Shown piece after piece: positions 1 through 64,000 of a DNA stretch of 64,000 nt (positions within the stretch are counted from its first letter, which is position 1; every line of letters starts with the position of its first letter). Origin of the DNA: Minisyncoccota bacterium (GTDB lineage: Bacteria > Patescibacteriota > Minisyncoccia > UBA6257 > JAVHQB01). The notes below the pieces were generated by a model, which saw only the letters and a list, made by a program, of their open reading frames with translations, did not search any database and had not been told where the DNA came from. The stretch lies in the NCBI GenBank assembly GCA_036170905.1, contig JAVHQB010000093.1, positions 123-64,122 of the forward strand, in the 5' to 3' direction. A program made the translations under genes and the position numbers.

Positions 1-294
1 TGCGCTAAGGCTCAGAGCAACCTGCTCATCAATTAAATGCCCGTTTGAGGTAACACAGGCATTCAAACTATTCTTTTTGGTAAAAGAAATTAATTCAAAG
101 ATGTCCTCTCTCAATAACGGCTCTCCTCCACTAAAAACAATAGTTTGCGCGCCTAAACGAGAGACATTCTTAATGACATCCTTCCATTGGTCAGTGGATA
201 ATTCCTCGATTTTCCCATAAGGGATATCACACATCTTGCATCTTAAATTACATCTATTGGTTATAGAAAATATAACTTCCTTCAGGTTGGGCAT
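1..294 (-). CDS. Radical SAM protein, N-terminal part only; the rest runs off the left edge of the window
   Basis: Reverse-complement from an ATG at 294 reads MPNLKEVIFSITNRCNLRCKMCDIPYGK...VFSGGEPLLREDIFELI. It carries a CxxxCxxC cluster motif and a GGEP SAM-binding motif. The frame is open to position 1. It overlaps the next gene by 13 nt. Confidence 0.75.
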   Translation of the reverse strand, partial: MPNLKEVIFSITNRCNLRCKMCDIPYGKIEELSTDQWKDVIKNVSRLGAQTIVFSGGEPLLREDIFELISFTKKNSLNACVTSNGHLIDEQVALSLSA

Positions 295-1430
295 TTTTTT
301 AGCAATTCCTCATAATCTGTTAACTTGGATAGGGCAGCGGACAATAACTCCTTCTTGGTTTCCTTATCAATGTCATTCTTTTTTAGATCATAAATTAATG
401 TATCAATAATACTCGTTAATGAGTCTGCTTCCGGATTTGCCCAACAAGTTTGTAGGCAGGGTTTTACGCAATTTTTCATAATATTTCTAGCCCGGGCAGC
501 TTCCGGCGTAGCCAAGCACGCATTTAAAGGCATTTCTTTTATATTGCCAAAGGCCGCTCCGCAGCTTCTGAGTTCTCCATCCGGACCGATATTTACAAAA
601 ACAAATGGATTACATTTCCACTCTTTTTTAGTTAATTGGCCTTTAAAATGTTTAATCCACAAATAAGGATCGTGTAAAAATGCCACTAAACCGTTATTCT
701 TTTGGTAATTTACAATCTTGTCAATTTGCTCTTTAAGCTTATTAACATCATTTTCATTAAGCCAAAAACGCGCCTCAGAAGAAGTGTTCTGCATATCCTC
801 TTGGGCCACAATCACTGGATGATAAACTAAACACTCAACCCCCAAATCGCTAACCAAGGATATGATATTAAAAAGTTCACCCACATTTTCCTTCATAATA
901 GTAGTCCATACTGATATTTGAGGGCCAAAGCCATTTCTTTTCTTTGCTGCAACAAGATTCTTTATCGCTTCTATTGCTTTTTTAAATGCGCCTTTTTCTC
1001 TTATGAAATCATGAGTCTTTTCTTGCGCCCCATCCAAAGAAATAGCTATGTTTTTTAAACCGGAAAACATAATTTTTTCCGATATATCTTGATTAACCAA
1101 TGAACCATTGCTGACTACTTCTATTTTTAAGTTTGTTTTTTGTGCATATTTGAATACATCGAATATATCATTCCTCAAGAAAGGTTCTCCACCGGTAATA
1201 ACGATGGTAAAATCCCAGTCCCAGCCAGCCATCTCATCAAAAACCCTCTTTACATCTTTAATATCCAGTTCATAACCTTTCAATATCTTTACCACTCCGC
1301 ACATCTGGCAATTATAGGTACACTGATGGCTCAAGCTGATATATATCCAGAGAGGTTTTGCCAAAGGTTTTTCCAAAAGCTCCGAGAAATAGTAGGCTAA
1401 ATTTGTTTCCAGATGTTTTAAATATTCCAT
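282..1430 (-). CDS. Radical SAM enzyme with a C-terminal SPASM/twitch Cys-rich domain (anSME/BtrN-like)
   Basis: SLSHQCTYNCQMC is a CxxxCxxC motif. ITGGEPFLRNDIF follows. The C-terminus reads KCNPF...SCGAAFGN...NCVKPCLQTC. Confidence 0.8.
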   Translation of the reverse strand: MEYLKHLETNLAYYFSELLEKPLAKPLWIYISLSHQCTYNCQMCGVVKILKGYELDIKDVKRVFDEMAGWDWDFTIVITGGEPFLRNDIFDVFKYAQKTNLKIEVVSNGSLVNQDISEKIMFSGLKNIAISLDGAQEKTHDFIREKGAFKKAIEAIKNLVAAKKRNGFGPQISVWTTIMKENVGELFNIISLVSDLGVECLVYHPVIVAQEDMQNTSSEARFWLNENDVNKLKEQIDKIVNYQKNNGLVAFLHDPYLWIKHFKGQLTKKEWKCNPFVFVNIGPDGELRSCGAAFGNIKEMPLNACLATPEAARARNIMKNCVKPCLQTCWANPEADSLTSIIDTLIYDLKKNDIDKETKKELLSAALSKLTDYEELLKKCPT

Positions 1431-1442
1431 AATTTATATTTC

Positions 1443-2648
1443 TTAAAATTTGTTTAAAAACTCAAACTTAAAATCATGATTACCGGTTAATTTCCTTCTT
1501 TTTATAATATAGTTAGCCACATACTCTCCAATAACTCTATGTGCAAACTCGTTATAGTGCGGATCAATATCAAATCTTAAAGATTTAAATTGTGAAGCAC
1601 TGACTAGTATCTTTGATAAATCTAAATATGGAATACCTAATTTTGCGCAAAATTCATCCAAATATTTTATCTGACGGTTTTCTACATTTATTATTAAAAA
1701 ATCCATATCATGCTCTTGGCATAACTTAGCGTATTCAAAGAGCAAAAGAAAGATCAATTGTTCAAAATCATCTTTGGAATACTCATCAACAATTTCATTA
1801 CTCGATTTTATATCCATTCTTACGCTTTTCCAAAATTCCCTATCCGCATTTTTTAGTTGGCGATCAATATTTTGTTTACTTTTATAGAATTCAAACAAAG
1901 TTACTATGTTGCTTTTTTTAAATAACCGCTTATTTTTCTCTTCTTTTACTCTAGTTGCAGGATATTCGGAAGTATTATTTCTTGATTCGGACAAATGAAT
2001 ATAATTATTTTTAACATAGCTGTAATCTTGGAATACGAGGCTTTTTTTATCAGCGCTTAAGATAAACCGTGGCTTAACCATATTAACGCCCCTATGGCCA
2101 TTTTTACATCTGCTTATAAAATCTTCTATTACAAATAAAACCACTAAATCGGGCTTGTATTTAAAACCTTCTTTTTTTAGATATAGAAAAGACTGGTCCA
2201 TACCATAACCTTGTACCCCCGCATTAATTACTTCGGTATTTTTAATGGCCTTTTCGGCTATATCGGTGAAGCGCAGGCCATAACTAACGGACTCACCAAA
2301 CACATTAGACTCTCCCAAAGCAAGAATCCGAAAAATACCCGCCTTTCTTTCAAATTCGACCTCCTCATCTCTTAATCCTTTAGAATTTATTGAATAACAA
2401 ACATCATATTCTGAAGTTTTTATGCAATCATGAGCGCCAGGCCTATATCCCCAGCCCAGCACTTTATCAAACTGCCCGATATTTAGCATATGATTTTTGT
2501 TTAGTTTGCTTTCCATATATTCTATTTTCTTATCTACCTTAAAATCTTTTATAAGCCTAGCGCTGACCATCTCCAGCAAAAAATACCCAATTACTAAAAT
2601 TATTATCATCAAAAAAATATTAACCAGTATTTTCTTAAGATTAGCCAT
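1443..2648 (-). CDS. Membrane-anchored SGNH/GDSL-like hydrolase or acyl-transferase, possibly AlgX/AlgJ-type; substrate unknown
   Basis: There is an N-terminal transmembrane helix. ILALGESNVFGESV is a GDSx-like block I. DPHYNEFAH near the C-terminus is a DxxH block V. Confidence 0.4.
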   Translation of the reverse strand: MANLKKILVNIFLMIIILVIGYFLLEMVSARLIKDFKVDKKIEYMESKLNKNHMLNIGQFDKVLGWGYRPGAHDCIKTSEYDVCYSINSKGLRDEEVEFERKAGIFRILALGESNVFGESVSYGLRFTDIAEKAIKNTEVINAGVQGYGMDQSFLYLKKEGFKYKPDLVVLFVIEDFISRCKNGHRGVNMVKPRFILSADKKSLVFQDYSYVKNNYIHLSESRNNTSEYPATRVKEEKNKRLFKKSNIVTLFEFYKSKQNIDRQLKNADREFWKSVRMDIKSSNEIVDEYSKDDFEQLIFLLLFEYAKLCQEHDMDFLIINVENRQIKYLDEFCAKLGIPYLDLSKILVSASQFKSLRFDIDPHYNEFAHRVIGEYVANYIIKRRKLTGNHDFKFEFLNKF

Positions 2649-2660
2649 TTTTTAACCTTA

Positions 2661-3908
2661 TTAAATCAAATTTTTCCATACTTCATTTTTAAGTACATTC
2701 AATTTATAAACCTCTAATCTTTTCTGGCTAAAATTGCCCAAGAAATTAGGCTTTACGCGCTTTAACAACTCATTGATACAATAATCTATCCTGGATATTA
2801 TTCGCTCACGGGCATGAGCACTATCCGGACCTTCTTTTATTCCGGAAAGAAATTGTTTTACATGTCCGGAGATATCCATAGGGAAATATACGCAATCCTG
2901 GAGGCAGTGGTCCAAACAATTCCTTACAACCTTTCTGATCTTTTGCGCTTCTTCCGAAAACCAGGCCTTCTTCAAACTATCTTTCCGTAAATCGCCGTAT
3001 ATGCCCTTACAGCTCCATAATTTACCATCGCAAGTTATTACAATCCGCTTAATCCCCTCATAACATTTAAAACTCCTCCCGGGCTTTTTGCCCCTAAAAT
3101 AACCGGGGATGGCCTTCAATATGGCAGGGTCTGTGTATATAAGAATACCATTGGTTTCTTCTTTCATCTTGACTAATTTGCCTATATTTTCCTCTAAAAG
3201 CGGCATTTCTTTCAGCGACGGCCATAATGCATTTTTCTTACGGTCATACATGCTGACATTGCTCATCAAAACAGGCTGGAGGACAACGGTATTGCATTTT
3301 TTGCTTTTGGCAAATTCAACAATCTTGAGCATATCATTAATATTTTTATTCAGGATGGTAAAATTTATACCAATGGACGGGCTGGTTACCTTCATTTTTT
3401 CTTTGTAATAATTCAATTTATCGATTGTTTCAACGGACTTAGCGAAAGAACCCTGGCCCCTTATTGCGTCATTTACTCCAGAAATACCGTCTAATGAAAT
3501 AGTAACGTGGTTTAACCCCGAACCGATTAAATTTTGCGCCGCTTCATCGTTGCATAATGTCCCGTTTGTAATAATATCCACCCAGGGTATACCGTTCTCC
3601 CTGGAAAACCGTATAAGCTCCGTAAGGTCTTCGCGCAGCAACGGCTCTCCTCCGGAAAAGATAAGGTGCCTTACTCCCAATTCTTTAATCTGCAGTATAA
3701 TTTTCTTTGCCTCAACAGTAGTCAACTCATCTTCCCGCCGCCCCGGCGATTTCGGTATGTCACACATAACACAACGCAAGCAGCATCTGTTTGTTAACGA
3801 AAAATATACGTGTTCCGGAGGAATAAGAGGATGAGAAATAAGCCGGCTAGTATAAAATCCAATCATATCCTCTAATTTTATTAATTCCCTCTCTAAATAC
3901 TCATTCAT
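2661..3908 (-). CDS. Radical SAM/SPASM-domain enzyme
   Basis: TNRCCLRCVMC motif, then FSGGEPLLREDL. The C-terminus reads KCYEG...TCDGKLWSCKG...NCLDHCLQDC. Confidence 0.8.
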   Translation of the reverse strand: MNEYLERELIKLEDMIGFYTSRLISHPLIPPEHVYFSLTNRCCLRCVMCDIPKSPGRREDELTTVEAKKIILQIKELGVRHLIFSGGEPLLREDLTELIRFSRENGIPWVDIITNGTLCNDEAAQNLIGSGLNHVTISLDGISGVNDAIRGQGSFAKSVETIDKLNYYKEKMKVTSPSIGINFTILNKNINDMLKIVEFAKSKKCNTVVLQPVLMSNVSMYDRKKNALWPSLKEMPLLEENIGKLVKMKEETNGILIYTDPAILKAIPGYFRGKKPGRSFKCYEGIKRIVITCDGKLWSCKGIYGDLRKDSLKKAWFSEEAQKIRKVVRNCLDHCLQDCVYFPMDISGHVKQFLSGIKEGPDSAHARERIISRIDYCINELLKRVKPNFLGNFSQKRLEVYKLNVLKNEVWKNLI

Positions 3909-3910
3909 TA

Positions 3911-4956
3911 TTATCCTTTTCGATTCTTCAGCCCCAGGGCATTCCTAAGGTTACCGGAAACCTCCCTTGAATAACAAGACTGTATACATAAATTTTTACA
4001 ATTTCTAGAATGTATCCTCAACTTTCGCGCTTCCCGGGAAATCCAGGCTTTTTTTAACGATACCTCATTCAAGTTGCCGCAAATACCGTGACAGGTATAG
4101 ACAAGCGGCTCTCTCTTGGAAAAACAAATGAATACGGTTTTAAAACCGCCGAAACAAACCCAGTCCGACTTCTTAAGCATACCCTGGTAATATTTAATCA
4201 ATAATTCCAAGCGTGGCTCTTTTAACACGGTAATATGTTTCCATATAGATTCCTCTATTGCGTCAATTTGATCTTTCAATAACGGTATTTTCTCCGCAGC
4301 CACCCAATTCTGCGGAATCTTCCTTTCCATGAAATTGGCGTTATCGCTGATCAAGGGTTGAAAGTTAATCACATCGACATTGAGGCCATCGGCTAATTGC
4401 GCGATATCATAAAGCTGAGAAACATTTTCATTCATAACAGTAACGGCGATACCCAACGAGAAATTCCTAGCCGCAAGCCTTCTTTTATCCAGCAAGCTGA
4501 TGGCTTCGACAGCCTTACTGAAAGCACCTTTTCCCCTGTAATAATCATTTATATCTTCCAAACCATCAAGCGATAAATGATATGGTCTAAGTTTGATCCG
4601 GCTATGCGCTCTGACATTTCAGCGTCTATAAGTATGCCGTTAGTAGTAACAATGTTTCTCAGGCCCTTAGCATGAGAATAACCGCAGATACTAAATAAGT
4701 CTTCCCTTAAAAAAGGCTCGCCCCCTGTTAAGAGCAACTCTTTTACCCCATAAGCAGCGGCATCATCAATTATCTTGTATATCTGTTCAGTGGATAATTC
4801 TTCTCCCGGAGGCAACAAGTCAACGATACTACACATGCGGCACCTTAAATTACACCTGTAACTAAGCGATACCTGTACCACTTCCGGATGGATTAAGGGA
4901 TAATTTATTTTCCGGGATACCCAATAAAGCAGGTTATTCATCATTTCTCTCCGCAA
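3911..4956 (-). pseudogene. Radical SAM/SPASM paralog split by a frameshift (ORFs 4549-4956 and 3911-4561)
   Basis: The upstream ORF holds RCNLRCRMC and LTGGEPFLREDLF, then ends ...SNLDHIIYRLMVWKI*. The downstream ORF starts at a TTG and reads (H)LSLDGLEDINDYYRGKGAF plus SPASM cysteines (VCFGGF...TCHGICGN...NCKNLCIQSC). The two line up on the intact paralog 10933-11982 with a 1-nt slip near 4565-4585. Confidence 0.6.
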
Positions 4957-5042
4957 AAATTCCCCCTAACTATAGCCTAAAACAGTTAGTCTTTCTAAGA
5001 GTTATTCTTTGATATAAAGTTGTTTTCTTTAAGGTTGAATTA

Positions 5043-6125
5043 TTATAAAGCATTAATTACCAATTTATTTTCTTCTTTTAAGATTGTACAACATTCTTTG
5101 TGACAGGGCGCATTTTTTGATAAGCTTTGCCTAAGCTGTAAAAGTTCATTTTGCCATAGAGTCCTCAATGAAACATTTTTTATATTAAGCCCGGGCACGC
5201 CCAATTGATACTGCGGGCATTTCATTACTTCGCCATTTGAATCTATCGAGAGTATATAATAATTGACAAAACACCTGTTTAAATCTTCCTGATTAGATAT
5301 TTTAGATTTTTCATCGGTTCTATTTTGAGGGTTATCATTTTCTATATTCTCGAGTTCTCCCCAATTACCTTGATAACCCAACTTCTTTTCATTCTTTAGC
5401 ATGGAAAAGATGGATTTAAACTCTTTCATCTCTTCGATATTGAGTTGCAAATCTCCATAGTTTACTAACCCCATATTTAGTAATTTTAAAATATCTACTG
5501 ATTCTATATTCTTATAACTATTGGCAAATTTAACGAGTGAAGGAAGGCTTCTAAAATTGAGTTTGCTTATTACTACATTTAATATAATCTTTACCTTGCT
5601 ATCAATTTGCTGTAAAGTATCCAGGAATTCCACTATGTATTGAAAATACGGCTTTTGATTAATTGCTGGACGCATGGCGTGCTGAATAGAGGGATCAGCA
5701 GAATCAAGGCTGATTCGAATAATATCCCAACCGCAATCGGTCATAATTTTAGCTACTCCAGAATTCAAAAAACTGCCGTTAGTAGTCATCGTGCCGCAAA
5801 GCCCCAGGCGTTTAATCTCCTGTATAATAGCTATAATATCTTTTCTGCAGAAAGGCTCTCCCAAGTGACCGCCTAAATTTATATCTTTAACTTTAAATTC
5901 GCTAGCTTCTCTAAATAAACTGAACAAATCTTCGGTTGAAAGGTTACCGGACAAATCCGGAGAAACGATCTTCCCCCCAAGACAGTATAAACACCTGAGA
6001 TTACAGGTTTTTGTCAACATCAATGCAATAGTTTCAGGGCCAATCTCAGGATTCACTAAGCCAATTTTTACACGTTTGATTGTTTGCTTATCCATATTGT
6101 TTATAAACTTATCTTTTATTCTCAA
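5043..6125 (-). CDS. Radical SAM/SPASM-like enzyme
   Basis: LTKTCNLRCLYC motif, then LGGHLGEPF. The C-terminus reads RCFVN...KCPQ...APCHKECC. Confidence 0.7.
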   Translation of the reverse strand: MRIKDKFINNMDKQTIKRVKIGLVNPEIGPETIALMLTKTCNLRCLYCLGGKIVSPDLSGNLSTEDLFSLFREASEFKVKDINLGGHLGEPFCRKDIIAIIQEIKRLGLCGTMTTNGSFLNSGVAKIMTDCGWDIIRISLDSADPSIQHAMRPAINQKPYFQYIVEFLDTLQQIDSKVKIILNVVISKLNFRSLPSLVKFANSYKNIESVDILKLLNMGLVNYGDLQLNIEEMKEFKSIFSMLKNEKKLGYQGNWGELENIENDNPQNRTDEKSKISNQEDLNRCFVNYYILSIDSNGEVMKCPQYQLGVPGLNIKNVSLRTLWQNELLQLRQSLSKNAPCHKECCTILKEENKLVINAL

Positions 6126-7299
6126 AAGATTTAAAGCGCTTTTTCATTGTTTCGAATTCGTAAAAACTGCAAAAATGGCAATCAGCACAGATTTCCGGCA
6201 ATTTAAAATTAATAAGATTCTTAACAAAGCCGGCGTATTCCCGACTGTAAATAAATTCTTTAAGGCTGTTGAGTTCAAAATAATTATTTTTGTATTGCTT
6301 ATCATACTTAAAGAAACAAAAAGGAATATTACCGTTATAGCTAATTGCCAAAGTAATCAAAGGCAGATAGCATTTTAAGGCCAGGTTGTTCTTGTTCTTC
6401 AGTTCGGGTCGCCCCGGGGAATTATCCGGCAATGAATTACGGCTATGGTTTTTCCCCTCTTTTTTGAATTCAGTTATATCGAAGACTATTTTGAATTCGT
6501 TCAGCTTCTCCTCTATCCGCGGGATATCCTGCGTAAAGCTTTCTTCTTGCTCTTTACTCAACATGAATTCATTTTGATTATCAGAACCGCATCTTAACGG
6601 TTGAAGTGAGAAAAAAGCAATTTTATATCTCCCGATCATATGGATGATATCGGAGATTTTATCATAGTTAACATTTAACAAAATAGACATTATATTAACC
6701 CTGGGAAAATCAGTGCCATAGAGTCCCTTACACTTTACAATAGCATCCAATATACTTAAACTATGCGCGTGCCTGGAAGAATCAGTATAGAGCTTCTTTG
6801 CGGTTTCTTCGGAATCAGTGTTAAGGCTTATATTTAATGAACTGATTAATTTATTCTTTACTATATAATCTACATCCCGACTATCCAGGTTATTGGCGTT
6901 GGTAATAATCCGTATGAAAATATCCGTGTCTTTTAGCCTTTCCAGGAAATAAAACATATTTTCCTTATAAAAAAACGGCTCGCCCCCTCCAAACAAATGG
7001 ATATCCCTGATTTCCAATTCCTTTATATCATTGATCAGCTTATCAATATATTTTCTATCTGCAAAAAAATCTCTTGTAGGTTCATATCTTAAAAAGTCTT
7101 TAGCGCTTTCGCTTCCCGCGCACGCGCCATCGCTGCAATATCGGCACGAGTCATTACATAACGCTGAAGGATAAACAAAGAGCCTAAACGGAACAACGGC
7201 TGAATCCTCTCTCAGATTATACAAGTGGTCTGCCAAAATATCCGTCAGGCTTCCGGGGTCATATTTAAACCTAAAGACTGGTTTAATAGCTAAAGACAT
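6109..7299 (-). CDS. Radical SAM enzyme with a C-terminal auxiliary-cluster domain
   Basis: PSALCNDSCRYC motif, then FGGGEPFF. C-terminal cysteines read PFCFF...CADCHFCSF. It overlaps the downstream gene by 17 nt. Confidence 0.7.
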   Translation of the reverse strand: MSLAIKPVFRFKYDPGSLTDILADHLYNLREDSAVVPFRLFVYPSALCNDSCRYCSDGACAGSESAKDFLRYEPTRDFFADRKYIDKLINDIKELEIRDIHLFGGGEPFFYKENMFYFLERLKDTDIFIRIITNANNLDSRDVDYIVKNKLISSLNISLNTDSEETAKKLYTDSSRHAHSLSILDAIVKCKGLYGTDFPRVNIMSILLNVNYDKISDIIHMIGRYKIAFFSLQPLRCGSDNQNEFMLSKEQEESFTQDIPRIEEKLNEFKIVFDITEFKKEGKNHSRNSLPDNSPGRPELKNKNNLALKCYLPLITLAISYNGNIPFCFFKYDKQYKNNYFELNSLKEFIYSREYAGFVKNLINFKLPEICADCHFCSFYEFETMKKRFKSFENKR

Positions 7300-7315
7300 A
7301 TTTTATACTCATATA

Positions 7316-8257
7316 TTATACAACTAGTCCCGCCAGACAGGGAGATTGACAATTTTCGACTCTTTTCATCTCATTCGCATATTCGCTACTGCTAAATACT
7401 TCTTCCAGTTTATATTTATGCAGGGGATATTCTAATTCTTTACCGCAGATCCAGATGTTTCCCCTTAAGTTGATATTAAAACTCTTCACCCCCATCTTGC
7501 ATTGGGTGTTTCTTCGCAGGGTATTAGTAAAATAATCCATGTATCGGTCTAATATTTCTAAGGGCCGAGTTAACTTAAGCGCCTGATTATTTGACAAATA
7601 CGAAAGTATCCCCTTAAGCGCATTTAACTCCCCTGCGTTAAGATTAAATTTATTTCTAAGGTAATAGATCTCATTATGAGGAATTACCGGTTGAATATCT
7701 AAAGGTACCTGAGGGTAATTCTTTTCAAGAAATTTAATAAAGTTCACGAAGTCGAAAAAATTCTCCGGCATAAGAACAGAGGTAAAATAAAAGGTCCAGC
7801 CATATTGCTTAAGAAGAGCTGCGGCTTCCATAACTTTCGAAAAAACGCCGTTACCTCTTATGCGGTCATTTTCCGCTTCCAAGCCATCCAGTGAGAGTAT
7901 AAATATGGTTTTTTCTTTACATTGGATGATATTTTCCAAGAATCCCCTGGTAAGTAAAGTAGCGTTGGTAATTATATTAACGGTTATACCCTTAGCTGCC
8001 ACTATTTTAACTAACTCGGCTAAATCTTCCGCTCTTAGCAAAGATTCGCCTCCACCGAAACCAATGCTCTGGACTTTGAATCTCGTGATATTCTCAATTA
8101 TAACCTTCCATTCATCCAGGGATAATTCGTGGCTTAAGTCGTGTGGATGAGTGGTAGTAGTGCACATAACACATTTTAAATTACATCTATCCAGCATAGC
8201 TATATAAAACTGCTGGAATTCAAATGAATCTAAATCCTTATTGTTTAATATTGTCAT
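7316..8257 (-). CDS. Radical SAM enzyme (twitch/SPASM-like)
   Basis: LDRCNLKCVMC motif, then GFGGGESLL. The C-terminus reads WICGKE...NCQSPCLAG. Confidence 0.7.
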   Translation of the reverse strand: MTILNNKDLDSFEFQQFYIAMLDRCNLKCVMCTTTTHPHDLSHELSLDEWKVIIENITRFKVQSIGFGGGESLLRAEDLAELVKIVAAKGITVNIITNATLLTRGFLENIIQCKEKTIFILSLDGLEAENDRIRGNGVFSKVMEAAALLKQYGWTFYFTSVLMPENFFDFVNFIKFLEKNYPQVPLDIQPVIPHNEIYYLRNKFNLNAGELNALKGILSYLSNNQALKLTRPLEILDRYMDYFTNTLRRNTQCKMGVKSFNINLRGNIWICGKELEYPLHKYKLEEVFSSSEYANEMKRVENCQSPCLAGLVV

Positions 8258-9503
8258 TTGCTAAACTCCCACTAATAGAGATAAGCATATTTTCTAATTT
8301 CTCTAACGTATTTGCAATATCGCTATCCGACTCTCCGGTATTTGAATTAAGGCCTTCTCTCATTAATTGCAAAAAAGAGTATTCTTCGTTACGAATAGCA
8401 ATTTTGGCATCCCGGGGCAAGTTTACTATTTCTGTCTCCAATTGTGCATGGATTAAACTAATATCGTCCGATTGAGAGCGTTCTGAACAAAATTGGGTGC
8501 AGCTTTTTTTACAATTCCTGATCATCTTCCTGATTTTACCGGTATCCTCTGCATACCATGCCTTTTTAAGGCTGTCTTTTTTAATATTCCCGAATGACTG
8601 GAAGCATACAAAACTCATATCTCCCTGCGGATTTACAAAAATCCTGTTGAATCCCGCGAAACATGTATTTTCAAACCCTTGCCCTCTAAAATGCTTAATA
8701 GTTTTTTCCGGCATGATATCTATATGCATAACACCTGAAAATTCTTCCCTCTTGGCAATTAATATGTCAAAAATTTGCTGCAGCCTGGGAATATCCTTTT
8801 CTTCAATCCAGAGTTCATTGTTTTCTAAAGGTGCAGATAAATCACCATTATTAACTAGGGGCTGGAAGGCTATATAACAACAATTCATTTTTCTTGCTAA
8901 ATCCGCCAAGGCAAGAAGTTCCTCCATGTTCTTCTTCATGATCACGCTTACCATTGCAATATCCAAGACCCTGTCTTCGCTGTTACGGCCATATTTTTCT
9001 TTATAGTAATTAAGATACTCGATGGCACACATCGCTTTCTCAAATATTCCCTCACCCCGGAAAAAATTATGCGTTTTGGGATTAGCCCCGTCGATAGAAA
9101 AACTTATATTCCTTAATCTTGACCTTACTATTTTTTCAGCGGTTTCTTTGTCAATAAAACCGCCGTTAGTATTAATTGTAGTGACGATCCCGGGACGGGC
9201 AGCATAATCGATTAACTCAAATATGTCTTTTCGCAAGAGCGCTTCGCCTCCGGTAAAATAAATCGTCTTTATACCCATAGATATGGCTTCATCAATAAAC
9301 CTTTTAATGTCTTTTGCGCTTGCTTCTTCCTGGAACCGCTGCTTCCATACATTACACATCTTACACTGAAGCTGACACCGGGAGGTAACCATAAGCTGTA
9401 GCATATCAGGCTCAACCATTGCTTTATTCAATAAACGGGAGAAATTAAAAAGGTAATCTCTCTTGTATTTATCGAAGATTTCTTTCATCTTATCTGCTGT
9501 CAC
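8238..9503 (-). CDS. Radical SAM/SPASM-domain enzyme
   Basis: TSRCQLQCKMC motif, then FTGGEALLRKDIF. The C-terminus reads TCFAGFNRIFVNPQGDMSFVCFQSFGNI...NCKKSCTQFC. It overlaps the downstream gene by 20 nt. Confidence 0.8.
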   Translation of the reverse strand: MTADKMKEIFDKYKRDYLFNFSRLLNKAMVEPDMLQLMVTSRCQLQCKMCNVWKQRFQEEASAKDIKRFIDEAISMGIKTIYFTGGEALLRKDIFELIDYAARPGIVTTINTNGGFIDKETAEKIVRSRLRNISFSIDGANPKTHNFFRGEGIFEKAMCAIEYLNYYKEKYGRNSEDRVLDIAMVSVIMKKNMEELLALADLARKMNCCYIAFQPLVNNGDLSAPLENNELWIEEKDIPRLQQIFDILIAKREEFSGVMHIDIMPEKTIKHFRGQGFENTCFAGFNRIFVNPQGDMSFVCFQSFGNIKKDSLKKAWYAEDTGKIRKMIRNCKKSCTQFCSERSQSDDISLIHAQLETEIVNLPRDAKIAIRNEEYSFLQLMREGLNSNTGESDSDIANTLEKLENMLISISGSLANDNIKQ

Positions 9504-9559
9504 TATGAACCCCCTATTTCTTAAAATAGCAATTGCCTTGCCGGATATAACCGGATTTA

Positions 9560-10924
9560 TTAAGAAATACCCCCCTTATAGACGCCTAAGGCCCTCGCAA
9601 GCCCAAATAGCATCCCCTTCCTTACCTCCCTGACCCATGGGCTATTTCTTCCTTTAATATACCACTCCGATTTATTATTATAGCGAATATTCAAAGATTC
9701 CTGCTCTCTCCACAGCCGCGATTTATGGGGGATGTAACAGTTGCTGACGCTTACAAATTCATCAATATATTTCCTGTTCTTGAATAAAAATACCATAGTC
9801 TCTATTATATCACTCCATCTTTCCGTAGGATAACCTACCATCCATAACGTATTTACCTTTATCCCGGAATCGTGAGTCCTCCGTAAGGCTTGAGAGATAT
9901 GCTTTTTTAGCGGCTTACCCATATGCGCCAGGACCCTGGCTGCTCCGCTTTCGATGCCGTATGTAAAATAAATTCCCCCTGCTTTTTTTACTTTATATAA
10001 AAATTCTTGCGACATTTCTACCCGCGCACGAGCCATCCCACCCCATTCAAAATTATTTTTTCCGGAGATTATCTTATCTGCCAGCTGCCCCAATTTGCCT
10101 AAATCCCCGTTAACCATTAAGTCGTTACATTTAAAACGCCTGCGGCCAAAGAGTGCGCTGTGTTTTATCATTTCCCCAAGGATATTATCAACGCTTCGCA
10201 TCCGATACCTTCCCCACATGGGCGCGTCGGTACAGAATGCGCAACTATAATTACATCCCCGACTGAAAATAATCGGAATTTCCGCCTTATTGGTATATCG
10301 CTCAAAATCAAATAATTTTAACGCAGGAAACGGAATGCTATCTACATCTAAAGGATTGGTGTCCCATCCGTTATCCCTAAAGCCTGCGCCTGTATAAATT
10401 AACGTTCCTTCTATAACTGCATCTCTCATGGATTCGCCACGTTCAATTTTTCCTGCTATCTTACTAATAATCTTTTCGCCTTCCCCGCGAACATAAACAT
10501 CAACATTATTATTTAACTCTCCGGTTTCCATGACCTCCGCACACCATGGCCCGCCAAAAACGATACAGACGTCCTTCGCTTTTTTCTTTAATGCATCCGC
10601 CAACAAATTAGCTAATATCCTCGAATGACTGTTAACGCTTAAACCGATAATTCTCGGATTACGTTCCAGAACGGCCTCTGTCCATTTTTCCAACAAATCG
10701 GGTACATTAAAATTCATACTTATTTTTTCTAAAGATGTCCAGTAATCGGAATTTTCCCAATCCCACAAAAATTGCTTATCTTTACTTTCTACGTATAATT
10801 GAGAATTGAAACAAAAAACAGAAACATCATATCCGTTATTTATTAACTGGCCGGCTATATAAGCTATACCCAAAGGCGGCATATCAACACCATAAAGAGG
10901 AGGAAAGACTAAGGCTATATTCAT
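9560..10924 (-). CDS. B12-binding-domain (class B) radical SAM enzyme, probably a methyltransferase or other C-H functionaliser
   Basis: The N-terminus (MNIALVFPPL...PPLGIAYIAG...IIGLS) has the Rossmann-like B12-binding layout. FSRGCNYSCAFC is the CxxxCxxC motif. Confidence 0.7.
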   Translation of the reverse strand: MNIALVFPPLYGVDMPPLGIAYIAGQLINNGYDVSVFCFNSQLYVESKDKQFLWDWENSDYWTSLEKISMNFNVPDLLEKWTEAVLERNPRIIGLSVNSHSRILANLLADALKKKAKDVCIVFGGPWCAEVMETGELNNNVDVYVRGEGEKIISKIAGKIERGESMRDAVIEGTLIYTGAGFRDNGWDTNPLDVDSIPFPALKLFDFERYTNKAEIPIIFSRGCNYSCAFCTDAPMWGRYRMRSVDNILGEMIKHSALFGRRRFKCNDLMVNGDLGKLGQLADKIISGKNNFEWGGMARARVEMSQEFLYKVKKAGGIYFTYGIESGAARVLAHMGKPLKKHISQALRRTHDSGIKVNTLWMVGYPTERWSDIIETMVFLFKNRKYIDEFVSVSNCYIPHKSRLWREQESLNIRYNNKSEWYIKGRNSPWVREVRKGMLFGLARALGVYKGGIS

Positions 10925-10932
10925 ATTTATTT

Positions 10933-11982
10933 TTAAAAATTATTTTTTATGATATTTTTTAAACTAGCGGATTCATCTCGGGCATGGCAATCCTGAAGAC
11001 AGTAATTACGGCATTTTTTTATGCCTATTCTTCTTTTTTTAGCCTTTTCAGAATACCAGATTTTTTTGACTGAAGATTCTTTCCTGATGTTGCCGATTTC
11101 TTCACCACACATCTGAATTACCCCGCCGGGAATTACTGCAAATCTGCGATAACCGGCAAAACAAACCCATTCTCCTTCGCAGATATTCCTCCTAAAATAT
11201 TTTTTGATTAAACGGAAGCTAGGGTAATTCAAACCATAACCTTGCTGCTGGAGAATGTTGATTTTATCTATCATCTGATCGAGCTTATTCAGGCGTTCTC
11301 CGGTAATCCATAAATTATCCTCACCTCCAGATGAATCTTGTTTGTACAGTTTGACGTTATCAAAAACTACGGAAGTTATATATAAGGCATTGATAGATAA
11401 ACTCCTGGCTAAAGAAAAATATTCCTCCAACTCATCAAGGTTATAGTTGGATAGGGTTAAAATCATTACCTTGATTAATTTCTTCGCATTCGGGCAACTG
11501 TTTAAATGCTTTATTCCCTGCATTATTTTATCAAAAGCCCCAGGCTGAGCCCTAATTTTATCATGTGTTGCCGCTTTTGATCCATCAACAGATATCGTAA
11601 TTATATCCAACCCCGACTGGATCAATTCTTTAGCTAAATCTTCCGTTATTAAAGTGCCGTTTGTTGTTAGTATAACCTTCATATCAGAAGCTTTAGCAAA
11701 TTTTATTACATCAAAGATTAATTCACTGATCAATGGTTCGCCGCCGCATAAATTAATCTCTTTTACTCCCCACTCTTTACATTGGCTGATCACACCCTTA
11801 ACCTCTTCTAAAGTCAGATCATCTTCCTTCTTGGCGTCTTTCCAGGCATTGCACATTTTACACCTAAGATTACATCTGCTGGTGAGTGAAATCTGCAGGG
11901 TATCCGGGGGAACTAGAGGATAATTAATTTTCCTCGATAGCCAAAAGCCTATATCCTTTTTTAATTTTACTGAGATATTCAT
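10933..11982 (-). CDS. Radical SAM/SPASM-domain enzyme
   Basis: TSRCNLRCKMC motif, then CGGEPLISELIF. The C-terminus reads VCFAGYRRFAVIPGGVIQMCGEEIGNI...CRNYCLQDC. Confidence 0.8.
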   Translation of the reverse strand: MNISVKLKKDIGFWLSRKINYPLVPPDTLQISLTSRCNLRCKMCNAWKDAKKEDDLTLEEVKGVISQCKEWGVKEINLCGGEPLISELIFDVIKFAKASDMKVILTTNGTLITEDLAKELIQSGLDIITISVDGSKAATHDKIRAQPGAFDKIMQGIKHLNSCPNAKKLIKVMILTLSNYNLDELEEYFSLARSLSINALYITSVVFDNVKLYKQDSSGGEDNLWITGERLNKLDQMIDKINILQQQGYGLNYPSFRLIKKYFRRNICEGEWVCFAGYRRFAVIPGGVIQMCGEEIGNIRKESSVKKIWYSEKAKKRRIGIKKCRNYCLQDCHARDESASLKNIIKNNF

Positions 11983-12027
11983 AATTTTGGCCTAAACGCA
12001 TACTTTACTTTAAACCATAACCGATAG

Positions 12028-13917
12028 CTAATCACAAAAGCAGGGTAAAAGACAAGGGTGTTTGCATCCCCTCACCCTGTCCCTGGCCTGCTCACTATCT
12101 TTAGATGCATATATTTCTTTTAAACTATTCTTACGAATATTACCATAACTTTCAAAACACGTAGTTACCTCTCCATTATTAGCGATAAGCATGGTTTTAG
12201 TCGCATAGAGACATTTTACGTCATTTTGGGATAAAGAGCCCCGAAAATATTTTTTTATAAGACTAAGGTTGCTTTCTGAATTACGCACAAGGGCAGGGTT
12301 ATTTCTTTTAAACTCCATAAGGTTATCAATTGTTTTGTCTAAAACAGCGAGCCTGTCCGGAGTAATCCAATATTTAGCGCCTTTTTTCCTCTCATTCATG
12401 GCCAGATTATTCGCAAGCAAAGGCTGGAATTGAATAGAATTTATATTTAACGATTTTAGAAAAATAGCCAGATCCAAAAGCTCTTCTAAATTTTCATTAA
12501 GAATTACTGATATAGAATTAAAGTTTATGCCTGGATATTCTTTTTTAAATTCGGAAAGCATCTTTAAGGCATTAGAAGTTTTATCAAAACATCCCTTGAC
12601 CCCCCTGATTTCATCATGAATTCCCGGGGTTAACGCATCAAGAGAAATGCTTAAAGAAAGGTATCCGCCTGCTAAATACGGAAGTAATCTTTTAATAAAA
12701 TTACCGTTCAATATAACCCCGTTAGTCAATACCCCGACATGATATTCCTTTTCTCGTACAAAATCCAGTATCTCAAAAATATCTTTTCGTATGAGAGGCT
12801 CGCCTCCGGATAAAGCAAAGTCCTTAACCTGCCAATCAAGCGCTTCATTTATAATCCTCCCTACTTCCTTTAAGGTATATTCTTTAACCGGCTTATCTTT
12901 TCTGATCTCGCAAATATTACACTGGAGATTACATCTATGGGATATATCTAAGATAATTAATTCCGGCTTAAGGAAATTTTTATCAAGTATTTTTTTTGTC
13001 CTGCCATACTCGAACGTATTGCCTATTAAGTAATTAATTTTATGTAATACAAAATAAATATAAACTTGGAATTTTTCATAAAAGCTCAACCGATTATGAC
13101 ATCGGATCAAGCGTTTGCCTAAAAGATAAGCAAAGCGCGGTATTTTAATAATATTTATAATTAATCCGGAAATAAAAACAACACTGTTTTTGGTCTTTAT
13201 TTCTTTTAACAAAGGATGATCCTGATGCATATATTGAACTAAATAATTTCCCCTGCCGTACATATATGCCTGCTTTAGAAAAGAAATCAGATCCGTATGA
13301 CAATCATGGAATACTTTTATGTCTTTCTTATAACTGAACCTGTTACCTTTCTTAAAAAGCCGCCAGAAAAAATCCAGATCTTCACCCGCAGGCAAAGGGA
13401 ATAATTCGTCAAACTCGCTGACAAGAGAGGCCCGCTTAAAAGATACATTACAGGTAGGGAAAAATATGGTTTCAGGTTTCCCGTTTATTTCTGTTTCTAT
13501 CGCCCCGTCGCTTAAGAATTGGCTAACCTGTGCCTTAATATTATGGCTGTCAACCTCAGTAAAACCTCCGATTGCTGCAATATGCTCCTCTTGGCTATGC
13601 GCCCGAACCATATTTTTGACCCAATCTTTATCTAGAACGCAATCACTATCCGTAAATCCAACTATCCCTGCCCGGGCATGTTTAATACCTAAGTTTCTGG
13701 CAGCAGCAGGGCCCCTATGGCTCTGGATAAAATACTTTAAATTTGGATTTATCTTAGAAAGCGCGCAAAGCATATCCTTGGTCCCATCAACCGAACCATC
13801 ATCTATAACGATTATCTCAAAAGCGTCTCCGGGATAACTCTGCACAAATAAAGAGTCCAGACAAAATTTAAGTTTAACCTTTCGATTATAAGTGGGAATT
13901 ATTACAGATATGTCCAT
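12028..13917 (-). CDS. Fusion protein: N-terminal GT2 (GT-A) glycosyltransferase domain joined to a C-terminal radical SAM/SPASM domain
   Basis: N-terminus MDISVIIPTYNR...IIVIDDGSVDGT...FTDSDC is GT2-like, with a DxD-type motif. The C-terminal half carries DISHRCNLQCNIC, LSGGEPLIRKDIF and SPASM cysteines (KCLYATK...TCFESYGNI...GCKHPCLLPCFCD). Confidence 0.75.
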   Translation of the reverse strand: MDISVIIPTYNRKVKLKFCLDSLFVQSYPGDAFEIIVIDDGSVDGTKDMLCALSKINPNLKYFIQSHRGPAAARNLGIKHARAGIVGFTDSDCVLDKDWVKNMVRAHSQEEHIAAIGGFTEVDSHNIKAQVSQFLSDGAIETEINGKPETIFFPTCNVSFKRASLVSEFDELFPLPAGEDLDFFWRLFKKGNRFSYKKDIKVFHDCHTDLISFLKQAYMYGRGNYLVQYMHQDHPLLKEIKTKNSVVFISGLIINIIKIPRFAYLLGKRLIRCHNRLSFYEKFQVYIYFVLHKINYLIGNTFEYGRTKKILDKNFLKPELIILDISHRCNLQCNICEIRKDKPVKEYTLKEVGRIINEALDWQVKDFALSGGEPLIRKDIFEILDFVREKEYHVGVLTNGVILNGNFIKRLLPYLAGGYLSLSISLDALTPGIHDEIRGVKGCFDKTSNALKMLSEFKKEYPGINFNSISVILNENLEELLDLAIFLKSLNINSIQFQPLLANNLAMNERKKGAKYWITPDRLAVLDKTIDNLMEFKRNNPALVRNSESNLSLIKKYFRGSLSQNDVKCLYATKTMLIANNGEVTTCFESYGNIRKNSLKEIYASKDSEQARDRVRGCKHPCLLPCFCD

Positions 13918-16632
13918 TTACTTACCGTGTATGTTTAGGATACCGGAAAAATATGGATACTTACCCGGGGAAAAGTTTGTTTTTAAAGAAGATGAATACT
14001 GTAAAACTCTACCACGATGATACCGGTCAGAATTTATTATTTTAAGACACCATTCTGGATTTAATTTTTGGAGAAATAAAGAAACTTCCGGTAGGTTATG
14101 CATAAGGTTCTCTTTCAGGCTGATAAGCTTGTCGTTTTGTTTGCCACACCATAGACAATCCCAATCATCATCAATATCATCCCTAAATTCCGGGAAATAA
14201 CCTTCATCCTTACCCACTAGCCATTGGGAGAACTTCTCAGAAAACATGATATTCGCCTGAAGACGATCTAGGTCAACCTCCTTCTCTACTTCTAAATTAA
14301 CCCTCCATTCAAACAATCCCGTATTCCCAACTACAATTTCCCACTCCTGGAATAGGGGCAAATCCAACCATTTACCGACAGCTTTAATTTTCCGGCTATC
14401 TTTGTAAACGATTTTCCAATGAGCAGATGAAAAAGAATCATACCAGCGGCCGTTGGAGCGCATTGAAGTATATAACGCAATATTCTTGGTAATCTCCTTT
14501 GCGTTTTTATAAAACTTCCCACTTCCTCTATTAAATACAAATCTGATAGCTTTATCTTCAATGATATTATCAGAATATTCGATGTTCATTAATTTATTCT
14601 TATCTAAAGAAAACTTGGCCTTAAAAACCTCATACTTACCGGGAGAGAATACAACCTTTGTTTCCGGCTCTACCCTTTCTAAGTGCAGGAGCCTTGCCTT
14701 ACCATATGAATTAGAATTAAAAACTTTTACAAAATTACCTAATTTCTCAGAAAAGAATAATGATAATGTCGGCAATTTCCCACTAGGATCATGTAATCCT
14801 ACCCGTCCTGTGGAAATACACCTTTTTAACAAGTCTACATCTACATCATTAAATGTGTCACTGAATTTCTCAGAGATAAATTCGCTAAAGAATAACTTAA
14901 AATCTTCAGAAAAAAAACATCTCAGGCGCTGCCGCTCGATAGCTATATTTTGGTTAACTTCCATATCGACATCCCAGGTAAAAGAATGGTCTTCGGATAT
15001 ATTAATCCGCCATATTTGAGAAATTCCAAGATCATTCCAGCTACCACGGGCAATCAATTTATTTTCTGCCACTTTTTCTAAGGACCAGGAAGCTGAATTT
15101 GAAGCAAACCAACTTTGCTTTATAAGAAATTCAGAATACATATGGCCAGCCTTAGTTAAAGCAATGTTATCAAATAATACAGTCAGCTTGCCATTATCAA
15201 AGACTAATTTCAACTTTCCGCTTGATATAATAAATTCCTTTTGCACCTTAGAGATATAATCATCGATATCATGGACATCAACAATTATTTTACTGGAAAA
15301 ACAGATCCGCCGGCTCGATTGGTTAATCTGCCCTCCGGAAAAGGGGATTATTTTATATTGCAGTATGCGGCCAGGATTAATATAATCAGAATTGAAGATG
15401 CCTGCATAGCCATGGTATCTTAAGCGTGCTTGCTCAAAAAGTAATGCCGGGAGCTTACCGGAAGAAGGATTCTGCGAATATACGCCAATACAAGCAGTTG
15501 AATTATTTTTAAGTGATACAGATTTCCAATACTTATCTTCCTCCTTTATGGCAGAAAACTCTCCTTGTTCTAAATCAGCAACCCACTTTTTATAACCATC
15601 AACCAGCGCAATATTAACACACACCTCAGGCAACTGTGTATCTTTTTCTAATTCAATTTCTATATCCCAGTTAATCTCATAATTGTCAGAAACCCCTATC
15701 CTCCAAATCTGAGCCATTGCAAGATGGTAAAACTTGCCAGTTGCTACAAGTTTACCATTGGACTCCTCAACATCCCATTCTGCCTGGGTAGAACTATACC
15801 ATGCATCAGCTACTCGAAATACCGTATAAACCCCGGATGAAAGCGTAATTAATTTACCTTCCCAATTCAATAGTAACTTACCATTATTAAATACCAGATT
15901 GAACTGCTTTCTTTCAATAATAGCTATCCCTTTTGGACTACCGACTGTCTGTGAATAAAAAGATAATGCCTTGGTCGTCTCTTCATCTTTAATCAGCATT
16001 CCCTGCTTTAAAAATATTGTCCTTGCGCAGAGTTTTTGCAACATAGTCATATCATGAGTAACAATAATAACGGTCTTGCCTTTTTGTTTTATCTCGAATA
16101 TTTCCTTAATGCATTTTCTCTGGAAATACTCATCTCCCACAGCCAGCGTATCATCTACAAGAAAAATATCGGAGTCCATATGCACTGCTATGGCAAATGC
16201 CAAACGCACAAACATGCCTTGAGAATAGCATTTTACCGGAGCATCGATAAACTTGCCGATTTCAGCAAAATCAATAATCTGCTGAAACTTTTCTTTAGCC
16301 TGATCTGCACGCAAACCAAAGAGTTCAAACTGCAGAGAAATGTTCTCCCGGCCGGTAAGCTCTGTCTGAAAGCCTGCACCCAACTCCAAAAGCCCGGAGA
16401 CGCTGCCTGAAACTGCTATTTCACCGCGATCAGGCTTTAACATGCCCGCAATTAATTTTAAAAGGGTAGACTTACCTGACCCGTTTTCACCGATAATTCC
16501 CAACGACTCTCCTTTTTCCATAGAGAAATTGATTCCTCGTAAAGCCCAGAAATTATCCCAGGAGGCCTTACCGTTAATCATAAACTTAATCCGGTACATC
16601 TCCCAGGCATCTTTAAATTCAATTATAGGCAT
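13918..16632 (-). CDS. wzt: Wzt/TagH-type ABC transporter ATPase with a ~650-aa C-terminal extension built from three repeated modules (putative glycan-binding domains)
   Basis: Walker A is GENGSGKST. The signature is YSQGMFVRLAFA. Walker B is IFLVDDTLAVGDE. The C-terminal region contains three related ~90-aa segments (e.g. ...KLIARGSWNDLGISQIWRINISEDHSFTWDVDMEV). Confidence 0.8.
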   Translation of the reverse strand: MPIIEFKDAWEMYRIKFMINGKASWDNFWALRGINFSMEKGESLGIIGENGSGKSTLLKLIAGMLKPDRGEIAVSGSVSGLLELGAGFQTELTGRENISLQFELFGLRADQAKEKFQQIIDFAEIGKFIDAPVKCYSQGMFVRLAFAIAVHMDSDIFLVDDTLAVGDEYFQRKCIKEIFEIKQKGKTVIIVTHDMTMLQKLCARTIFLKQGMLIKDEETTKALSFYSQTVGSPKGIAIIERKQFNLVFNNGKLLLNWEGKLITLSSGVYTVFRVADAWYSSTQAEWDVEESNGKLVATGKFYHLAMAQIWRIGVSDNYEINWDIEIELEKDTQLPEVCVNIALVDGYKKWVADLEQGEFSAIKEEDKYWKSVSLKNNSTACIGVYSQNPSSGKLPALLFEQARLRYHGYAGIFNSDYINPGRILQYKIIPFSGGQINQSSRRICFSSKIIVDVHDIDDYISKVQKEFIISSGKLKLVFDNGKLTVLFDNIALTKAGHMYSEFLIKQSWFASNSASWSLEKVAENKLIARGSWNDLGISQIWRINISEDHSFTWDVDMEVNQNIAIERQRLRCFFSEDFKLFFSEFISEKFSDTFNDVDVDLLKRCISTGRVGLHDPSGKLPTLSLFFSEKLGNFVKVFNSNSYGKARLLHLERVEPETKVVFSPGKYEVFKAKFSLDKNKLMNIEYSDNIIEDKAIRFVFNRGSGKFYKNAKEITKNIALYTSMRSNGRWYDSFSSAHWKIVYKDSRKIKAVGKWLDLPLFQEWEIVVGNTGLFEWRVNLEVEKEVDLDRLQANIMFSEKFSQWLVGKDEGYFPEFRDDIDDDWDCLWCGKQNDKLISLKENLMHNLPEVSLFLQKLNPEWCLKIINSDRYHRGRVLQYSSSLKTNFSPGKYPYFSGILNIHGK

Positions 16633-16633
16633 A

Positions 16634-17425
16634 TTAAATACGCTTTAATGCGCTCGCTTCAAGCCGGATTGACACCAATAACCCAATAAACAAACTAGAG
16701 AAAGTCCAGCCGATAACTCCCAAAAATGTTGCCAGATCGGGCATTTTGGCCCCAAAGATTATATCCCGATAGCAAAGAATGAACGTCGACATAGGATTAA
16801 AATTAAAAACCCATCTGAATTTCACAGGGACCATTTCAATAGAATAGAACACAGGTGTAACCCAAAACCAAAACATAAACAGAATTCCCATCAGGTGTTC
16901 TAGGTCGCGAAAAAGAATATTGACTACGCTAAGTAACAAAGCAATTCCGCAGGTGAAAAAATAAGTCAATAAAAATAGCACTAGCAACCAAGGGGCCAGG
17001 AGAAGAATCTTAGGATTGTGGAAAACAAAGATTGGATAAACGATACACCAGCTCATAAGAAAATTCATAAAATAAGATAGCACCGAACTTAAAGGCAGTA
17101 TTTCTTTTGGTAAACTAAATTGATGCAGAACGCTTTTTTGAGCTAATAAAGAAGGGGTAGCTTCGGATAAGGCTCCACAAAAAAACATCCACGGCAGGAT
17201 ACCTGTAAGAACAAACAGAGAAAAATCCTTTACTTCAGTTTTAAAAACAGCGGTAAATACAAAAGTTATTACCAGCATCATTAAAAGAGGATTTATTATC
17301 ACCCAAAAAAAGCCTAAAATAGAACCGGCATATTTAGCCTTAAGTTGTTTCCCTGATATGCTCCATAAAGAACGCCGATAGGAATATATTTTCCGAATTT
17401 TTTCTATAATCAAGCTTAGGGACAT
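16634..17425 (-). CDS. wzm: ABC-2 type polysaccharide/teichoic-acid exporter permease (Wzm/TagG-like)
   Basis: 263 aa with six predicted transmembrane helices and an ABC-2 layout (SILGFFWVIINPLL...). It sits directly upstream of the Wzt ATPase with a 1-nt gap. Confidence 0.75.
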   Translation of the reverse strand: MSLSLIIEKIRKIYSYRRSLWSISGKQLKAKYAGSILGFFWVIINPLLMMLVITFVFTAVFKTEVKDFSLFVLTGILPWMFFCGALSEATPSLLAQKSVLHQFSLPKEILPLSSVLSYFMNFLMSWCIVYPIFVFHNPKILLLAPWLLVLFLLTYFFTCGIALLLSVVNILFRDLEHLMGILFMFWFWVTPVFYSIEMVPVKFRWVFNFNPMSTFILCYRDIIFGAKMPDLATFLGVIGWTFSSLFIGLLVSIRLEASALKRI

Positions 17426-18717
17426 TTTATTTTCTCGGCTACCCTTTGGCCATCAAGTATAGCATCTTCCATAGACATATACTGCCAGTTTCCGTAACGG
17501 CCGCAGGCAATTATATTATTACGCAGTAAAAATTCTTTTATTGTTTTAGTTGCCTGCGAATAATGCTGATCATAAATAGGATAACCGTATTTTATATCAT
17601 TGGTGTCTGAAACTAACACTTTGTTTTTTTTATTCAAGATCCCGATTCTGTTAAGATCATTTAAAATCCGCTTAACAATCTTTCCTCTGGAAATTGGCTT
17701 ACTTTTTGAATATGCAACCTCCGCATATAAAGAACTCCTACCCTTAGGAGCAATAGTATTGGAAAAATTATGGAAGAATCCAGCCCTAAAAAATATAGTT
17801 TCTTGATGCGGAAAATACACCCAATGTTTACCGTCTCGGTAGCTTCCCTCTACGCCAAGATTCAAATTAAAAATTGAATTCCAGCGCAGTTTTTTGAAAC
17901 TGCTAAGAATTTTATCAGGTAACGGCTTGATTATTCTTATCAATTCAGGTAAAGGTATTGTTGAAATTAAGATATCGAATCTTTTCTTACCCGCGCCTAT
18001 AATAGTTATCTCCTTTTTTTCAAGATCAATTTCACTTATGCAACAATTCTTGTAAACATCGCCAATCTGTTTTTCAAATGCCTGAGGAAGTTGTCCTATT
18101 CCTCCTTTTCTGGGATACCAAAAGATAGCATTATAACCAAAACCATCCCTGCTCTTGCCAAAGAACCCGCTAGCTATATCTACTAGGCTGAGCTGGGGAA
18201 TAAATTTATCAGTCCAGGCGCAAGTCATTTGGCTCAAAGGAACTGTCCAAAATTTCTTATTATAAGGAATCATAAAATGCCTGGCTATACCTTTGCCAAA
18301 GGTAGTATTTATCCATTTTAGAAAATTTACCTGGCTTTTACTGGCCCAAGAACTGCTAGCCTGAATAAATTCCAATAAACATTCCCTGGCTATTGGCTTA
18401 GGTAAGGCATAGAGATTAGCCTGAAAGGGATAGCGGCTAAAAATACCGAAATTACTGATCCAGGCGCTTCTTTCATGACGTACCAAATTCCCCTTTAATA
18501 GTTTTCTCACCAGCCTCAGCGTATAACTGTTGCGAAAATGCAAAAGGTGGCCGTCATAATCAAAAATAAAACCATTGATTTGCTTAGAGCGACACAGACC
18601 GCCTACTGTATTTTCTTTTTCAAATACAGTAGCCCCTATCCCTCTTTTCTTAAGATGCCAGGCAGTACTTAAACCTGCAAGGCCTGCCCCTAAAATAACA
18701 ATCTTCTTTTTAGTCAT
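17416..18717 (-). CDS. FAD/NAD(P)-binding flavoprotein of the UDP-galactopyranose mutase / amine-oxidase superfamily
   Basis: N-terminal dinucleotide fold IVILGAGLAGLSTAWHL...FEKENTVGGL. The C-terminus GRYGNWQYMSMEDAILDGQRVAEKI resembles the UGM C-terminal GR.G.Y.Y.MD motif. Confidence 0.5.
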   Translation of the reverse strand: MTKKKIVILGAGLAGLSTAWHLKKRGIGATVFEKENTVGGLCRSKQINGFIFDYDGHLLHFRNSYTLRLVRKLLKGNLVRHERSAWISNFGIFSRYPFQANLYALPKPIARECLLEFIQASSSWASKSQVNFLKWINTTFGKGIARHFMIPYNKKFWTVPLSQMTCAWTDKFIPQLSLVDIASGFFGKSRDGFGYNAIFWYPRKGGIGQLPQAFEKQIGDVYKNCCISEIDLEKKEITIIGAGKKRFDILISTIPLPELIRIIKPLPDKILSSFKKLRWNSIFNLNLGVEGSYRDGKHWVYFPHQETIFFRAGFFHNFSNTIAPKGRSSLYAEVAYSKSKPISRGKIVKRILNDLNRIGILNKKNKVLVSDTNDIKYGYPIYDQHYSQATKTIKEFLLRNNIIACGRYGNWQYMSMEDAILDGQRVAEKIKCP

Positions 18718-19693
18718 TTGTTTCTATTTTTACCAACCTCCAGAATATACTTATACTAAATAAGAAAACAGTTGTAATAATACCCGCTGCGAATAGATTA
18801 TTTACCCTGGTCAGGACAACACCACAGCTAGCAAAAATAGAGCATAATAAATACATAATCAAAATTGTTTTGGCTGGCGAAAAACCCAAGGTACCGATTT
18901 TTAATGCAAGATGGTCTCTGCTTTTCTTGAAAGGCGGCCTTCTTTTAATTACCCTGAAGATAACTAGCAATATGGTATCAATAATCGGCAAACCCAGGAT
19001 CATTACCGGACTAAGCAGGGCAAAAGCATTATTAAGAGACGCGTAATGCGTAATTAGGGCGATGGAAGAAATGAGCAAACCCAAGAAATGGCTGCCGGAG
19101 TTACCCAGATAAGCCCTAGCCGGAGGAAGGTTAAAAATTAGAAATCCAGCGCTGCCTGCGCACAAAATAAGACTAAGAATCTGTACATTTAAATCTGCGC
19201 TCAAAAAACCTATCAGCAGGAATGCGCTACTTATAATCAAAGCCGTCCCTGCAGCTAAACCATCCATAATATCCAGCAGATTAAAGGCATTGGTCATACC
19301 TAAAATCCAAAAAAAAGTAATTACAGCATTACCCCAAAAACCAAGATACATAATATCTGTCCTTATTCCAAATAAAATTAATAAAACCGCGCAAAATGAT
19401 TGCGCCAGGAATTTCTGCGCTACCGACAATTCTCTTAAATCGTCAATTACGCCGAAAAACAAAACGAGCAGACAAACACCTGTTACTGCCAATACCTTAA
19501 CTAGAGCAAGATCGAATGTAAAAACACCTAAACCCGAAGAAAAAATAAAGGCCAGCCCTATGCCTAATCCCCCTACCAAAGGAATATTCTTGGTTTGAAG
19601 CATTTTGTATCTTAAAGAAATTTTTGTTAGTAAGAATGTAAAAAACGCGCTAGAGATCAGGGCGCTAGTAAAAATAATCAAATATTTAAGCAT
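18710..19693 (-). CDS. Polyprenyl-phosphate N-acetylhexosamine-1-phosphate transferase (MraY/WecA/WbpL family); the initiating glycosyl-phosphate transferase
   Basis: About 10 transmembrane helices. GVIDDL is a DD motif. NAFNLLDIMDGLAAG is the NxxNxxDGxDGL signature. Confidence 0.8.
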   Translation of the reverse strand: MLKYLIIFTSALISSAFFTFLLTKISLRYKMLQTKNIPLVGGLGIGLAFIFSSGLGVFTFDLALVKVLAVTGVCLLVLFFGVIDDLRELSVAQKFLAQSFCAVLLILFGIRTDIMYLGFWGNAVITFFWILGMTNAFNLLDIMDGLAAGTALIISSAFLLIGFLSADLNVQILSLILCAGSAGFLIFNLPPARAYLGNSGSHFLGLLISSIALITHYASLNNAFALLSPVMILGLPIIDTILLVIFRVIKRRPPFKKSRDHLALKIGTLGFSPAKTILIMYLLCSIFASCGVVLTRVNNLFAAGIITTVFLFSISIFWRLVKIETND

Positions 19694-20846
19694 TTTGGCC
19701 CCCTTGCAATAAATTAAAATATATTTCTTCGGTATGCTTAAGCATGCTACTTAATAAAAACTCTTCCGCATCTATTTTTTCCCTGGATAACTTTGAGAAT
19801 TCATATCTCTCTGGAGCATTGCTTAATAATTCCCCTACCCGATTCTGCATAGATTGTATATCACGCGTCTTAACCAAACAACCTGTTTTCCCGTTTACAA
19901 CAACCTCCCCGATGCCGCCGGTATCAGTAGCCACCAACGGAACTCCTGCAGCCATTGCTTCCAAGACTACTATCGGTAATCCTTCCCACAATGAAGTCAG
20001 CACAAAAATATCCAGGCAAGATAAAATCAAAGGTATATCATTATGCCAACCGGTTAAAATAACCTGCCCTTTTAAATTAAGTTTCTTTATCAGGGTACAA
20101 ACCTTCTGGCGTAACAAACCATCGCCAACCAGGATAAATTTAGCATCAGGAAAGTCCTTTTTAATTGCACCGGCTAATTTTATAAAATCCAAAGGAGATT
20201 TCTGGGGCTTAAAACAAGCGACCATACCCACCACTAAATCAAGATCGCTTAATCCCAGAGATTTCCTGGCTATAGAGCGTTTTTCCCTGCTCTTAAACTC
20301 ATTACAATTTATACTATATCTAATCAAGACATACTGACTTTTTTTACCAACCGAATTATTTAACCCCTTATCTTTATCGTACCTGGAAACTACGATTATT
20401 TTGCTTGTAAAAGTCGCGCAGACCTTTTCCAAAAACAGATAAAAATAATAAACAATCCTAGGTTGATAATCATGAAAACTCCAGCCGTGAACAGTATGGA
20501 TAATAACTGGTATTTTCGCAAATTTTGCAGCAAAACGTCCTAAAATCCCTGCCTTAGAACTATGCGTATGAACAATCTGTATTTTATTTTTTCTAATGAA
20601 ACTATACACTTCAACTAAAGCCAAGACATCTTTAAAAGGGTTTATCGAACGCTCTAAAAATCTTGACCTATGCAAAGTTAGCTTATCTATAGAGACTGCT
20701 TCATTGATTAATAAACCGTCTTTGGCAGTAAATAAAAAAATATTGTATTTTTCTTTATCCGAGCTGCTAATCAAGCTTAGTAATTGTTTCTGAGCGCCCC
20801 CCAATTCCAGCTTAGTAATAAGATAAAGAAGGTTAATTTTAGGCAT
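19686..20846 (-). CDS. GT4-family (GT-B) glycosyltransferase
   Basis: C-terminus SLWEGLPIVVLEAMAAGVPLVATDTGGIGEVV is the EX7E-type GT4 motif. Confidence 0.8.
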   Translation of the reverse strand: MPKINLLYLITKLELGGAQKQLLSLISSSDKEKYNIFLFTAKDGLLINEAVSIDKLTLHRSRFLERSINPFKDVLALVEVYSFIRKNKIQIVHTHSSKAGILGRFAAKFAKIPVIIHTVHGWSFHDYQPRIVYYFYLFLEKVCATFTSKIIVVSRYDKDKGLNNSVGKKSQYVLIRYSINCNEFKSREKRSIARKSLGLSDLDLVVGMVACFKPQKSPLDFIKLAGAIKKDFPDAKFILVGDGLLRQKVCTLIKKLNLKGQVILTGWHNDIPLILSCLDIFVLTSLWEGLPIVVLEAMAAGVPLVATDTGGIGEVVVNGKTGCLVKTRDIQSMQNRVGELLSNAPERYEFSKLSREKIDAEEFLLSSMLKHTEEIYFNLLQGGQNA

Positions 20847-21121
20847 TCTATAGACAAGTTAAAAGGTCATCTGCTCTAATCAATTCTATCATACTAGCCG
20901 CAGCTAAAGGAACTCTTTTATGACTCCTGAATTTATTTCTGATCTTGAACCATAGTTAACCCTAAGATTACCCACTATACAAAAACCACTTTAGGTAGAA
21001 AAAACGTAAAATCTAAAAAGTTATGAATTAAAAACGCGACGCTTGCTACAAACAATCCCGCAATCTGATTCTTATCAAATAAAGAGGAGAATGTCAAACT
21101 CGGCATACAGCTAAAAACCAA

Positions 21122-23221
21122 TCAATTACTAATAGCTCTATTAATTTGTTGTTCTCCATATTCCCAGCATTGCGCTAAATTGCGCTTTTGGTGTTTTTTA
21201 ATCTCAATACAGGATAAACTAAAAGCGGGAAAAGTGTGTGCAAAAGATGTTTTGGTATTTTTTAATTTTAGTCGTATTCCGGTAAAATAAGGTTGGCTGG
21301 TTTTATTTATCACCATAATAATGATATCGCCATTATTATTAGAGGCATAAACATTGAGCTTTTCCGGTAAAGTAGTTTTTGCGTCTAACAAGAAACCCTG
21401 AAAATGCTTACTGTATAAACCAAGAGGATAATATAAGGGTGTCAAGTTATCCAAGTCATCCAGAAGGGCGGTATATTGATCGGATGAATTTAAGACGAAT
21501 TGCATAAAATAATTAAGCTGGTACTTAGCCATAATTCCGTATAAATCAGCTAAATAGAGGACTTTGATTAAGGGGTCATATTCCACCATTGATTCAGCCT
21601 CAATATTAAATTCTGTCAATGCTAATTCCGTCCCCGCATAATTATTCTCGATTAACTTCTTAAGCCTGGGCAAGATTTCAGCAATAAAACCAAAAGGCAG
21701 ATGGTAATCGTATTTATTGCTGTAACCGGCATTCCACCAGCTTGGGGTAGAGCTAAGAATCGTAGCAATAGCTTGCCGATGTTTCCCGGTTAAGTGATCA
21801 ACAAAGGAAGGAAAATAATGAAAGCTTAAGACGTCAAGAATCCTTATGCTTTGGGGATTTTCCTTTTGATTATTTTGAAAAGTATTGCATTTTTGCAAGA
21901 AATCACCTATGCCGGTTAACTGCATATCTTCCAGGCAAAAAGACGGGGCAAAAATCTTGATTTTTAAATTCGGGTTGATTTCATTCTGAGTCTTTTTCAA
22001 AGCAACGGAGATCTTCTTAAATAAGTTAAAATATTCTTCCGTTGAACAGGGAGTTTTTCTGGCGTCAAAGTGAACCTTATGCCAAATAAATGGCTCGTTG
22101 CCTATTTCGAAAAATTTGACATTATACTTTTTTGCCTGATTAAGATACCGCAAAAAATCTGCGGCGTCTTGCTCACTTATACATTGAGTAAATTTTCCTG
22201 CATTTTTCCCTTCCGGGGCATAACCTAAAGCATTAATCTGAATTAATGGCTCTGCCCCGATACGCCGGCAATAGGCAATAAATTCATCTAAATTTGTCAT
22301 GGTAATCAATCGATTGTTTCCGGGAAAAGTATATTTTCCATTACGCCAATTATACCTATCCATAAACGGTCCGCCTGCCCGTAAAATCTTTAATTTCAAC
22401 GCAGCTACCTTCTTTTCACTAGGTAAATTCAACCAAACTCCCCAATTCGCTCCAAAAAGATACGGGGAAACTTTCTGTTTATTTGGTAGGGAGTTATCAA
22501 TGATAATTTCAGCCTGGACTTGTTTAGGGGAGTATCCCTCCAGATCTAATAAGTAGGATCCGGGAGGACTACTGCGCATCTGAGCAAGATCCATAGAACC
22601 AGCAAGATTATCCTGTGAAAGCTTGGCCTCAAACAACATAATCCTACCCCACTGGTTATCTCTCCCTTTGGCATGCAACCCAAAGGACTTAACCTTATTC
22701 CATTCCAGGGATTGGCTGTAGCCTGGATTGCGCGGCTGCCAATCTGAAGCTATTTTAAAATCGGAAAAGGGCAGATAAATTTTTTGCCTTTTGCCTGTTA
22801 ATAAGAATCGGCTCATTAATGGCTTAGAGCTTCCTAAATTCTGGTCTTCAACAAAAAAATAAAAATAGATTTCTTTACCAGATTCGCCTTGAATATCAAG
22901 GGTAATCCCTTTAAACCCGCTGAAATCGGCGATTTTAACCAAAGGAACAAAAAAATCAATCTCCGGCCAAAGCCACGCCTTGGTTGCTTTAAGTTGGTAA
23001 ATAAATTCTCTTGGACGGTTATCTTCTTTGAATTTATTCACCCAGCCACGTGATGCCCCAGGCCAGCCTGAGTCGGTAGTTACCTGCCAATCATTGTTTT
23101 TTGGATCTAAAAGAGATAGCTCGCCTGCCAAAACAATATCGTAACACCTACCCCATATTGTTAAAAAAAATAATGAAGTAGAAATCTTTAATAAAAGCCT
23201 TTTGCTACAGGGCTTAATCAT
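21122..23221 (-). CDS. Secreted glycoside hydrolase, clan GH-A (beta/alpha)8 barrel, with an N-terminal beta-rich domain; family not resolved
   Basis: N-terminal signal peptide. FFEIGNEPF is an NEP catalytic acid/base-type motif. 699 aa. Confidence 0.45.
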   Translation of the reverse strand: MIKPCSKRLLLKISTSLFFLTIWGRCYDIVLAGELSLLDPKNNDWQVTTDSGWPGASRGWVNKFKEDNRPREFIYQLKATKAWLWPEIDFFVPLVKIADFSGFKGITLDIQGESGKEIYFYFFVEDQNLGSSKPLMSRFLLTGKRQKIYLPFSDFKIASDWQPRNPGYSQSLEWNKVKSFGLHAKGRDNQWGRIMLFEAKLSQDNLAGSMDLAQMRSSPPGSYLLDLEGYSPKQVQAEIIIDNSLPNKQKVSPYLFGANWGVWLNLPSEKKVAALKLKILRAGGPFMDRYNWRNGKYTFPGNNRLITMTNLDEFIAYCRRIGAEPLIQINALGYAPEGKNAGKFTQCISEQDAADFLRYLNQAKKYNVKFFEIGNEPFIWHKVHFDARKTPCSTEEYFNLFKKISVALKKTQNEINPNLKIKIFAPSFCLEDMQLTGIGDFLQKCNTFQNNQKENPQSIRILDVLSFHYFPSFVDHLTGKHRQAIATILSSTPSWWNAGYSNKYDYHLPFGFIAEILPRLKKLIENNYAGTELALTEFNIEAESMVEYDPLIKVLYLADLYGIMAKYQLNYFMQFVLNSSDQYTALLDDLDNLTPLYYPLGLYSKHFQGFLLDAKTTLPEKLNVYASNNNGDIIIMVINKTSQPYFTGIRLKLKNTKTSFAHTFPAFSLSCIEIKKHQKRNLAQCWEYGEQQINRAISN

Positions 23222-23276
23222 AATAAGTCCCTCAATACAAACCCTGCCATGAACATAAGAGTACTCGCCTTTTTCT

Positions 23277-24305
23277 TTATTGCGCTTTTAGGGCTTTAGG
23301 AATTCTTTCAAATAACTTGAAAATTATAAATAAAACAACGGGAAATATTGTAGGCACCATAACACTTTTGCCATATATTAATAGGCATAAACAAAAAAAG
23401 ATTAGCCAAAGAAGCTTTATTCTTGGAATAGCCAACAAAATTAAAACAAAAAGAGGAAAAATAGAAATTACTAATTGCATATTTTTTAATTTTACCATAC
23501 TTAAGAATATCAAAACCGCTACTAAATTAAAGACTACTAAAAAAAGTAGGCTATCTATTAGCTTATAACTAAGAACTGGAATCTTTTTGCTAAATTTTAA
23601 AACCGGGAACTCAAATTTTAGAGGCAGCAAAAAAGATAATACTATCAATAAACAAAACATTATTCGTTCTTCTACTATGCGGGGTAAATCTGAGCCTCCG
23701 GAAAAAACTATGCTCCAGGTACGTATAAAATATATGAGAAAAAATAGGCATTTCCAATCGAATTTTTTAAATTTTGAACACTCTATAAGAAAATATACCG
23801 CTAAAAAATGGATCGCAAAATAAAACCAGGCCTCTATAGCAAAAAAATGGGCATTCCCGACTAAAAAATCAGAAAAACGGCCATCATAAAATTTCCATCT
23901 CCACCACCCCATATTTACCCCAACCGTCTCCACTGCATAAGATATGCTAGCTGCTATTATACCGGCAAACAAAAGTGTAGGAAAAATCTTATTGTTAAAA
24001 TAATCTAATCTTTTGGTAATTTTCTCAGCAATCGACCAGGCAATATAAAAAGTGAACATCCAGCCGAATATTACAGTTAAAAACGAAATTAAAAAAGGGA
24101 TATTTACCTGCGGGAAGAAAAAAGGTGAACCTTTTAACATAAGAGATTGAGAGCTAAAAAATGTTCCGATTTCCTTTCTCAAAGCTGCAATTAACGCAAA
24201 TAAAAAGAAATTGAACGTTAATCTAAAGCCTCGTTTAAAATAAGAATGAATTATCAATAAAGTAACGCTTATTAAAACAACAATGAGTAGCCCGATTGTA
24301 TTCAT
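23277..24305 (-). CDS. Multi-pass membrane protein, paralog family member 1 of 4; function unknown
   Basis: The four paralogs share these motifs: RxxLTFNFFxFA, GWxFTFxxAWxIAEK, GWWRW and FLIECSKFKKxDWKxxFFLxPFI. Confidence 0.5.
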   Translation of the reverse strand: MNTIGLLIVVLISVTLLIIHSYFKRGFRLTFNFFLFALIAALRKEIGTFFSSQSLMLKGSPFFFPQVNIPFLISFLTVIFGWMFTFYIAWSIAEKITKRLDYFNNKIFPTLLFAGIIAASISYAVETVGVNMGWWRWKFYDGRFSDFLVGNAHFFAIEAWFYFAIHFLAVYFLIECSKFKKFDWKCLFFLIYFIRTWSIVFSGGSDLPRIVEERIMFCLLIVLSFLLPLKFEFPVLKFSKKIPVLSYKLIDSLLFLVVFNLVAVLIFLSMVKLKNMQLVISIFPLFVLILLAIPRIKLLWLIFFCLCLLIYGKSVMVPTIFPVVLFIIFKLFERIPKALKAQ

Positions 24306-24961
24306 TCTTTTAATTTCTCTGAATAATCAAATCTAAGATTTGTGAAAAATAACAAACTGATTAATAATATCAAAACAATGTATTCTATTAGAAACAATAC
24401 CTGTCCTTCTTTAAATATTCTAAAACACCATGCTGGAATAAACGGTAAGATAAAAAATATCGTTTTCCAATCATATTTTTTAAACTTAGAATGCACGATT
24501 AGAAAAAACGCGCTTAAAAAATATACACAAAAGAAAAACCATTGTAGAATAACGAATAATAAGGCACCCTGATCCTTTTGCCACCACCCCAGATAGACAG
24601 TAGTTACGCCAATTAGATAAATAAAACAAGCGCAGATAACCCCGGAAATTAGTGTTACCGGCAATATTTTTTCTTTTAAACGATAAAAAACCTGCGTTAA
24701 TTTTTCAGCCGCTAGCCAACTAGCATATAATACAGATAATCCTAAGCAAGCCGTAGCCAAAGAAAGACCTACCGATAGAATTTTAGGTTTTATATCCAAA
24801 TTTATAAAAGATAACCCCGGAGACTCTCCTTTTGTAAAAATAAGCAAAAAGGCAAAGAAGAAGAAATTTAATGTTACAAAAAAACCTCTAAGCCGATAAG
24901 AATGGGTAAACAATAACAGCAATAAAGAAAGGCTAATGAATAAAAAAATAATTATATCCAT
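24302..24961 (-). CDS. Multi-pass membrane protein, paralog family member 2 of 4; function unknown
   Basis: Same motif set: GFFVTLNFFFFAF, ASWLAAEK, GWWQK, FLIVHSKFKKYDWKTIFFILPFI. Confidence 0.5.
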   Translation of the reverse strand: MDIIIFLFISLSLLLLLFTHSYRLRGFFVTLNFFFFAFLLIFTKGESPGLSFINLDIKPKILSVGLSLATACLGLSVLYASWLAAEKLTQVFYRLKEKILPVTLISGVICACFIYLIGVTTVYLGWWQKDQGALLFVILQWFFFCVYFLSAFFLIVHSKFKKYDWKTIFFILPFIPAWCFRIFKEGQVLFLIEYIVLILLISLLFFTNLRFDYSEKLKE

Positions 24962-24986
24962 ACTTAATTTTTAAAAAGAGGATACA

Positions 24987-26174
24987 TTAAAACCAATTAA
25001 ACATTTTTCCTGAGATAAGCTGGTTCAGGAATTTATCATATTCATTGATCAAACCTTTGTACGCATCCTGGTCTTTGATTTTAATTACCTTTTTAGCTAT
25101 CTGGTCGCAATATTTACATTCTGCGCATCCTATTAAGTTGCAATTATTATTTTTTAAGAAATACTCCAGGAAACCATCTAAGGCTCGATTGTCTATATAA
25201 ATCTCAGCTTCCTTTATAAGTTTCTTGGCTTTGATTAGCCTGAATAGATTAACTGAAAATGGGCGGAAAAAATACCTGAACTTATACAATAAATTTGGTT
25301 TTTGCAGAATAAATGTCCTAGAGGGATGGGAAAAAAGATCCAGTAAATTCCCATCATAACGTTGATTAGTATATGCTTCCACTATCGCCTGTATTCTTTC
25401 AGTAGACATAGTCCGATTAACTAATTTGATCATATCTATGCCGATATCTTGATAATAATGTAAATCCTCCGGGCGGATCCATTCGGAGCGGATTAAGTTT
25501 TCCGGCTGCTTCAATTTTAGATAACTGCACATTATAAATGAATAATCCAGCGAGAACCTTTTGCTTTCTTTATTTAACTGCGAACTATGCGAACTACAAT
25601 TACTGTGATAGAGCCAAAAAGGACAATTTTTTAGACAATGGAGATTAGCAATTAACTGGAGTTTACATTTTAAATTTTTTCTAATCGCTTCTAGCAACTT
25701 AAAATCCCTATTTACCTTATGCACTGATAAGGTAATTTTATCTGCACCTAAATCCTCCCAAAATTTCGCTTCCTCAATCGTGCTAACACCTGCTTGCGTG
25801 GAGATATTTACTTTAAATTCTGGATATCGTTTTTTGATTAACTGCAAAAGGTAGGAGACAGATACTGTAACGCTATCAACATTAACGGCTTGGAGCCAAT
25901 CTAGAAGTTTGCAAATATTTATTTGCCCCCTTCTGGACCACTCCATATTTCCTAAACAAGTGCTGTTTAATAGATAATTAAACTTTAATTTATAACTATG
26001 TACGGTGGCAATATACTTTCTTACGCTTTCTTTTGAAACCTGCGGCAGAATAAAGGATACCCGGCCGCCCCCTATTACATCTCTGGCTAATTTACCGTAT
26101 ATTTCTTCGACGTTATCTTTCTTGATTTTATGAATTAATCCAATATCCCAATTCGAAGGAATAGATAACCTCAT
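24987..26174 (-). CDS. Peptidase-U32-family-like protein (TrhP/RlhA/UbiU-type Fe-S enzyme family); paralog of 38146-39333 and 39311-40405
   Basis: The layout VDSVTVSVSYLL...VNISTQAGVST...LGADKITLS...LQLIANLHCLKNCPF parallels the U32 core VDAVIVQDLGLL...LHASTQ...LGVKRVVL...GALC. Confidence 0.45.
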   Translation of the reverse strand: MRLSIPSNWDIGLIHKIKKDNVEEIYGKLARDVIGGGRVSFILPQVSKESVRKYIATVHSYKLKFNYLLNSTCLGNMEWSRRGQINICKLLDWLQAVNVDSVTVSVSYLLQLIKKRYPEFKVNISTQAGVSTIEEAKFWEDLGADKITLSVHKVNRDFKLLEAIRKNLKCKLQLIANLHCLKNCPFWLYHSNCSSHSSQLNKESKRFSLDYSFIMCSYLKLKQPENLIRSEWIRPEDLHYYQDIGIDMIKLVNRTMSTERIQAIVEAYTNQRYDGNLLDLFSHPSRTFILQKPNLLYKFRYFFRPFSVNLFRLIKAKKLIKEAEIYIDNRALDGFLEYFLKNNNCNLIGCAECKYCDQIAKKVIKIKDQDAYKGLINEYDKFLNQLISGKMFNWF

Positions 26175-26295
26175 ATATCCTCTTTGGCGGTTGGAGACTT
26201 TGGTTAAGTTATTTGACTTTTTTCAACTAAATTATGCTCTAAATTCCTTATTAATACAAGAAGATTTAAGAACAATTATGTCTTGTAACGTAATT

Positions 26296-27123
26296 TCAAT
26301 GTTGATTATTGTGCGTATCGCCAGCATAAACTATTCTGTCTATCCTAGAATGTTTGATATCTTCAGGTAATGAATAATTTTTATAAAAAAGAGCGTTTCC
26401 GCGCATGAATATAGGACTTTTTATATTCTTATTAAAAATTTCTATAGTTGCGCAACGCTTATTAATACAGCTTGAGAATCTAAGTCCCTCACCAGGGCGC
26501 TTCATGTTAAATTTACAATAACGGCTTAAGGTAATGTAAACAAAAGGGATATGTAAAGAAAAATTAAATCCATTATTTATATCAGTTAAATCTAACCCTT
26601 GCGATACATTATCTAGTTCAATTCTTTTGACATTTTCTTGATGCAAAAAATTTAACAGGGATTTGTTCAGCCCTATGTCCCTGACTCTTTTTCTTGCCTG
26701 CGCAGGGAAAGTACCGATAAATTCAGCTATTCTGGGGTCGCGTTTTTGTTTCACCAATAAACGTCCCAGAGCCATCTTTAGAGGCAAATCCCTGCATACC
26801 CTATACATTCCCCAGTCATTTATGATAATCTCTGGCTCCGGGCATCCCTGTATGATATGTTCGATAATCTGTCTATATTGAAATATTTCGCTATCATTAC
26901 AATAAGAGGTTACCATTGTTAATGCTATGTTTTTTGCGTGAACAAATTCTACTATCTTTTCAAATTCACCCAAAGGAGGAATCCGCCAGTTGCAAAACTC
27001 GTTACCAAAATACAACCGGGTATATTGCGGATGCCATAGTTTTAATTCCGATAATTCGTTAATCTGCAATGCTTGTTCCATAATATTCTTATTCAGAAAA
27101 ATAATAACAATGATCAGATGCAC
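26296..27123 (-). CDS. UbiV-like short U32-family protein, putative partner of the adjacent UbiU-like protein; the true start is probably the internal Met (MEQALQ)
   Basis: RLYFGNEFCNWR resembles the UbiV N-terminus VIYLGEAVCSKR. The C-terminal 4-Cys segment CKFNMKRPGEGLRFSSCINKRC sits in the same place as the UbiV cluster ligands. It overlaps the next gene by 35 nt. Confidence 0.5.
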   Translation of the reverse strand: MHLIIVIIFLNKNIMEQALQINELSELKLWHPQYTRLYFGNEFCNWRIPPLGEFEKIVEFVHAKNIALTMVTSYCNDSEIFQYRQIIEHIIQGCPEPEIIINDWGMYRVCRDLPLKMALGRLLVKQKRDPRIAEFIGTFPAQARKRVRDIGLNKSLLNFLHQENVKRIELDNVSQGLDLTDINNGFNFSLHIPFVYITLSRYCKFNMKRPGEGLRFSSCINKRCATIEIFNKNIKSPIFMRGNALFYKNYSLPEDIKHSRIDRIVYAGDTHNNQH

Positions 27124-28114
27124 ATTTTCTGTATCTTGATCTTACTATATTCTTTGCCTTGAATATAAAATCTTGCTTGCTTATTTTATCATCTAATAAG
27201 TTGATTACTTCTTTAAGCAGTGCCACATTATTAATTTGATCGGTCAATATAGACCTACCTGCAATTTTGACATGGGAAATACCTAGTTTATAGAAATCAT
27301 ATATATTGCATATCCCGCAGGCATATAGAAAAGTCTGGGCTGTGTTAAAAATAATCCTGTTTTCTTCTTTATTAATTCCTTTTGTATGGAAAGGAAAACA
27401 ACAGGCGTGGCTATTTCTAACCATATGCCTATTGATCAATTGCAAAACTCCCTGAGGAAAAAACCGGACATATTTTTTTATTATCCTGGTTAAAAAAGAC
27501 TGCTGGTTGCAATTATTAATATTGGCAAGATTCCCATGCTGAAAAGAACAGTAACCATCGAGATTATAACATTTTTCATTTAGAACAAAAGCTTCCATAT
27601 TTAGCTCTCCTGGAGCCGAATCTTTCAATGCTTTTATCTCTTCTATATTCAAATGTCGATGCAGGATAATCCGTGATATCCCAAACTCTGCATATAGCTC
27701 AATCGCCCGGGAATTAAAAACTGTCGCACAAGAACTCAAATATAGCTTTATTTTTTTAAATTTATCCCTAAGCATTAATATCAATCCCAAATCTGCTACG
27801 AGTAAAGCGTCTACACCGCAATTTAGGGCTTCCTCAGCCTGACGCATGACTGCCAGAGATTGATTTTCATTATAAAATTCATTCAAAGTCAATATTAAGG
27901 GAACACTGTGGCGGTGGGCTATTTGGATTGCTTGCTTTAGCTCTGTTAAGTTGTTTAAGTTTGAAAATATATTTTCTCTCCTATTCAAACACGCCGAACT
28001 CGCATATTCCTGCCATTGAGTTTGGTCTATTAAACCGCAGTATAACTCATCCGCGCCTGCGCTGATCAGGCCTTCTATCTCATTAAGTCGGTTTAAAGGT
28101 GCTACTATTTTCAT
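27089..28114 (-). CDS. UbiU-like U32-family protein (O2-independent hydroxylase family)
   Basis: MKIVAPLNRLNEIEGLISAGADELYCGLIDQT matches MELLCPAGNL..AIENGADAVYIGLKDDT. VDALLVADLGLILML matches ADALILADLAMLEY. FVLNEKCYNLDGYCSF matches FAFGSLCIMSEGRCYL. The C-terminus ACGICNI adds further cysteines. Confidence 0.65.
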   Translation of the reverse strand: MKIVAPLNRLNEIEGLISAGADELYCGLIDQTQWQEYASSACLNRRENIFSNLNNLTELKQAIQIAHRHSVPLILTLNEFYNENQSLAVMRQAEEALNCGVDALLVADLGLILMLRDKFKKIKLYLSSCATVFNSRAIELYAEFGISRIILHRHLNIEEIKALKDSAPGELNMEAFVLNEKCYNLDGYCSFQHGNLANINNCNQQSFLTRIIKKYVRFFPQGVLQLINRHMVRNSHACCFPFHTKGINKEENRIIFNTAQTFLYACGICNIYDFYKLGISHVKIAGRSILTDQINNVALLKEVINLLDDKISKQDFIFKAKNIVRSRYRKCASDHCYYFSE

Positions 28115-29148
28115 ATCTTTTCCAGGCCCTTTCTATCAAAAGAGGCTTTGTCCCTGGTTAAAATTTTTAATAAGATTACCGAGATAACCGGTATTACCGC
28201 TAATAAAGCAAGTTCCTTAAACAATAGCCAACAGATAAGAACAAGAAACATTATTACTGTCAGGGGGATTTTTTTTATAGCCAGCAATATAAGAAATAAC
28301 AACGGAAAAAGCGATATAAGTAATTTTACATCTTTTGCCTTGGTTAAATCAAAAAACACCAAAATAAACAACAAAAGAAAGGTAATTAACATCGGCAATA
28401 ATTCTAGCCATTTATGCTTTAAAAAACGCGGTAAACCGGGCAATCTGGCTTCTGCATAATCAAAGCGTAATGAACTCGTAAAAGCAAGAATAAGCATGGC
28501 TATTAAAGCTGTATATTCCACACTTACTCTAACAGATTCGGGCTTAAAATCTGCTGTAAGACTATGTAGAAAAGGAATGAGAAAAAATATCCCTTTCCAA
28601 CTCATTTTTCTGAATTTCGAACAATTAATCAAAAAATAAGGAGCAAATAAATATTGGGTGGGAAAATGCATCCAGGTTATTATTGTGATAAAAGGAACGC
28701 CCACTAAAAATCTAGCCATTCTTATGTCTTCCATAGTCCAGCGCCACCAGCCAATACCGATTGCTGTAGCTTCCACCGCATAACCAATACTTGCCGTTAC
28801 CAAACCAATTAGAAGTAAGATAGAAAAAATATACCCTTTCCCAAAACTCAGCCTCTGAGAAATTTTATCGGCAATATACCAAGCTAAACAAAAAGTAAAA
28901 ACCCAGCCAAACATTGCCAGAAAAGTATTTACAATAACCGAGGAATGACCTTTTAGAAATTCATATGGCATAGCCGGATTTTTTGTCCATATACCATTTA
29001 TACGCATAGGGCCTTCTTTTAGCGAAGCGATAAAAAAAGCGAAAAAGAAAAAATTAAAGGTCGCCCTTGTTCCGTACTTAAAATACGCATACAATATAAA
29101 TACGCCTATACTCAAAATACATATTAGAATTGTAAAGATTACGCTCAT
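28111..29148 (-). CDS. Multi-pass membrane protein, paralog family member 3 of 4; function unknown
   Basis: Motifs: GTRATFNFFFFAF, GWVFTFCLAWYIADK, GWWRWTMEDIR, FLINCSKFRKMSWKGIFFLIPFL. Confidence 0.5.
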   Translation of the reverse strand: MSVIFTILICILSIGVFILYAYFKYGTRATFNFFFFAFFIASLKEGPMRINGIWTKNPAMPYEFLKGHSSVIVNTFLAMFGWVFTFCLAWYIADKISQRLSFGKGYIFSILLLIGLVTASIGYAVEATAIGIGWWRWTMEDIRMARFLVGVPFITIITWMHFPTQYLFAPYFLINCSKFRKMSWKGIFFLIPFLHSLTADFKPESVRVSVEYTALIAMLILAFTSSLRFDYAEARLPGLPRFLKHKWLELLPMLITFLLLFILVFFDLTKAKDVKLLISLFPLLFLILLAIKKIPLTVIMFLVLICWLLFKELALLAVIPVISVILLKILTRDKASFDRKGLEKI

Positions 29149-29160
29149 CGGATCAATTCC

Positions 29161-29901
29161 TTAAGATTTTAGATCAATTAATTTTGACCTGTTTAAAAAT
29201 GCCAATATAACGATGGTTATAAAAATTATAATCCGCTGGCAAAATACCGCCGTTTCACTGCCAAAAAGCCTTATCGTCCAAAGATGAATAAAGGGCAGCA
29301 GAAAAAAGATCATTTTCCAATTTTTATCCTTCCACTGGGAGCATTCAATTAAAAAGTAAGCGGCTAAAAAGAAAAAACTAAAATAAAATCCCTCCATAAA
29401 AGGATGCCTCGGATGACCGATTAAAAATATATCATTGGGAATAATGGGAACAAGCCATTTCTGCCAGTCAACTATACTTATTATTTTTACAATTGGGCAC
29501 AAAATAACACTAATTACTAAGGAGCTCAAAAATAATGTAAGAAAAAGTCGTTTTTTGAAAATATCAAAACATTGTAAGATTTTTTCGGCTATAAACCAAC
29601 CAAGATAAAATAATGACATCCATCCCAACAAAGTAATTACGGCAATAAAAAAAGTAAAAATAGCTTTAGGCTCAGGCGAAACTGAATATAACAACCGGTC
29701 CATATCGGCTGGTTTATCTGCTAGCGTCAAGGAAAACAGGATAGGGCTTATATCCCTCCAGATCCAAAACAAAATATAGAAAAAAGAAAAAAAGAAAAAA
29801 TTAAAAGTTAACCTGGACCCTCTCCTGAGACAACAATCCCGTATAAAAAATACAAGAGCTGATAATATAAGGATATTTAAAGCAATTAATATTGGCAACA
29901 T
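29161..29901 (-). CDS. Multi-pass membrane protein, paralog family member 4 of 4; function unknown
   Basis: Motifs: GSRLTFNFFFFSF, GWMSLFYLGWFIAEK, FLIECSQWKDKNWKMIFFLLPFI. Confidence 0.5.
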   Translation of the reverse strand: MLPILIALNILILSALVFFIRDCCLRRGSRLTFNFFFFSFFYILFWIWRDISPILFSLTLADKPADMDRLLYSVSPEPKAIFTFFIAVITLLGWMSLFYLGWFIAEKILQCFDIFKKRLFLTLFLSSLVISVILCPIVKIISIVDWQKWLVPIIPNDIFLIGHPRHPFMEGFYFSFFFLAAYFLIECSQWKDKNWKMIFFLLPFIHLWTIRLFGSETAVFCQRIIIFITIVILAFLNRSKLIDLKS

Positions 29902-29910
29902 TTTATAAAT

Positions 29911-31455
29911 TTATTTAAAATAATATACTTGCATTCCCCTGAATTCCTCTATTTTAAGGATCAAATCATCCGCGTGCATATCCATCCATTTTTTTAGTTT
30001 CTGAGAAACAAAGGGAGAATCACCCCAATGCGAACAAATAATCCAAATACCGGAATTTTCATCTTTTTTAAGCCCTTCTATGTCTATTGTCTGATAATCA
30101 AGTGACTCTTTCAAACACACTGCCGAATATCTATCGTTTTCATCTATATCATCGCCAAAAGAATTGTCTAAATAAAGTTTATTTTTTAGATCAGGAGAAC
30201 AATAATATTCAAGCGATGGCCAAAAACTATGATGCGAAAGGACTATAATATCTCCTTTGTGATATTTTAAGATAATATACTTCATTGCCTCTTTAAATTG
30301 TTTCTTTATAGAAACTACCCCGATAGAAGACCTAAAACTATTCCCATAATAATAATTTTTTAACGATATTGTAATTAAAATAACGGATGAAAATATTACC
30401 AGGGCCAGAATAACTTTATTCTTATGGAAAAACTCAATCCCTTTTGACAATATAATATAATAAAAAAAAGAAACAGTAATTAACGTACGATCTAAATATA
30501 TCGGCCGTATTACTTTTGAAAAAACCAAGATTATTACTGGAATAAATAAATAACTTAGCGATATCAATAACCTTTCTTTAGGGTTCCAGCCGGGACTGCT
30601 TTCATCTGTTAAGCTAAAAGATACCATTGCCCATATGCCGCAAAAAAATAGACCGGCTATCAAAAGCCCTGGAAATATAAAATTCAAATTCAAAGTATAG
30701 TAACCTAGGGTAAAATTCCCAAATATATGAAATATGTCCTCTACTGAAACTGGAGGAATCCAAAAATTATTCGTAACCCTTCTCAAATGTTCAATACAAA
30801 CAAACATCCAAGGGATAAACAATAAAAAAATCACAGACTGCGCAATTATCCATTTCTTAAATAAATCCTTGCTATATTTTTTGTAGCTAAATATCATAAA
30901 TAAATTTTGGGCAAAAATATTTATGAAACCAAAATAATGCGTATAAACACTAAGTGTCGTAAAAAGTATGTACCCTAACCACAATCCAATTTTATTTTCT
31001 TTTATTATTTTAATAAAAAAGTAGAGAGATACTAACGATAAAAGAAAAAACAGCGAATAACTTTTAACTTCCTGAGCATAATATATATGAAAAGGTGAAA
31101 CAGTAATAAAAAAGGCTGTATATAAAGCTACGCGTTTATTAAAAATCAGCTTTACAGTTTTATAACCAACAATAATACTGAATGCGCTAAAAATTACGGA
31201 AGGGATTCTGACTAATTCTTCACTTTGCCCTAAATATAACCAAAAATGCATAATCAACCGATATAATGGCGGATGAATTCCTTCAGTATTAACCTGAAAT
31301 AAAGCCGCAAGAGTTTTTTGCGCCTCAAGTAAAACAAGTGCTTCATCGTACCATAAAGATTTTGAACCTAAACAGCAGGCTCTTAGCAATAATCCCAGTA
31401 AAAACAAAATAATAATACCCAAATTATCTGACAATATTTTTTTAAAATTATTCAT
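29911..31455 (-). CDS. GT-C-fold glycosyltransferase, ArnT/PMT-like family (GT39/GT83-like); uses a polyprenyl-phosphate sugar donor
   Basis: Eleven or more transmembrane helices. SLWYDEALV is a DE-type motif in the first extracytoplasmic loop. Confidence 0.65.
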   Translation of the reverse strand: MNNFKKILSDNLGIIILFLLGLLLRACCLGSKSLWYDEALVLLEAQKTLAALFQVNTEGIHPPLYRLIMHFWLYLGQSEELVRIPSVIFSAFSIIVGYKTVKLIFNKRVALYTAFFITVSPFHIYYAQEVKSYSLFFLLSLVSLYFFIKIIKENKIGLWLGYILFTTLSVYTHYFGFINIFAQNLFMIFSYKKYSKDLFKKWIIAQSVIFLLFIPWMFVCIEHLRRVTNNFWIPPVSVEDIFHIFGNFTLGYYTLNLNFIFPGLLIAGLFFCGIWAMVSFSLTDESSPGWNPKERLLISLSYLFIPVIILVFSKVIRPIYLDRTLITVSFFYYIILSKGIEFFHKNKVILALVIFSSVILITISLKNYYYGNSFRSSIGVVSIKKQFKEAMKYIILKYHKGDIIVLSHHSFWPSLEYYCSPDLKNKLYLDNSFGDDIDENDRYSAVCLKESLDYQTIDIEGLKKDENSGIWIICSHWGDSPFVSQKLKKWMDMHADDLILKIEEFRGMQVYYFK

Positions 31456-31498
31456 ATTATTTTAACTAACGTAAAAATAGGATATTAAATTAAAACCC

Positions 31499-32905
31499 TT
31501 AATTAAAAGAATAAGAAAACACCATATTTACGCCTGCCTTTATATAATTTAATAATTGCCTGAAGCTTTTTAACCTTAAGATAATCTTAATAATGCGTAA
31601 AGGGTGCAGGTAAAAACCTAAATTACCTTTTTTTACATATTGCGTAATAATATTCGCGGGTAATTGTGTTTTGGCGATAGCCGGAAAATCCTGTTTATCA
31701 TCAAGAATAAAACAACGCCAATAATCCTCTTGATGATTACTTAAATAATCTTTATACAATTGCGTACCCGGAATTATAGTAAACCTGGAAAATTGGACAA
31801 AGTCAAATCCCACTTTCCTGGAAAATCGTATAGTATTATTTATTGTGAAACGGGTTTCACCGGGTGAGCCTAACATAAAAAAACCAAAGGAAGATATCCC
31901 TGCTTTCCTGGTTAAATTTACAACATCCTGGATTTGAGAAACAGATATAACCGGCCTTTTTAAATTTTTAAGAATTAGCTGGTCCGTTGATTCTATCCCA
32001 TACATAATCATTTTACAACCGCTGGCGGACATCTCTTTCAATAATTCTCCATCGACATAATTAATATGGGACCTAGTAACCCAGGTAAAATTCAATTTTT
32101 TTGCTCTCATTCTTTGACATAGATCAATGGTTCTTTCTTTGTTTGCACTAAATATAGAATCATAAATATCAAGTTCCCTGATATCAAAGCGATAATAGCA
32201 TTCTATCATTTCTGCAATTACATCTTCAATCTTTCTTAGCTGAAGTTCTCCGCATAAGCAACAATAAATGCATTTAAATGAGCATCCTTTGCTTGTAATC
32301 AAAGCGGTAAAATTTTTTTTAGAAGAAAATGGGGAATAATATTTATGATTTGGCAAGAGCTCTCTGGCTGGGAAAGGCAACGCATCAATACTTTTTGGCG
32401 CTTCTTTCTTTTCATTAATAACTACATTTCCACCTATACGAAAACATAAACCGGGGATGTTGGAGAAATCCCCTTGATTATTAAAAACTTTTAAAAATTC
32501 GGGAAGTGAATCCAGTCCACTGCCAATAATAGCGAAGTCGATTTCTTTATGCTGCATTACCTCCCAAGCATATAAATCTAGTAACGCTCCCCCGATTATT
32601 ACAGGTATATTTATTATTTTTTTTACCACGCCAATCCAGGAAGTTACATTATGAAAAGAACTGGTAGTAACTGTAAATCCCAATAGATCCGGAGAAGAAT
32701 CTTTTATCTTTTTTATAACCTCGCTTAGATCAAGATTTAATATATTCCCATCTATAATGACTGCTTGATGACCTGCTTTTTTAATGATTGCAGCAACATA
32801 AGCTAAACTAAGTGGAGGATAACGCATAATCTGCTCATACCCACCTATGCCAAAAGATTTCTTTTGGTACTTATCAAACTGAGGATATATTAAAGCTATT
32901 TTCAT
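31499..32905 (-). CDS. B12-binding-domain radical SAM enzyme
   Basis: N-terminus MKIALIYPQF...PPLSLAYVAA...LLGFTV. TSKGCSFKCIYC is the CxxxCxxC motif. Confidence 0.7.
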   Translation of the reverse strand: MKIALIYPQFDKYQKKSFGIGGYEQIMRYPPLSLAYVAAIIKKAGHQAVIIDGNILNLDLSEVIKKIKDSSPDLLGFTVTTSSFHNVTSWIGVVKKIINIPVIIGGALLDLYAWEVMQHKEIDFAIIGSGLDSLPEFLKVFNNQGDFSNIPGLCFRIGGNVVINEKKEAPKSIDALPFPARELLPNHKYYSPFSSKKNFTALITSKGCSFKCIYCCLCGELQLRKIEDVIAEMIECYYRFDIRELDIYDSIFSANKERTIDLCQRMRAKKLNFTWVTRSHINYVDGELLKEMSASGCKMIMYGIESTDQLILKNLKRPVISVSQIQDVVNLTRKAGISSFGFFMLGSPGETRFTINNTIRFSRKVGFDFVQFSRFTIIPGTQLYKDYLSNHQEDYWRCFILDDKQDFPAIAKTQLPANIITQYVKKGNLGFYLHPLRIIKIILRLKSFRQLLNYIKAGVNMVFSYSFN

Positions 32906-32926
32906 TTTTGATTATTTAACATCTTT

Positions 32927-34411
32927 TTATTTATATATTATTAAATAAAAATATAATGAAACGCCTGAATATGTTTTTATCAAATCTACTACCGCATAAC
33001 CGCTTAAAACATCCTGATCTAACTTTTCTTTTGAGATAAATATATATTTTACATTTTTCAATAAGTTTACAGTTTTAAGAGTTACTACATCAAACACGTT
33101 GTTATTTAAAATACTCCTCTCTTCATTACCATCTGCGTAAAAATCAATATAACCCGGCAAATACATCCATATTCTGCGGATTATCTTATCAGTTATCAAC
33201 GCCCCCGGAACAATGCATACCTTCGTAATATCTCCCTGTCGCATATAAGCGTTTAACCATCCGGCAGCATCTTTAACTAGATTCTCCTGTTCGCTGGACA
33301 TGGAATCATTAACAACTGTATGGTCATGCTGTAATTGGAATATCTGAAACGCCATAATAATAATTAATATACTTATAGCGCCTGCCAAAATTAACTTATT
33401 ACGAAAATTATATCTACGCGATAGCCTGTCTATTGTTTTCCCGGCATATAAAGCAGCTATCGGAACCGATGGCATTAGAATTCTTATTTCTCGGCAAAAC
33501 ATGCCACCCGAATCCAAAAAATGCAATATTTGGAAAATTATTAAGAAAAAAACATGCGCGATAAAACAAATCTTCAGAAACCTATATCTCCTATCATTTA
33601 AAGTGGCAGCTATTCCTATCACAGATAATATTATTAAAGGATGAGCTATAAGGATACCAATCAGACTGCCTAAACCTTGAAAAGAAGTCATGGAATTACC
33701 AGGATCTTTGTCTGGAAGATAAAAAATAAACTTACTAATCCCAAGCCCTAATAACTGGCTATTAAGCATAATCCAGAAAAGTGTCGGCAAAAAAAGGAAA
33801 ACCAGGTGTTTAATCCTAACTTGTTTATGGAGCAAGTAAACCCAAATAAATACATATAATAAACCTTCTTGCCGGATTAAGGGTAAAAATGCAATTACTA
33901 AAATAGAAAAACTATACCTCTCTTGATATAGTAAATAAATTGCCAATATAATAAAAAAAGAATACATTACTTCGGATAATGTGGACAAAGACAGAAGAAA
34001 ATAAACCGGAAAGGTAACTAACAATATCATAGTCAGGTATGCAGCGAACTTCGAAAAGGATAACAACCGTGTCAGCTTATAGGTTAGAATAATAATGCCG
34101 CCGGAAAATAGCACATTCATTATCCTAAGAGAGGACATCCCAAAAGGTAAAATATTATAAAACAACCCCGCAATGAACATATAGCCTATCTTGCAATAAT
34201 AATTCAATGCAATTACCGGATTAAATAGTAATGTTTTTACATGGCAATATCTGAATATATCATCAACCTGGTATAAAAAAAACCTATCCAAGAGGCCTGC
34301 CCTGCGGATATCACTGATAAACCAAACCAAACCAAACAAAACCACCTCAATAATGGTTATGGTCAACCAAGGAAATAGCTTTAATTTAGATTTATACAAC
34401 AAATTTGGCAT
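32927..34411 (-). CDS. Polytopic membrane protein, probably a GT-C-like glycosyltransferase
   Basis: Twelve or more transmembrane helices. LYQVDDIFRY is a DD motif after the first helix. It sits beside a B12-radical SAM gene and a secreted-protein gene, as the other GT-C units in this window do. Confidence 0.35.
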   Translation of the reverse strand: MPNLLYKSKLKLFPWLTITIIEVVLFGLVWFISDIRRAGLLDRFFLYQVDDIFRYCHVKTLLFNPVIALNYYCKIGYMFIAGLFYNILPFGMSSLRIMNVLFSGGIIILTYKLTRLLSFSKFAAYLTMILLVTFPVYFLLSLSTLSEVMYSFFIILAIYLLYQERYSFSILVIAFLPLIRQEGLLYVFIWVYLLHKQVRIKHLVFLFLPTLFWIMLNSQLLGLGISKFIFYLPDKDPGNSMTSFQGLGSLIGILIAHPLIILSVIGIAATLNDRRYRFLKICFIAHVFFLIIFQILHFLDSGGMFCREIRILMPSVPIAALYAGKTIDRLSRRYNFRNKLILAGAISILIIIMAFQIFQLQHDHTVVNDSMSSEQENLVKDAAGWLNAYMRQGDITKVCIVPGALITDKIIRRIWMYLPGYIDFYADGNEERSILNNNVFDVVTLKTVNLLKNVKYIFISKEKLDQDVLSGYAVVDLIKTYSGVSLYFYLIIYK

Positions 34412-34421
34412 ATCTGGCTTC

Positions 34422-35135
34422 CTAATTTATCGTTATATTAATGCCATTGATATCCTTGTCTTTTACAATCACAGGATTACTAATATAAGCAGCCCTAGGA
34501 CAGAGAGGAGAATTTCCGCTACTTACCCCCTCTGGAATATTTATGGCAATAATACAAACTTTGCCAATATCAAGAGGCACCTTTACACTAAAATCTCCAG
34601 GCTTACCTAAAGAAACTCTGGCAATATCCGGAGGAAGGCGAATTTTTTTAAAATGCTCCGGGCTATAAATACAAACAACTATTTTTCCATTTTTATATTG
34701 AGCAGATAAAATTTTACCTGATAACTTGATAGTTTCGCCTTGATAATCATCCATTAAAAGTTTATTTGTTTTTAAAATAATATCATAATGTAGAATATCA
34801 TCCTTTCCTACTTTTATAGGATCCGATATAAAGTAGGCAAACGATTCATGAAGGGAACCCTTATTTCTTGCGCATATATGTATATTATTATAATCCTTGG
34901 GAATTTTCAGTTTATAATGGCCTGGACCGGATAAATAAGTTAGCCCTTCTTGCCAGGGCATTCCAAGTTTTAATTTTGTAGTCCAGTAGAGCTCTATGCT
35001 TCCTTTTTTAAATTCATCATAAATAATTTCTCCTGAAATAGTAACATCCGGTTTAGGCTGCCGGTAAAAAAATAAAAATATCAGTGATAGTAGTAATAAC
35101 AGTAAAAAAACAAATTTCATTTTTTTTATTAACAT
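34422..35135 (-). CDS. Secreted or membrane-anchored protein of unknown function; paralog of 47668-48360
   Basis: N-terminal hydrophobic anchor. DDYQGETIKLSGKILSAQYKNGKIVVCIYSPE aligns with DNYEQATVKVSGNILSPDYKGLIYVSISTLE in the paralog. Confidence 0.45.
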   Translation of the reverse strand: MLIKKMKFVFLLLLLLSLIFLFFYRQPKPDVTISGEIIYDEFKKGSIELYWTTKLKLGMPWQEGLTYLSGPGHYKLKIPKDYNNIHICARNKGSLHESFAYFISDPIKVGKDDILHYDIILKTNKLLMDDYQGETIKLSGKILSAQYKNGKIVVCIYSPEHFKKIRLPPDIARVSLGKPGDFSVKVPLDIGKVCIIAINIPEGVSSGNSPLCPRAAYISNPVIVKDKDINGINITIN

Positions 35136-35279
35136 TTTTATATTCTTCCCGCTACTAAATTATTTATTAAAACACTCCCTCGATAAAACAGCGGCTATTT
35201 ATCTGCTAACAATCTACTCCCTTCCGGATTACAATGACTAAGATCTCTTTTCACCATAATGCTTTTTTTAATTTCTTTA

Positions 35280-36662
35280 TCACCGTAAGAAAATACTTCT
35301 GAGAATTTTTTTTAATCCAAAGGTTTTAATCAGGCTGAACAGCCTCAGCGGATTAGAATAATACCGCAGATATCCTAAAAACTGGTATCTTTTAAGATCT
35401 CTTTCCCTGATATCCTTCAAATCAATAGGAACAGTAATATTTTTAGAAAAATTGATCCAGCATATTTGCTTAAAGACACTCTCATTTTTTGATGCTTGCT
35501 TAAAGATATCTGTTCCCGGGTAAGGAAATAAGATGTTTATCGAGAGGTAATCCGGCCCCAGAGACCTTGCAAACGAAATGGTCTTTTTTATATCCGGCCT
35601 GGTCTCAAACGGGTAACCGATAATTACGCTTATATGTGTAATAATGCCATTTTCCTTTAAACACTTTGTAATACTGCGCATATTATTAATGCTGATATTT
35701 TTATTCATTCTGCTTAATGTAACTTCAGATCCTGACTCTACACCAAGCATTATTCTATTAAATCCCGCTTCTTTCATTTTCTCAATTAAATTACTATCCA
35801 AAAGATCCGCCCTTGTAGAGCATCCAAAATTTATATGTTTACTTAACCTACTATTTATTATTTCCTGACAGAATCTTAGTGTACGTTCCCTATCAAAAGT
35901 AAACACCTCGTCTAATATTGCGAAATTCTTTGCCCGGTATTTATTAAAATTTGAATCTATCTCCTCTAATACATTATCTATCATTCTCTGCCTAACTTTT
36001 TTGCCGTGCAAATCATAGCAAAAAGTACAGCTATACGGACAGCCTCTCTGAGTGATCAACGGTAATTCCAATGTATTACCAGAAAATTTAATAAGAGGAC
36101 TGTAGTTTTTATAGCCAGCCAGGCCCCAGTCAGGAAACAAGAGAGAATCTAGGTCATCAATAAATAAGTTTTCTCTACCAATGACATTTTTCCCGTTTTT
36201 GCGGCTATAAACCCCATTCAGGCCGACAGCCTCTTTATCATTGTCCAGATATTCCAAAAGCATCGGAAAACTCTTTTCTCCTTCTCCGGCTATAACAAAA
36301 TCAATATTGCCGTTCTCCCGCAAAGCCTCCTCAGGCAAGGCAGACACGTGCGATCCTCCTAAGATTATTTTCAGGCCATTGTTTATGCGCTTTAAAATAT
36401 CCGCAATTTCAAAAGCGCTTACAATATTTTCCGTATAGGCGGAAATCCCCACATAATCAGGTGAAAATTCGTTTATTGTTTTTATGAATTCATCATAACC
36501 AAGCTGATTAATGAATAAATCCAAAACCTTAACTTCATATTTATTTTTAGGGAGATTTGAAGCAATATAAATAAGGCCGGTCGGATAATAATGATATGTA
36601 GACTTAGAGTATCGGTACTTCTTGGTTAAAAAATAAGGATTTATTAATAGAACTTTGCGCAA
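35280..36662 (-). CDS. B12-binding-domain radical SAM enzyme
   Basis: N-terminus MRKVLLINPYF...YPTGLIYIAS. TQRGCPYSCTFC is the CxxxCxxC motif. Confidence 0.7.
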   Translation of the reverse strand: MRKVLLINPYFLTKKYRYSKSTYHYYPTGLIYIASNLPKNKYEVKVLDLFINQLGYDEFIKTINEFSPDYVGISAYTENIVSAFEIADILKRINNGLKIILGGSHVSALPEEALRENGNIDFVIAGEGEKSFPMLLEYLDNDKEAVGLNGVYSRKNGKNVIGRENLFIDDLDSLLFPDWGLAGYKNYSPLIKFSGNTLELPLITQRGCPYSCTFCYDLHGKKVRQRMIDNVLEEIDSNFNKYRAKNFAILDEVFTFDRERTLRFCQEIINSRLSKHINFGCSTRADLLDSNLIEKMKEAGFNRIMLGVESGSEVTLSRMNKNISINNMRSITKCLKENGIITHISVIIGYPFETRPDIKKTISFARSLGPDYLSINILFPYPGTDIFKQASKNESVFKQICWINFSKNITVPIDLKDIRERDLKRYQFLGYLRYYSNPLRLFSLIKTFGLKKILRSIFLR

Positions 36663-36663
36663 T

Positions 36664-38121
36664 TTAATCCTTAAAAGGGTTTATTTTCCAGCTTTTCAAG
36701 TAATTTTTAAATAATAAAAAGGCGCCAAAGATCAAATCAGATAGAGAAAAGGTTCTCTGGATTAAATGTTTTAAGATAATCCTGGGCCGCATATAAAAAT
36801 CAAACATGCCTTTTCTTTGAAGATCAGTTAACTTTTGCTTGGTTATGGCATTGGAACTGTAAATTATTTCACCACCCCAGCTTGACCAATCATGCCAGCT
36901 GGTGAATTTATTATCTATTTTATCAATACTACCTATCCTGTCTTTATTTTCTTCAAAAAATATAGACCCTGGAAAAGGAACGGCTATATTGAATTTAATC
37001 AAATCAGGGTCTAATTCCTTGGCAAATTTGATTGTCTGACGGCAGGTATCCTGCGTATCCGGAGGTAACCCCAGCATGAATAACCCCAAACTACGGATAT
37101 TGCATTTTTTTGTATACTCCATTGCCTTTCTTGCCTCATCCAAAGTAGTCTTTTTGCCTGTATAATCAAGGACCTTTTGATTGCCTACTTCAAAACCATA
37201 CATAATTAAGTAAAGATTAGCCTCCTTCATCCGCTGCATCAACTCTAAATCCACCATATCCACGCGCGTCTCGGTAAACCATTTTATTTTCTTATGTAGT
37301 TTACGCCGGATAAACTCATCACAAAACTCCAGACCCGAATCTTTGGAAAAAGGAAAATAAGCATCCGTAAAACCTATGTATTTCATATTAAATTCATCAT
37401 AAAGATATTCTATTTCATCAACGACTTTCGGTATTTTTCTATAGCGCGGTTTCTTATAAAATTTATCCTGTGAACAAAATAAACAATTGTAAAGACAACC
37501 TCGTGAGGCCTGCACAGGCAAAACAAGGCTATTGTAAATCCCTAACATAGGATATCTTCTATAATAGCTTAGATTCAAAGAATGCCAGTCAGGATAAACA
37601 AGCGAGTCTAAATCTTCAATGATCTCTCTGTCAGGATTGTGCATAATCTTCCCATTATGGAGAAAACTAATCCCTTTAATACCTTCAAGTTTTAAGTTTT
37701 TATCCAAGGCAATGGCTGTTTCTAAAAAAGATTCTTCCCCTTCTCCTTTCACAACAATATCGGCAAAACCCTGGGTTAGGAGTTCTTGCGCAAAAAGCGT
37801 GGGATGAATATTACCCAATACGATCTTTGTAGGTATCCCGGCATGTTTTATTCCGCTAACCAGCCTCTTTACATTGCTCATCGCCGTGGTAAGACAGGAA
37901 AATCCTACAATCTGGGGGGAAAAATCGGATATTTTCTTAATCAATGCTTCATTAGTTATGCCGCTGGCATATTGGTCTTCTACCAAAACTTCTAGATTAT
38001 TATTTCTTAGCACTGCCGACAGAGATGCTAGCCCAAGCGGCGGCAAAGGCGTGACCGAACGAAAATAAGTACTGCTTAATCTCGCTAAATCAGACATTGG
38101 ATTTATTAACGCTATTCTCAT
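36664..38121 (-). CDS. B12-binding-domain radical SAM enzyme
   Basis: N-terminus MRIALINPM...PPLGLASLSA. ASRGCLYNCLFC is the CxxxCxxC motif. Confidence 0.7.
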   Translation of the reverse strand: MRIALINPMSDLARLSSTYFRSVTPLPPLGLASLSAVLRNNNLEVLVEDQYASGITNEALIKKISDFSPQIVGFSCLTTAMSNVKRLVSGIKHAGIPTKIVLGNIHPTLFAQELLTQGFADIVVKGEGEESFLETAIALDKNLKLEGIKGISFLHNGKIMHNPDREIIEDLDSLVYPDWHSLNLSYYRRYPMLGIYNSLVLPVQASRGCLYNCLFCSQDKFYKKPRYRKIPKVVDEIEYLYDEFNMKYIGFTDAYFPFSKDSGLEFCDEFIRRKLHKKIKWFTETRVDMVDLELMQRMKEANLYLIMYGFEVGNQKVLDYTGKKTTLDEARKAMEYTKKCNIRSLGLFMLGLPPDTQDTCRQTIKFAKELDPDLIKFNIAVPFPGSIFFEENKDRIGSIDKIDNKFTSWHDWSSWGGEIIYSSNAITKQKLTDLQRKGMFDFYMRPRIILKHLIQRTFSLSDLIFGAFLLFKNYLKSWKINPFKD

Positions 38122-38145
38122 GAAAATTTCCTTCTCAAATATAAT

Positions 38146-39333
38146 TTATTTAAAATATCTGAACATATCTCCTGAAACAATACTTTTTAGACAACTTTTA
38201 TAATATTCTTTAGTTTTACTGTTTAAGTATGGATCTGTAATACGGACTGCTTGCGTACTAATATCATCGCAATAATTACATTGCTGGCATAATTTCTTAG
38301 CGCATTCCATTTTCATTATATTTTCGATAAAACCGTTCAATTTTTTATTATCAATGTAGATAAAATTATTAAACAATCCTGTTAATTTTTTTAATTTGAA
38401 AATATTAACTGTAAATGGACGAAAAAAATATTTAAGCTTAGGGAAAAAATCAGCGTTTAAAAATATCTTATTCTTTGCGGGATTAGGAAATAAATCCAGT
38501 AAATTACCTTCATAATTACGCTGGCTATAAGATTTTACAATGGATAATATTTCATCTGTGGGCATGCCTCTATCTATTATTTTAAAATAATCTACGCCTA
38601 ATTTCTCATAGTGGCATACATCTTCAGGCCTTATCCAGGTGCTACGTATATAATTCACAGGTTTAACCATCTGTAGATAACGGCATTGTATACGGCAATA
38701 ATCTATGACAAATCCTCCGCAAGAATGACCCGATTGAGAAGCATGAGAAGCGACATTAGCGTGATACCTGTAAAAAGGGCACTTATATAAACAATTTGCA
38801 TTCAAAATAAGCTTTAACTGACATTTCACGCTATCCCTTATATGTTTTAGCATAGAAAAATCCCTATTTGCATCAACATTAAGCAGGGTAATCCTCTTAG
38901 CGCCTAAATCCTCCCAGTATCGCGCCTTAATAGCTGTATTAACACCGGCTAAAGTAGAAACATATATCTTTACTTGCGGGGAATACTTCTTAACCAGTTC
39001 CAGAAGATAAGGGGTGCCTACTGTAATTGAATCTACTCCTAAGCTAGTAGTCCACTCAATAAGCTGAATTATTTTTTTCCGGCCGATAGAAGTCCACTCC
39101 CTATTATCAAGGCAGCTGCTGTTTAAAAGATAATTAAATTCTAACCTATATTCATGCGCCTTTTTAACATTATCGGCAATCTTCTTTTTGAACGTAAAAG
39201 GTGTCTGGAAAGAATGTTTTCCCCCGCCGATAAAATCAGCAGTTAATTTACCATAAAGCTCCACAACTTCAGGATACCTGCCCAATTGTGGAATAAGATC
39301 ATCTTCTCCGTTAAAAGGCACTGACAACTTCAT
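38146..39333 (-). CDS. Peptidase-U32-family-like protein (paralog of 24987-26174)
   Basis: Collinear with 24987-26174: VDSITVGTPYLL...IYVSTLAGVNT...LGAKRITLL...LKLILNANCLYKCPF. Confidence 0.45.
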   Translation of the reverse strand: MKLSVPFNGEDDLIPQLGRYPEVVELYGKLTADFIGGGKHSFQTPFTFKKKIADNVKKAHEYRLEFNYLLNSSCLDNREWTSIGRKKIIQLIEWTTSLGVDSITVGTPYLLELVKKYSPQVKIYVSTLAGVNTAIKARYWEDLGAKRITLLNVDANRDFSMLKHIRDSVKCQLKLILNANCLYKCPFYRYHANVASHASQSGHSCGGFVIDYCRIQCRYLQMVKPVNYIRSTWIRPEDVCHYEKLGVDYFKIIDRGMPTDEILSIVKSYSQRNYEGNLLDLFPNPAKNKIFLNADFFPKLKYFFRPFTVNIFKLKKLTGLFNNFIYIDNKKLNGFIENIMKMECAKKLCQQCNYCDDISTQAVRITDPYLNSKTKEYYKSCLKSIVSGDMFRYFK

Positions 39334-40405
39334 TTAATTCCCTTTCATATTTATTCATTAGATTCAGGCGCCTCAGATTATCAATTGTTGTAACCTGCTT
39401 AGCAATCATAGCGCAATAACCACAAACCTGACAAGATTTCAAACTGCAATCTTCTTTCATGAAATATTCTAAAAAACCATCCAATTTTTGGTTGTCGATA
39501 TATATACCGGACTCATCCTCTGACTTATCAAAAAAAAGATCTATCAGATTACCTTCGTAACGCCTAAAACTATAGGCTTTTAGTGTTTTCATTACACCTG
39601 CGGTATTCATGTTCTGATTAGCGATTTTTATACGCTTGATCCCCAGTTCTTCATAATAGTGTAAATCTTCCGGCCTTATCCAGCCGGAACGTATAAACTC
39701 AGTAGGTTCTTTTATCTTTATATAATTACATTTCGCTAAACAATAATCAATTGTGCCTTTTTGCCGGTAATTAGAAGTCTGGGAAAAATGTGAATGTACC
39801 GCGGCATGATATGTCCAAAATGGGCATTCATTTAAACAAGAAAGGTTAGCAATTAATTCTAACTGGCATCTTATATCCTCCCGAATCTTACGCAATAATG
39901 TAAAATTACGGGTAATCCCAGATACTGCCGATAAAGTTATCCTGTCTGCGCCTAAATCATCCCAATATCTAGCCCTTTCCAGAGAATCTACTCCACCCAG
40001 CATTGATACATAAACCTTTAACTCGGGGTAATTATATTTTATGAATTCCAACAAATACGGGATAGAAACACTAACAGCATAGACATTATTTTCGACAAGC
40101 CATTCCAGTAGCTTTCTTAATCTTTTTTGCCCGGAAATGGTCAGTTCCTGATTCCCTATACAAGTAGTATCCAATAAATAATTAAATTTTAGTCCTTTAT
40201 GATAAACTTTTTTAAGATAGGATATAAACTGTGACTTAGAAAATCCGGAAGGCGCAGTTGAAAAACATCCCTGGCCAATACCATCTTGATCAAGGCTGCC
40301 ATAAAATTCATCAACTTGAGCCGTATCTACTGCATCTAACAGGTCAAGCTGCCAATTAGCAGAAATACTAAATTTTGTCATTATGTTTTTGCCTCCCGGC
40401 ATCAT
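39311..40405 (-). CDS. Peptidase-U32-family-like protein (paralog); overlaps the upstream paralog by 23 nt, so the two may form a heterodimer
   Basis: VYAVSVSIPYLL...VYVSMLGGVDS...LGADRITLS...LELIANLSCLNECPF. Confidence 0.45.
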   Translation of the reverse strand: MMPGGKNIMTKFSISANWQLDLLDAVDTAQVDEFYGSLDQDGIGQGCFSTAPSGFSKSQFISYLKKVYHKGLKFNYLLDTTCIGNQELTISGQKRLRKLLEWLVENNVYAVSVSIPYLLEFIKYNYPELKVYVSMLGGVDSLERARYWDDLGADRITLSAVSGITRNFTLLRKIREDIRCQLELIANLSCLNECPFWTYHAAVHSHFSQTSNYRQKGTIDYCLAKCNYIKIKEPTEFIRSGWIRPEDLHYYEELGIKRIKIANQNMNTAGVMKTLKAYSFRRYEGNLIDLFFDKSEDESGIYIDNQKLDGFLEYFMKEDCSLKSCQVCGYCAMIAKQVTTIDNLRRLNLMNKYERELNEVVSAF

Positions 40406-41957
40406 ATATGTTTATTGTAGGATGATATAATGGGCTATACATAAAAGAAGGAACCGGCTTGCGTATGCGAGGCTTAAATTGCTTGATCAGTAAAAATCTT
40501 TGATCTATAAAATCATAGAGCGGTTGTACATCCTGCGGCCTATCTTTAGTACTGTTAATAATAATAAAATCAAAATTATTTTTATCAAGTAGCTCCTGGT
40601 AATCTGTTTTCTTGTGCCATTTGATAATCTCTATATTATAAGGAGCTTCCATCAAACCCAGGAAACTAAAAGGATAATCATCGCCAAATCCGTCCATAAG
40701 AAGCCTGTTTTTAAAAGAAATGTTGTTGCGCATCCAGTCTTGCGCCAAGATTCTGGTATCCTTCTGATTAATCCAGCGGATATAATAAATAGAACTACAA
40801 AGGGTGGGTAAAATAAAGCCTAGAATGATTAAGCAAATAACTCCAAATCTGATTTTTTCAAGTGGTTTGATTCGGCTGATAGTATTTACACAGACCCTTA
40901 AAAATTGAGCTGCTAATAACAAAATAAATGGAATAATTGGTAACAAATAAAGCGCAGGGCTGTTTCTAAATCTCCCCATGATGAGGTAATAAGTCAGGGG
41001 AAATGATAAAATTAAAATATCTTTTTTTGAGTGGCGCCAAATGCTTAAAATAAATCCGCAGATTGATAAAATAAATACCCCGCTGCCTAAAATATTAAAG
41101 AGCACGTATGGATAGTGAACCCACCCCTGTTTATTTGCCATCGGATTAAAATAGAATCCCACTGTGTGCATATTAAACTCACTCTTAAAAGTTTTCAAAA
41201 AATTTATAAAATCTAATATTATAAAAGGGTTGAAAATTAAAAATGTTAAACAAGCAAAAAATAGCGCCAAAAATAGATTCCTATTTATAAAATACGCTTT
41301 ATTTTTTAGGTTTAAGAAATGGACCAGTAGAAAAGGCATTATGATTAAAATTGCATTATATTTAGTCGCTGTCGCCAAACCTATAAACAAACCTATTAAT
41401 ATATAATCAACTTTTCTAGTTTGGTCATTATTGTATAACTTACAAATAAATAAAAAATCCACCAAAATCAGTAATGACATTAACATATCCGGTTTAAGGA
41501 CAAAAGACCAGGCGATATACATAGGATCTATTGCTAATAATAAAGCAGCAATAAGACCCGTATAAGAATCAAAGAGTTTTTTCCCTATAGCATAAAAAAG
41601 AATAATGTTGAATACACCAAAAATAGCAATCAGAGTTCTACCTATCAGTATATAACTAAAAAATGGGCCTAGGTTTGACATATTTGCTACGTAAGGCAAA
41701 ATGAATAATTTAAAAAAAGTAAATATGGGCAGCAATATATAATATATGAGACCAGGATATACAAAATCGTGAGGATTCAGATCAGAAATGTTTAAATTCA
41801 AAACAATAGTATTAACTAAGCCTTCGTCAATAGAAATAAAATGAGGCAGGCCATTAAAAACATTGGGAATTCTCAAAACAACTCCTAAGATAACAATACA
41901 AAATAAAACCCACTTTATATTTTTCTCTTCTTTTATTTTAATTAAAGGCATATTCAA
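40368..41957 (-). CDS. GT-C-fold glycosyltransferase, ArnT/PMT-like
   Basis: Polytopic. FISIDEGLV is a DE motif in loop 1. LLAIDPMYIAWSF... is typical of the PMT_2/ArnT family. Confidence 0.6.
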   Translation of the reverse strand: MNMPLIKIKEEKNIKWVLFCIVILGVVLRIPNVFNGLPHFISIDEGLVNTIVLNLNISDLNPHDFVYPGLIYYILLPIFTFFKLFILPYVANMSNLGPFFSYILIGRTLIAIFGVFNIILFYAIGKKLFDSYTGLIAALLLAIDPMYIAWSFVLKPDMLMSLLILVDFLFICKLYNNDQTRKVDYILIGLFIGLATATKYNAILIIMPFLLVHFLNLKNKAYFINRNLFLALFFACLTFLIFNPFIILDFINFLKTFKSEFNMHTVGFYFNPMANKQGWVHYPYVLFNILGSGVFILSICGFILSIWRHSKKDILILSFPLTYYLIMGRFRNSPALYLLPIIPFILLLAAQFLRVCVNTISRIKPLEKIRFGVICLIILGFILPTLCSSIYYIRWINQKDTRILAQDWMRNNISFKNRLLMDGFGDDYPFSFLGLMEAPYNIEIIKWHKKTDYQELLDKNNFDFIIINSTKDRPQDVQPLYDFIDQRFLLIKQFKPRIRKPVPSFMYSPLYHPTINIYDAGRQKHNDKI

Positions 41958-43359
41958 ATAATTTTGCTCCCATTTGTATTTTTTTCCTTAATTCTTTTAG
42001 AGAACCTAAACTAAACAGCTTTTTTAAAAAATACTGCGGACGAAAATAAAAACGCCTATAAGCATATTTCAAAAACCAATATAACTCTTTCTCTGAGAGA
42101 TGTTCTTCCCAAAAATAAAGGTTAGTTTCAACATTTGGCTGCTTTGCAAATTCGCTCCAAAAATCATTTTTAAAAATATTCCCTTTCAATCCCATTTTAT
42201 ATAACTCTGTGTCAGGAAATGGCATAGTTATAGAAAAGTGGGTATAATCCGGATTCAATCTGATTGCAAAATCAATTGTTTCTAATATTTGGCTCCTCGT
42301 CTCTGTTGGAGATCCGATCATGAAATAAGCCAAAGTTTCAATCCCCGCTTCCTTTGCCGCCCTGAAAGCCTCTTGGACTTGGTTAAGAGTAATTTTTTTA
42401 TTCAATACAGAAAGTATCTGTGAAGTTCCTGCTTCGACACCAAATTGAATCCTCTCGCAACCTGCTTCTTTGAGTCTCCTAAACATAGAAATATTCACAA
42501 TATCTACTCTTGTCCTGATGCTCCAGCGAATTTTTAATTTACGCTTTATAATATCATTGCAAATATCAAATGTTCTTTTTTCATCCAATGTAAATACCTC
42601 ATCATAAAAAAATATATCTTTTATACCTAAGTTTGAACACTCTTCCATTTCAGAAACAACATTGCCACTGCTGCGAAATCGGATGCCTTTCCCCATATGC
42701 CCATGATAACAGAATATACAATTATACGAACACCCTCTACTGGAAATCATGGTAGTCGAAATATGACCGCTAGTTAATATATTACGATAACGTTCAAGGG
42801 GAATAATTTTACGATCTGGAAAAGGGAGAATATCTAAATTATGGATAACTTCAGGCGGAGTTGTTTTCATTACTTTCAACCCCTCTCTATAAACAATCCC
42901 TTTTATATTACTCAAGCTAATCTTCTTCTCTAACGCATTAACCAACATAGAAAAAGTAATTTCTCCTTCTCCAAGGATGAGAGAATCAATGTTATTATTA
43001 AGCATAGTTTCATCAGGGTATATATTTACATGCGGCCCCCCCAGAGTAATATGAATATTTGAATCAATTTCTTTAACTTTCCGCGCTATCAAAAACACAT
43101 CCAACAAATTAAATGTATTAGTATGCAACCCAATAATATCAGGTTTATTTTCTATAATCTTATTTTCCAACTGAAACACATCGATATTTTCTGCTTCCAT
43201 ATCCAAAACAGTCACCATATGCCTAGATTCATTTTTCAAAAAAGCAGCTATATAAAGAATACCCAGCGAAGGGAATAACACAGCTTCTTTATCGATTTCA
43301 TCGGGAAAATTAGATTTAATTACTTGTCTATGCCGAGGATTGATAAGTAAAATTTTCAT
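41938..43359 (-). CDS. B12-binding-domain radical SAM enzyme
   Basis: N-terminus MKILLINPRH...PSLGILYIAA. SSRGCSYNCIFC is the CxxxCxxC motif. Confidence 0.7.
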   Translation of the reverse strand: MKILLINPRHRQVIKSNFPDEIDKEAVLFPSLGILYIAAFLKNESRHMVTVLDMEAENIDVFQLENKIIENKPDIIGLHTNTFNLLDVFLIARKVKEIDSNIHITLGGPHVNIYPDETMLNNNIDSLILGEGEITFSMLVNALEKKISLSNIKGIVYREGLKVMKTTPPEVIHNLDILPFPDRKIIPLERYRNILTSGHISTTMISSRGCSYNCIFCYHGHMGKGIRFRSSGNVVSEMEECSNLGIKDIFFYDEVFTLDEKRTFDICNDIIKRKLKIRWSIRTRVDIVNISMFRRLKEAGCERIQFGVEAGTSQILSVLNKKITLNQVQEAFRAAKEAGIETLAYFMIGSPTETRSQILETIDFAIRLNPDYTHFSITMPFPDTELYKMGLKGNIFKNDFWSEFAKQPNVETNLYFWEEHLSEKELYWFLKYAYRRFYFRPQYFLKKLFSLGSLKELRKKIQMGAKLFEYAFN

Positions 43360-43393
43360 TGATTCCAGAAGTATGAAAAAATCATTTTGATAA

Positions 43394-44818
43394 TCATGAG
43401 GTCATTCCTATATTGATTTTAATCAAAATCAAAAGTGCCGAAAATAATCTTTTGAATTCTGCCAGAGATTTTATTTTCCTAATATGGCGGAGGATTGTTT
43501 TAGGATGAAAATAGAAAATGCGATAAGCCCTACGCTGTACGCCCTTTAATTTTCCGAGACTTTGATACGCCTGGGGAATAAAAACTTGTCCTCTGAAATC
43601 AAATTGCGAATAATCCCACTCCCTAGTTAATCTTCCCAAAGACTGGAATTGTTCATGATCTTCATGCCATTTAGCTATAAAAAACTGAGCATAACAAAGA
43701 CCTAGCTGAACTGCAAATTTGGCAGAGTTAATAACATCTACGGGGCGTTCATTAGGAAGACCTATAAGAAACGATCCGGTTGTCTCAATGCCGGATTCAC
43801 GAGCACATTTTATAGCTTTTTTAACCTGTTCAATAGTAATCCCCTTATCTATCGTCTCTAGTAAAAACTGAGAGCTGCTTTCAATACCAAAAAGAATATT
43901 CCAACATCCAGCAAGTTTCATAATATTAAGCGCTTCCTTATTTACATTATCAACCCTAGCTAAACATGACCAGCGAAACGCAAGCTTCCTGTTTTTAATT
44001 TCTTGATAAAACCTGTTCAGCCATTTTATATCAGTATTAAAATTACTATCATGAAATTGTACTTCTGAATAGTTATTTTTTTTAATTGCGTATTCTATTT
44101 CCGAGACTATATTCTCCGGCGATCTAGATCGGTAAGGGGAAGAAGCGACCACAGAAATTTCTTCGCAAAAAACACAGCGATTCCAGAAACATCCTCTTGT
44201 CGTAGTAATAGGATAGGCCTTAGATATTTTATATCTATGGGGGAAAAAATAATACCGATCCAAATCTATTAAATGCCAGGCAGGAGGCAAAAGACGATCA
44301 AGATTATCTATTATCCTGGGTACACCAGTAATAGAAAAATTTCCGGTAGCCTGCTTGCGCATTAAGCCTTGTATACGATTAGAATCCTCTTTTTTATCAA
44401 TATGTTGAGCCAACTCAACCATTATTTCTTCGGGATCGCCAAGAAGTACATAGTCAACGTCTGGTGCTCCGGCTATCAAAGTATCAATAATACCTTTTTT
44501 CCCTATTCCGAAAACACATACGGGAATCTCTGGAAAATATTTTTTCAGAAAATTAATGAGCTTAATATCTATTGCAATGGGAGGACATCGGCTTACGTCG
44601 GCCGGACATAATCCTATCAGGGAAGGGCGCGCTTGCCGAACGAAATCTCCTATTTCAGTAAGATTTGCTCCCTCAAGAAAAGCATCGTAAGCCTTTACTT
44701 TAAAACCAGCATTTTCAAGAGACGCGGCAACAGATAACATGATATACGGCGGATAGCGCGGGTAGAGCTTTCTTTTATTTTCTAAAAAAAGCGGCGGGAC
44801 AATAAGCAATATATCCAT
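43394..44818 (-). CDS. B12-binding-domain radical SAM enzyme with a non-canonical Cx4Cx2C cluster motif
   Basis: N-terminus MDILLIVPPLFL...PPYIMLSVAA. TTRGCFWNRCVFC places four residues between the first two cysteines; checked by reverse-complementing 44165-44194. Confidence 0.6.
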   Translation of the reverse strand: MDILLIVPPLFLENKRKLYPRYPPYIMLSVAASLENAGFKVKAYDAFLEGANLTEIGDFVRQARPSLIGLCPADVSRCPPIAIDIKLINFLKKYFPEIPVCVFGIGKKGIIDTLIAGAPDVDYVLLGDPEEIMVELAQHIDKKEDSNRIQGLMRKQATGNFSITGVPRIIDNLDRLLPPAWHLIDLDRYYFFPHRYKISKAYPITTTRGCFWNRCVFCEEISVVASSPYRSRSPENIVSEIEYAIKKNNYSEVQFHDSNFNTDIKWLNRFYQEIKNRKLAFRWSCLARVDNVNKEALNIMKLAGCWNILFGIESSSQFLLETIDKGITIEQVKKAIKCARESGIETTGSFLIGLPNERPVDVINSAKFAVQLGLCYAQFFIAKWHEDHEQFQSLGRLTREWDYSQFDFRGQVFIPQAYQSLGKLKGVQRRAYRIFYFHPKTILRHIRKIKSLAEFKRLFSALLILIKINIGMTS

Positions 44819-44911
44819 AAATTATCAGAATAGATTTCGTTACAAATCTTTAATACAATAATTATACCCTCACAAAGCTTTGGGAGTCAATATAAATAAA
44901 ACTATGCAATC

Positions 44912-44940
44912 TTCCTAAACATAAGTAAGTGTGATATAAT
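44912..44940 (+). promoter_or_regulatory. Candidate sigma70-type promoter (extended -10, TGaTATAAT) for the plus-strand deacetylase/carbamoyltransferase pair
   Basis: tgaTATAAT at 44932-44940. A weak -35 (ttccta) lies 17 bp upstream. It sits in the 225-bp divergent intergenic region, about 100 nt before the ATG at 45044. Confidence 0.25.
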
Positions 44941-45043
44941 CGACTTTGTCAATATAGCTTCGAGCCTTCTTAAAAAATAAATATGGAATCAGGGTTTTAG
45001 ATTTATTTACCTAATGGAATATCGCACAAAATTTTTATAAAAT

Positions 45044-45892
45044 ATGGGTAAACTTTTCGAACCAGTCAATGCTTTATCAATAGACCTTGAAGAATGGTAT
45101 CAGACAGAATTAATGAAAGATGTGTATACTCCAAAAGATAGTTTAATAGAACATCCTACTGAAATATTGTTGAATATTTTGAATAAGTATAATACTAGGG
45201 CAACTTTTTTTATAGTGGGAGAGGTCGCAAAAAATAATCCAGAATTAATTAAGCTGATCCACAGAGAAAAACACGAAATAGCTATTCATGGCTTTACCCA
45301 TTCCAGGCTAGAGGATATTGGCCCCGAAGGATTCCGGCATGAATTAATGGAATGTAAAAATGTTTTAAGGAAAATTCTTGGAGATATAGAAATAAAAGGT
45401 TTCCGGGCGCCAAGCTTTTCTTTAAATCAGAATACGAATTGGGCCATAGATATATTAAAAGAATTTCAAATAAAATATGACTCAAGCCTTTTTCCTGCAA
45501 AGAATTATCTTTATGGCACTAATGGAATACCTCTGAATATATACGGAATAAACAGCGATAATATAAAGGTTGCTGACGTAAAAAGTTCCTTGAAAGAATT
45601 CCCTATAACTGCTTTCGAATTCTGGAGGTTCAGATTTCCCATTTCAGGCGGTTTCTTTTTAAGACTAATCCCCATTCGCATACAAACAATGTTTTTAAAA
45701 TTGATTAACAAGCAACGACCTTTTATAATATACATTCATCCCTGGGAGTGTTCACAAGATACGCCCAAAATTAAATTAAACTGCTTTTCTAGCTTCATAT
45801 TTTATTACAACATAAAATCTAGCCTTAGCAAGCTGGAAATTTTGTTAAAAAATTTTAAATTTGACCGAATCGATAATGTTCTAGGAGTATAG
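45044..45892 (+). CDS. Polysaccharide deacetylase (CE4 / NodB-homology domain)
   Basis: HEIAIHGFTH is a His-His metal motif. The NodB-type layout is present, including RATFFIVGE. Confidence 0.65.
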   Translation: MGKLFEPVNALSIDLEEWYQTELMKDVYTPKDSLIEHPTEILLNILNKYNTRATFFIVGEVAKNNPELIKLIHREKHEIAIHGFTHSRLEDIGPEGFRHELMECKNVLRKILGDIEIKGFRAPSFSLNQNTNWAIDILKEFQIKYDSSLFPAKNYLYGTNGIPLNIYGINSDNIKVADVKSSLKEFPITAFEFWRFRFPISGGFFLRLIPIRIQTMFLKLINKQRPFIIYIHPWECSQDTPKIKLNCFSSFIFYYNIKSSLSKLEILLKNFKFDRIDNVLGV

Positions 45893-45894
45893 TT

Positions 45895-47616
45895 ATGAAT
45901 ATTCTGGGGATTACGGGCCTAGGAGTAGACCCGGCTGCCTGCCTCACACAAGATGGGAAATTAATAGCCATGGCAGAAGAAGAACGTTTTAATCGAACCA
46001 AGGGTTCATTTGGCCTTCTCCCTGAGAGAGCCACGCGATTTTGCCTTGATTATGGAAAACTTTCTCTAGATGATATCGATTATATCGTCTTTCCCTGGGA
46101 TACTTATCGATATAAATTCTATATGCCGTATTTTTTCTTGCATACTTACTTACGACGATCACCTAAGTTTCAAACCGATACATTCATCCCAAAATTAACG
46201 GAACTATTAAAATATCAGCCTGCCAATATTAAAAACACAATAATAACTATGCTGCGTAAAGCAGGAATCAGAGGAAAAGTCCCTCCGATTGAATTCGTTC
46301 CACATCACCTGGCCCATGCCGCAAACACTTTTTATTGTTCGGGTTTTGATCAAGCTTACATACTTGTCATCGATGGCAGTGGTGAAGATAAATGCACAAC
46401 TATTTTTAAAGGTGACGGACTAGAAATTAAAGAAAAAAAATGTTTTAAAATCCCCGATTCACTCGGATGGTTTTACCAAAGCATAACTGAGTTTCTCGGT
46501 TTCCTACCAAATAAAGATGAAGGCAAAACAATGGCCCTTGCCTCATACGGTAAATACAACCAAGAGATATATTCCAAATTTAAAAAGATGATTTCTTTTA
46601 ATGAGAGAGGCAATTACAAATATAACGCCAGCTATAGTTTTTTAGGCAAACATATCCAGGGCACAGTCTATAGTGAAAAAATGGTCAAATTACTTAAAAA
46701 TTCCCGTTATTATTCTGAGGCAATCCAACAGGTGCATAAAGATATTGCTTTAGCAGCGCAAGAAATACTAGAAAAAATAGTAATTTCAATCGTAAAAAAC
46801 ATAACTAACTTTTCTGATTATAATAAAAAACTTTGCATAGCAGGTGGCGTAGGCCTGAATTGCAAAATGAATGGGGTAATTGCGGCTTTAGACTGCGTTG
46901 AAAATATATTTATCCCCCCGACTAGCAATGACGCCGGTACCGCTTTAGGCGCAGCGCTATATTTTTCCAAAGAAATGGGTTATAACCCTAAGCTTAAAAT
47001 GGAGCATGCTTATTGGGGACCTGAATTTTCGAATGAACAAATTGAAAAACTGCTTAATAGATTGAATATAAAATTTGAAAAAGACCCAGAAATCGAAATA
47101 ACCACAGCTAAATTGCTTTCTAGAGACAAGATAGTAGGCTGGTTTCAGAACCGGATGGAAATTGGCCCAAGGGCATTAGGTGCAAGGTCTATTTTAGCAA
47201 ATCCCACAAAAGACTGGATGAAAAACAAAATAAATACTATTAAAAACAGGGAACTTTGGAGGCCTTTTGCCCCGTCTTTGTTATATGAAGCCAGGCATGA
47301 ATATTTACTTAAACCTAAAGAATCTCCTTTTATGGCCTTGGCATTTGAAGTCTCAAAGGGAATAAAAGAAAAAATCCCTGCTGTTGTCCACCTAGATAAT
47401 TCTACCCGGCCGCATTTGGTAAAAAAAGATGGGAACCCAAAATATTGGAAACTTATAAATGAATTCGGGAAAATTTCAGGAATACCTGTCCTTCTTAATA
47501 CTTCATTTAATGTGCAAGGAAAGCCTATTGTGTGTACGCCTGAAGATGCCCTGAAGACATTCTACGCCACGGAATTAGATTATCTGGCTATGGGAGATTT
47601 TTTGATAAATAAATAG
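45895..47616 (+). CDS. Carbamoyltransferase (NodU/CmcH/TobZ family)
   Basis: MNILGITGLGVDPAACL...EEERFNRTKG. 573 aa, typical family length. A C-terminal YrdC/Kae1-like domain is present. Confidence 0.8.
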   Translation: MNILGITGLGVDPAACLTQDGKLIAMAEEERFNRTKGSFGLLPERATRFCLDYGKLSLDDIDYIVFPWDTYRYKFYMPYFFLHTYLRRSPKFQTDTFIPKLTELLKYQPANIKNTIITMLRKAGIRGKVPPIEFVPHHLAHAANTFYCSGFDQAYILVIDGSGEDKCTTIFKGDGLEIKEKKCFKIPDSLGWFYQSITEFLGFLPNKDEGKTMALASYGKYNQEIYSKFKKMISFNERGNYKYNASYSFLGKHIQGTVYSEKMVKLLKNSRYYSEAIQQVHKDIALAAQEILEKIVISIVKNITNFSDYNKKLCIAGGVGLNCKMNGVIAALDCVENIFIPPTSNDAGTALGAALYFSKEMGYNPKLKMEHAYWGPEFSNEQIEKLLNRLNIKFEKDPEIEITTAKLLSRDKIVGWFQNRMEIGPRALGARSILANPTKDWMKNKINTIKNRELWRPFAPSLLYEARHEYLLKPKESPFMALAFEVSKGIKEKIPAVVHLDNSTRPHLVKKDGNPKYWKLINEFGKISGIPVLLNTSFNVQGKPIVCTPEDALKTFYATELDYLAMGDFLINK

Positions 47617-47667
47617 CGGGCGCCAAAAGTAAATATGCCTAAATCTTTTATTTTTTTAGCGCAAGTA

Positions 47668-48360
47668 TTATCTTGTGCAATTAATATCTGAGATATCTGA
47701 TGCGCCTATATCTATGTCTTGGCAATATGGTGGTTCTGTGTTGCCTAACCTAAAAAAACAAATTATTGAAGGCCCTAGATTGACAGGAACAGCTATTTCA
47801 TAATACGCCGAATCACCTGAGTAATTAACGGTTGTTTCAGCAGTAACAGGACAAGAATCTCCGATATATTTTATCTTTTTTTGATCTTCTAGGGTACTAA
47901 TACTAACATAGATCAATCCCTTATAATCTGGGGAAAGAATATTTCCAGAAACCTTAACCGTAGCCTGTTCGTAATTATCCATGACTGTCTTTCTTTTCTC
48001 TAAAGATAAATAGACTTTTTCCTTATTTACTCTACCAGTTACTATCTTATTACTTACTGCTTCATATACTTTGTTTTCTGGAGTGATGCCGCTAGCATTT
48101 AACACTATTTGACAGGACCGGGGAACATTAAAAACATGACGCACCCAATATTCCTTGTTTTCTCTTTTTAGTTTGAAAGTCTTGGTATCTATTTGATTAC
48201 CTGCCGCATCCAAAACAAAGCAATCGATCCGAACAGAATCTATACTATTTTCTGAACATAGAACTGACACCTCAATAGCAACTTCTTTTGACTGCTTACT
48301 ACAACCAAAAATTAAACTTAATATTACCAGTAGTATTGCCATGCTTCTCTTACTATTCAT
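47668..48360 (-). CDS. Lipoprotein of unknown function; paralog of 34422-35135
   Basis: Signal peptide with a lipobox (LIFGCSK). Shares the ...T[VI]K[VL]SG[NK]ILS..YK.G.I.V.I.S.E block with 34422-35135. Confidence 0.5.
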   Translation of the reverse strand: MNSKRSMAILLVILSLIFGCSKQSKEVAIEVSVLCSENSIDSVRIDCFVLDAAGNQIDTKTFKLKRENKEYWVRHVFNVPRSCQIVLNASGITPENKVYEAVSNKIVTGRVNKEKVYLSLEKRKTVMDNYEQATVKVSGNILSPDYKGLIYVSISTLEDQKKIKYIGDSCPVTAETTVNYSGDSAYYEIAVPVNLGPSIICFFRLGNTEPPYCQDIDIGASDISDINCTR

Positions 48361-51300
48361 CTAGCTACCCCCTATCCCAAATAATAGAATTAACTATTCG
48401 ATTTTATTATTCTTATATACTCTAAACGAATGATTAAAAACATAATCATAAATACTGAAATAATTATGCCTTGGCGTAGGAAACAACGGATTAAACTCCT
48501 TGATCATGGTGAATTTCTTATCAATATATTTATATACCGGTTTCAATTTTTCAGGTATCACCCGCGTTTGATCAATTATAACATAATCAAATTCGTTGTC
48601 TTTAAAGAAATGTTCCAGGTTTTTAAAGTCGTACTGCCAATCCATAACGGTAACCCGGTAAGGTATTTGCTGATTATAAAACAATAATGGCTCAAGCTTT
48701 CCTCTCCCACCGAGATCATCTCCATCAAACAAGATGCTGCTACCAGCGGGAATGCTTCCTAGTATCCAATTCTCTATATCTTTTTGTATAGGTTTTTGGG
48801 AGGTCCAACGTTTATAATAAATAGCTTCTTTAAGCGAAGGAAAAGCAAGGCAACAAATTATTAAACACAAAATCAAAGTCTTTTTGTTATTTAAGTAGAT
48901 TTTCCCAGAAACAAATAATAAGAAATTAACCGCCAGCAATATCATAAAAGGAACAGCCGGTAAAATATATTCTATTAGACAAAAATAAAATTGTCCCAGG
49001 AATAAATAATAGCTCAATGGAAAAGCAAATATTAATATATCTTTTTTGCTATGCCTGATTAGACTCAATAATAAGCCGGCAATCGAAAGAATAAAAATTC
49101 CTAATCCCAGCCCGGAAATAAGGGAATTCGGATAACTAACCCAACCTATTCTTTGGGCCAAGGTTTGATAAATTGTATTATAGACCGATACAGGCGTAGT
49201 GTGAGTATCCACAAAAAACTTTAAGGTGCTACTAACCTCTTGGATATGCATAACCATCCGGGGAAAACTAGTAATAAACAAAACGAGTACGGTCATGCCA
49301 AAACAGAGATATAAATATTTTTTATCCTCCTTGTTTCTTTTACTAAAAAAATGCGCTATCAGTAAAGGTATTACGCAAAAAATACCGAAATATTTTGTTG
49401 CTGCAGCTAAGCCAATAAATAAACCGGAGAGAATATAATATTTCTTTTTGGGAGAATCGACAAATATCTTACAAATATATAAAAAAGCCAGGCAGATAAA
49501 AAATAACTGGAAGTTATCCGGGCCAATTGCATCTATGGAAGTATAAACGTGTAAAGGTACAACTGCTAAAAATAACGCACAAAATAAACCGGCTAAGCTA
49601 TTGAACAAATCCTTAGCAATCAAAAATAATACCGGCACAGTAAGGGTCCCTATAATTGCAACTATCAGGCGATGCACAAATAAAAGTCTGACATAATCTA
49701 TGCTGTAATTTATATTAAAAGCCTTAATTAAATCCGCCATGCTTCTAAAATGTCCTAATAAAAAATAAAACAAAAAATATATCTTATTTATAAAGACGAG
49801 CAATAAATCAAAAAAAGGCGGGTAGTTAAACATCTTTACGTCTGAAACAAAACCCATCAATATATTTCGTATATACTGGGGTTCTTCAAAAAAAATTCCT
49901 CCTTGCAAATGGTGATCGATTTTATATATTCTTAAGAAGAATGCTAATATAATTATTAAAAATAGCGCTAGATTATTTATAAAAGAATTCCTTTTTGAAA
50001 TATTCATCTAGCTACCCCCTATCCCAAATAATAGAGTTAACTATTCGATTTTATTATTCTTATATATCTCAAATGAATGATTATAAAAAACGCCATAAAT
50101 ACTGAAATAATTATGCCTTGGCGTAGGAAACAACGGATTAAACTCCTTGATCATGGTGAATTTCTTATCAATATATTTATATACCGGTTTCAATTTTTCA
50201 GGTATCACCCGCGTTTGATCAATTATAACATAATCAAATTCGTTGTCTTTAAAGAAATGTTCCAGGTTTTTAAAGTCGTACTGCCAATCCATAACGGTAA
50301 CCCGGTAAGGTATTTGCTGATTATAAAACAATAATGGCTCAAGCTTTCCTCTCCCACCGAGATCATCTCCATCAAACAAGATGCTGCTACCAGCGGGAAT
50401 GCTTCCTAGTATCCAATTCTCTATATCTTTTTGTATAGGTTTTTGGGAGGTCCAACGTTTATAATAAATAGCTTCTTTAAGCGAAGGAAAAGCAAGGCAA
50501 CAAATTATTAAACACAAAATCAAAGTCTTTTTGTTATTTAAGTAGATTTTCCCAGAAACAAATAATAAGAAATTAACCGCCAGCAATATCATAAAAGGAA
50601 CAGCCGGTAAAATATATTCTATTAGACAAAAATAAAATTGTCCCAGGAATAAATAATAGCTCAATGGAAAAGCAAATATTAATATATCTTTTTTGCTATG
50701 CCTGATTAGACTCAATAATAAGCCGGCAATCGAAAGAATAAAAATTCCTAATCCCAGCCCGGAAATAAGGGAATTCGGATAACTAACCCAACCTATTCTT
50801 TGGGCCAAGGTTTGATAAATTGTATTATAGACCGATACAGGCGTAGTGTGAGTATCCACAAAAAACTTTAAGGTGCTACTAACCTCTTGGATATGCATAA
50901 CCATCCGGGGAAAACTAGTAATAAACAAAACGAGTACGGTCATGCCAAAACAGAGATATAAATATTTTTTATCCTCCTTGTTTCTTTTACTAAAAAAATG
51001 CGCTATCAGTAAAGGTATTACGCAAAAAATACCGAAATATTTTGTTGCTGCAGCTAAGCCAATAAATAAACCGGAGAGAATATAATATTTCTTTTTGGGA
51101 GAATCGACAAATATCTTACAAATATATAAAAAAGCCAGGCAGATAAAAAATAACTGGAAGTTATCCGGGCCAATTGCATCTATGGAAGTATAAACGTGTA
51201 AAGGTACAACTGCTAAAAATAACGCACAAAATAAACCGGCTAAGCTATTGAACAAATCCTTAGCAATCAAAAATAATACCGGCACAGTAAGGGTCCCTAT

Positions 51301-51647
51301 AATTGCAACTATCAGGCGATGCACAAATAAAAGTCTGACATAATCTATGCTGTAATTTATATTAAAAGCCTTAATTAAATCCGCCATGCTTCTAAAATGT
51401 CCTAATAAAAAATAAAACAAAAAATATATCTTATTTATAAAGACGAGCAATAAATCAAAAAAAGGCGGGTAGTTAAACATCTTTACGTCTGAAACAAAAC
51501 CCATCAATATATTTCGTATATACTGGGGTTCTTCAAAAAAAATTCCTCCTTGCAAATGGTGATCGATTTTATATATTCTTAAGAAGAATGCTAATATAAT
51601 TATTAAAAATAGCGCTAGATTATTTATAAAAGAATTCCTTTTTGAAA
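48354..51647. repeat. Exact tandem direct duplication, 2 x 1647 bp
   Basis: 48354-50000 and 50001-51647 are near-identical by eye, including the 33-nt spacer ctagctaccccctatcccaaataatag(a/g)ttaactattcg. Differences cluster at the 3' end of the gene. Confidence 0.85.
48394..50007 (-). CDS. GT-C-fold glycosyltransferase, ArnT/PMT-like (tandem copy 1)
   Basis: Polytopic, with LAAATKYFGIFCVIPLL and a GT39-like layout. Identical to copy 2 except for about 6 residues at the extreme C-terminus. Confidence 0.65.
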   Translation of the reverse strand: MNISKRNSFINNLALFLIIILAFFLRIYKIDHHLQGGIFFEEPQYIRNILMGFVSDVKMFNYPPFFDLLLVFINKIYFLFYFLLGHFRSMADLIKAFNINYSIDYVRLLFVHRLIVAIIGTLTVPVLFLIAKDLFNSLAGLFCALFLAVVPLHVYTSIDAIGPDNFQLFFICLAFLYICKIFVDSPKKKYYILSGLFIGLAAATKYFGIFCVIPLLIAHFFSKRNKEDKKYLYLCFGMTVLVLFITSFPRMVMHIQEVSSTLKFFVDTHTTPVSVYNTIYQTLAQRIGWVSYPNSLISGLGLGIFILSIAGLLLSLIRHSKKDILIFAFPLSYYLFLGQFYFCLIEYILPAVPFMILLAVNFLLFVSGKIYLNNKKTLILCLIICCLAFPSLKEAIYYKRWTSQKPIQKDIENWILGSIPAGSSILFDGDDLGGRGKLEPLLFYNQQIPYRVTVMDWQYDFKNLEHFFKDNEFDYVIIDQTRVIPEKLKPVYKYIDKKFTMIKEFNPLFPTPRHNYFSIYDYVFNHSFRVYKNNKIE

Positions 51648-51654
51648 TATTCAT
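50041..51654 (-). CDS. GT-C-fold glycosyltransferase, ArnT/PMT-like (tandem copy 2)
   Basis: Protein sequence identical to 48394-50007 over about 515 aa. Confidence 0.65.
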   Translation of the reverse strand: MNISKRNSFINNLALFLIIILAFFLRIYKIDHHLQGGIFFEEPQYIRNILMGFVSDVKMFNYPPFFDLLLVFINKIYFLFYFLLGHFRSMADLIKAFNINYSIDYVRLLFVHRLIVAIIGTLTVPVLFLIAKDLFNSLAGLFCALFLAVVPLHVYTSIDAIGPDNFQLFFICLAFLYICKIFVDSPKKKYYILSGLFIGLAAATKYFGIFCVIPLLIAHFFSKRNKEDKKYLYLCFGMTVLVLFITSFPRMVMHIQEVSSTLKFFVDTHTTPVSVYNTIYQTLAQRIGWVSYPNSLISGLGLGIFILSIAGLLLSLIRHSKKDILIFAFPLSYYLFLGQFYFCLIEYILPAVPFMILLAVNFLLFVSGKIYLNNKKTLILCLIICCLAFPSLKEAIYYKRWTSQKPIQKDIENWILGSIPAGSSILFDGDDLGGRGKLEPLLFYNQQIPYRVTVMDWQYDFKNLEHFFKDNEFDYVIIDQTRVIPEKLKPVYKYIDKKFTMIKEFNPLFPTPRHNYFSIYGVFYNHSFEIYKNNKIE

Positions 51655-51680
51655 TTTAATTTATAATTTTTATAGATAGC

Positions 51681-52775
51681 TTACTCATAACTGATAAACT
51701 TATAAAGTTTTGGGATAGCATCAATCCTGTTTATTACCGTATCATAATCGAGGTCCAGCCTATTAAGATACTCCCTAATCGCTGCATATCTTGGCTTATT
51801 CTCTTCCTGCGTAATCCTCAATGCTTCAGCCCTAGTCAGCATACCCTCCCTTATCTGATTACTGCGAAAGGCATCGTTTTCAGTAAATCCGGCAACGGTA
51901 TAATAGATATAATTATAAAATGGCGAGGTGCCATCGTCAACTCTCCAGGTAAGTATGGTGTCTTTTGCTGTTTCCCAATTATACTCTTTTCTTAATGTTG
52001 ATACTATTTGTTCTTCTTCCCACTTAAGATAATGATACAAATATATAAAATTATAACGCACTATATACGTAGTCCAATAGGCAAACATCGTTTCAATTAT
52101 TGATTTGTTAAAATAAGAAGGATTTAAAGCATGTTGGAAACCAGCAGATAATGCTAATTTTAGTCTTCCGGCAATATTCATTTCATGCATAACGCCATTG
52201 GGTTCGCTGTTTTTGACCCCCAGAAAACCAAATTTTAACTCAGTAGTCTCCAATTCGTTTCCTCGACATAAGAAGATTAATTTAATGCCATATTTCTTGG
52301 CCACCTGAGTAACATAATATTCTACAGGCTTATCCCCCGCCATAAATAAAGGGATCATCCCTAAATGTGGTTTTTTAAGCCAAGCACTTATATACTGACG
52401 GATATATCTCCTCTTTTGTTTAATATTTGCTGCTATTATTATGTGCTCAACCCCGAGCTTACCTACTAATCTGGCCTGATTTCTGCGGGCATCGTCGCTG
52501 ACCATACCCCAGTCAAAAGTAAAAGCAATGGGATTCATCTTTAGGATTTTCTTTACATAATATAATCCAAAAGAACTATCCCTGCCTCCACTAAAGGCAA
52601 CTATACAATCAGGCAAGCAGGATTTGCTGCGATATGGGGCAACCAGATCTTTTAATAGATCCTCCCCCTTGACTTTAATTTTTTTATAGTTAAGGCAATA
52701 ATTACAGACACCCTCCTCATTAAATTTAATAAAAGGCATGGTCTCGGGCAATATGCATATGGAACACCTTATCAT
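51681..52775 (-). CDS. N-acetyl-sugar amidotransferase, PP-loop ATP pyrophosphatase (WbuX/WbpG-like)
   Basis: N-terminal zinc ribbon CSIC...CNYC. FSGGRDSS is the PP-loop SGGxDS motif. Confidence 0.65.
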   Translation of the reverse strand: MIRCSICILPETMPFIKFNEEGVCNYCLNYKKIKVKGEDLLKDLVAPYRSKSCLPDCIVAFSGGRDSSFGLYYVKKILKMNPIAFTFDWGMVSDDARRNQARLVGKLGVEHIIIAANIKQKRRYIRQYISAWLKKPHLGMIPLFMAGDKPVEYYVTQVAKKYGIKLIFLCRGNELETTELKFGFLGVKNSEPNGVMHEMNIAGRLKLALSAGFQHALNPSYFNKSIIETMFAYWTTYIVRYNFIYLYHYLKWEEEQIVSTLRKEYNWETAKDTILTWRVDDGTSPFYNYIYYTVAGFTENDAFRSNQIREGMLTRAEALRITQEENKPRYAAIREYLNRLDLDYDTVINRIDAIPKLYKFISYE

Positions 52776-53590
52776 TGTGTTTTCGCAACCCCCTCTCTAT
52801 GTATATCGCTATCAGACAACAAATTCAGCGTAACTCTTTCTTCACTAAAATTAAGCGTATTTATTAAAACAGCCTGATTTGGCTGAAGTTGAGATATACA
52901 GTATTGCCCTATAAACTTTACTAATTTAAGTTTCTTGATTATTTCCTGTAACATAATTAACTCTGAAGCAAAGAAAAAAATATCTCTTTTAATATTAGTA
53001 CAGTAATAAATTGAACCTTTGTTTGTAGCTAACAATACACGGTTACGTTGCGCTATAAATGCAGCCAGGGAAGCTGAACCTTCTATATATCGAAAAGTAG
53101 ACTGGACGGCAGATGCCAAAGAAAACTCTGGTTTACTAATGAAAAACTCCAGCAAGTTAAACAAAGTCTCACTATCCGCAGAACCTCTTCTTGTGCCTAA
53201 CTTAAACATATCATTAAGTTCGGTATCATTAACAACAATACCATTGTGTACCCCGATTACAACACCCGATACCAAAGGACAGTTATTATTATTGTCCTGT
53301 TGTTGACCATTTGTAGCTAACCGGGCTTGTCCTAGAATAGCAATTGGTTTTGCAGTAAAACCACCGAATACCCGATTCATTAATTCCTTATACTTTATTT
53401 TTTTAACAAGCACAGATGCACAAACAGGTTCTTTATATATAAACAATTCCTGCGTAGTAATAACAGCAATACCTGCCGCATCTTTTCCGCGAGACTCGGA
53501 TAATATAAATAAATTTGTAGTCAGCTTCCGCATTAATTTTGGCGGATATCCTGAATCTTTAGCTGAAAATACTCCGAATATGCCACACAT
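52772..53590 (-). CDS. Stand-alone class II (Ntn) glutamine amidotransferase domain protein
   Basis: Begins MCGIFGVF, with Cys at position 2 as the nucleophile. It has no synthetase domain. A 4-nt overlap suggests translational coupling to the PP-loop protein. Confidence 0.6.
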   Translation of the reverse strand: MCGIFGVFSAKDSGYPPKLMRKLTTNLFILSESRGKDAAGIAVITTQELFIYKEPVCASVLVKKIKYKELMNRVFGGFTAKPIAILGQARLATNGQQQDNNNNCPLVSGVVIGVHNGIVVNDTELNDMFKLGTRRGSADSETLFNLLEFFISKPEFSLASAVQSTFRYIEGSASLAAFIAQRNRVLLATNKGSIYYCTNIKRDIFFFASELIMLQEIIKKLKLVKFIGQYCISQLQPNQAVLINTLNFSEERVTLNLLSDSDIHREGVAKTQ

Positions 53591-53636
53591 TATTTAAAAA
53601 CTTAAAGTAGGAGAGAATTTTGGTCCTGATTAAATT

Positions 53637-54365
53637 TTATTTAATTACACTTGATTTTCTGTTAATTACTTTAATCTTTGAAGCAACCACCAGGTCTAAA
53701 AACAGACCGCCAAAAAAATCAAAGACGTTGGGATTTCCCCTCCGGCAATAAGGGCCATCTATTAAATAGCTATTGTTAATATTATATCCTAACCGGCCTG
53801 CGATAACCCCGATTTGACTGGCGCAAGAATATCTAAAAGCAGTATAAAAATCTAATAAATCAGCAATAAGGGTTATTTTTAATATTTTAAATCCGCAGTG
53901 AATATCATAAAATCTGAATTTTGCTAAATACGATACAAATGCCGATGATAATTTATTTCCAATAATTCTATATAATGGATAAAACAAGAGGTTCCTTCTG
54001 GCAACCAAAAGGTCTAACTTATTGTCTAGAAAGTATCTATACATAGCTGTGATATTTTCCGGATCGTGCTGTCCATCAGCATCAATAAGAACAACGCAAT
54101 CATTTTTAGTATAAATTCCCAATTTATACTGCTTTAAAATAAAACTAAACCCCTGCTCTATGGCATAGGCCATCCCGTTATTATTTTTAAGAGAAATATA
54201 ATATGTCTTCTCTTTTTTCTTTACCCAGTCTCCTATTAACGAATCTGTGCTATCGCAAGAGCCGTCATTTATTATTACTATAGAACCTACCTGCTTTTCT
54301 AATTTCTGCAGAACGCCGATAACGGTTTCTGCTTCATTAAATACCGGAATTAATCCAATCAACAT
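53637..54365 (-). CDS. GT2 polyprenyl-phosphate glycosyltransferase (GtrB/ArnC/DPM1-like); makes a polyprenyl-P-sugar donor
   Basis: GLIPVFNE, IINDGSCDST and LIDADGQHDP are the GT2 DxD/DAD motifs. 242 aa with no C-terminal membrane domain. Confidence 0.6.
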   Translation of the reverse strand: MLIGLIPVFNEAETVIGVLQKLEKQVGSIVIINDGSCDSTDSLIGDWVKKKEKTYYISLKNNNGMAYAIEQGFSFILKQYKLGIYTKNDCVVLIDADGQHDPENITAMYRYFLDNKLDLLVARRNLLFYPLYRIIGNKLSSAFVSYLAKFRFYDIHCGFKILKITLIADLLDFYTAFRYSCASQIGVIAGRLGYNINNSYLIDGPYCRRGNPNVFDFFGGLFLDLVVASKIKVINRKSSVIK

Positions 54366-54379
54366 ATCAACAATACCAA

Positions 54380-55939
54380 TTATGAATCATACCACTCGGG
54401 CTTTCTAAGACGCATAAAACCTGTAATTCCCTCAAATTTTTTCCTTCTTAAAATAGTATCCATAACGCCCAGAAAAAGCATCTTCATTGTATTGCGGAAA
54501 AACCACCAGTAAAGGCCTCTTTTATGTTTATAGGGAGAGAACAATCCTCTGATCAACCAATGTGGCCGGTATAATATATACCGCTTATTAAGCTCCATGT
54601 TCAACTTGGCAAATTCTTCCATCGATAGCCCATGATCAGAACGCATTATCGGAGTAGCCCAGTCGTATTTTTTAAAATCTTTTTCTGCCAAAATATCATT
54701 TTTTAAGGCTTCCTGGTAAAGAAATGTTCCGGGAACCGGCGCCACGGGATGAAAAGCCGGATAATCTATATCTATTTCAACGGCATACTTCACCAAATCA
54801 AGCATTGACTCTCTGGTATCAAAAGGTAGGCAAGTGATAAAAGTACCCTGCCGGAATACCTGCGGATATTTCTTTTTAAAAATAAGAAAAACTTCTTTTA
54901 CTAAATCACGGGTATAAACAGATTTTTGTATTTTCCTAAGGTCTTCCGTACACCCCCTCTCTACACCAATGAGAGGATGAATTAATCCGGCACGGACCAT
55001 TTTATCCAAAATACCTGCTGACTCATCCCGCAGCAGATAATCTGCCCTTAAAAAGGCCCACCAATACAAATCTTTATAATTCCTCTTTAACAGCCCCTCA
55101 CAAAAATCATTGGTCCATCTAGAATCAACATTGAAAGTCGGATCTGCCCAGATTATATATTTTCGATTATACTTCTTATAAACAATATCTACTTCTTCCA
55201 GCGTTCTTTCTACGCTCTTACTTCTATATTTAGGCATTACCTCCAGTTCGCCTTTTTCTATATCTGTTTTTAGGTGTTGGCCCCAAAATGTCCAAAGAGA
55301 ACAAAAATTACATCTATCTACACAACCCCGAGAATGTTCAAGAGTAGCACTTTGAGGCCAAAGATAACCAAATGGAGAATACTTTCCCATAGGCATAAGG
55401 TCATATGCCGGCAAAACAAGTGTATCCAGATCTCTTATTAAAGGCCGAAGAGATGTTTTGATTATCTGGCCATTATTCTTATAAGCAATACCCTTAATTT
55501 GAGATAAATCTTTCTTTTCTTTGAGCGCCCTAATTAACTCCACTATTGTCTCCTCACCTTCAAATCTTACAATAAAATCGATAGGGAAGTTATCTAAACT
55601 ATAGTCCACCATCCAAGAAAAGAAATGCCCTCCGGCAATTGTAATTATAGCGGGGTTGATCTCCTTTACTAATTTAAACAACCTGACGGCCTCATGATAG
55701 TAGAGAGCTTCTTCTCCGGCTCCGACCATATCTGGTTTCTCTTCTCTTATTACCTTGCTCAAACTTTCCCATCCTATCTTAAGTGGTGGGCAATCGATAA
55801 TTTTTATTTCTAGATCAGGAAACTTTGATCTTATCGCTGCAGCTAAGCAAGGCAAACCCAGGGGGAGAAGAAAATTGTCAGATTCATTTATAAATGGCCA
55901 CAGGAATCTCGGAGGTCTAACCAGTAATATTTTTTTCAT
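54380..55939 (-). CDS. B12-binding-domain radical SAM enzyme
   Basis: N-terminus MKKILLVRPPRF...LGLPCLAAA. HSRGCVDRCNFC is the CxxxCxxC motif. Confidence 0.7.
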   Translation of the reverse strand: MKKILLVRPPRFLWPFINESDNFLLPLGLPCLAAAIRSKFPDLEIKIIDCPPLKIGWESLSKVIREEKPDMVGAGEEALYYHEAVRLFKLVKEINPAIITIAGGHFFSWMVDYSLDNFPIDFIVRFEGEETIVELIRALKEKKDLSQIKGIAYKNNGQIIKTSLRPLIRDLDTLVLPAYDLMPMGKYSPFGYLWPQSATLEHSRGCVDRCNFCSLWTFWGQHLKTDIEKGELEVMPKYRSKSVERTLEEVDIVYKKYNRKYIIWADPTFNVDSRWTNDFCEGLLKRNYKDLYWWAFLRADYLLRDESAGILDKMVRAGLIHPLIGVERGCTEDLRKIQKSVYTRDLVKEVFLIFKKKYPQVFRQGTFITCLPFDTRESMLDLVKYAVEIDIDYPAFHPVAPVPGTFLYQEALKNDILAEKDFKKYDWATPIMRSDHGLSMEEFAKLNMELNKRYILYRPHWLIRGLFSPYKHKRGLYWWFFRNTMKMLFLGVMDTILRRKKFEGITGFMRLRKPEWYDS

Positions 55940-57132
55940 TTCTGTTTAAATAAAATTTTAACTTTGAAATAAATCCTGTACAGTAATTTCAAGATATTTA
56001 ATTTAATCTCTACCATAAAAAAAACTATATTGGATCTTTGCAAAAAATACCTTCCCTCTTCAGGCAAGATTACTAGACCCACCTTTAAATTGGGAGCCAT
56101 TCCTATTGGAATAGCATTTTCTATACATACCTCATACAATCTTCTAAATACAGGGATCATCGTTTGGCTTTGTGGCGGCGCTAAATGCTCAAGAACTGTT
56201 CCTAAACAAGGCCTAAAAATACAAACCGTAGATACCGCACCGATTTTTGCAAAATATTCAATAGCTTTTATGGTGCTTTCTGGAGATTCCAAACCTGCAA
56301 TGATCTCCCCGGAAACCCTGCCTTTACCGAACACTTTAACACAATACTCGATAGCTTCTAAATACTTTCTTTGCGTGATATACTTATGTTTGCCAGGGCA
56401 TATTTCTGGAAATTTATATGAATCATAAATTTCCAGGCAAAAAGAAAGATGATCAACTCCGATTGTCTTTAAATAATCATATTTTTTAAAATCTGGAGCA
56501 GGTGGACATTGAACACCAACCAAAAGTCCTGTTTCTTTCTTTACTTTTTTTATATACGGCCCTAAAATTCCTAATTCTTCGCCAAAAAGGTACCCGGTAT
56601 TAAAATGAACAAAGGTAATCTTCTCTTCTCTTTGCGCAGCTTTAACTGTCTCTAAAACTTCCTGGATACTTTTTTCATATTCCTCAGTCTGCCCTACGTT
56701 TAAGCCTAGAGAACAAAATTTACAATTAACCGGCGGAGTCATCCGCCAAAATTCACAGACTCTTGTGGGATATACCCCTAAATATGTCCCCTGCATTACG
56801 CCAATGCGAGACATAATTTTTCCGGTAGATGTCAGCTTATCATAAAATTTTGGCTTGCCTGGCAGTCTAACCTTACAAATAATTACATTATTTTTCTTTA
56901 TAAAATAGGCGTTACCGTTCTTTAATAAAACATAGGGCGATTTTCCTACAAAATGCTCCACAACCGGAACATTTACATATAAATCTTTTGCCAAAACTAA
57001 CTCTAATCCACTTCCCAAACCACCTCTGGTGCGTAAAACTGGACGAGCGTCATTAAGCAAATCACAACTGGCATCTATTTTGATACCCTGGCAAAATAAC
57101 TCTAATTTTAATAGACCCGGATTAATTTTCAT
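55936..57132 (-). CDS. Cys-rich putative Fe-S enzyme with a radical-SAM-like Cx10Cx2C motif; family unresolved
   Basis: YPTRVCEFWRMTPPVNCKFCSLG has Cys at 126, 137 and 140. Further cysteines: CQGIKIDASC, VQCPPAP, CIFRPC. Its stop and start overlap both neighbours. Confidence 0.3.
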   Translation of the reverse strand: MKINPGLLKLELFCQGIKIDASCDLLNDARPVLRTRGGLGSGLELVLAKDLYVNVPVVEHFVGKSPYVLLKNGNAYFIKKNNVIICKVRLPGKPKFYDKLTSTGKIMSRIGVMQGTYLGVYPTRVCEFWRMTPPVNCKFCSLGLNVGQTEEYEKSIQEVLETVKAAQREEKITFVHFNTGYLFGEELGILGPYIKKVKKETGLLVGVQCPPAPDFKKYDYLKTIGVDHLSFCLEIYDSYKFPEICPGKHKYITQRKYLEAIEYCVKVFGKGRVSGEIIAGLESPESTIKAIEYFAKIGAVSTVCIFRPCLGTVLEHLAPPQSQTMIPVFRRLYEVCIENAIPIGMAPNLKVGLVILPEEGRYFLQRSNIVFFMVEIKLNILKLLYRIYFKVKILFKQK

Positions 57133-57995
57133 ATTTTAATAAGATAGGCAACAGCAAAACCGATCTGCCCTACGATAAGTATAAGATACATATGAATCCA
57201 GGAAATATGGTTTTTCTCTAAAGTAAGCTCTTGGGGACTTTGCCTAATTAACTTAGCTGTATATAGGCCCCAGATAGTTAAAAGTACTAAGGGTAATGTC
57301 GTTAACCTGATTATATGCATAATAATTCCTAGGGGAATAAGCAAAAAGGGGATATAAAAAAACGGGGAAATTATCTGCGTTGCTCTTTTTACGCCGTATA
57401 AAACCGGTAATGTCTTTATTCCAAATTGACTATCTCCTTTTATATCGTTGAAATCTTTTGTCGTTGCTGCGCCCGCAAGATATAAAGCAAATATCAGGCC
57501 GATAAACCATGGCTGGATATTAAATATTGGCTTAGTTACGCTCCAACCGGCAACAATCAAAAGCATCCCTCTGGGCAAAGCAATAGAGATATTGCTAAGA
57601 AACGGATACTGCTTAATTCTAAATGGGGGAGCGGAATAAAAGAATGAAATAATTGAAGTTATTAATATAATCAAAAACAATCTTAGGCTTATAAGCCACG
57701 ATAAAATTAATGCGCTAAAATAAAGTAGTAACGTAAAAATTATTATCTGCCTCTTAGATATTCTCCCGGAAGGAAAAGGCCTAAAAGGTTTATTTATTCT
57801 ATCTATATCTAAATCAAAATACTGATTATTCACATTAGAGGCGGCATTAAGTATGGCGGCCGACAAAGCGCCCACTAAACAATAGAAATTTGGCATAGCC
57901 TCAGATGCGATTATTGCACCCGATAAAAATCCCACCATAGGCGCAATTAGCGTAAACGGACGAACCAGCTCTAAATAGATCTTTAGTTTCGCCAT
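57129..57995 (-). CDS. UbiA-family membrane prenyltransferase (polyprenyl- or phosphoribosyl-transferase type; substrate unknown)
   Basis: NVNNQYFDLDIDRIN is an NxxxDxxxD motif. A second Asp-rich motif (KDFNDIKGD) and about eight transmembrane helices. Confidence 0.7.
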   Translation of the reverse strand: MAKLKIYLELVRPFTLIAPMVGFLSGAIIASEAMPNFYCLVGALSAAILNAASNVNNQYFDLDIDRINKPFRPFPSGRISKRQIIIFTLLLYFSALILSWLISLRLFLIILITSIISFFYSAPPFRIKQYPFLSNISIALPRGMLLIVAGWSVTKPIFNIQPWFIGLIFALYLAGAATTKDFNDIKGDSQFGIKTLPVLYGVKRATQIISPFFYIPFLLIPLGIIMHIIRLTTLPLVLLTIWGLYTAKLIRQSPQELTLEKNHISWIHMYLILIVGQIGFAVAYLIKI

Positions 57996-58053
57996 AAAAT
58001 TTAAATACTGCTTTTGGATTTTTCCAATCTAAAATTAGTATACTCTAACAACT

Positions 58054-58806
58054 TTAGCTTCCGGCAATTCTAAAAATAGTCACTAGCCCTAAGATAGTGA
58101 TAAAAATACCTACGTAAATCTTTAACTTATCGGCAAAAACGCGTTTTACCGTATAGGCAGCAAATGGTACTGCCAGTGTCGCAAAACCAATGAGCATCCA
58201 GACAAGCTTCCAGTCTATGTGCTTTCCACTTATAATATAAATAATGAATCCAACTAAACAAGTAATTGCCTCTGCAAAAGCTGTAATACCAACGGAACTT
58301 TTTGCATTTACGCCTGAGATTAACTGCCCCCCCATAACTAACGGTCCGTATCCGCCTCCGGATATGCCCTTATTAAAAGCCGCCAATAAACTTACCCCGC
58401 ATAACTTACGGAATGAAAATAAAATGGGTTTTTTGTGTGTAACCAGAATGAGGATACCCATAGAAGCAACCAATGCTCCTATGTAGAATGTCAACAGCCG
58501 TTTCGGAACCTTGATCGCCACAACCACCGACACTATAACGCCAATGGTGCTGATCAGCCCAAGGATCAGGGCTGCTTTAAAATCCTTGGAATTAAATTTA
58601 AGATTTACATTACCGGCATTGTGATGGCAAAAACAGGCAGCTATGTCTGTAAATAACTGAGAAATTAAAATTGCCGGAACGACCTTTAGGGAATCATAAC
58701 CCATAATTATCAATATGGGCGCAAGCACAGTACCATATCCCATTCCTAGCCCTGAATCAAGATACTCACTTAAAAATGCTATGACACCTATAAAAAATAT
58801 AGCCAC
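58054..58806 (-). CDS. TSUP-family (TauE/SafE, DUF81) membrane transporter
   Basis: Two repeated 4-helix halves. Gly-rich NKGISGGGYGPL motif. Confidence 0.55.
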   Translation of the reverse strand: MAIFFIGVIAFLSEYLDSGLGMGYGTVLAPILIIMGYDSLKVVPAILISQLFTDIAACFCHHNAGNVNLKFNSKDFKAALILGLISTIGVIVSVVVAIKVPKRLLTFYIGALVASMGILILVTHKKPILFSFRKLCGVSLLAAFNKGISGGGYGPLVMGGQLISGVNAKSSVGITAFAEAITCLVGFIIYIISGKHIDWKLVWMLIGFATLAVPFAAYTVKRVFADKLKIYVGIFITILGLVTIFRIAGS

Positions 58807-58906
58807 CTAATCCTCCTTATGCTGCGCTTTATTTCTTAAAAAACATACGATTATTATACAACCCAGGACCTAAATATCAAGAAGATTGGGCTAATCAGAG
58901 AAAAGG

Positions 58907-59065
58907 TTAGAATAAGGTATAAATAAATGGAGCTACGGCTGAAGACTGGGTAAAAAATATAAGTATTCCTAAGAAAAAAAACATAATAATGATAGGCGCA
59001 AGCCACCACTTCTTCCTTACTTTAAGAAAATCCCATAATTCTTTGACAATTGCCCATCTTGACAT
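58907..59065 (-). CDS. Unannotated 52-aa membrane protein, DUF5989-like
   Basis: Reverse-complement ORF MSRWAIVKELWDFLKVRKKWWLAPIIIMFFFLGILIFFTQSSAVAPFIYTLF. The Shine-Dalgarno AAAGGAGAG sits 6 nt upstream. It follows the SxtJ-like gene with a 14-nt gap. Confidence 0.55.
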   Translation of the reverse strand: MSRWAIVKELWDFLKVRKKWWLAPIIIMFFFLGILIFFTQSSAVAPFIYTLF

Positions 59066-59079
59066 TCAACTCTCCTTTG

Positions 59080-59481
59080 TTAGAATTGCCTTTCGTAATC
59101 AATCGCCGAAAAAACCTTTTTTTCTTTTGGCTTCCAATATGACTGGCTGGTTCGATTAAACCTTCTATCCAGAAGATCAATCTTGAATAGGCGCATAAGC
59201 AACCCTATTGGTGAGAAAACCAAATAAAAAATTACACATAATAATAATCTTGTATTAAACCAACCTAAAATAAATGCGAATTTCATCAAGGTGATGTAAA
59301 AATATTTTAATAGAGCAGGGATAGTAGCTGCAAACAGCAGAAAAGATAACGAGATTAGTGATGTAATAACAGTTGAATGCTTATGTCTAAGAAAGATTAT
59401 CGTTGTAATCACAGCAAAACATGCGGCCATGGTTAAACCGAATTTTCTTAAAGTAGCCCTGTCTGTTTTTATTTTATCCAT
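59080..59481 (-). CDS. SxtJ-like small membrane protein of the kind that accompanies carbamoyltransferases
   Basis: 133 aa, three transmembrane helices. Motifs LRKFGLTMAACFA...GWFNTRLLLCVIFYLVFSPIGLLMRLF...SYW. Placement is immediately downstream of a carbamoyltransferase. Confidence 0.45.
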   Translation of the reverse strand: MDKIKTDRATLRKFGLTMAACFAVITTIIFLRHKHSTVITSLISLSFLLFAATIPALLKYFYITLMKFAFILGWFNTRLLLCVIFYLVFSPIGLLMRLFKIDLLDRRFNRTSQSYWKPKEKKVFSAIDYERQF

Positions 59482-59486
59482 TGCCT

Positions 59487-61304
59487 TTAATCTAATACAA
59501 AATGCTTTTCCCGGTTCTTGTCATTTTCTGATTTAGCCTGAAGCCGTTTATCCAAAAGATAACTTCCTATTACTAAATAATCCATTTCTGTACGCATGAA
59601 ACAGCAAAATGCATCTTCTGGAGTACAAACTAAAGGCTCGCCCCGCACATTAAATGAAGTATTTATTATAACCGGGCAACCTGTTTTCTTGAAAAATTCG
59701 TTTAGCATATCGTAATATAAGGGATTATCCTCTCTCTTAATAGTTTGTGTCCTTGCTGAATAATCAACATGGGTAACTGCAGGGATCAGTGAGCGGGTAA
59801 CCTTAAGCTTATCAAATCCACGTGCCGCATTAAGCGCAACATCCATATCAAATCTCTTATCTTTCTTGACCGGCGTAACCAGAAGCATATACGGGCTTTC
59901 TCTGTCCAACTCAAACCAATTGGCAGCTTCTTCTTTAAGCACTGTAGGAGCAAAAGGACGGAATGACTCGCGATACTTAATCTTAAGGTTCATTTTGGTT
60001 TGCATCTCTTTATTTCTTGCATCACCGAGAATGCTTCTTGAACCCAATGCGCGCGGCCCAAATTCCATTTTCCCTTGAAACCAACCAATTACATTGCCTT
60101 CTGCGATAAGCTGCGCGATAATTCCCGGTAATTCAATACAATCAAGTTTCCTAAACGATATGTTTTGTTTTTTTAGGAAATTACCAATCTCTTCATCGTT
60201 ATATCCAGGCCCGAGAAGGGAGCCCGCTAAAGAATCTTTAATGTTATCAGTGATACGCTTATTTCCAAGATATTTATGCCAAACTAGTAAAGCCGCCCCC
60301 ATCGCTCCGCCGGCGTCTCCGCTTGCCGGCTGAATCCAGATATGATCGAAGGGACCTTCACGCAAAATACGGCCATTGCCTACACAATTAAGCGCTACTC
60401 CTCCGGCAAGACAAAGATTCTTTTGCCCGGTAGTTTTATGTATATGTCCGGCCATCTTCAGCATTATCTCTTCAGTAACTTTTTGAATAGAAGCGGCTAA
60501 ATCCATTTCTTTCTGTGCAATTTTAGATTCGCTTTTACGGGGAGCTCCGCCAAATAAACGTTCAAACTTCCAATTAGTCATACGTAACCCATTACCAAAA
60601 CCAAAATATTCCATATTTATCTTAAAAGAACCATCATCTTTAATATCAACTAGTTTCTTGAGTATCAAATCAACATAATTGGGTTTTCCATACGGAGCAA
60701 GCCCCATAAGTTTATGCTCCCCTGAGTTAACTTTAAATCCAATATAATAAGTAAACGCGGAATAAAGAAGCCCCAAAGAATGCGGGAATTGCAGATAATG
60801 CTGCAGCTCTAGACTATTATCCTTACCTATACCGAAACTTGCAGTTTCCCATTCTCCTACCCCATCAATAGTTAAAAACGCCGCCTCCTTGAATGGTGAG
60901 GGATAAAAAGCGCTGGCAGCGTGAGATTCATGATGCCCGCAAAAAAGAATTTTGCCTCGGTATCCAAGTTGATCTCTAATAATTTCAGGAATCCACAATT
61001 TCTGCTTAAGCCATAAAGGTATGGCTTGAATAAATTGCCTTATCCCTGAGGGAGCGTAAGTAAGTGAAGTTTCAAGAATGCGCTCAAATTTAATGAAAGG
61101 CTTATCATAGAATACCACAAAATCTAAATTGCCTGCACTAATACCGCCTTCTCTGAGGCAATAAACTATAGCATTTTTAGGAAAATTATAATCATGTTTA
61201 CTACGGGTGAACCTCTCTTCCTGTGCTGCCCCAATAATCATACCATCACGCACTAAACAAGCTGCACTATCATGATAAAAGCAAGAAATACCTAAGATAT
61301 TCAT
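59487..61304 (-). CDS. Carbamoyltransferase (NodU/CmcH family), second copy
   Basis: MNILGISCFYHDSAACLVRDG...QEERFTRSKHD. 605 aa. Confidence 0.8.
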   Translation of the reverse strand: MNILGISCFYHDSAACLVRDGMIIGAAQEERFTRSKHDYNFPKNAIVYCLREGGISAGNLDFVVFYDKPFIKFERILETSLTYAPSGIRQFIQAIPLWLKQKLWIPEIIRDQLGYRGKILFCGHHESHAASAFYPSPFKEAAFLTIDGVGEWETASFGIGKDNSLELQHYLQFPHSLGLLYSAFTYYIGFKVNSGEHKLMGLAPYGKPNYVDLILKKLVDIKDDGSFKINMEYFGFGNGLRMTNWKFERLFGGAPRKSESKIAQKEMDLAASIQKVTEEIMLKMAGHIHKTTGQKNLCLAGGVALNCVGNGRILREGPFDHIWIQPASGDAGGAMGAALLVWHKYLGNKRITDNIKDSLAGSLLGPGYNDEEIGNFLKKQNISFRKLDCIELPGIIAQLIAEGNVIGWFQGKMEFGPRALGSRSILGDARNKEMQTKMNLKIKYRESFRPFAPTVLKEEAANWFELDRESPYMLLVTPVKKDKRFDMDVALNAARGFDKLKVTRSLIPAVTHVDYSARTQTIKREDNPLYYDMLNEFFKKTGCPVIINTSFNVRGEPLVCTPEDAFCCFMRTEMDYLVIGSYLLDKRLQAKSENDKNREKHFVLD

Positions 61305-61452
61305 TTTATTGGTTAATTTATACTGCGCTTATTGGCACAGCTAATAACTATATCTTTTAGCACACACAAGTTAATTATATAGCAGATGACTCCGATAACA
61401 AGAAAATTGGCTCAATTAGGGGTTAGCTTGATTTTTTCTTCAAAAACTTCTT

Positions 61453-62934
61453 TCAATATAATTTATTTCCTCTTCTGCCTATTGGGTCAAATCCAAACAA
61501 TTCCTCCAACCGGTGAGGGATCTTTTCGGAAAGAATTGACAAACTTGCGGCAGCCAAAGCTAATTTCTCAGCAAAAAGAGCACAACTTCTTTTATGAGGC
61601 ACGGCAGGATCTCCATTAAAAAAATAGTTAACATTCAAACAGGAACCCGTTGATCGGCAAAGACTAAATAAATCACAATCTTTCTGGCAATGCTCAAACC
61701 GCTTATTTATCTTTTTAATAAACGCCTGAAACTTCCTGTTATCAATACCGCAATCCACCTGCCCCAATTCAAATTCGTGCACCCCTAAAAATGAAGTACA
61801 TGGATAAATCTTACCGTCAATACCCACCGCGATCTGTCCTTTGGCGGCAGGACACCCTCCTGAAACTTCATGGTTATAATATAATCTCTGCATTAGCTTA
61901 AAAAATCGATTGAAAAAAGTCTTGCTGTAATTTAACTTTCCGGAAATAACATCGTCAATGTAACGCAACGCTAACTTTTCATATGCCTCATATAAGAGCT
62001 TATAATTTTCTTCTGTACTAAAAAAACTTGATTCTTGCCCGGGTAAAATTTTATGACAGGCATCTTCGCTCTCAAAAATCTCAATCCGCTCAAATCCTAA
62101 GCCTTTCAGGTGTTCATACAACTTTATCATATCAGTAAAAAATGGAGTTACCGTGGTACGGCCTACCAACCTCTTCATGACTTCTTTAGGCATTCTTCTA
62201 AGATTTAATAAAATAGTATCAAAGCTTCCTTTACGATTAATAAACGGACGATTATTATCATGTATGGCTTTAGGCCCGTCGATACTGACGGCGATTTGCA
62301 CCCCTTTGCTAAGTAATTCTGTAGCTATGGCAGGGGTCAAAAGAGTCCCATTTGTTGCCAATAGAAAATGGAACCTTGTTTTCCATTTTGATTGATTCTC
62401 TCTACAATAATTTACTGTTGCCATAAGCGTTTTAAGATTCAACAAAGGTTCCCCGCCATAAAAGTCAACTACCAAATCCTTATCCCTACCTCGTAATTTG
62501 ACTAAAGTATCTACTGCTTTTAGGGCAGTTTCAACTGACATATGGGCATCTTTAGCATCTTCCTCAGGTTTTCCAGTTTGTTTTTCTAAAAATCGCCAAT
62601 TGGAATATTTGCCGTGATCATTCCAGCAATAAACGCAGCGAAGATTACAACTTGATGTTAAATTAAGAGTTAGATCAGTAAGACAGGCAGATGCGCTCCT
62701 ATCAGTTCCAAATGATATCTTTTTATTAGAAATAGGAAAAGGTTTTATTATTTCAAAGGGGATGTTTAACTTTTTTGCTAAAGCTGTGGCTTCTTGCTTA
62801 GAAGGAGGGAACGAAAAAAGAGATATCTCTTTATTCCACTTTTCTAATAAATTAAATATTTCCGGAGCTAGATCGTAAAAATCTCCCGTAGATGTAGAAA
62901 TACCAATATACCGGCCTAATTTATGGAATAAAAC
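61453..62934 (-). CDS. Radical SAM/SPASM enzyme with a ~65-aa N-terminal extension (possibly a PqqD-like peptide-recognition element); no canonical start codon, so the true start may be an ATT near 62926-62934
   Basis: The annotated ORF (first ATG at 62541) lacks the cluster motif. The same frame stays open for 131 codons upstream to a TAG at 62935-62937 and encodes ...TGDFYDLAPEIFNLLEKWNKEIS...ISFGTDRSASACLTDLTLNLTSSCNLRCVYCWNDHGK. There is no ATG, GTG or TTG in that stretch. AGAGG lies just 5' of three ATT codons. C-terminal SPASM cysteines are present. Confidence 0.55.
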   Translation of the reverse strand, partial: VLFHKLGRYIGISTSTGDFYDLAPEIFNLLEKWNKEISLFSFPPSKQEATALAKKLNIPFEIIKPFPISNKKISFGTDRSASACLTDLTLNLTSSCNLRCVYCWNDHGKYSNWRFLEKQTGKPEEDAKDAHMSVETALKAVDTLVKLRGRDKDLVVDFYGGEPLLNLKTLMATVNYCRENQSKWKTRFHFLLATNGTLLTPAIATELLSKGVQIAVSIDGPKAIHDNNRPFINRKGSFDTILLNLRRMPKEVMKRLVGRTTVTPFFTDMIKLYEHLKGLGFERIEIFESEDACHKILPGQESSFFSTEENYKLLYEAYEKLALRYIDDVISGKLNYSKTFFNRFFKLMQRLYYNHEVSGGCPAAKGQIAVGIDGKIYPCTSFLGVHEFELGQVDCGIDNRKFQAFIKKINKRFEHCQKDCDLFSLCRSTGSCLNVNYFFNGDPAVPHKRSCALFAEKLALAAASLSILSEKIPHRLEELFGFDPIGRRGNKLY

Positions 62935-63061
62935 GACTGGCGAAATTACTTTAATAATAATCTACCTCTAAAAATACAAAATATCTACCTAGTTGTTTGG
63001 TGTGCAACCTGGGTTCTTGTAAAATGCAGACGTTAAGGCTGTTTCGGTTGGCTAAAGAATC

Positions 63062-63160
63062 CTTACCACAAAACCCTACCTGATCGGCAGTAACGAGAAA
63101 GTTTTTTCTTAGCTTTTGTAGTTTTATTTACCTTCTTTACTTTTGCCTTTTTTGCTTTCA
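63062..63160 (-). CDS. Unannotated 32-aa strongly basic peptide (MKAKKAKVKKVNKTTKAKKKLSRYCRSGRVLW); candidate RiPP precursor or small nucleic-acid-binding protein
   Basis: Reverse-complement ORF with the Shine-Dalgarno GGAGGTGA 4 nt before the ATG at 63160. The TAA stop is at 63062-63064. It lies 125 nt upstream of the extended radical SAM gene and is co-directional with it. Confidence 0.4.
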
Positions 63161-63352
63161 TTGGTTCACCTCCGTTATAAGAAATTATACTACTAATTAA
63201 ACTTAATACAACTAAAAATATACGTTGTTAATTACCACTGCTTATCGTTCTAAGTACTACTCTGGCTTTAATGAATTCTGCTAAACTTTCCGCAATTATA
63301 ATGTTGCCTCTATGGATAAAATGGCTGAAGATATTAATTTAAAATGAATAAG

Positions 63353-64000
63353 CTAATTTCTGGTTAAACGTAATTTAAGAAGACAGAATATGCTGCTGAT
63401 ACCGTCTCTCCAGCCGATCTTTTTGCCTTGATGATAAAAACGTGACTTATAGGATATAGGGATCTCAGTTATCTTATAGCCTTGTTTGAGGATCTTAGCC
63501 GTAATTTCCGGCTCTATCTCAAACCTGCTGGAGGAAAGATTTAATTTTTTTATTAAATCCAATCTTACAAGCTTATAGCAAGTCTCCATATCGGTTAAAG
63601 CAGACCCGAAGAGAATATTAGTAAAAGTGGTAAGGGATTTGTTTACAAGATAGTGCCAAAAAGAAGTAGTCCGCCAGGTCTTGAGGAAACGCGACCCGTA
63701 TACTATGGCTAAGTTATTCTTTAGGGCATAATCAACTAAAGCCACATAATCTTGCGGATTATATTCTAAGTCCGCATCCTGCGGTATAACAAATTCACCC
63801 CGGGCATTTTCGATACCGGTCAAAAAAGCAGCGCCTTTGCCTCTGTTTTTAGCGCAATAGATAATCTTTATATCTTTGCCTTCAATCTCACTCAATAGAC
63901 CAACAGTACCGTCGCTAGAGCCGTCATCAACCACAATAATCTCCTTATCCACATCCACAGAACATATCTTCTCTAAGATATCCTTTAGGGTGCTTACTTC
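63353..64000 (-). CDS. GT2 polyprenyl-phosphate glycosyltransferase (DPM1/GtrB-like); N-terminus lies beyond the window edge
   Basis: IIVVDDGSSDGT and VIPQDADLEYNP are the DxD/DAD motifs. The frame is open to position 64000, so the GTG 'start' at 63958 in the ORF track is internal. Confidence 0.65.
   Translation of the reverse strand, partial: EVSTLKDILEKICSVDVDKEIIVVDDGSSDGTVGLLSEIEGKDIKIIYCAKNRGKGAAFLTGIENARGEFVIPQDADLEYNPQDYVALVDYALKNNLAIVYGSRFLKTWRTTSFWHYLVNKSLTTFTNILFGSALTDMETCYKLVRLDLIKKLNLSSSRFEIEPEITAKILKQGYKITEIPISYKSRFYHQGKKIGWRDGISSIFCLLKLRLTRN

Follow-up and report, generated by a model that had tools for sequence, protein, structure and literature searches.

A new family of paralogous polytopic membrane proteins encoded around U32-type genes in cell-envelope sugar clusters of uncultured Omnitrophota

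Introduction

Several described systems resemble, each in a different respect, the membrane protein family analyzed here. The flippases GtrA, acting with the GT2 enzyme GtrB and a GtrC-type GT-C glycosyltransferase, and ArnE/F, acting with ArnC and ArnT, have a similar setting: our window (the whole stretch of DNA analyzed, 64,000 nucleotides) encodes several GT-C enzymes and a PpgS/ArnC-like GT2, and nothing else found in it seems suited to move a lipid-linked donor across the membrane. However, the family has no sequence or fold relation to GtrA or ArnE/F, its members are larger (7-10 or more helices versus 4), it occurs as four fixed paralogs, and it carries His/Glu sites. GT-C enzymes (PMT_2/ArnT-like) with TPR extensions share with the family a polytopic plus periplasmic TPR layout, the type of gene cluster and an acidic residue near the periplasmic surface, but the family proteins are smaller, lack the conserved acidic residue in the first periplasmic loop, and are unrelated to the window's own GT-C by profile comparison (see below).

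AT3-SGNH proteins of the OafA/OatA type seem similar to the fused relatives of the family in layout, in the TM1 His, in the Phe-rich TM2 motif and in their occurrence in surface-glycan clusters; however, none of 65 family members matched PF01757, and the fused domains are TPR, alkaline-phosphatase (AP)-type or beta-rich, not SGNH. LtaS, EptA/MCR, OpgB, and BcsG combine an N-terminal membrane domain with a Thr-type AP domain, as do six relatives of the family (PF00884, TxPxH), whose membrane domain, in contrast to the 5-helix domain of LtaS/EptA, comprises about 340 aa plus a linker TM; the window proteins have no AP domain. Finally, the UbiU-UbiV pair of E. coli requires the lipid-binding accessory factor UbiT (PMC6747719). 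By position, as a lipid-handling partner encoded together with a UbiU-like/UbiV-like Fe-S pair, UbiT may be a functional analog of the family, and no SCP2 protein was found in the window. However, UbiT is a small soluble SCP2 protein while the family is polytopic, the substrate here is probably not ubiquinone, and the association with the pair extends to only 8 of 11 loci.

Four Paralogous Membrane Proteins

As the original prediction had it, four minus-strand ORFs of the window form two adjacent pairs on either side of three genes (24987-28114). We designate them subtypes D (29161..29901, 246 aa, a short 7-helix form), B (28111..29148, 345 aa, a long form), C (24302..24961, 219 aa, a short form), and A (23277..24305, 342 aa, a long form). 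Pairwise identities are about 30-37%, and the other three proteins are 34-38% identical to subtype A over a common core of ~230 aa. With BLAST E-values between 1e-12 and 1e-62, the similarity is far above chance, and on this evidence the four are to be regarded as true paralogs. The sequence blocks by which they had been recognized were recovered by alignment (RxxLTFNFFFFAF, GWxFxFYxxWxIAEK, GWWRW, and FLIECSKFKKxDWKxxFFLxPF).

Breadth of the Family and Searches for Known Relatives

The family extends far beyond this genome, with 275 relatives at E<=1e-3, counted as clusters at 50% identity. They come mainly from Omnitrophota, but also from metagenome-assembled genomes labeled Planctomycetes, Elusimicrobia, and Actinomycetota, and from one Asgard contig. 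The search for related loci with alignment A2 yielded eight genome loci and seven metagenome loci, while a further homology search with alignment A5, built from unfused members, gained little beyond one Asgard and one Elusimicrobia member.

The earlier description of the family as unrecognized agrees with all library searches. At E<=1, the four window proteins matched no family of Pfam or NCBIfam; 65 family members compared with Pfam at E<=5 gave just scattered single chance hits and no meaningful match, and in the 48 long members Pfam matches were confined to the fused TPR or Sulfatase parts. The profile search of the PDB, for which the unfused-only alignment A5 was used as TPR columns had swamped alignment A3, revealed no sequence relative, and Foldseek of the AlphaFold2 model of subtype A against the PDB revealed no fold match. 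Every curated library of protein families or solved structures that was searched thus lacks the family.

Individual candidates, including those considered in the original prediction, found no support in profile or fold comparison. PAP2, CAAX protease (CPBP), exosortase, and rhomboid gave no match at E<=1 with the four proteins or at E<=5 with the 65 members. A GT-C identity was not supported by hhalign of A5 against the PMT_2 proteins of the window and the other loci (probability 0.4%), by the best GT-C match in Foldseek (9s6t, ALG12; TM 0.23, E 6.3), or by the first periplasmic loop, which keeps P-Y and has no acidic residue family-wide. Against the Wzy_C (O-antigen ligase-polymerase) proteins of loci L001 and L020 the hhalign probability was 0.1%, and PF04932 was not matched. 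Neither AT3 (Acyl_transf_3, PF01757) nor MBOAT (PF03062) was found in the 65 members at E<=5 or among PDB fold matches. A carotenoid hydratase/cyclase (CruF-like) identity, prompted by nearby UbiA and FAD amine-oxidase genes, was discarded as well: PF04240 was not matched, and the FAD amine-oxidase gene belongs to a GT4/GT1/ABC-2 block of the kind that serves glycan synthesis. The hhalign comparisons with UbiA, TauE, polytopic GDSL proteins, and unassigned neighbors of 450-490 aa were likewise negative. Literature searches linking U32 to glycan clusters, or Omnitrophota to radical SAM enzymes and glycosyltransferases, turned up no account of such a family or module.

Predicted Structure and Conserved Residues

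The AlphaFold2 model of subtype A (pLDDT 88.1, pTM 0.90, about 10 helices) confidently predicts a new-looking fold, for which neither the profile search nor Foldseek found a counterpart in the PDB. The domain has a 7-helix core, to which the long forms add a C-terminal helical bundle. Loops 24-28, 95-106, 176-185, and 227-243 carry charges of +3 to +4 each and are assigned to the cytoplasm by the positive-inside rule, so the N-terminus of the core would lie outside and its C-terminus inside; the course beyond TM7 is more conjectural. The model ends in a single 35-residue helix, in conflict with the odd number of passes required for a cytoplasmic C-terminus. Self-comparison of the family showed no internal repeat, such repeats being common in transporters.

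In this predicted topology, both membrane faces have conserved polar and aromatic residues. The predicted cytoplasmic-leaflet site comprises H20 (TM1) and E94 (TM3), flanked by R25, S177, K185, and the FF motif starting TM2. The periplasm-facing site comprises E126, close to the periplasmic end of TM4, below a small beta-structured Trp/Tyr-rich cap (P61-Y62, W134, W135, W137, and W160). Conserved aromatic residues of TM3 (W82, Y87, and W90) span the distance between the two sites. The intramembrane His, Glu, and Trp are near-invariant across bacteria and the one archaeon. The most widely kept residues (H20, F33, F34, Y87, W90, E94, S177, W184, and K185) belong to the cytoplasmic half, and the periplasmic cap is the part missing from whole subtypes.

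Subtypes and Their Order

Each window paralog is 30-37% identical to its neighbors in the array but more similar to its counterparts in other genomes, with 68-82% identity in close relatives and still ~40-57% across the more distant loci. The array order D-B-C-A is fixed across genomes, often with 4-nt overlaps such as that between C and A here (24302-24305), and C is followed directly by A in 12 of 12 loci. The four copies are therefore best read as ancient orthologous subtypes, the orthologous clades and fixed order ruling out a recent local gene expansion.

The conserved sites have been lost independently. Subtype A has the full set of conserved residues. Subtype B retains the periplasmic P-Y, E126, and GWWRW cap intact and has lost the cytoplasmic site (H20 to Y, E94 to D); subtype C retains H20 and E94 and has lost the P61-Y62 loop, E126 (to G), and the Trp cap; subtype D has H20 replaced by D and E126 by V, with the Trp cap kept in part (DWQKW). 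Fixed order combined with complementary loss suggests that the four proteins are subunits of one complex and not parallel enzymes, in place of the substrate-diversified copies proposed earlier.

U32-Type Genes Between the Pairs

The three genes between the pairs had been described as a U32 trio; two of them are U32 by sequence, while the middle one has no Pfam match. U32a (27089..28114, minus strand) is a UbiU-like U32 protein (PF01136, 4e-30; NCBIfam UbiU, 7e-28, under the model cut-off) with a conserved C-x6-C, and the divergent U32b (24987..26174, minus strand) matches Pfam U32 at 5e-13 and has a C-terminal CX4CX2CX2C. U32b, with paralogs in the window at 38146-39333 and 39311-40405, is the variable member of the trio, missing from loci L006, L007, and L020.

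The middle gene, U32mid (26296..27081, minus strand; 261 aa), is listed as an ORF with a GTG start at 27123 (26296-27123), the ATG at 27081 being the likelier start. Neither it nor any of its 52 homologs matched Pfam. Its AlphaFold2 model (pLDDT 91) is a TIM barrel, whose top Foldseek match in the PDB is 5d88 (U32 peptidase Mk0906; E 3.3e-4, TM 0.50), and hhalign against the UbiU-like profile gave a weak match (42%, E 2.7e-4). C30, C189, and C205 are invariant and C210 is nearly so, a 1+3 pattern that parallels C39/C180/C193/C197 of UbiV. We regard U32mid as U32-like by its predicted fold and Cys pattern, not by Pfam, with a putative role in Fe-S binding and hydroxylation.

In 8 of the 11 Omnitrophota-type loci, the UbiU-like/UbiV-like pair (U32a and U32mid) adjoins family genes, and the end of subtype B overlaps the U32a start by 4 nt both here (28111-28114) and in L020, indicating translational coupling. 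The link to U32 is hence recurrent but not universal: L001, L011, and the Asgard locus lack it, as does every fusion protein.

Gene Neighborhoods

The four-gene set is located in cell-envelope sugar-biosynthesis clusters of uncultured Omnitrophota, usually around a U32 hydroxylase-type pair. More constant partners than U32 are B12-binding radical SAM enzymes, found near the family in all 11 Omnitrophota-type loci (31499..32905 in the window, minus strand), and GT-C enzymes, found in eight. Here a GT-C (PMT_2) gene lies directly upstream of subtype D (29911..31455, minus strand), and subtype A is followed directly by a gene for a GH44-like glycoside hydrolase (21122..23221, minus strand), as also in L020, L021, and L028. 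A small GT2 (53637..54365, minus strand; 242 aa) has weak similarity to the polyprenyl-phosphate sugar synthases PpgS and ArnC; similar GT2 genes adjoin family genes in L001, L003, L009, L019, and L022, and the Asgard member is flanked by three B12-radical-SAM genes, a 242-aa GT2, and a GT-C. The module of a radical SAM protein (398 aa), a UbiA prenyltransferase, and TauE (55936..58806, minus strand) has orthologs (54, 41, and 43% identity, respectively) in L017, where they adjoin the gene for a distant member of the family that is fused to TPR. Large polytopic GDSL/SGNH proteins are encoded within the family/U32 block in L003 and L028.

In total, the window encodes at least five GT-C enzymes, the PpgS/ArnC-like GT2, the UbiU/V-like pair, and an ABC-2 exporter. 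A profile scan of every ORF of at least 150 aa in the window detected no protein of the Wzx, GtrA, or SCP2/UbiT type; a flippase of GtrA size could be smaller than that. Among the small ORFs listed for the intergenic region at 58.7-63.4 kb, there was no free membrane ORF except two small ones beside a carbamoyltransferase gene. A function in handling or flipping the lipid substrate is thus unaccounted for.

Fused Relatives

In distant relatives the domain is joined, via a K/R-rich linker and one extra TM, to partners that are all of extracytoplasmic type. Of 48 long members, 29 carry TPR and six a Thr-type domain of the alkaline-phosphatase superfamily. A beta-rich fused domain (P0047 and P0056) is homologous to a signal-anchored beta-rich protein of the window (34422..35135, minus strand; 237 aa, no Pfam match), which constitutes a Rosetta-stone link; a homolog of this protein is encoded directly upstream of the array in L011. 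The six PF00884 domains are closest in sequence to S1 sulfatases, not to EptA, and their active site reads T-x-P-x-H where solved sulfatases have C-x-P-S-R. They are not true S1 formylglycine sulfatases, as C/S-x-P-x-R is missing at the active-site position in all six; its sole match (STPDR, residue 740 of P0099) falls ~270 residues downstream of that position. Fusion proteins are encoded on their own, with no neighboring GT-C, GT2, or U32 gene, and the family domain therefore does not depend on these partners.

Possible Function

We tentatively propose, as possible though not probable, that the family forms a hetero-oligomeric module of the inner membrane, which takes lipid-linked sugar substrates from tailoring enzymes in the cytoplasm and translocates them, or presents them, to GT-C enzymes in the periplasm. 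Proteins D, B, C, and A would be subunits of one such module, built of a previously undescribed polytopic domain. It would bind an intermediate, a sugar or glycan linked to polyprenyl phosphate, on the cytoplasmic side, where the UbiU/UbiV-like Fe-S hydroxylase pair and B12-radical-SAM enzymes would tailor it, and would then translocate or present it at the periplasmic face to GT-C glycosyltransferases or, in distant relatives, to the fused TPR, alkaline-phosphatase-type, or beta-rich domain. Paralogy, family breadth, gene order, conserved residues, neighborhoods, and fusions are observed, whereas complex formation, substrate, direction, and translocation itself are what we infer here. In favor of the module are the confident new-looking fold, the conserved residues on both faces with their independent loss, the fixed order with overlaps, the recurrent B12-radical-SAM, GT-C, and U32 neighbors, the lack of another lipid-handling or flipping protein among the ORFs scanned, and the extracytoplasmic type of all fusion partners. 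In addition, the U32 pair is here embedded among, and translationally coupled to, the membrane paralogs, where the E. coli pair uses UbiT. Against it stand the lack of an internal repeat and of homology to any known flippase or transporter, the conserved His/Glu pair, which suggests catalysis more than passive translocation, the ABC-2 exporter of the window, which could explain polymer export, the occurrence of fusion proteins without the partner genes, and the last helix of the model. A stronger version, in which a four-subunit paralog complex (D-B-C-A) with the prephenate-type U32 pair docked on subunit B, together with B12-radical-SAM enzymes, couples cytoplasmic anaerobic tailoring to periplasmic glycosylation and flips a modified polyprenyl-phosphate sugar, would be a structurally new machine class and a new kind of lipid-linked sugar translocase; we consider it unlikely.

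Catalysis at the periplasmic face would be expected if the family were a new, non-homologous polytopic glycosyltransferase, polymerase, or ligase, with E126 as the catalytic base, the Trp/Tyr cap as the sugar site, and the degenerate subtypes as non-catalytic partners. E126 and W134/W135/W137 indeed vary little or not at all among the 48 fused members and are near-invariant across the family, the TPR fusions have a layout seen typically in O-antigen-ligase-like enzymes and in GT-C enzymes that act on proteins or glycans, and the genes lie in glycan clusters next to the GH44-like hydrolase. However, there is no conserved periplasmic basic residue to bind a lipid-phosphate donor, the residues retained most widely are cytoplasmic while the cap is lost in whole subtypes, the family has no fold or profile similarity to GT-C or Wzy_C, and the clusters already contain 4-6 GT-C enzymes; this makes the reading rather doubtful. 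The cytoplasmic site, in turn, would be central to a transmembrane group transfer of the AT3-SGNH/MBOAT type, in which a small group from a cytoplasmic donor would be passed via H20/E94 to a periplasmic partner domain decorating the glycan. The fused relatives have the OafA/OatA-type layout of a polytopic domain ending in the cytoplasm, one linking TM, and a periplasmic domain; the TM1 His is followed ~12 residues on by the FF motif of TM2, a possible parallel to AT3; and polytopic GDSL/SGNH proteins stand in the family/U32 block of two loci. Yet no acyltransferase profile or solved membrane acyltransferase fold was matched, the fused catalytic domains are of alkaline-phosphatase type, and no SGNH protein is encoded in the window, so that we find such a transfer improbable.

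Still lower in our estimate is a transporter of a small solute for the neighboring enzymes, such as prephenate, cobalamin, a sulfur compound, or a sugar. The conserved intramembrane charged residues, the adjoining prephenate-dependent-type U32 and B12 enzymes, and the TauE permease near a distant member are compatible with it, but the proteins resemble no transporter fold or family and have no internal repeat, four fixed paralogs with degenerate sites would be unusual, and TPR and AP-type fusions are not typical of carriers. A non-catalytic membrane scaffold organizing periplasmic and cytoplasmic pathway enzymes would account for the fusions to varied soluble domains, the translational coupling to U32a, and the loss of catalytic-looking residues in some subtypes; we think it very unlikely, as near-invariant intramembrane His, Glu, and Trp across bacteria and an archaeon exceed the needs of an anchor.

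Significance

Should the proteins handle lipid-linked sugars, they would fill a gap in the known pathways of many bacteria, archaea, and eukaryotes, namely the carrier that brings polyprenyl-phosphate sugar donors to GT-C enzymes. For U32 oxygen-independent hydroxylases acting outside quinone and RNA modification, they would also be the first membrane partner, suggesting that envelope glycans or lipids are hydroxylated anaerobically. Independent of function, the family is now defined, with at least 275 clusters of sequences and a confident model, and its subunit-like organization and three fusion types provide experimental handles in Omnitrophota, a phylum with almost no cultured members.

Novel family of polytopic membrane proteins

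Four paralogous polytopic membrane proteins are encoded on the minus strand of the window, all exactly where the original prediction had placed them: subtypes A (23277-24305, 342 aa), C (24302-24961, 219 aa), B (28111-29148, 345 aa) and D (29161-29901, 246 aa). When aligned, they contain the motif blocks quoted in that prediction and share a core of about 230 residues (34-38% identity to 23277-24305; pairwise BLAST E-values from 1e-12 to 1e-62), the 342- and 345-aa copies having an extra hydrophobic C-terminal extension of about 110 residues. No match to Pfam or NCBIfam at E ≤ 1 was found for any of the four, and the profile built from them had no match among PDB sequences; neither did a profile of 65 family members, and none of these members had a meaningful match to Pfam at E ≤ 5. 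With the family alignment, AlphaFold2 modelled the 342-aa protein confidently (pLDDT 88.1, pTM 0.90), with ten helices and small beta-bridges linking two main periplasmic loops; the Foldseek search with this model, recommended earlier as a check, returned nothing from PDB (best E 0.48, TM ≤ 0.23). The description of the family as unrecognised was largely right: in all curated libraries searched, and in the comparisons with PDB by sequence and by Foldseek, this polytopic domain is new.

The possibility, raised together with that description, that the family is absent outside this genome did not hold. A word-indexed search produced 34 relatives, all without annotation, the named sources being Candidatus Omnitrophica MAGs, and an exhaustive HMM search, based on a profile of 36 sequences, gave 275 cluster representatives at E ≤ 1e-3 (183 at ≤ 1e-10 and 71 at ≤ 1e-30). 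The named sources of the family include Omnitrophota, Planctomycetes-labelled MAGs, an Actinomycetota MAG, Elusimicrobia, and a Helarchaeota (Asgard) MAG; therefore, the family is real, rare, and restricted to uncultured lineages mostly of anoxic habitats.

Topology, conserved sites and domain fusions

The positive-inside rule gave a clear result for the core. Loops 24-28, 95-106, 176-185, and 227-243 have a charge of +3 to +4 each and are predicted to be cytoplasmic, hence the N-terminus would be outside and the 7-helix short forms would end inside. The best-conserved residues among 143 diverse members are H20, G26, F33, F34, P61-Y62, G81-W82, Y87, W90, E94, E126, W134, W135, W137, W160, and F167; in the 48 fused members, E126 and two Trp residues do not vary. 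Placing the conserved residues relative to the membrane, as had been suggested, separated them into two sites at opposite membrane faces. H20 (TM1) and E94 (TM3), with R25, S177 and K185, would form a group in the cytoplasmic leaflet, E126 (TM4) would lie beneath a Trp/Tyr-rich periplasmic cap, and the TM3 aromatics W82, Y87, and W90 are probably positioned between both groups.

The family domain is fused to three kinds of extracytoplasmic domain. Among the 48 members longer than 400 aa, 29 have C-terminal TPR repeats and six have a PF00884 domain, which is nearest to S1 sulfatases; as its T-x-P-x-H aligns with C-x-P-S-R, the formylglycine motif being replaced, it is a Thr-type alkaline-phosphatase-superfamily domain. 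The fused members P0047 and P0056 possess a C-terminal beta-rich domain homologous to the window ORF 34422-35135 (E 6e-18 and 1e-12), a signal-anchored, beta-rich protein of no Pfam family with a simple N-in/C-out signal-anchor layout, a homolog of which immediately precedes the family array in the comparison locus L011. Another signal-anchored, beta-rich protein without a Pfam match, encoded at 47668-48360, is weakly similar (E 0.002) and is conserved beside a GT-C gene in locus L003.

All fusions share one layout, in which a K/R-rich stretch and then one additional hydrophobic helix separate the family domain from the soluble domain. Given this helix and the layout of 34422-35135, the fused domains are most likely extracytoplasmic and the family domain most likely ends in the cytoplasm; the C-terminal tails of the long forms, which are basic, agree with this. 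If so, either the last helix of the model (298-332, 35 residues) forms a hairpin, or one of the C-terminal helices fails to cross the membrane.

Four subtypes in a fixed order

Outside the window, too, family genes are found in tandem, two to five at a time. Four orthologous clades are resolved in a tree of 49 copies, and the gene order is constant: D-B-C-A in L006, L007 and L008 (with an extra B-related copy, B'), as well as in L020, L021, and the window, and C-A alone in L003, L005, L010, and L022. In all 12 loci, A is immediately downstream of C, and in most cases the two genes overlap by 4 nt; in the window, three U32-like genes (U32a, U32mid, and U32b) lie between B and C. The window copies are about 40-57% identical to their orthologs in more distant loci and 68-82% in close relatives, compared to 30-37% to their own neighbours. 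In L011, one family gene is represented by two overlapping ORFs (13924-14993; 109 and 250 aa) jointly covering the full domain, the result of either a frameshift or an error in sequencing.

Loss of conserved sites follows a complementary pattern. Subtype A retains all of them. Subtype B retains the periplasmic cap and E126, E94 being lost in the core B clade (window, L006, L007, and one L008 copy), together with H20 in the window and L008 copies; the B' copies retain both H20 and E94. Subtype C has kept H20/E94 but has no P-Y loop, and most of its copies also lack the Trp cap (GWW is retained in the window copy); its short forms have lost E126 as well. In subtype D the loops are altered. The paralogs are thus subunit-like, and the orthologous clades, constant order and complementary decay suggest differentiated subunits of one assembly, not parallel enzymes diversified for different substrates, as had been originally proposed.

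U32-like genes

The genes between the two pairs had been described as a U32 trio. U32a (27089-28114) is a clear U32 member (PF01136, 4e-30), its best NCBIfam model being UbiU (7e-28, far below the cut-off of that model), and U32b (24987-26174) is a weaker one (5e-13), but the middle gene, U32mid (26296-27081), had no profile match, and its 52 homologs likewise lack a Pfam domain. However, several lines point to U32 for this gene as well: it is modelled as a TIM barrel (pLDDT 91) with the U32 protein Mk0906 (5d88) as the top PDB match (E 3.3e-4, TM 0.50), its profile weakly matches a UbiU-like profile in register (42%, E 2.7e-4), and its invariant or near-invariant cysteines C30, C189, C205, and C210 are spaced 1+3 in the same way as the ligands of the UbiV cluster, C39, C180, C193, and C197 (PMC6747719). 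Therefore, U32a and U32mid look like a UbiU/UbiV-type heterodimer. Such enzymes are oxygen-independent, prephenate-dependent hydroxylases (PMC10990095), and E. coli UbiU-UbiV need the lipid-binding SCP2 factor UbiT (PMC6747719); no SCP2 protein was found among window ORFs of at least 150 aa.

U32b belongs to a separate subfamily, expendable in other loci, with three divergent paralogs in the window (24987-26174, 38146-39333, and 39311-40405; 39-44% identity). All three carry a CX4CX2CX2C motif at the C-terminus, suggestive of an additional Fe-S cluster. One of them weakly matches Radical_SAM (E 0.005).

Gene neighbourhood

The window is one very large, nearly all minus-strand cluster containing at least seven radical SAM/SPASM genes, seven B12-binding radical SAM genes, five GT-C (PMT_2) genes, GT2, GT1, and GT4 (WecA/MraY-type) genes, an ABC-2 exporter, two carbamoyltransferases, a polysaccharide deacetylase, an asparagine-synthase-like pair, a GH44-like hydrolase, a UbiA prenyltransferase with radical SAM and TauE permease, and five U32-like genes. 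It encodes an anaerobe's pathway for envelope glycoconjugates.

The region 282-13917 comprises a run of seven radical SAM genes, five of which encode a SPASM domain, and after it a gene for a GT2-radical SAM/SPASM fusion protein (12028-13917); counting the seven B12-binding ones, 55936-57132 and 61453-62541, there are at least 17 radical SAM genes in 64 kb, a density unusual for a glycan cluster. The ABC ATPase of the exporter (13918-16632, 904 aa) far exceeds a plain nucleotide-binding subunit in length; a large Wzt-like extension may be present at its C-terminus and could serve to bind the glycan being exported. At 48361-51654, a 1,647-bp unit is duplicated in tandem (1,635 of 1,647 bases identical, the differences clustered at one end), giving two adjacent GT-C genes of 537 aa each (48394-50007 and 50041-51654); the duplication is either very recent or an assembly artefact. 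Immediately downstream of the carbamoyltransferase 59487-61304 are small membrane ORFs (58907-59065, 52 aa, and 59080-59481, 133 aa), which presumably resemble SxtK/SxtJ-type small proteins accompanying carbamoyltransferases.

Comparison of 11 Omnitrophota-type loci of at least 8 kb, some closely related to each other, revealed B12-binding radical SAM genes in all 11 and GT-C genes in eight. The U32a-U32mid pair is immediately beside a family gene in eight loci, and in both the window and L020 the genes for B and U32a share 4 nt. The association with B12-binding radical SAM and GT-C is constant, and that with the UbiU/V-like pair is frequent and tightly coupled. The predicted link to U32 was largely right, but the pair is missing from L001, L011, and the short L008, and no U32 gene accompanies the Asgard member, which is flanked by three B12-binding radical SAM genes, a 242-aa GT2, and a GT-C. 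This 287-aa member (L019, a Helarchaeota MAG contig, 8001-8864) has neighbours as in Omnitrophota, which suggests that the module was transferred between domains or that the contig was mis-binned.

A TPR-fused member (~29% identity) adjoins orthologs of the UbiA (41%), radical SAM (54%), and TauE (43%) proteins of the window; other fusion proteins stand alone. The module of UbiA, a 398-aa 'variant' radical SAM and TauE is kept between the window (55936-58806) and L017 (5443-9630) at 41-54% identity, in L017 near a distant TPR-fused family member and a polyprenyl synthase. Large GDSL/SGNH proteins (921-930 aa, approximately nine hydrophobic segments) are encoded within the family/U32 block in L003 (11036-13801) and L028 (3461-6253), with no counterpart in the window.

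Possible function

Several roles may be considered for the family. A new glycosyltransferase or polymerase facing the periplasm is unlikely, and a transmembrane group-transfer enzyme similar to AT3 quite unlikely; we regard both a solute transporter and a scaffold as improbable. The His/Glu pair speaks against too specific a reading, and so do the fusion proteins, which do not depend on GT-C or U32 partners. The window cluster has a PpgS/ArnC-like GT2 and many GT-C genes, yet neither a flippase of the Wzx/GtrA type nor a UbiT-like lipid-binding partner for the U32 pair was found among its ORFs of at least 150 aa.

Our tentative proposal, itself somewhat doubtful, is that the family proteins form a module handling a lipid-linked sugar or glycan intermediate. 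The module would bind the intermediate at the cytoplasmic face, give cytoplasmic tailoring enzymes access to it, and then translocate or present it to periplasmic enzymes. Such a function would fill two gaps in the cluster, those of the flippase and of the UbiT-like partner.

Follow-up and report, generated by a model that had tools for sequence, protein, structure and literature searches.

We identified a two-gene locus on the minus strand of the 64,000-nucleotide stretch of DNA analysed here (the window) that appears to be an undescribed SCIFF-like pair of a short peptide and its radical SAM maturase. The peptide would carry a Cys thioether, and translation of the maturase would begin on a weak AUU codon; we put the probability of this whole statement at roughly 0.7. 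The pair represents an undescribed family, named by no source, in phyla of which hardly any member has been cultured. It would also provide a rare comparative case of a start codon other than AUG, GUG, or UUG that is under selection outside infC and pcnB.

Peptide Gene

The peptide gene (63063..63161, minus strand) encodes 32 amino acids plus a stop codon, MKAKKAKVKKVNKTTKAKKKLSRYCRSGRVLW. The original prediction had drawn attention to this unannotated ORF and its Shine-Dalgarno sequence, both of which were present, although it had placed the ORF at 63062-63160, 1 nt off. The Shine-Dalgarno sequence, GGAGGTGA (63166..63173, minus strand), is strong and was read directly, with GGAGG at 63173-63169 and the core ending 7 nt 5' of the ATG. 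GGAGG is kept in most orthologous peptide loci, as seen from the upstream translations "GGEPM," "GGAM," and "GGVAM." Direct reading also suggested a candidate promoter for the pair, consisting of TTGTAT, 16 nt, and TATAAT (63184..63211, minus strand). Its -10 hexamer is perfect and its -35 hexamer matches at 3/6 positions, which is too weak for the candidate to be listed in the consensus scan.

The N-terminal part of the peptide is Lys-rich and variable, and the length of its Lys/Arg tract differs between orthologues. A conserved [IVL]-N-[KR] motif lies 13 residues N-terminal of the Cys, and the C-terminal end is an invariant 12-residue tail, LSRYCRSGRVLW-COOH. As a consensus, the core reads [Y/F]-C-R-[S/C]-G-R-V-L-W-COOH. 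The last 12 codons occur in 61 distinct nucleotide versions that all encode the same residues, with every synonymous codon in use. This conservation marks the 32-aa ORF as a genuine gene, with extreme protein-level selection on its tail. A second peptide class (…YRAAFCRCGRVLW) was found beside a sister clade of the enzyme (38-44% identity between enzymes); it contains two Cys residues, compared with one in the peptide of the window.

A 5-bp hairpin, CUGCC-N5-GGUAG/GGCAG (63076..63090, minus strand), lies within the last peptide codons (Tyr-Cys-Arg ... Gly-Arg) and was flagged as terminator-like. Of 67 distinct orthologous sequences, 52 retain the whole stem, where resampling of synonymous codons would lead one to expect 12%, and the hairpin is also found in the second peptide class. 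The peptide gave no Pfam or NCBIfam match, and a literature search did not turn up its motif. Every copy in the databases is called "hypothetical" or has no name, and only four cluster representatives were present among 1.84 billion proteins.

Domain Architecture of the Enzyme

The radical SAM/SPASM peptide maturase occupies 61453..62961 on the minus strand, which gives 502 codons if the first ATT is taken as codon 1, and is recorded in databases as a 362-aa protein starting from the ATG at 62541 (P0028). Residues 100-277 matched PF04055 (E=1.7e-15). The radical SAM [4Fe-4S] motif, CNLRCVYC (62626..62649, minus strand), lies upstream of the annotated ATG and spans residues 105-112 when numbering begins at the first ATT; the original prediction had put it at residue ~100. 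C105, C109, and C112, which form the CxxxCxxC signature of the radical SAM superfamily, are invariant in 37 homologues. The accompanying statement, which put the motif of every paralogue at residues ~35-42, was only partly borne out: the window contains 14 further CxxxCxxC genes, of which seven have the motif at residues 25-48 and seven at residues 206-329.

In the SPASM region (residues 370-460; 61582..61854, minus strand), C370, C388, C425, C429, C435, C441, and C460 are invariant and form the SPASM pattern C-x12-G-x4-C ... C-x3-C-x5-C-x5-C ... C, the middle block of which departs slightly from the canonical CxxC-x5-C-x3-C. The canonical motif, which opens with C-x9-15-G-x4-C, serves two auxiliary [4Fe-4S] clusters. 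These seven cysteines align column by column with those of CteB. PF13186 is recorded for many homologues of the enzyme and was unreported for the window's enzyme in the Pfam search.

A profile of the enzyme aligned with CteB (5WGG) over residues 10-470 (E=3e-58), beginning at CteB residue 7. CteB was also the best Foldseek match of the AF2 model (pLDDT 80), with a target-normalised TM-score (TMt) of 0.80 over 479 aligned columns. The six top NCBIfam matches were PapB, nif11-type maturase, QhpD, a ScfB-like orphan family, SCIFF maturase, and CcpM, all of which are Cys-dependent maturases. The enzyme reached the cut-off of no named maturase family, scoring 233.5 bits against 340 for PapB (NF047865), 191 against 518.7 for the nif11-type maturase (TIGR04064), 187 against 453 for QhpD (TIGR03906), and 180.2 against 425 for the SCIFF maturase (TIGR03974). 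The enzyme is thus CteB-like and full-length, a radical SAM/SPASM protein whose architecture is complete and which has all cluster cysteines.

The N-terminal domain (residues ~8-75; 62737..62940, minus strand) was predicted to form three beta-strands followed by three helices (E9-14, E17-22, E28-31, H33-46, H55-64, and H69-72; pLDDT 86-96), an RRE/PqqD-like winged-helix topology. The full-length alignments to CteB, by profile and by structure, take in this domain, and the length of the N-terminal extension is normal for SCIFF, QhpD, and nif11-type maturases. These features agree with the original idea that the extension is a peptide-recognition element; at the sequence level, however, the domain alone gave neither a Pfam PqqD match at E<=1 nor a significant PDB match. 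For this reason, the RRE-type identity is a prediction that draws on the predicted fold and the architecture only.

Pairing and Genomic Context

The peptide adjoins the orthologous enzyme in approximately 100 independent loci drawn from two collections, mostly from Omnitrophota and some from Elusimicrobiota, a recurrence that exceeds chance. In five loci, the peptide is on the opposite strand yet still adjacent. Adjacency on either strand, co-conservation, and purifying selection on the peptide are the marks of a RiPP pair, and they bear out the earlier view of a RiPP-like precursor with its maturase. It is very probable that the peptide and the enzyme are substrate and maturase, and, judged from selection, both ORFs are translated.

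With distant families counted in, 266 relatives of the enzyme were found in 185,579 species genomes. None of the radical SAM relatives at 28-32% identity (L141-L145 and L053-L056) has such a peptide nearby. ORF clustering of 106 loci, with 4 kb on each side, revealed no conserved protease, transporter/exporter, or second tailoring enzyme. An upstream GT2 was common to only 12 of the clustered loci and a carbamoyltransferase to 8.

Initiation of the Maturase Gene

The enzyme frame is open on the minus strand from a TAG at 62962-62964 to the stop codon at 61453-61455, and there is no ATG, GTG, or TTG in the 140 codons preceding the ATG at 62541. The original prediction was right about the startless frame and 27 nt off in the position of the TAG, which it gave as 62935-62937. 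No other open frame of 100 codons or more in the window comes near it, the runner-up among real genes having 24 startless codons. The proposed non-canonical start, ATT ATT ATT (62953..62961, minus strand), lies 3, 6, and 9 nt past a Shine-Dalgarno-like AGAGG (62965..62969, minus strand) that is preceded by a T-run. Both elements had been pointed out before as directly adjoining, but the in-frame TAG stands between AGAGG (62969-62965) and the first ATT. The spacer from the peptide stop codon to the first ATT (62962..63062, minus strand) is 101 nt long; it measures ~96-104 nt and is similar in sequence in many close relatives. As a structured RNA or riboswitch, it showed no supported consensus fold (-0.13 kcal/mol) and no Rfam match.

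Across 40 clade members, codon -9 is AGG, GGG, or CGG 32 times, and codons -7 to -5 comprise 71 ATT, 12 ATC, and 0 ATA. For the rest of the enzyme gene, ATT, ATC, and ATA account for 46, 24, and 29% of Ile codons, respectively. Codon -8, in contrast to the conserved run, is hypervariable, with 17 different triplets; in five orthologues it is a stop codon (TAG, TAA, or TGA), directly followed by the ATT/ATC run 3-9 nt past AGAGG/GGAGG. One orthologue (L098) has an ATG at the position of the third ATT (codon -5). Any canonical start is missing from 22 of ~40 distinct close orthologues, whereas nine clade members have a TTG directly after the Shine-Dalgarno sequence, where translation could start. 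More distant orthologues start on ATG or GTG, and the startless trait is confined to one clade. Across the startless 145 codons, dN/dS was 0.15-0.4, indicating purifying selection. A frame that has no canonical start, keeps AUU behind a Shine-Dalgarno sequence, and is under selection upstream argues for a conserved AUU start. The rare AUU start, one of three explanations offered originally, has thus gained support, and initiation on a conserved AUU/AUC, at one of the three ATT codons in the window, is probable to nearly the same degree as the pairing itself.

The other two explanations fared badly. An assembly or sequencing error would mean that the gene has a normal ATG, for example through a missing T that would change GGTAGATT into GGTATGATT; inserting one T does restore an ATG and the 503-aa length of many database homologues. 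However, those homologues start on TTG, not ATG, the 1.9-kb region compared is identical in three independent assemblies from different runs, and at least 22 distinct orthologues share the feature, with a stop codon at that very position in five, which makes an error scarcely credible. Hardly more credible is N-terminal inactivation, by which the gene would be a pseudogene or would produce a 362-aa protein from M141 without the radical SAM cluster. Gene callers do annotate 362 aa here and treat six relatives likewise, but the upstream codons read through without a stop or frameshift in 18 startless orthologues, evolve under the constraint described above, and hold the invariant CxxxCxxC, and the Shine-Dalgarno and ATT context is conserved. 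Re-initiation by ribosomes finishing the peptide ORF, with which a proper start codon would be unneeded, is improbable too, if less so than the preceding two. It would suit several orthologues (L010, L109, L112, L042, L005, and L086), in which the peptide stop codon lies 0-32 nt from the N-terminal codons of the enzyme; against it, the gap is 96-104 nt in the window and ~20 relatives, and a conserved AGAGG/GGAGG that belongs to the enzyme gene itself precedes the ATT run by 3-9 nt.

Stop-codon reassignment and TAG read-through from an upstream TTG were rejected, as long frames in the window terminate at each of TAA, TAG, and TGA and that TTG is unconserved. Non-canonical starts as a genome-wide habit were also rejected, since long startless N-termini in low-GC loci are almost confined to the enzyme family.

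Because the enzyme has no normal start codon, databases record a truncated protein. Gene callers cut the maturases to 362-473 aa, so that the radical SAM cluster or a portion of the RRE is often lost, and the peptides are missed. As a result, RiPP genome mining in these phyla arrives at too low a count and a wrong description of this family.

Possible Chemistry and Role of the Product

We propose that the two genes form a self-contained module. The first gene, with its GGAGG and ATG, would be efficiently translated into a 32-aa polycationic peptide, and the RRE-type domain of the enzyme would bind the peptide leader, probably around the [IVL]-N-[KR] motif. A 5'-deoxyadenosyl radical would then bring about an intramolecular cross-link in the peptide core. 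Most likely, a thioether would join the single invariant Cys to a carbon atom in one of the R-V-L-W residues, which are invariant too, and we rate a Cys thioether at slightly below even odds. Because the core contains none of the Asp, Glu, or Thr acceptors used by PapB, QhpD, or CteB, the acceptor residue is a guess. Alternatively, the enzyme may form C-C cross-links (Arg/Lys-Trp type) or modify the C-terminal Trp.

AUU initiation is weak in E. coli. A maturase starting on AUU/AUC would yield little enzyme per precursor, possibly in an IF3-sensitive manner. The weak start may thus serve a regulatory purpose and would fit a context in which a low enzyme-to-substrate ratio makes sense.

The caution, voiced in the original prediction, that such extreme basicity is atypical for a leader still stands, and no protease or exporter was found beside the pair, which sets it apart from most exported RiPPs. 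The peptide might instead be a mini-protein that binds nucleic acids, ribosomes, or polyanions, or the precursor of a cofactor, as for mycofactocin or PQQ, modified by the enzyme for intracellular housekeeping. Across phyla, the 12 residues of the tail do not vary even though enzyme identity falls to ~45%, a degree of conservation well above that of typical RiPP cores. RiPPs seldom show such constancy, which points towards a conserved target or a role like that of a cofactor. The variable length of the N-terminal Lys/Arg tract and the lack of a conserved protease or exporter nearby are also in line with a mini-protein, and SCIFF offers a precedent, being a pair of genes that is conserved widely although its role is not known. 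On the other hand, the follow-on enzymes of mycofactocin or PQQ type are absent, and the presence of the pair in only some species counts against a core housekeeping role. We regard this role as unlikely, though a serious competitor. More doubtful still is a fuller version, in which the product would be a radical-SAM-cross-linked polycationic mini-protein or cofactor precursor acting inside Omnitrophota and Elusimicrobiota cells, with its maturase tied to the translation state through an IF3-sensitive AUU, and would be no exported antibiotic-type RiPP. Ribosomes, nucleic acids, and polyanions are examples of the targets that an intracellular product could have.

Comparison with Known Systems

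The SCIFF-like peptide/maturase pair that we favor resembles several known systems in part. Like MftA/MftC and PqqA/PqqE, it combines a very short precursor bearing a strictly conserved C-terminal motif with a SPASM radical SAM enzyme that would depend on an RRE. However, the MftC and PqqE models are absent among the best 25 of the 65 NCBIfam families matched by the enzyme, and mftD/E/F and pqqB-F are absent from the neighbourhood of the pair. PapB (NF047865) and QhpD (TIGR03906) are the strongest and third-strongest family matches, both under the cut-off; they form Cys thioethers and share the domain order of the enzyme. In contrast to their systems, the core described here has no Asp/Glu acceptor and no CxxxD/E repeats, and there is no QhpA/B/C context.

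With regard to initiation, infC (IF3) and pcnB of E. coli are the classic genes with a conserved AUU start. As in these genes, the proposed AUU start follows a Shine-Dalgarno sequence and has been preserved by selection among orthologues, and low, IF3-sensitive initiation would be expected. Unlike infC, the gene described here encodes a peptide maturase and no translation factor, and no autoregulatory logic is evident.

The closest likeness is to SCIFF and ScfB/CteB of Clostridia (5WGG and 5WHY), CteB being the best match of the enzyme in both sequence and fold. The two systems share a two-gene layout in which a short conserved peptide accompanies a radical SAM/SPASM enzyme of ~450-500 aa with an RRE, predicted in the present case, and the pair resembles SCIFF in that no dedicated protease or exporter was found nearby. 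The SCIFF peptide contains six Cys in ~45 residues and is clostridial, whereas the peptide described here is polycationic, has one Cys and an invariant RVLW end, and belongs to Omnitrophota and Elusimicrobiota.

Start Region of the Maturase Gene

The frame of the putative radical SAM/SPASM maturase is open on the minus strand from a TAG at 62962-62964 to its stop codon at 61453-61455. Reading 5' to 3', its start region consists of an AGAGG resembling a Shine-Dalgarno (SD) sequence (62969-62965), the TAG, and ATT ATT ATT as the first sense codons (62961-62953). No ATG, GTG, or TTG occurs in the frame until the ATG at 62541, 140 codons in, and the radical SAM motif CNLRCVYC (residues 105-112 of the frame) is encoded upstream of that ATG. 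The TAG of the original prediction was present, with its position misplaced by 27 nt. TAA, TAG, and TGA each end long frames within the window. No other open frame of 100 codons or more in the window has as long a startless extension as the maturase; the next real gene has 24 startless codons.

Three explanations had been proposed for the missing start: a rare AUU codon, a sequencing error, and N-terminal inactivation. Approximately 150 loci were retrieved from genome and metagenome collections for comparison. Three separate assemblies, derived from different runs, carried an identical start-region sequence, and 22 distinct orthologues also lacked any canonical start before the first conserved strand, excluding a sequencing error. 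In 18 startless orthologues, the first 145 codons were free of stops and frameshifts, with dN/dS values of 0.14-0.40 (each against the window), excluding a pseudogene. The close clade (40 distinct sequences) shared a start region consisting of a T-run, AGAGG or GGAGG, a variable triplet, and ATT ATT ATT AAG. Seventeen different triplets occupied the variable position. TTG was present in 9 of the 40 sequences, where it abuts the SD and is still chosen by gene callers, and a stop codon was present in five: TAG (window, L004/L082), TGA (L012/L101), and TAA (L104). The three positions that follow comprised 71 ATT, 12 ATC, and no ATA codons, whereas Ile codons in the rest of the same genes were 46% ATT, 24% ATC, and 29% ATA. 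One orthologue carries ATG at the third position of the ATT run, and the second ATT has a 6-nt spacing, the same as in the ATG-bearing orthologue L098. Orthologues farther away, with less than about 55% N-terminal identity, start conventionally on ATG or GTG, and long startless N-termini were essentially confined to the maturase family in the window and low-GC related loci. The conserved ATT/ATC run behind the SD agrees with the AUU option, and the simplest account of these sequences is that the maturase would be initiated on AUU or AUC, 3-9 nt past the SD, and that this start is kept by selection in the close clade.

The databases hold more than 100 homologous maturase proteins, chiefly from Omnitrophota MAGs. 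A length of 503 aa is common, and a notable subset is annotated at 362-473 aa. Truncated entries in this range are P0015, P0019, P0026-P0028, P0030-P0032, P0035-P0039, P0041, P0044, P0046, P0054, P0066, P0076, and P0080. In the loci whose DNA was inspected (L004, the window, and further startless loci), the N-terminus was lost because gene callers disallow ATT starts. The window's own entry (P0028) has 362 aa and is devoid of the cluster motif.

Peptide Gene

The peptide ORF (32 aa; 63161-63063, minus strand) is preceded by GGAGG 7 nt ahead of its ATG; the small ORF with an SD predicted earlier was present, and its coordinates were off by 1 nt. A regular-expression scan of all retrieved loci detected the peptide adjoining the maturase gene in about 100 loci, usually upstream on the same strand and in five loci on the opposite strand. 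The whole peptide is 27-53 aa long, with a variable-length Lys-rich N-terminal tract, a conserved [IVL]-N-[KR] 13 residues N-terminal to the Cys, and the constant tail KKLSRYCRSGRVLW (class 1). The last 12 residues were invariant over 61 distinct nucleotide versions in which all synonymous codons were used, which is strong evidence that the peptide is translated and under very tight selection. A class-2 peptide, MIRLLNRRKNGRRYRAAFCRCGRVLW, accompanies a sister enzyme clade (38-44% identity), and rarer endings are RTRFCRSGRVLW or FCGCSRVLW; all of these forms share C-x-[S/C]-x-R-V-L-W-COOH. Database copies of the peptide carried no name in any source. Just four cluster representatives were present in a library of 1.84 billion proteins, where the motif occurred in no larger protein, and a full-text literature search for the motif returned nothing relevant. 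MAG SO_2016_LW1_34 carries two class-1 pairs on different contigs (L008 and L038; enzymes sharing 76% and 80% identity with the maturase of the window), so paralogous copies coexist.

A 5-bp hairpin (CUGCC-N5-GGCAG; 63076-63090, minus strand) lies within the peptide gene's final codons and at the same position in the homologous loci. The full stem was retained in 52 of 67 distinct sequences, whereas synonymous-codon resampling predicted 12%. CGN invariably encodes the Arg that follows Cys, and AGR encodes the one that follows Gly in 54 of 61 sequences. Class-2 genes bear a longer stem (7-8 bp). A U-run after the hairpin is not conserved; the element may be an attenuator or stability element. 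Close relatives share a similar sequence in the 101-nt spacer between peptide and maturase, for which there was no supported fold and no Rfam match. A conserved pyrimidine motif, TTCCTTC(T), which resembles the 16S rRNA 3' end, occurs within the first 12 nt directly 3' of the class-2 stop (L043, L045-L049, L129-L132, L148, and L149) and could pair with a downstream SD.

Domains and Predicted Fold of the Maturase

Counted from the first ATT, the maturase has 502 aa and matches PF04055. Its strongest NCBIfam matches were the PapB ranthipeptide maturase (233 bits), nif11-type maturase, QhpD, a ScfB-related orphan family, SCIFF maturase, and CcpM, every score being below the curated cut-off. Model positions 90-95 aligned to maturase residues 88-95, so about 95 residues before the cluster motif is the normal architecture of this group and no oddity. 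A profile of 37 homologues matched the SCIFF maturase CteB (5WGG) over residues 10-470 (E=3e-58), with coinciding SPASM cysteines. The AlphaFold model (mean pLDDT 80) comprised three strands and three helices (residues 9-72), a radical SAM barrel, and a SPASM region, and its top PDB match by Foldseek was CteB (target-normalised TM-score 0.80, 479 columns). The N-terminal domain searched alone against Pfam and PDB sequences gave nothing significant; the predicted fold and architecture suggest that it may be a PqqD-like peptide-recognition element (RRE).

Genomic Surroundings

ORF clustering of 106 loci revealed no conserved partner gene and no recurrent protease or exporter near the pair. Neighbours were variable and included glycosyltransferases, TPR membrane proteins, a phosphorylase, and sulfatases. 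The window's pair has its own possible promoter, with promoter-like sites also ahead of the next gene, and is flanked by a GT2 gene and a tight trio encoding a carbamoyltransferase, an SxtJ-like small membrane protein, and a DUF5989 mini-protein (58907-61304, minus strand, directly downstream of the maturase). The carbamoyltransferase adjoins the pair in only 8 of the 106 loci.

The window holds an unusually dense radical SAM set, with 14 further CxxxCxxC ORFs (282-55939, minus strand) inside a long one-directional gene run; glycosyltransferase, carbamoyltransferase, and UbiA prenyltransferase genes are among the few scanned in this run. The motif lies at residues 25-48 in seven of these ORFs and at 206-329 in the other seven, so its placement at residues 35-42 in all paralogues applied to the former seven and failed for the latter. 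One ORF of the 206-329 type, scanned against Pfam, contained a B12-binding domain. An Omnitrophota contig (L006; JAUSEX010000020.1, 1-5997) carries both a class-1 pair and a class-2 peptide, the latter about 3.3 kb downstream of the pair's enzyme gene, with polyprenyl synthetase, UbiA prenyltransferase, and 398-aa radical SAM genes in between. The window has UbiA and 398-aa radical SAM genes 3.5-5.5 kb downstream of its pair (55936-57995), an association not seen in most other loci.

Proposed Mechanism and Comparison with Known Systems

We propose that the peptide would be produced in excess via its strong initiation site and the maturase sparingly via a weak AUU start. The leader would dock on the N-terminal domain of the maturase, and the radical SAM core with two auxiliary clusters would put a cross-link into the invariant tail. 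Because the closest characterised relatives all make Cys thioethers and the peptide's single Cys never varies, a thioether from Cys25 to one of R29-W32 is our best guess, at slightly less than even odds. The usual Asp/Glu/Thr acceptors are absent from the tail, so other chemistry may apply, such as C-C bond formation with Trp or a reaction involving the C-terminal Trp.

The pair would work in the manner of SCIFF/CteB and ranthipeptide systems. Its enzyme falls under every named family threshold and its substrate is of a different kind. The pair has a core invariant across phyla, a polycationic peptide body, and no export or cleavage genes, three features closer to SCIFF than to classical bacteriocins, which leaves room for an intracellular role of the product. 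The putative AUU start has a parallel in infC and pcnB. The two-gene logic is familiar; the type of peptide and the maturase's conserved non-canonical start are not.
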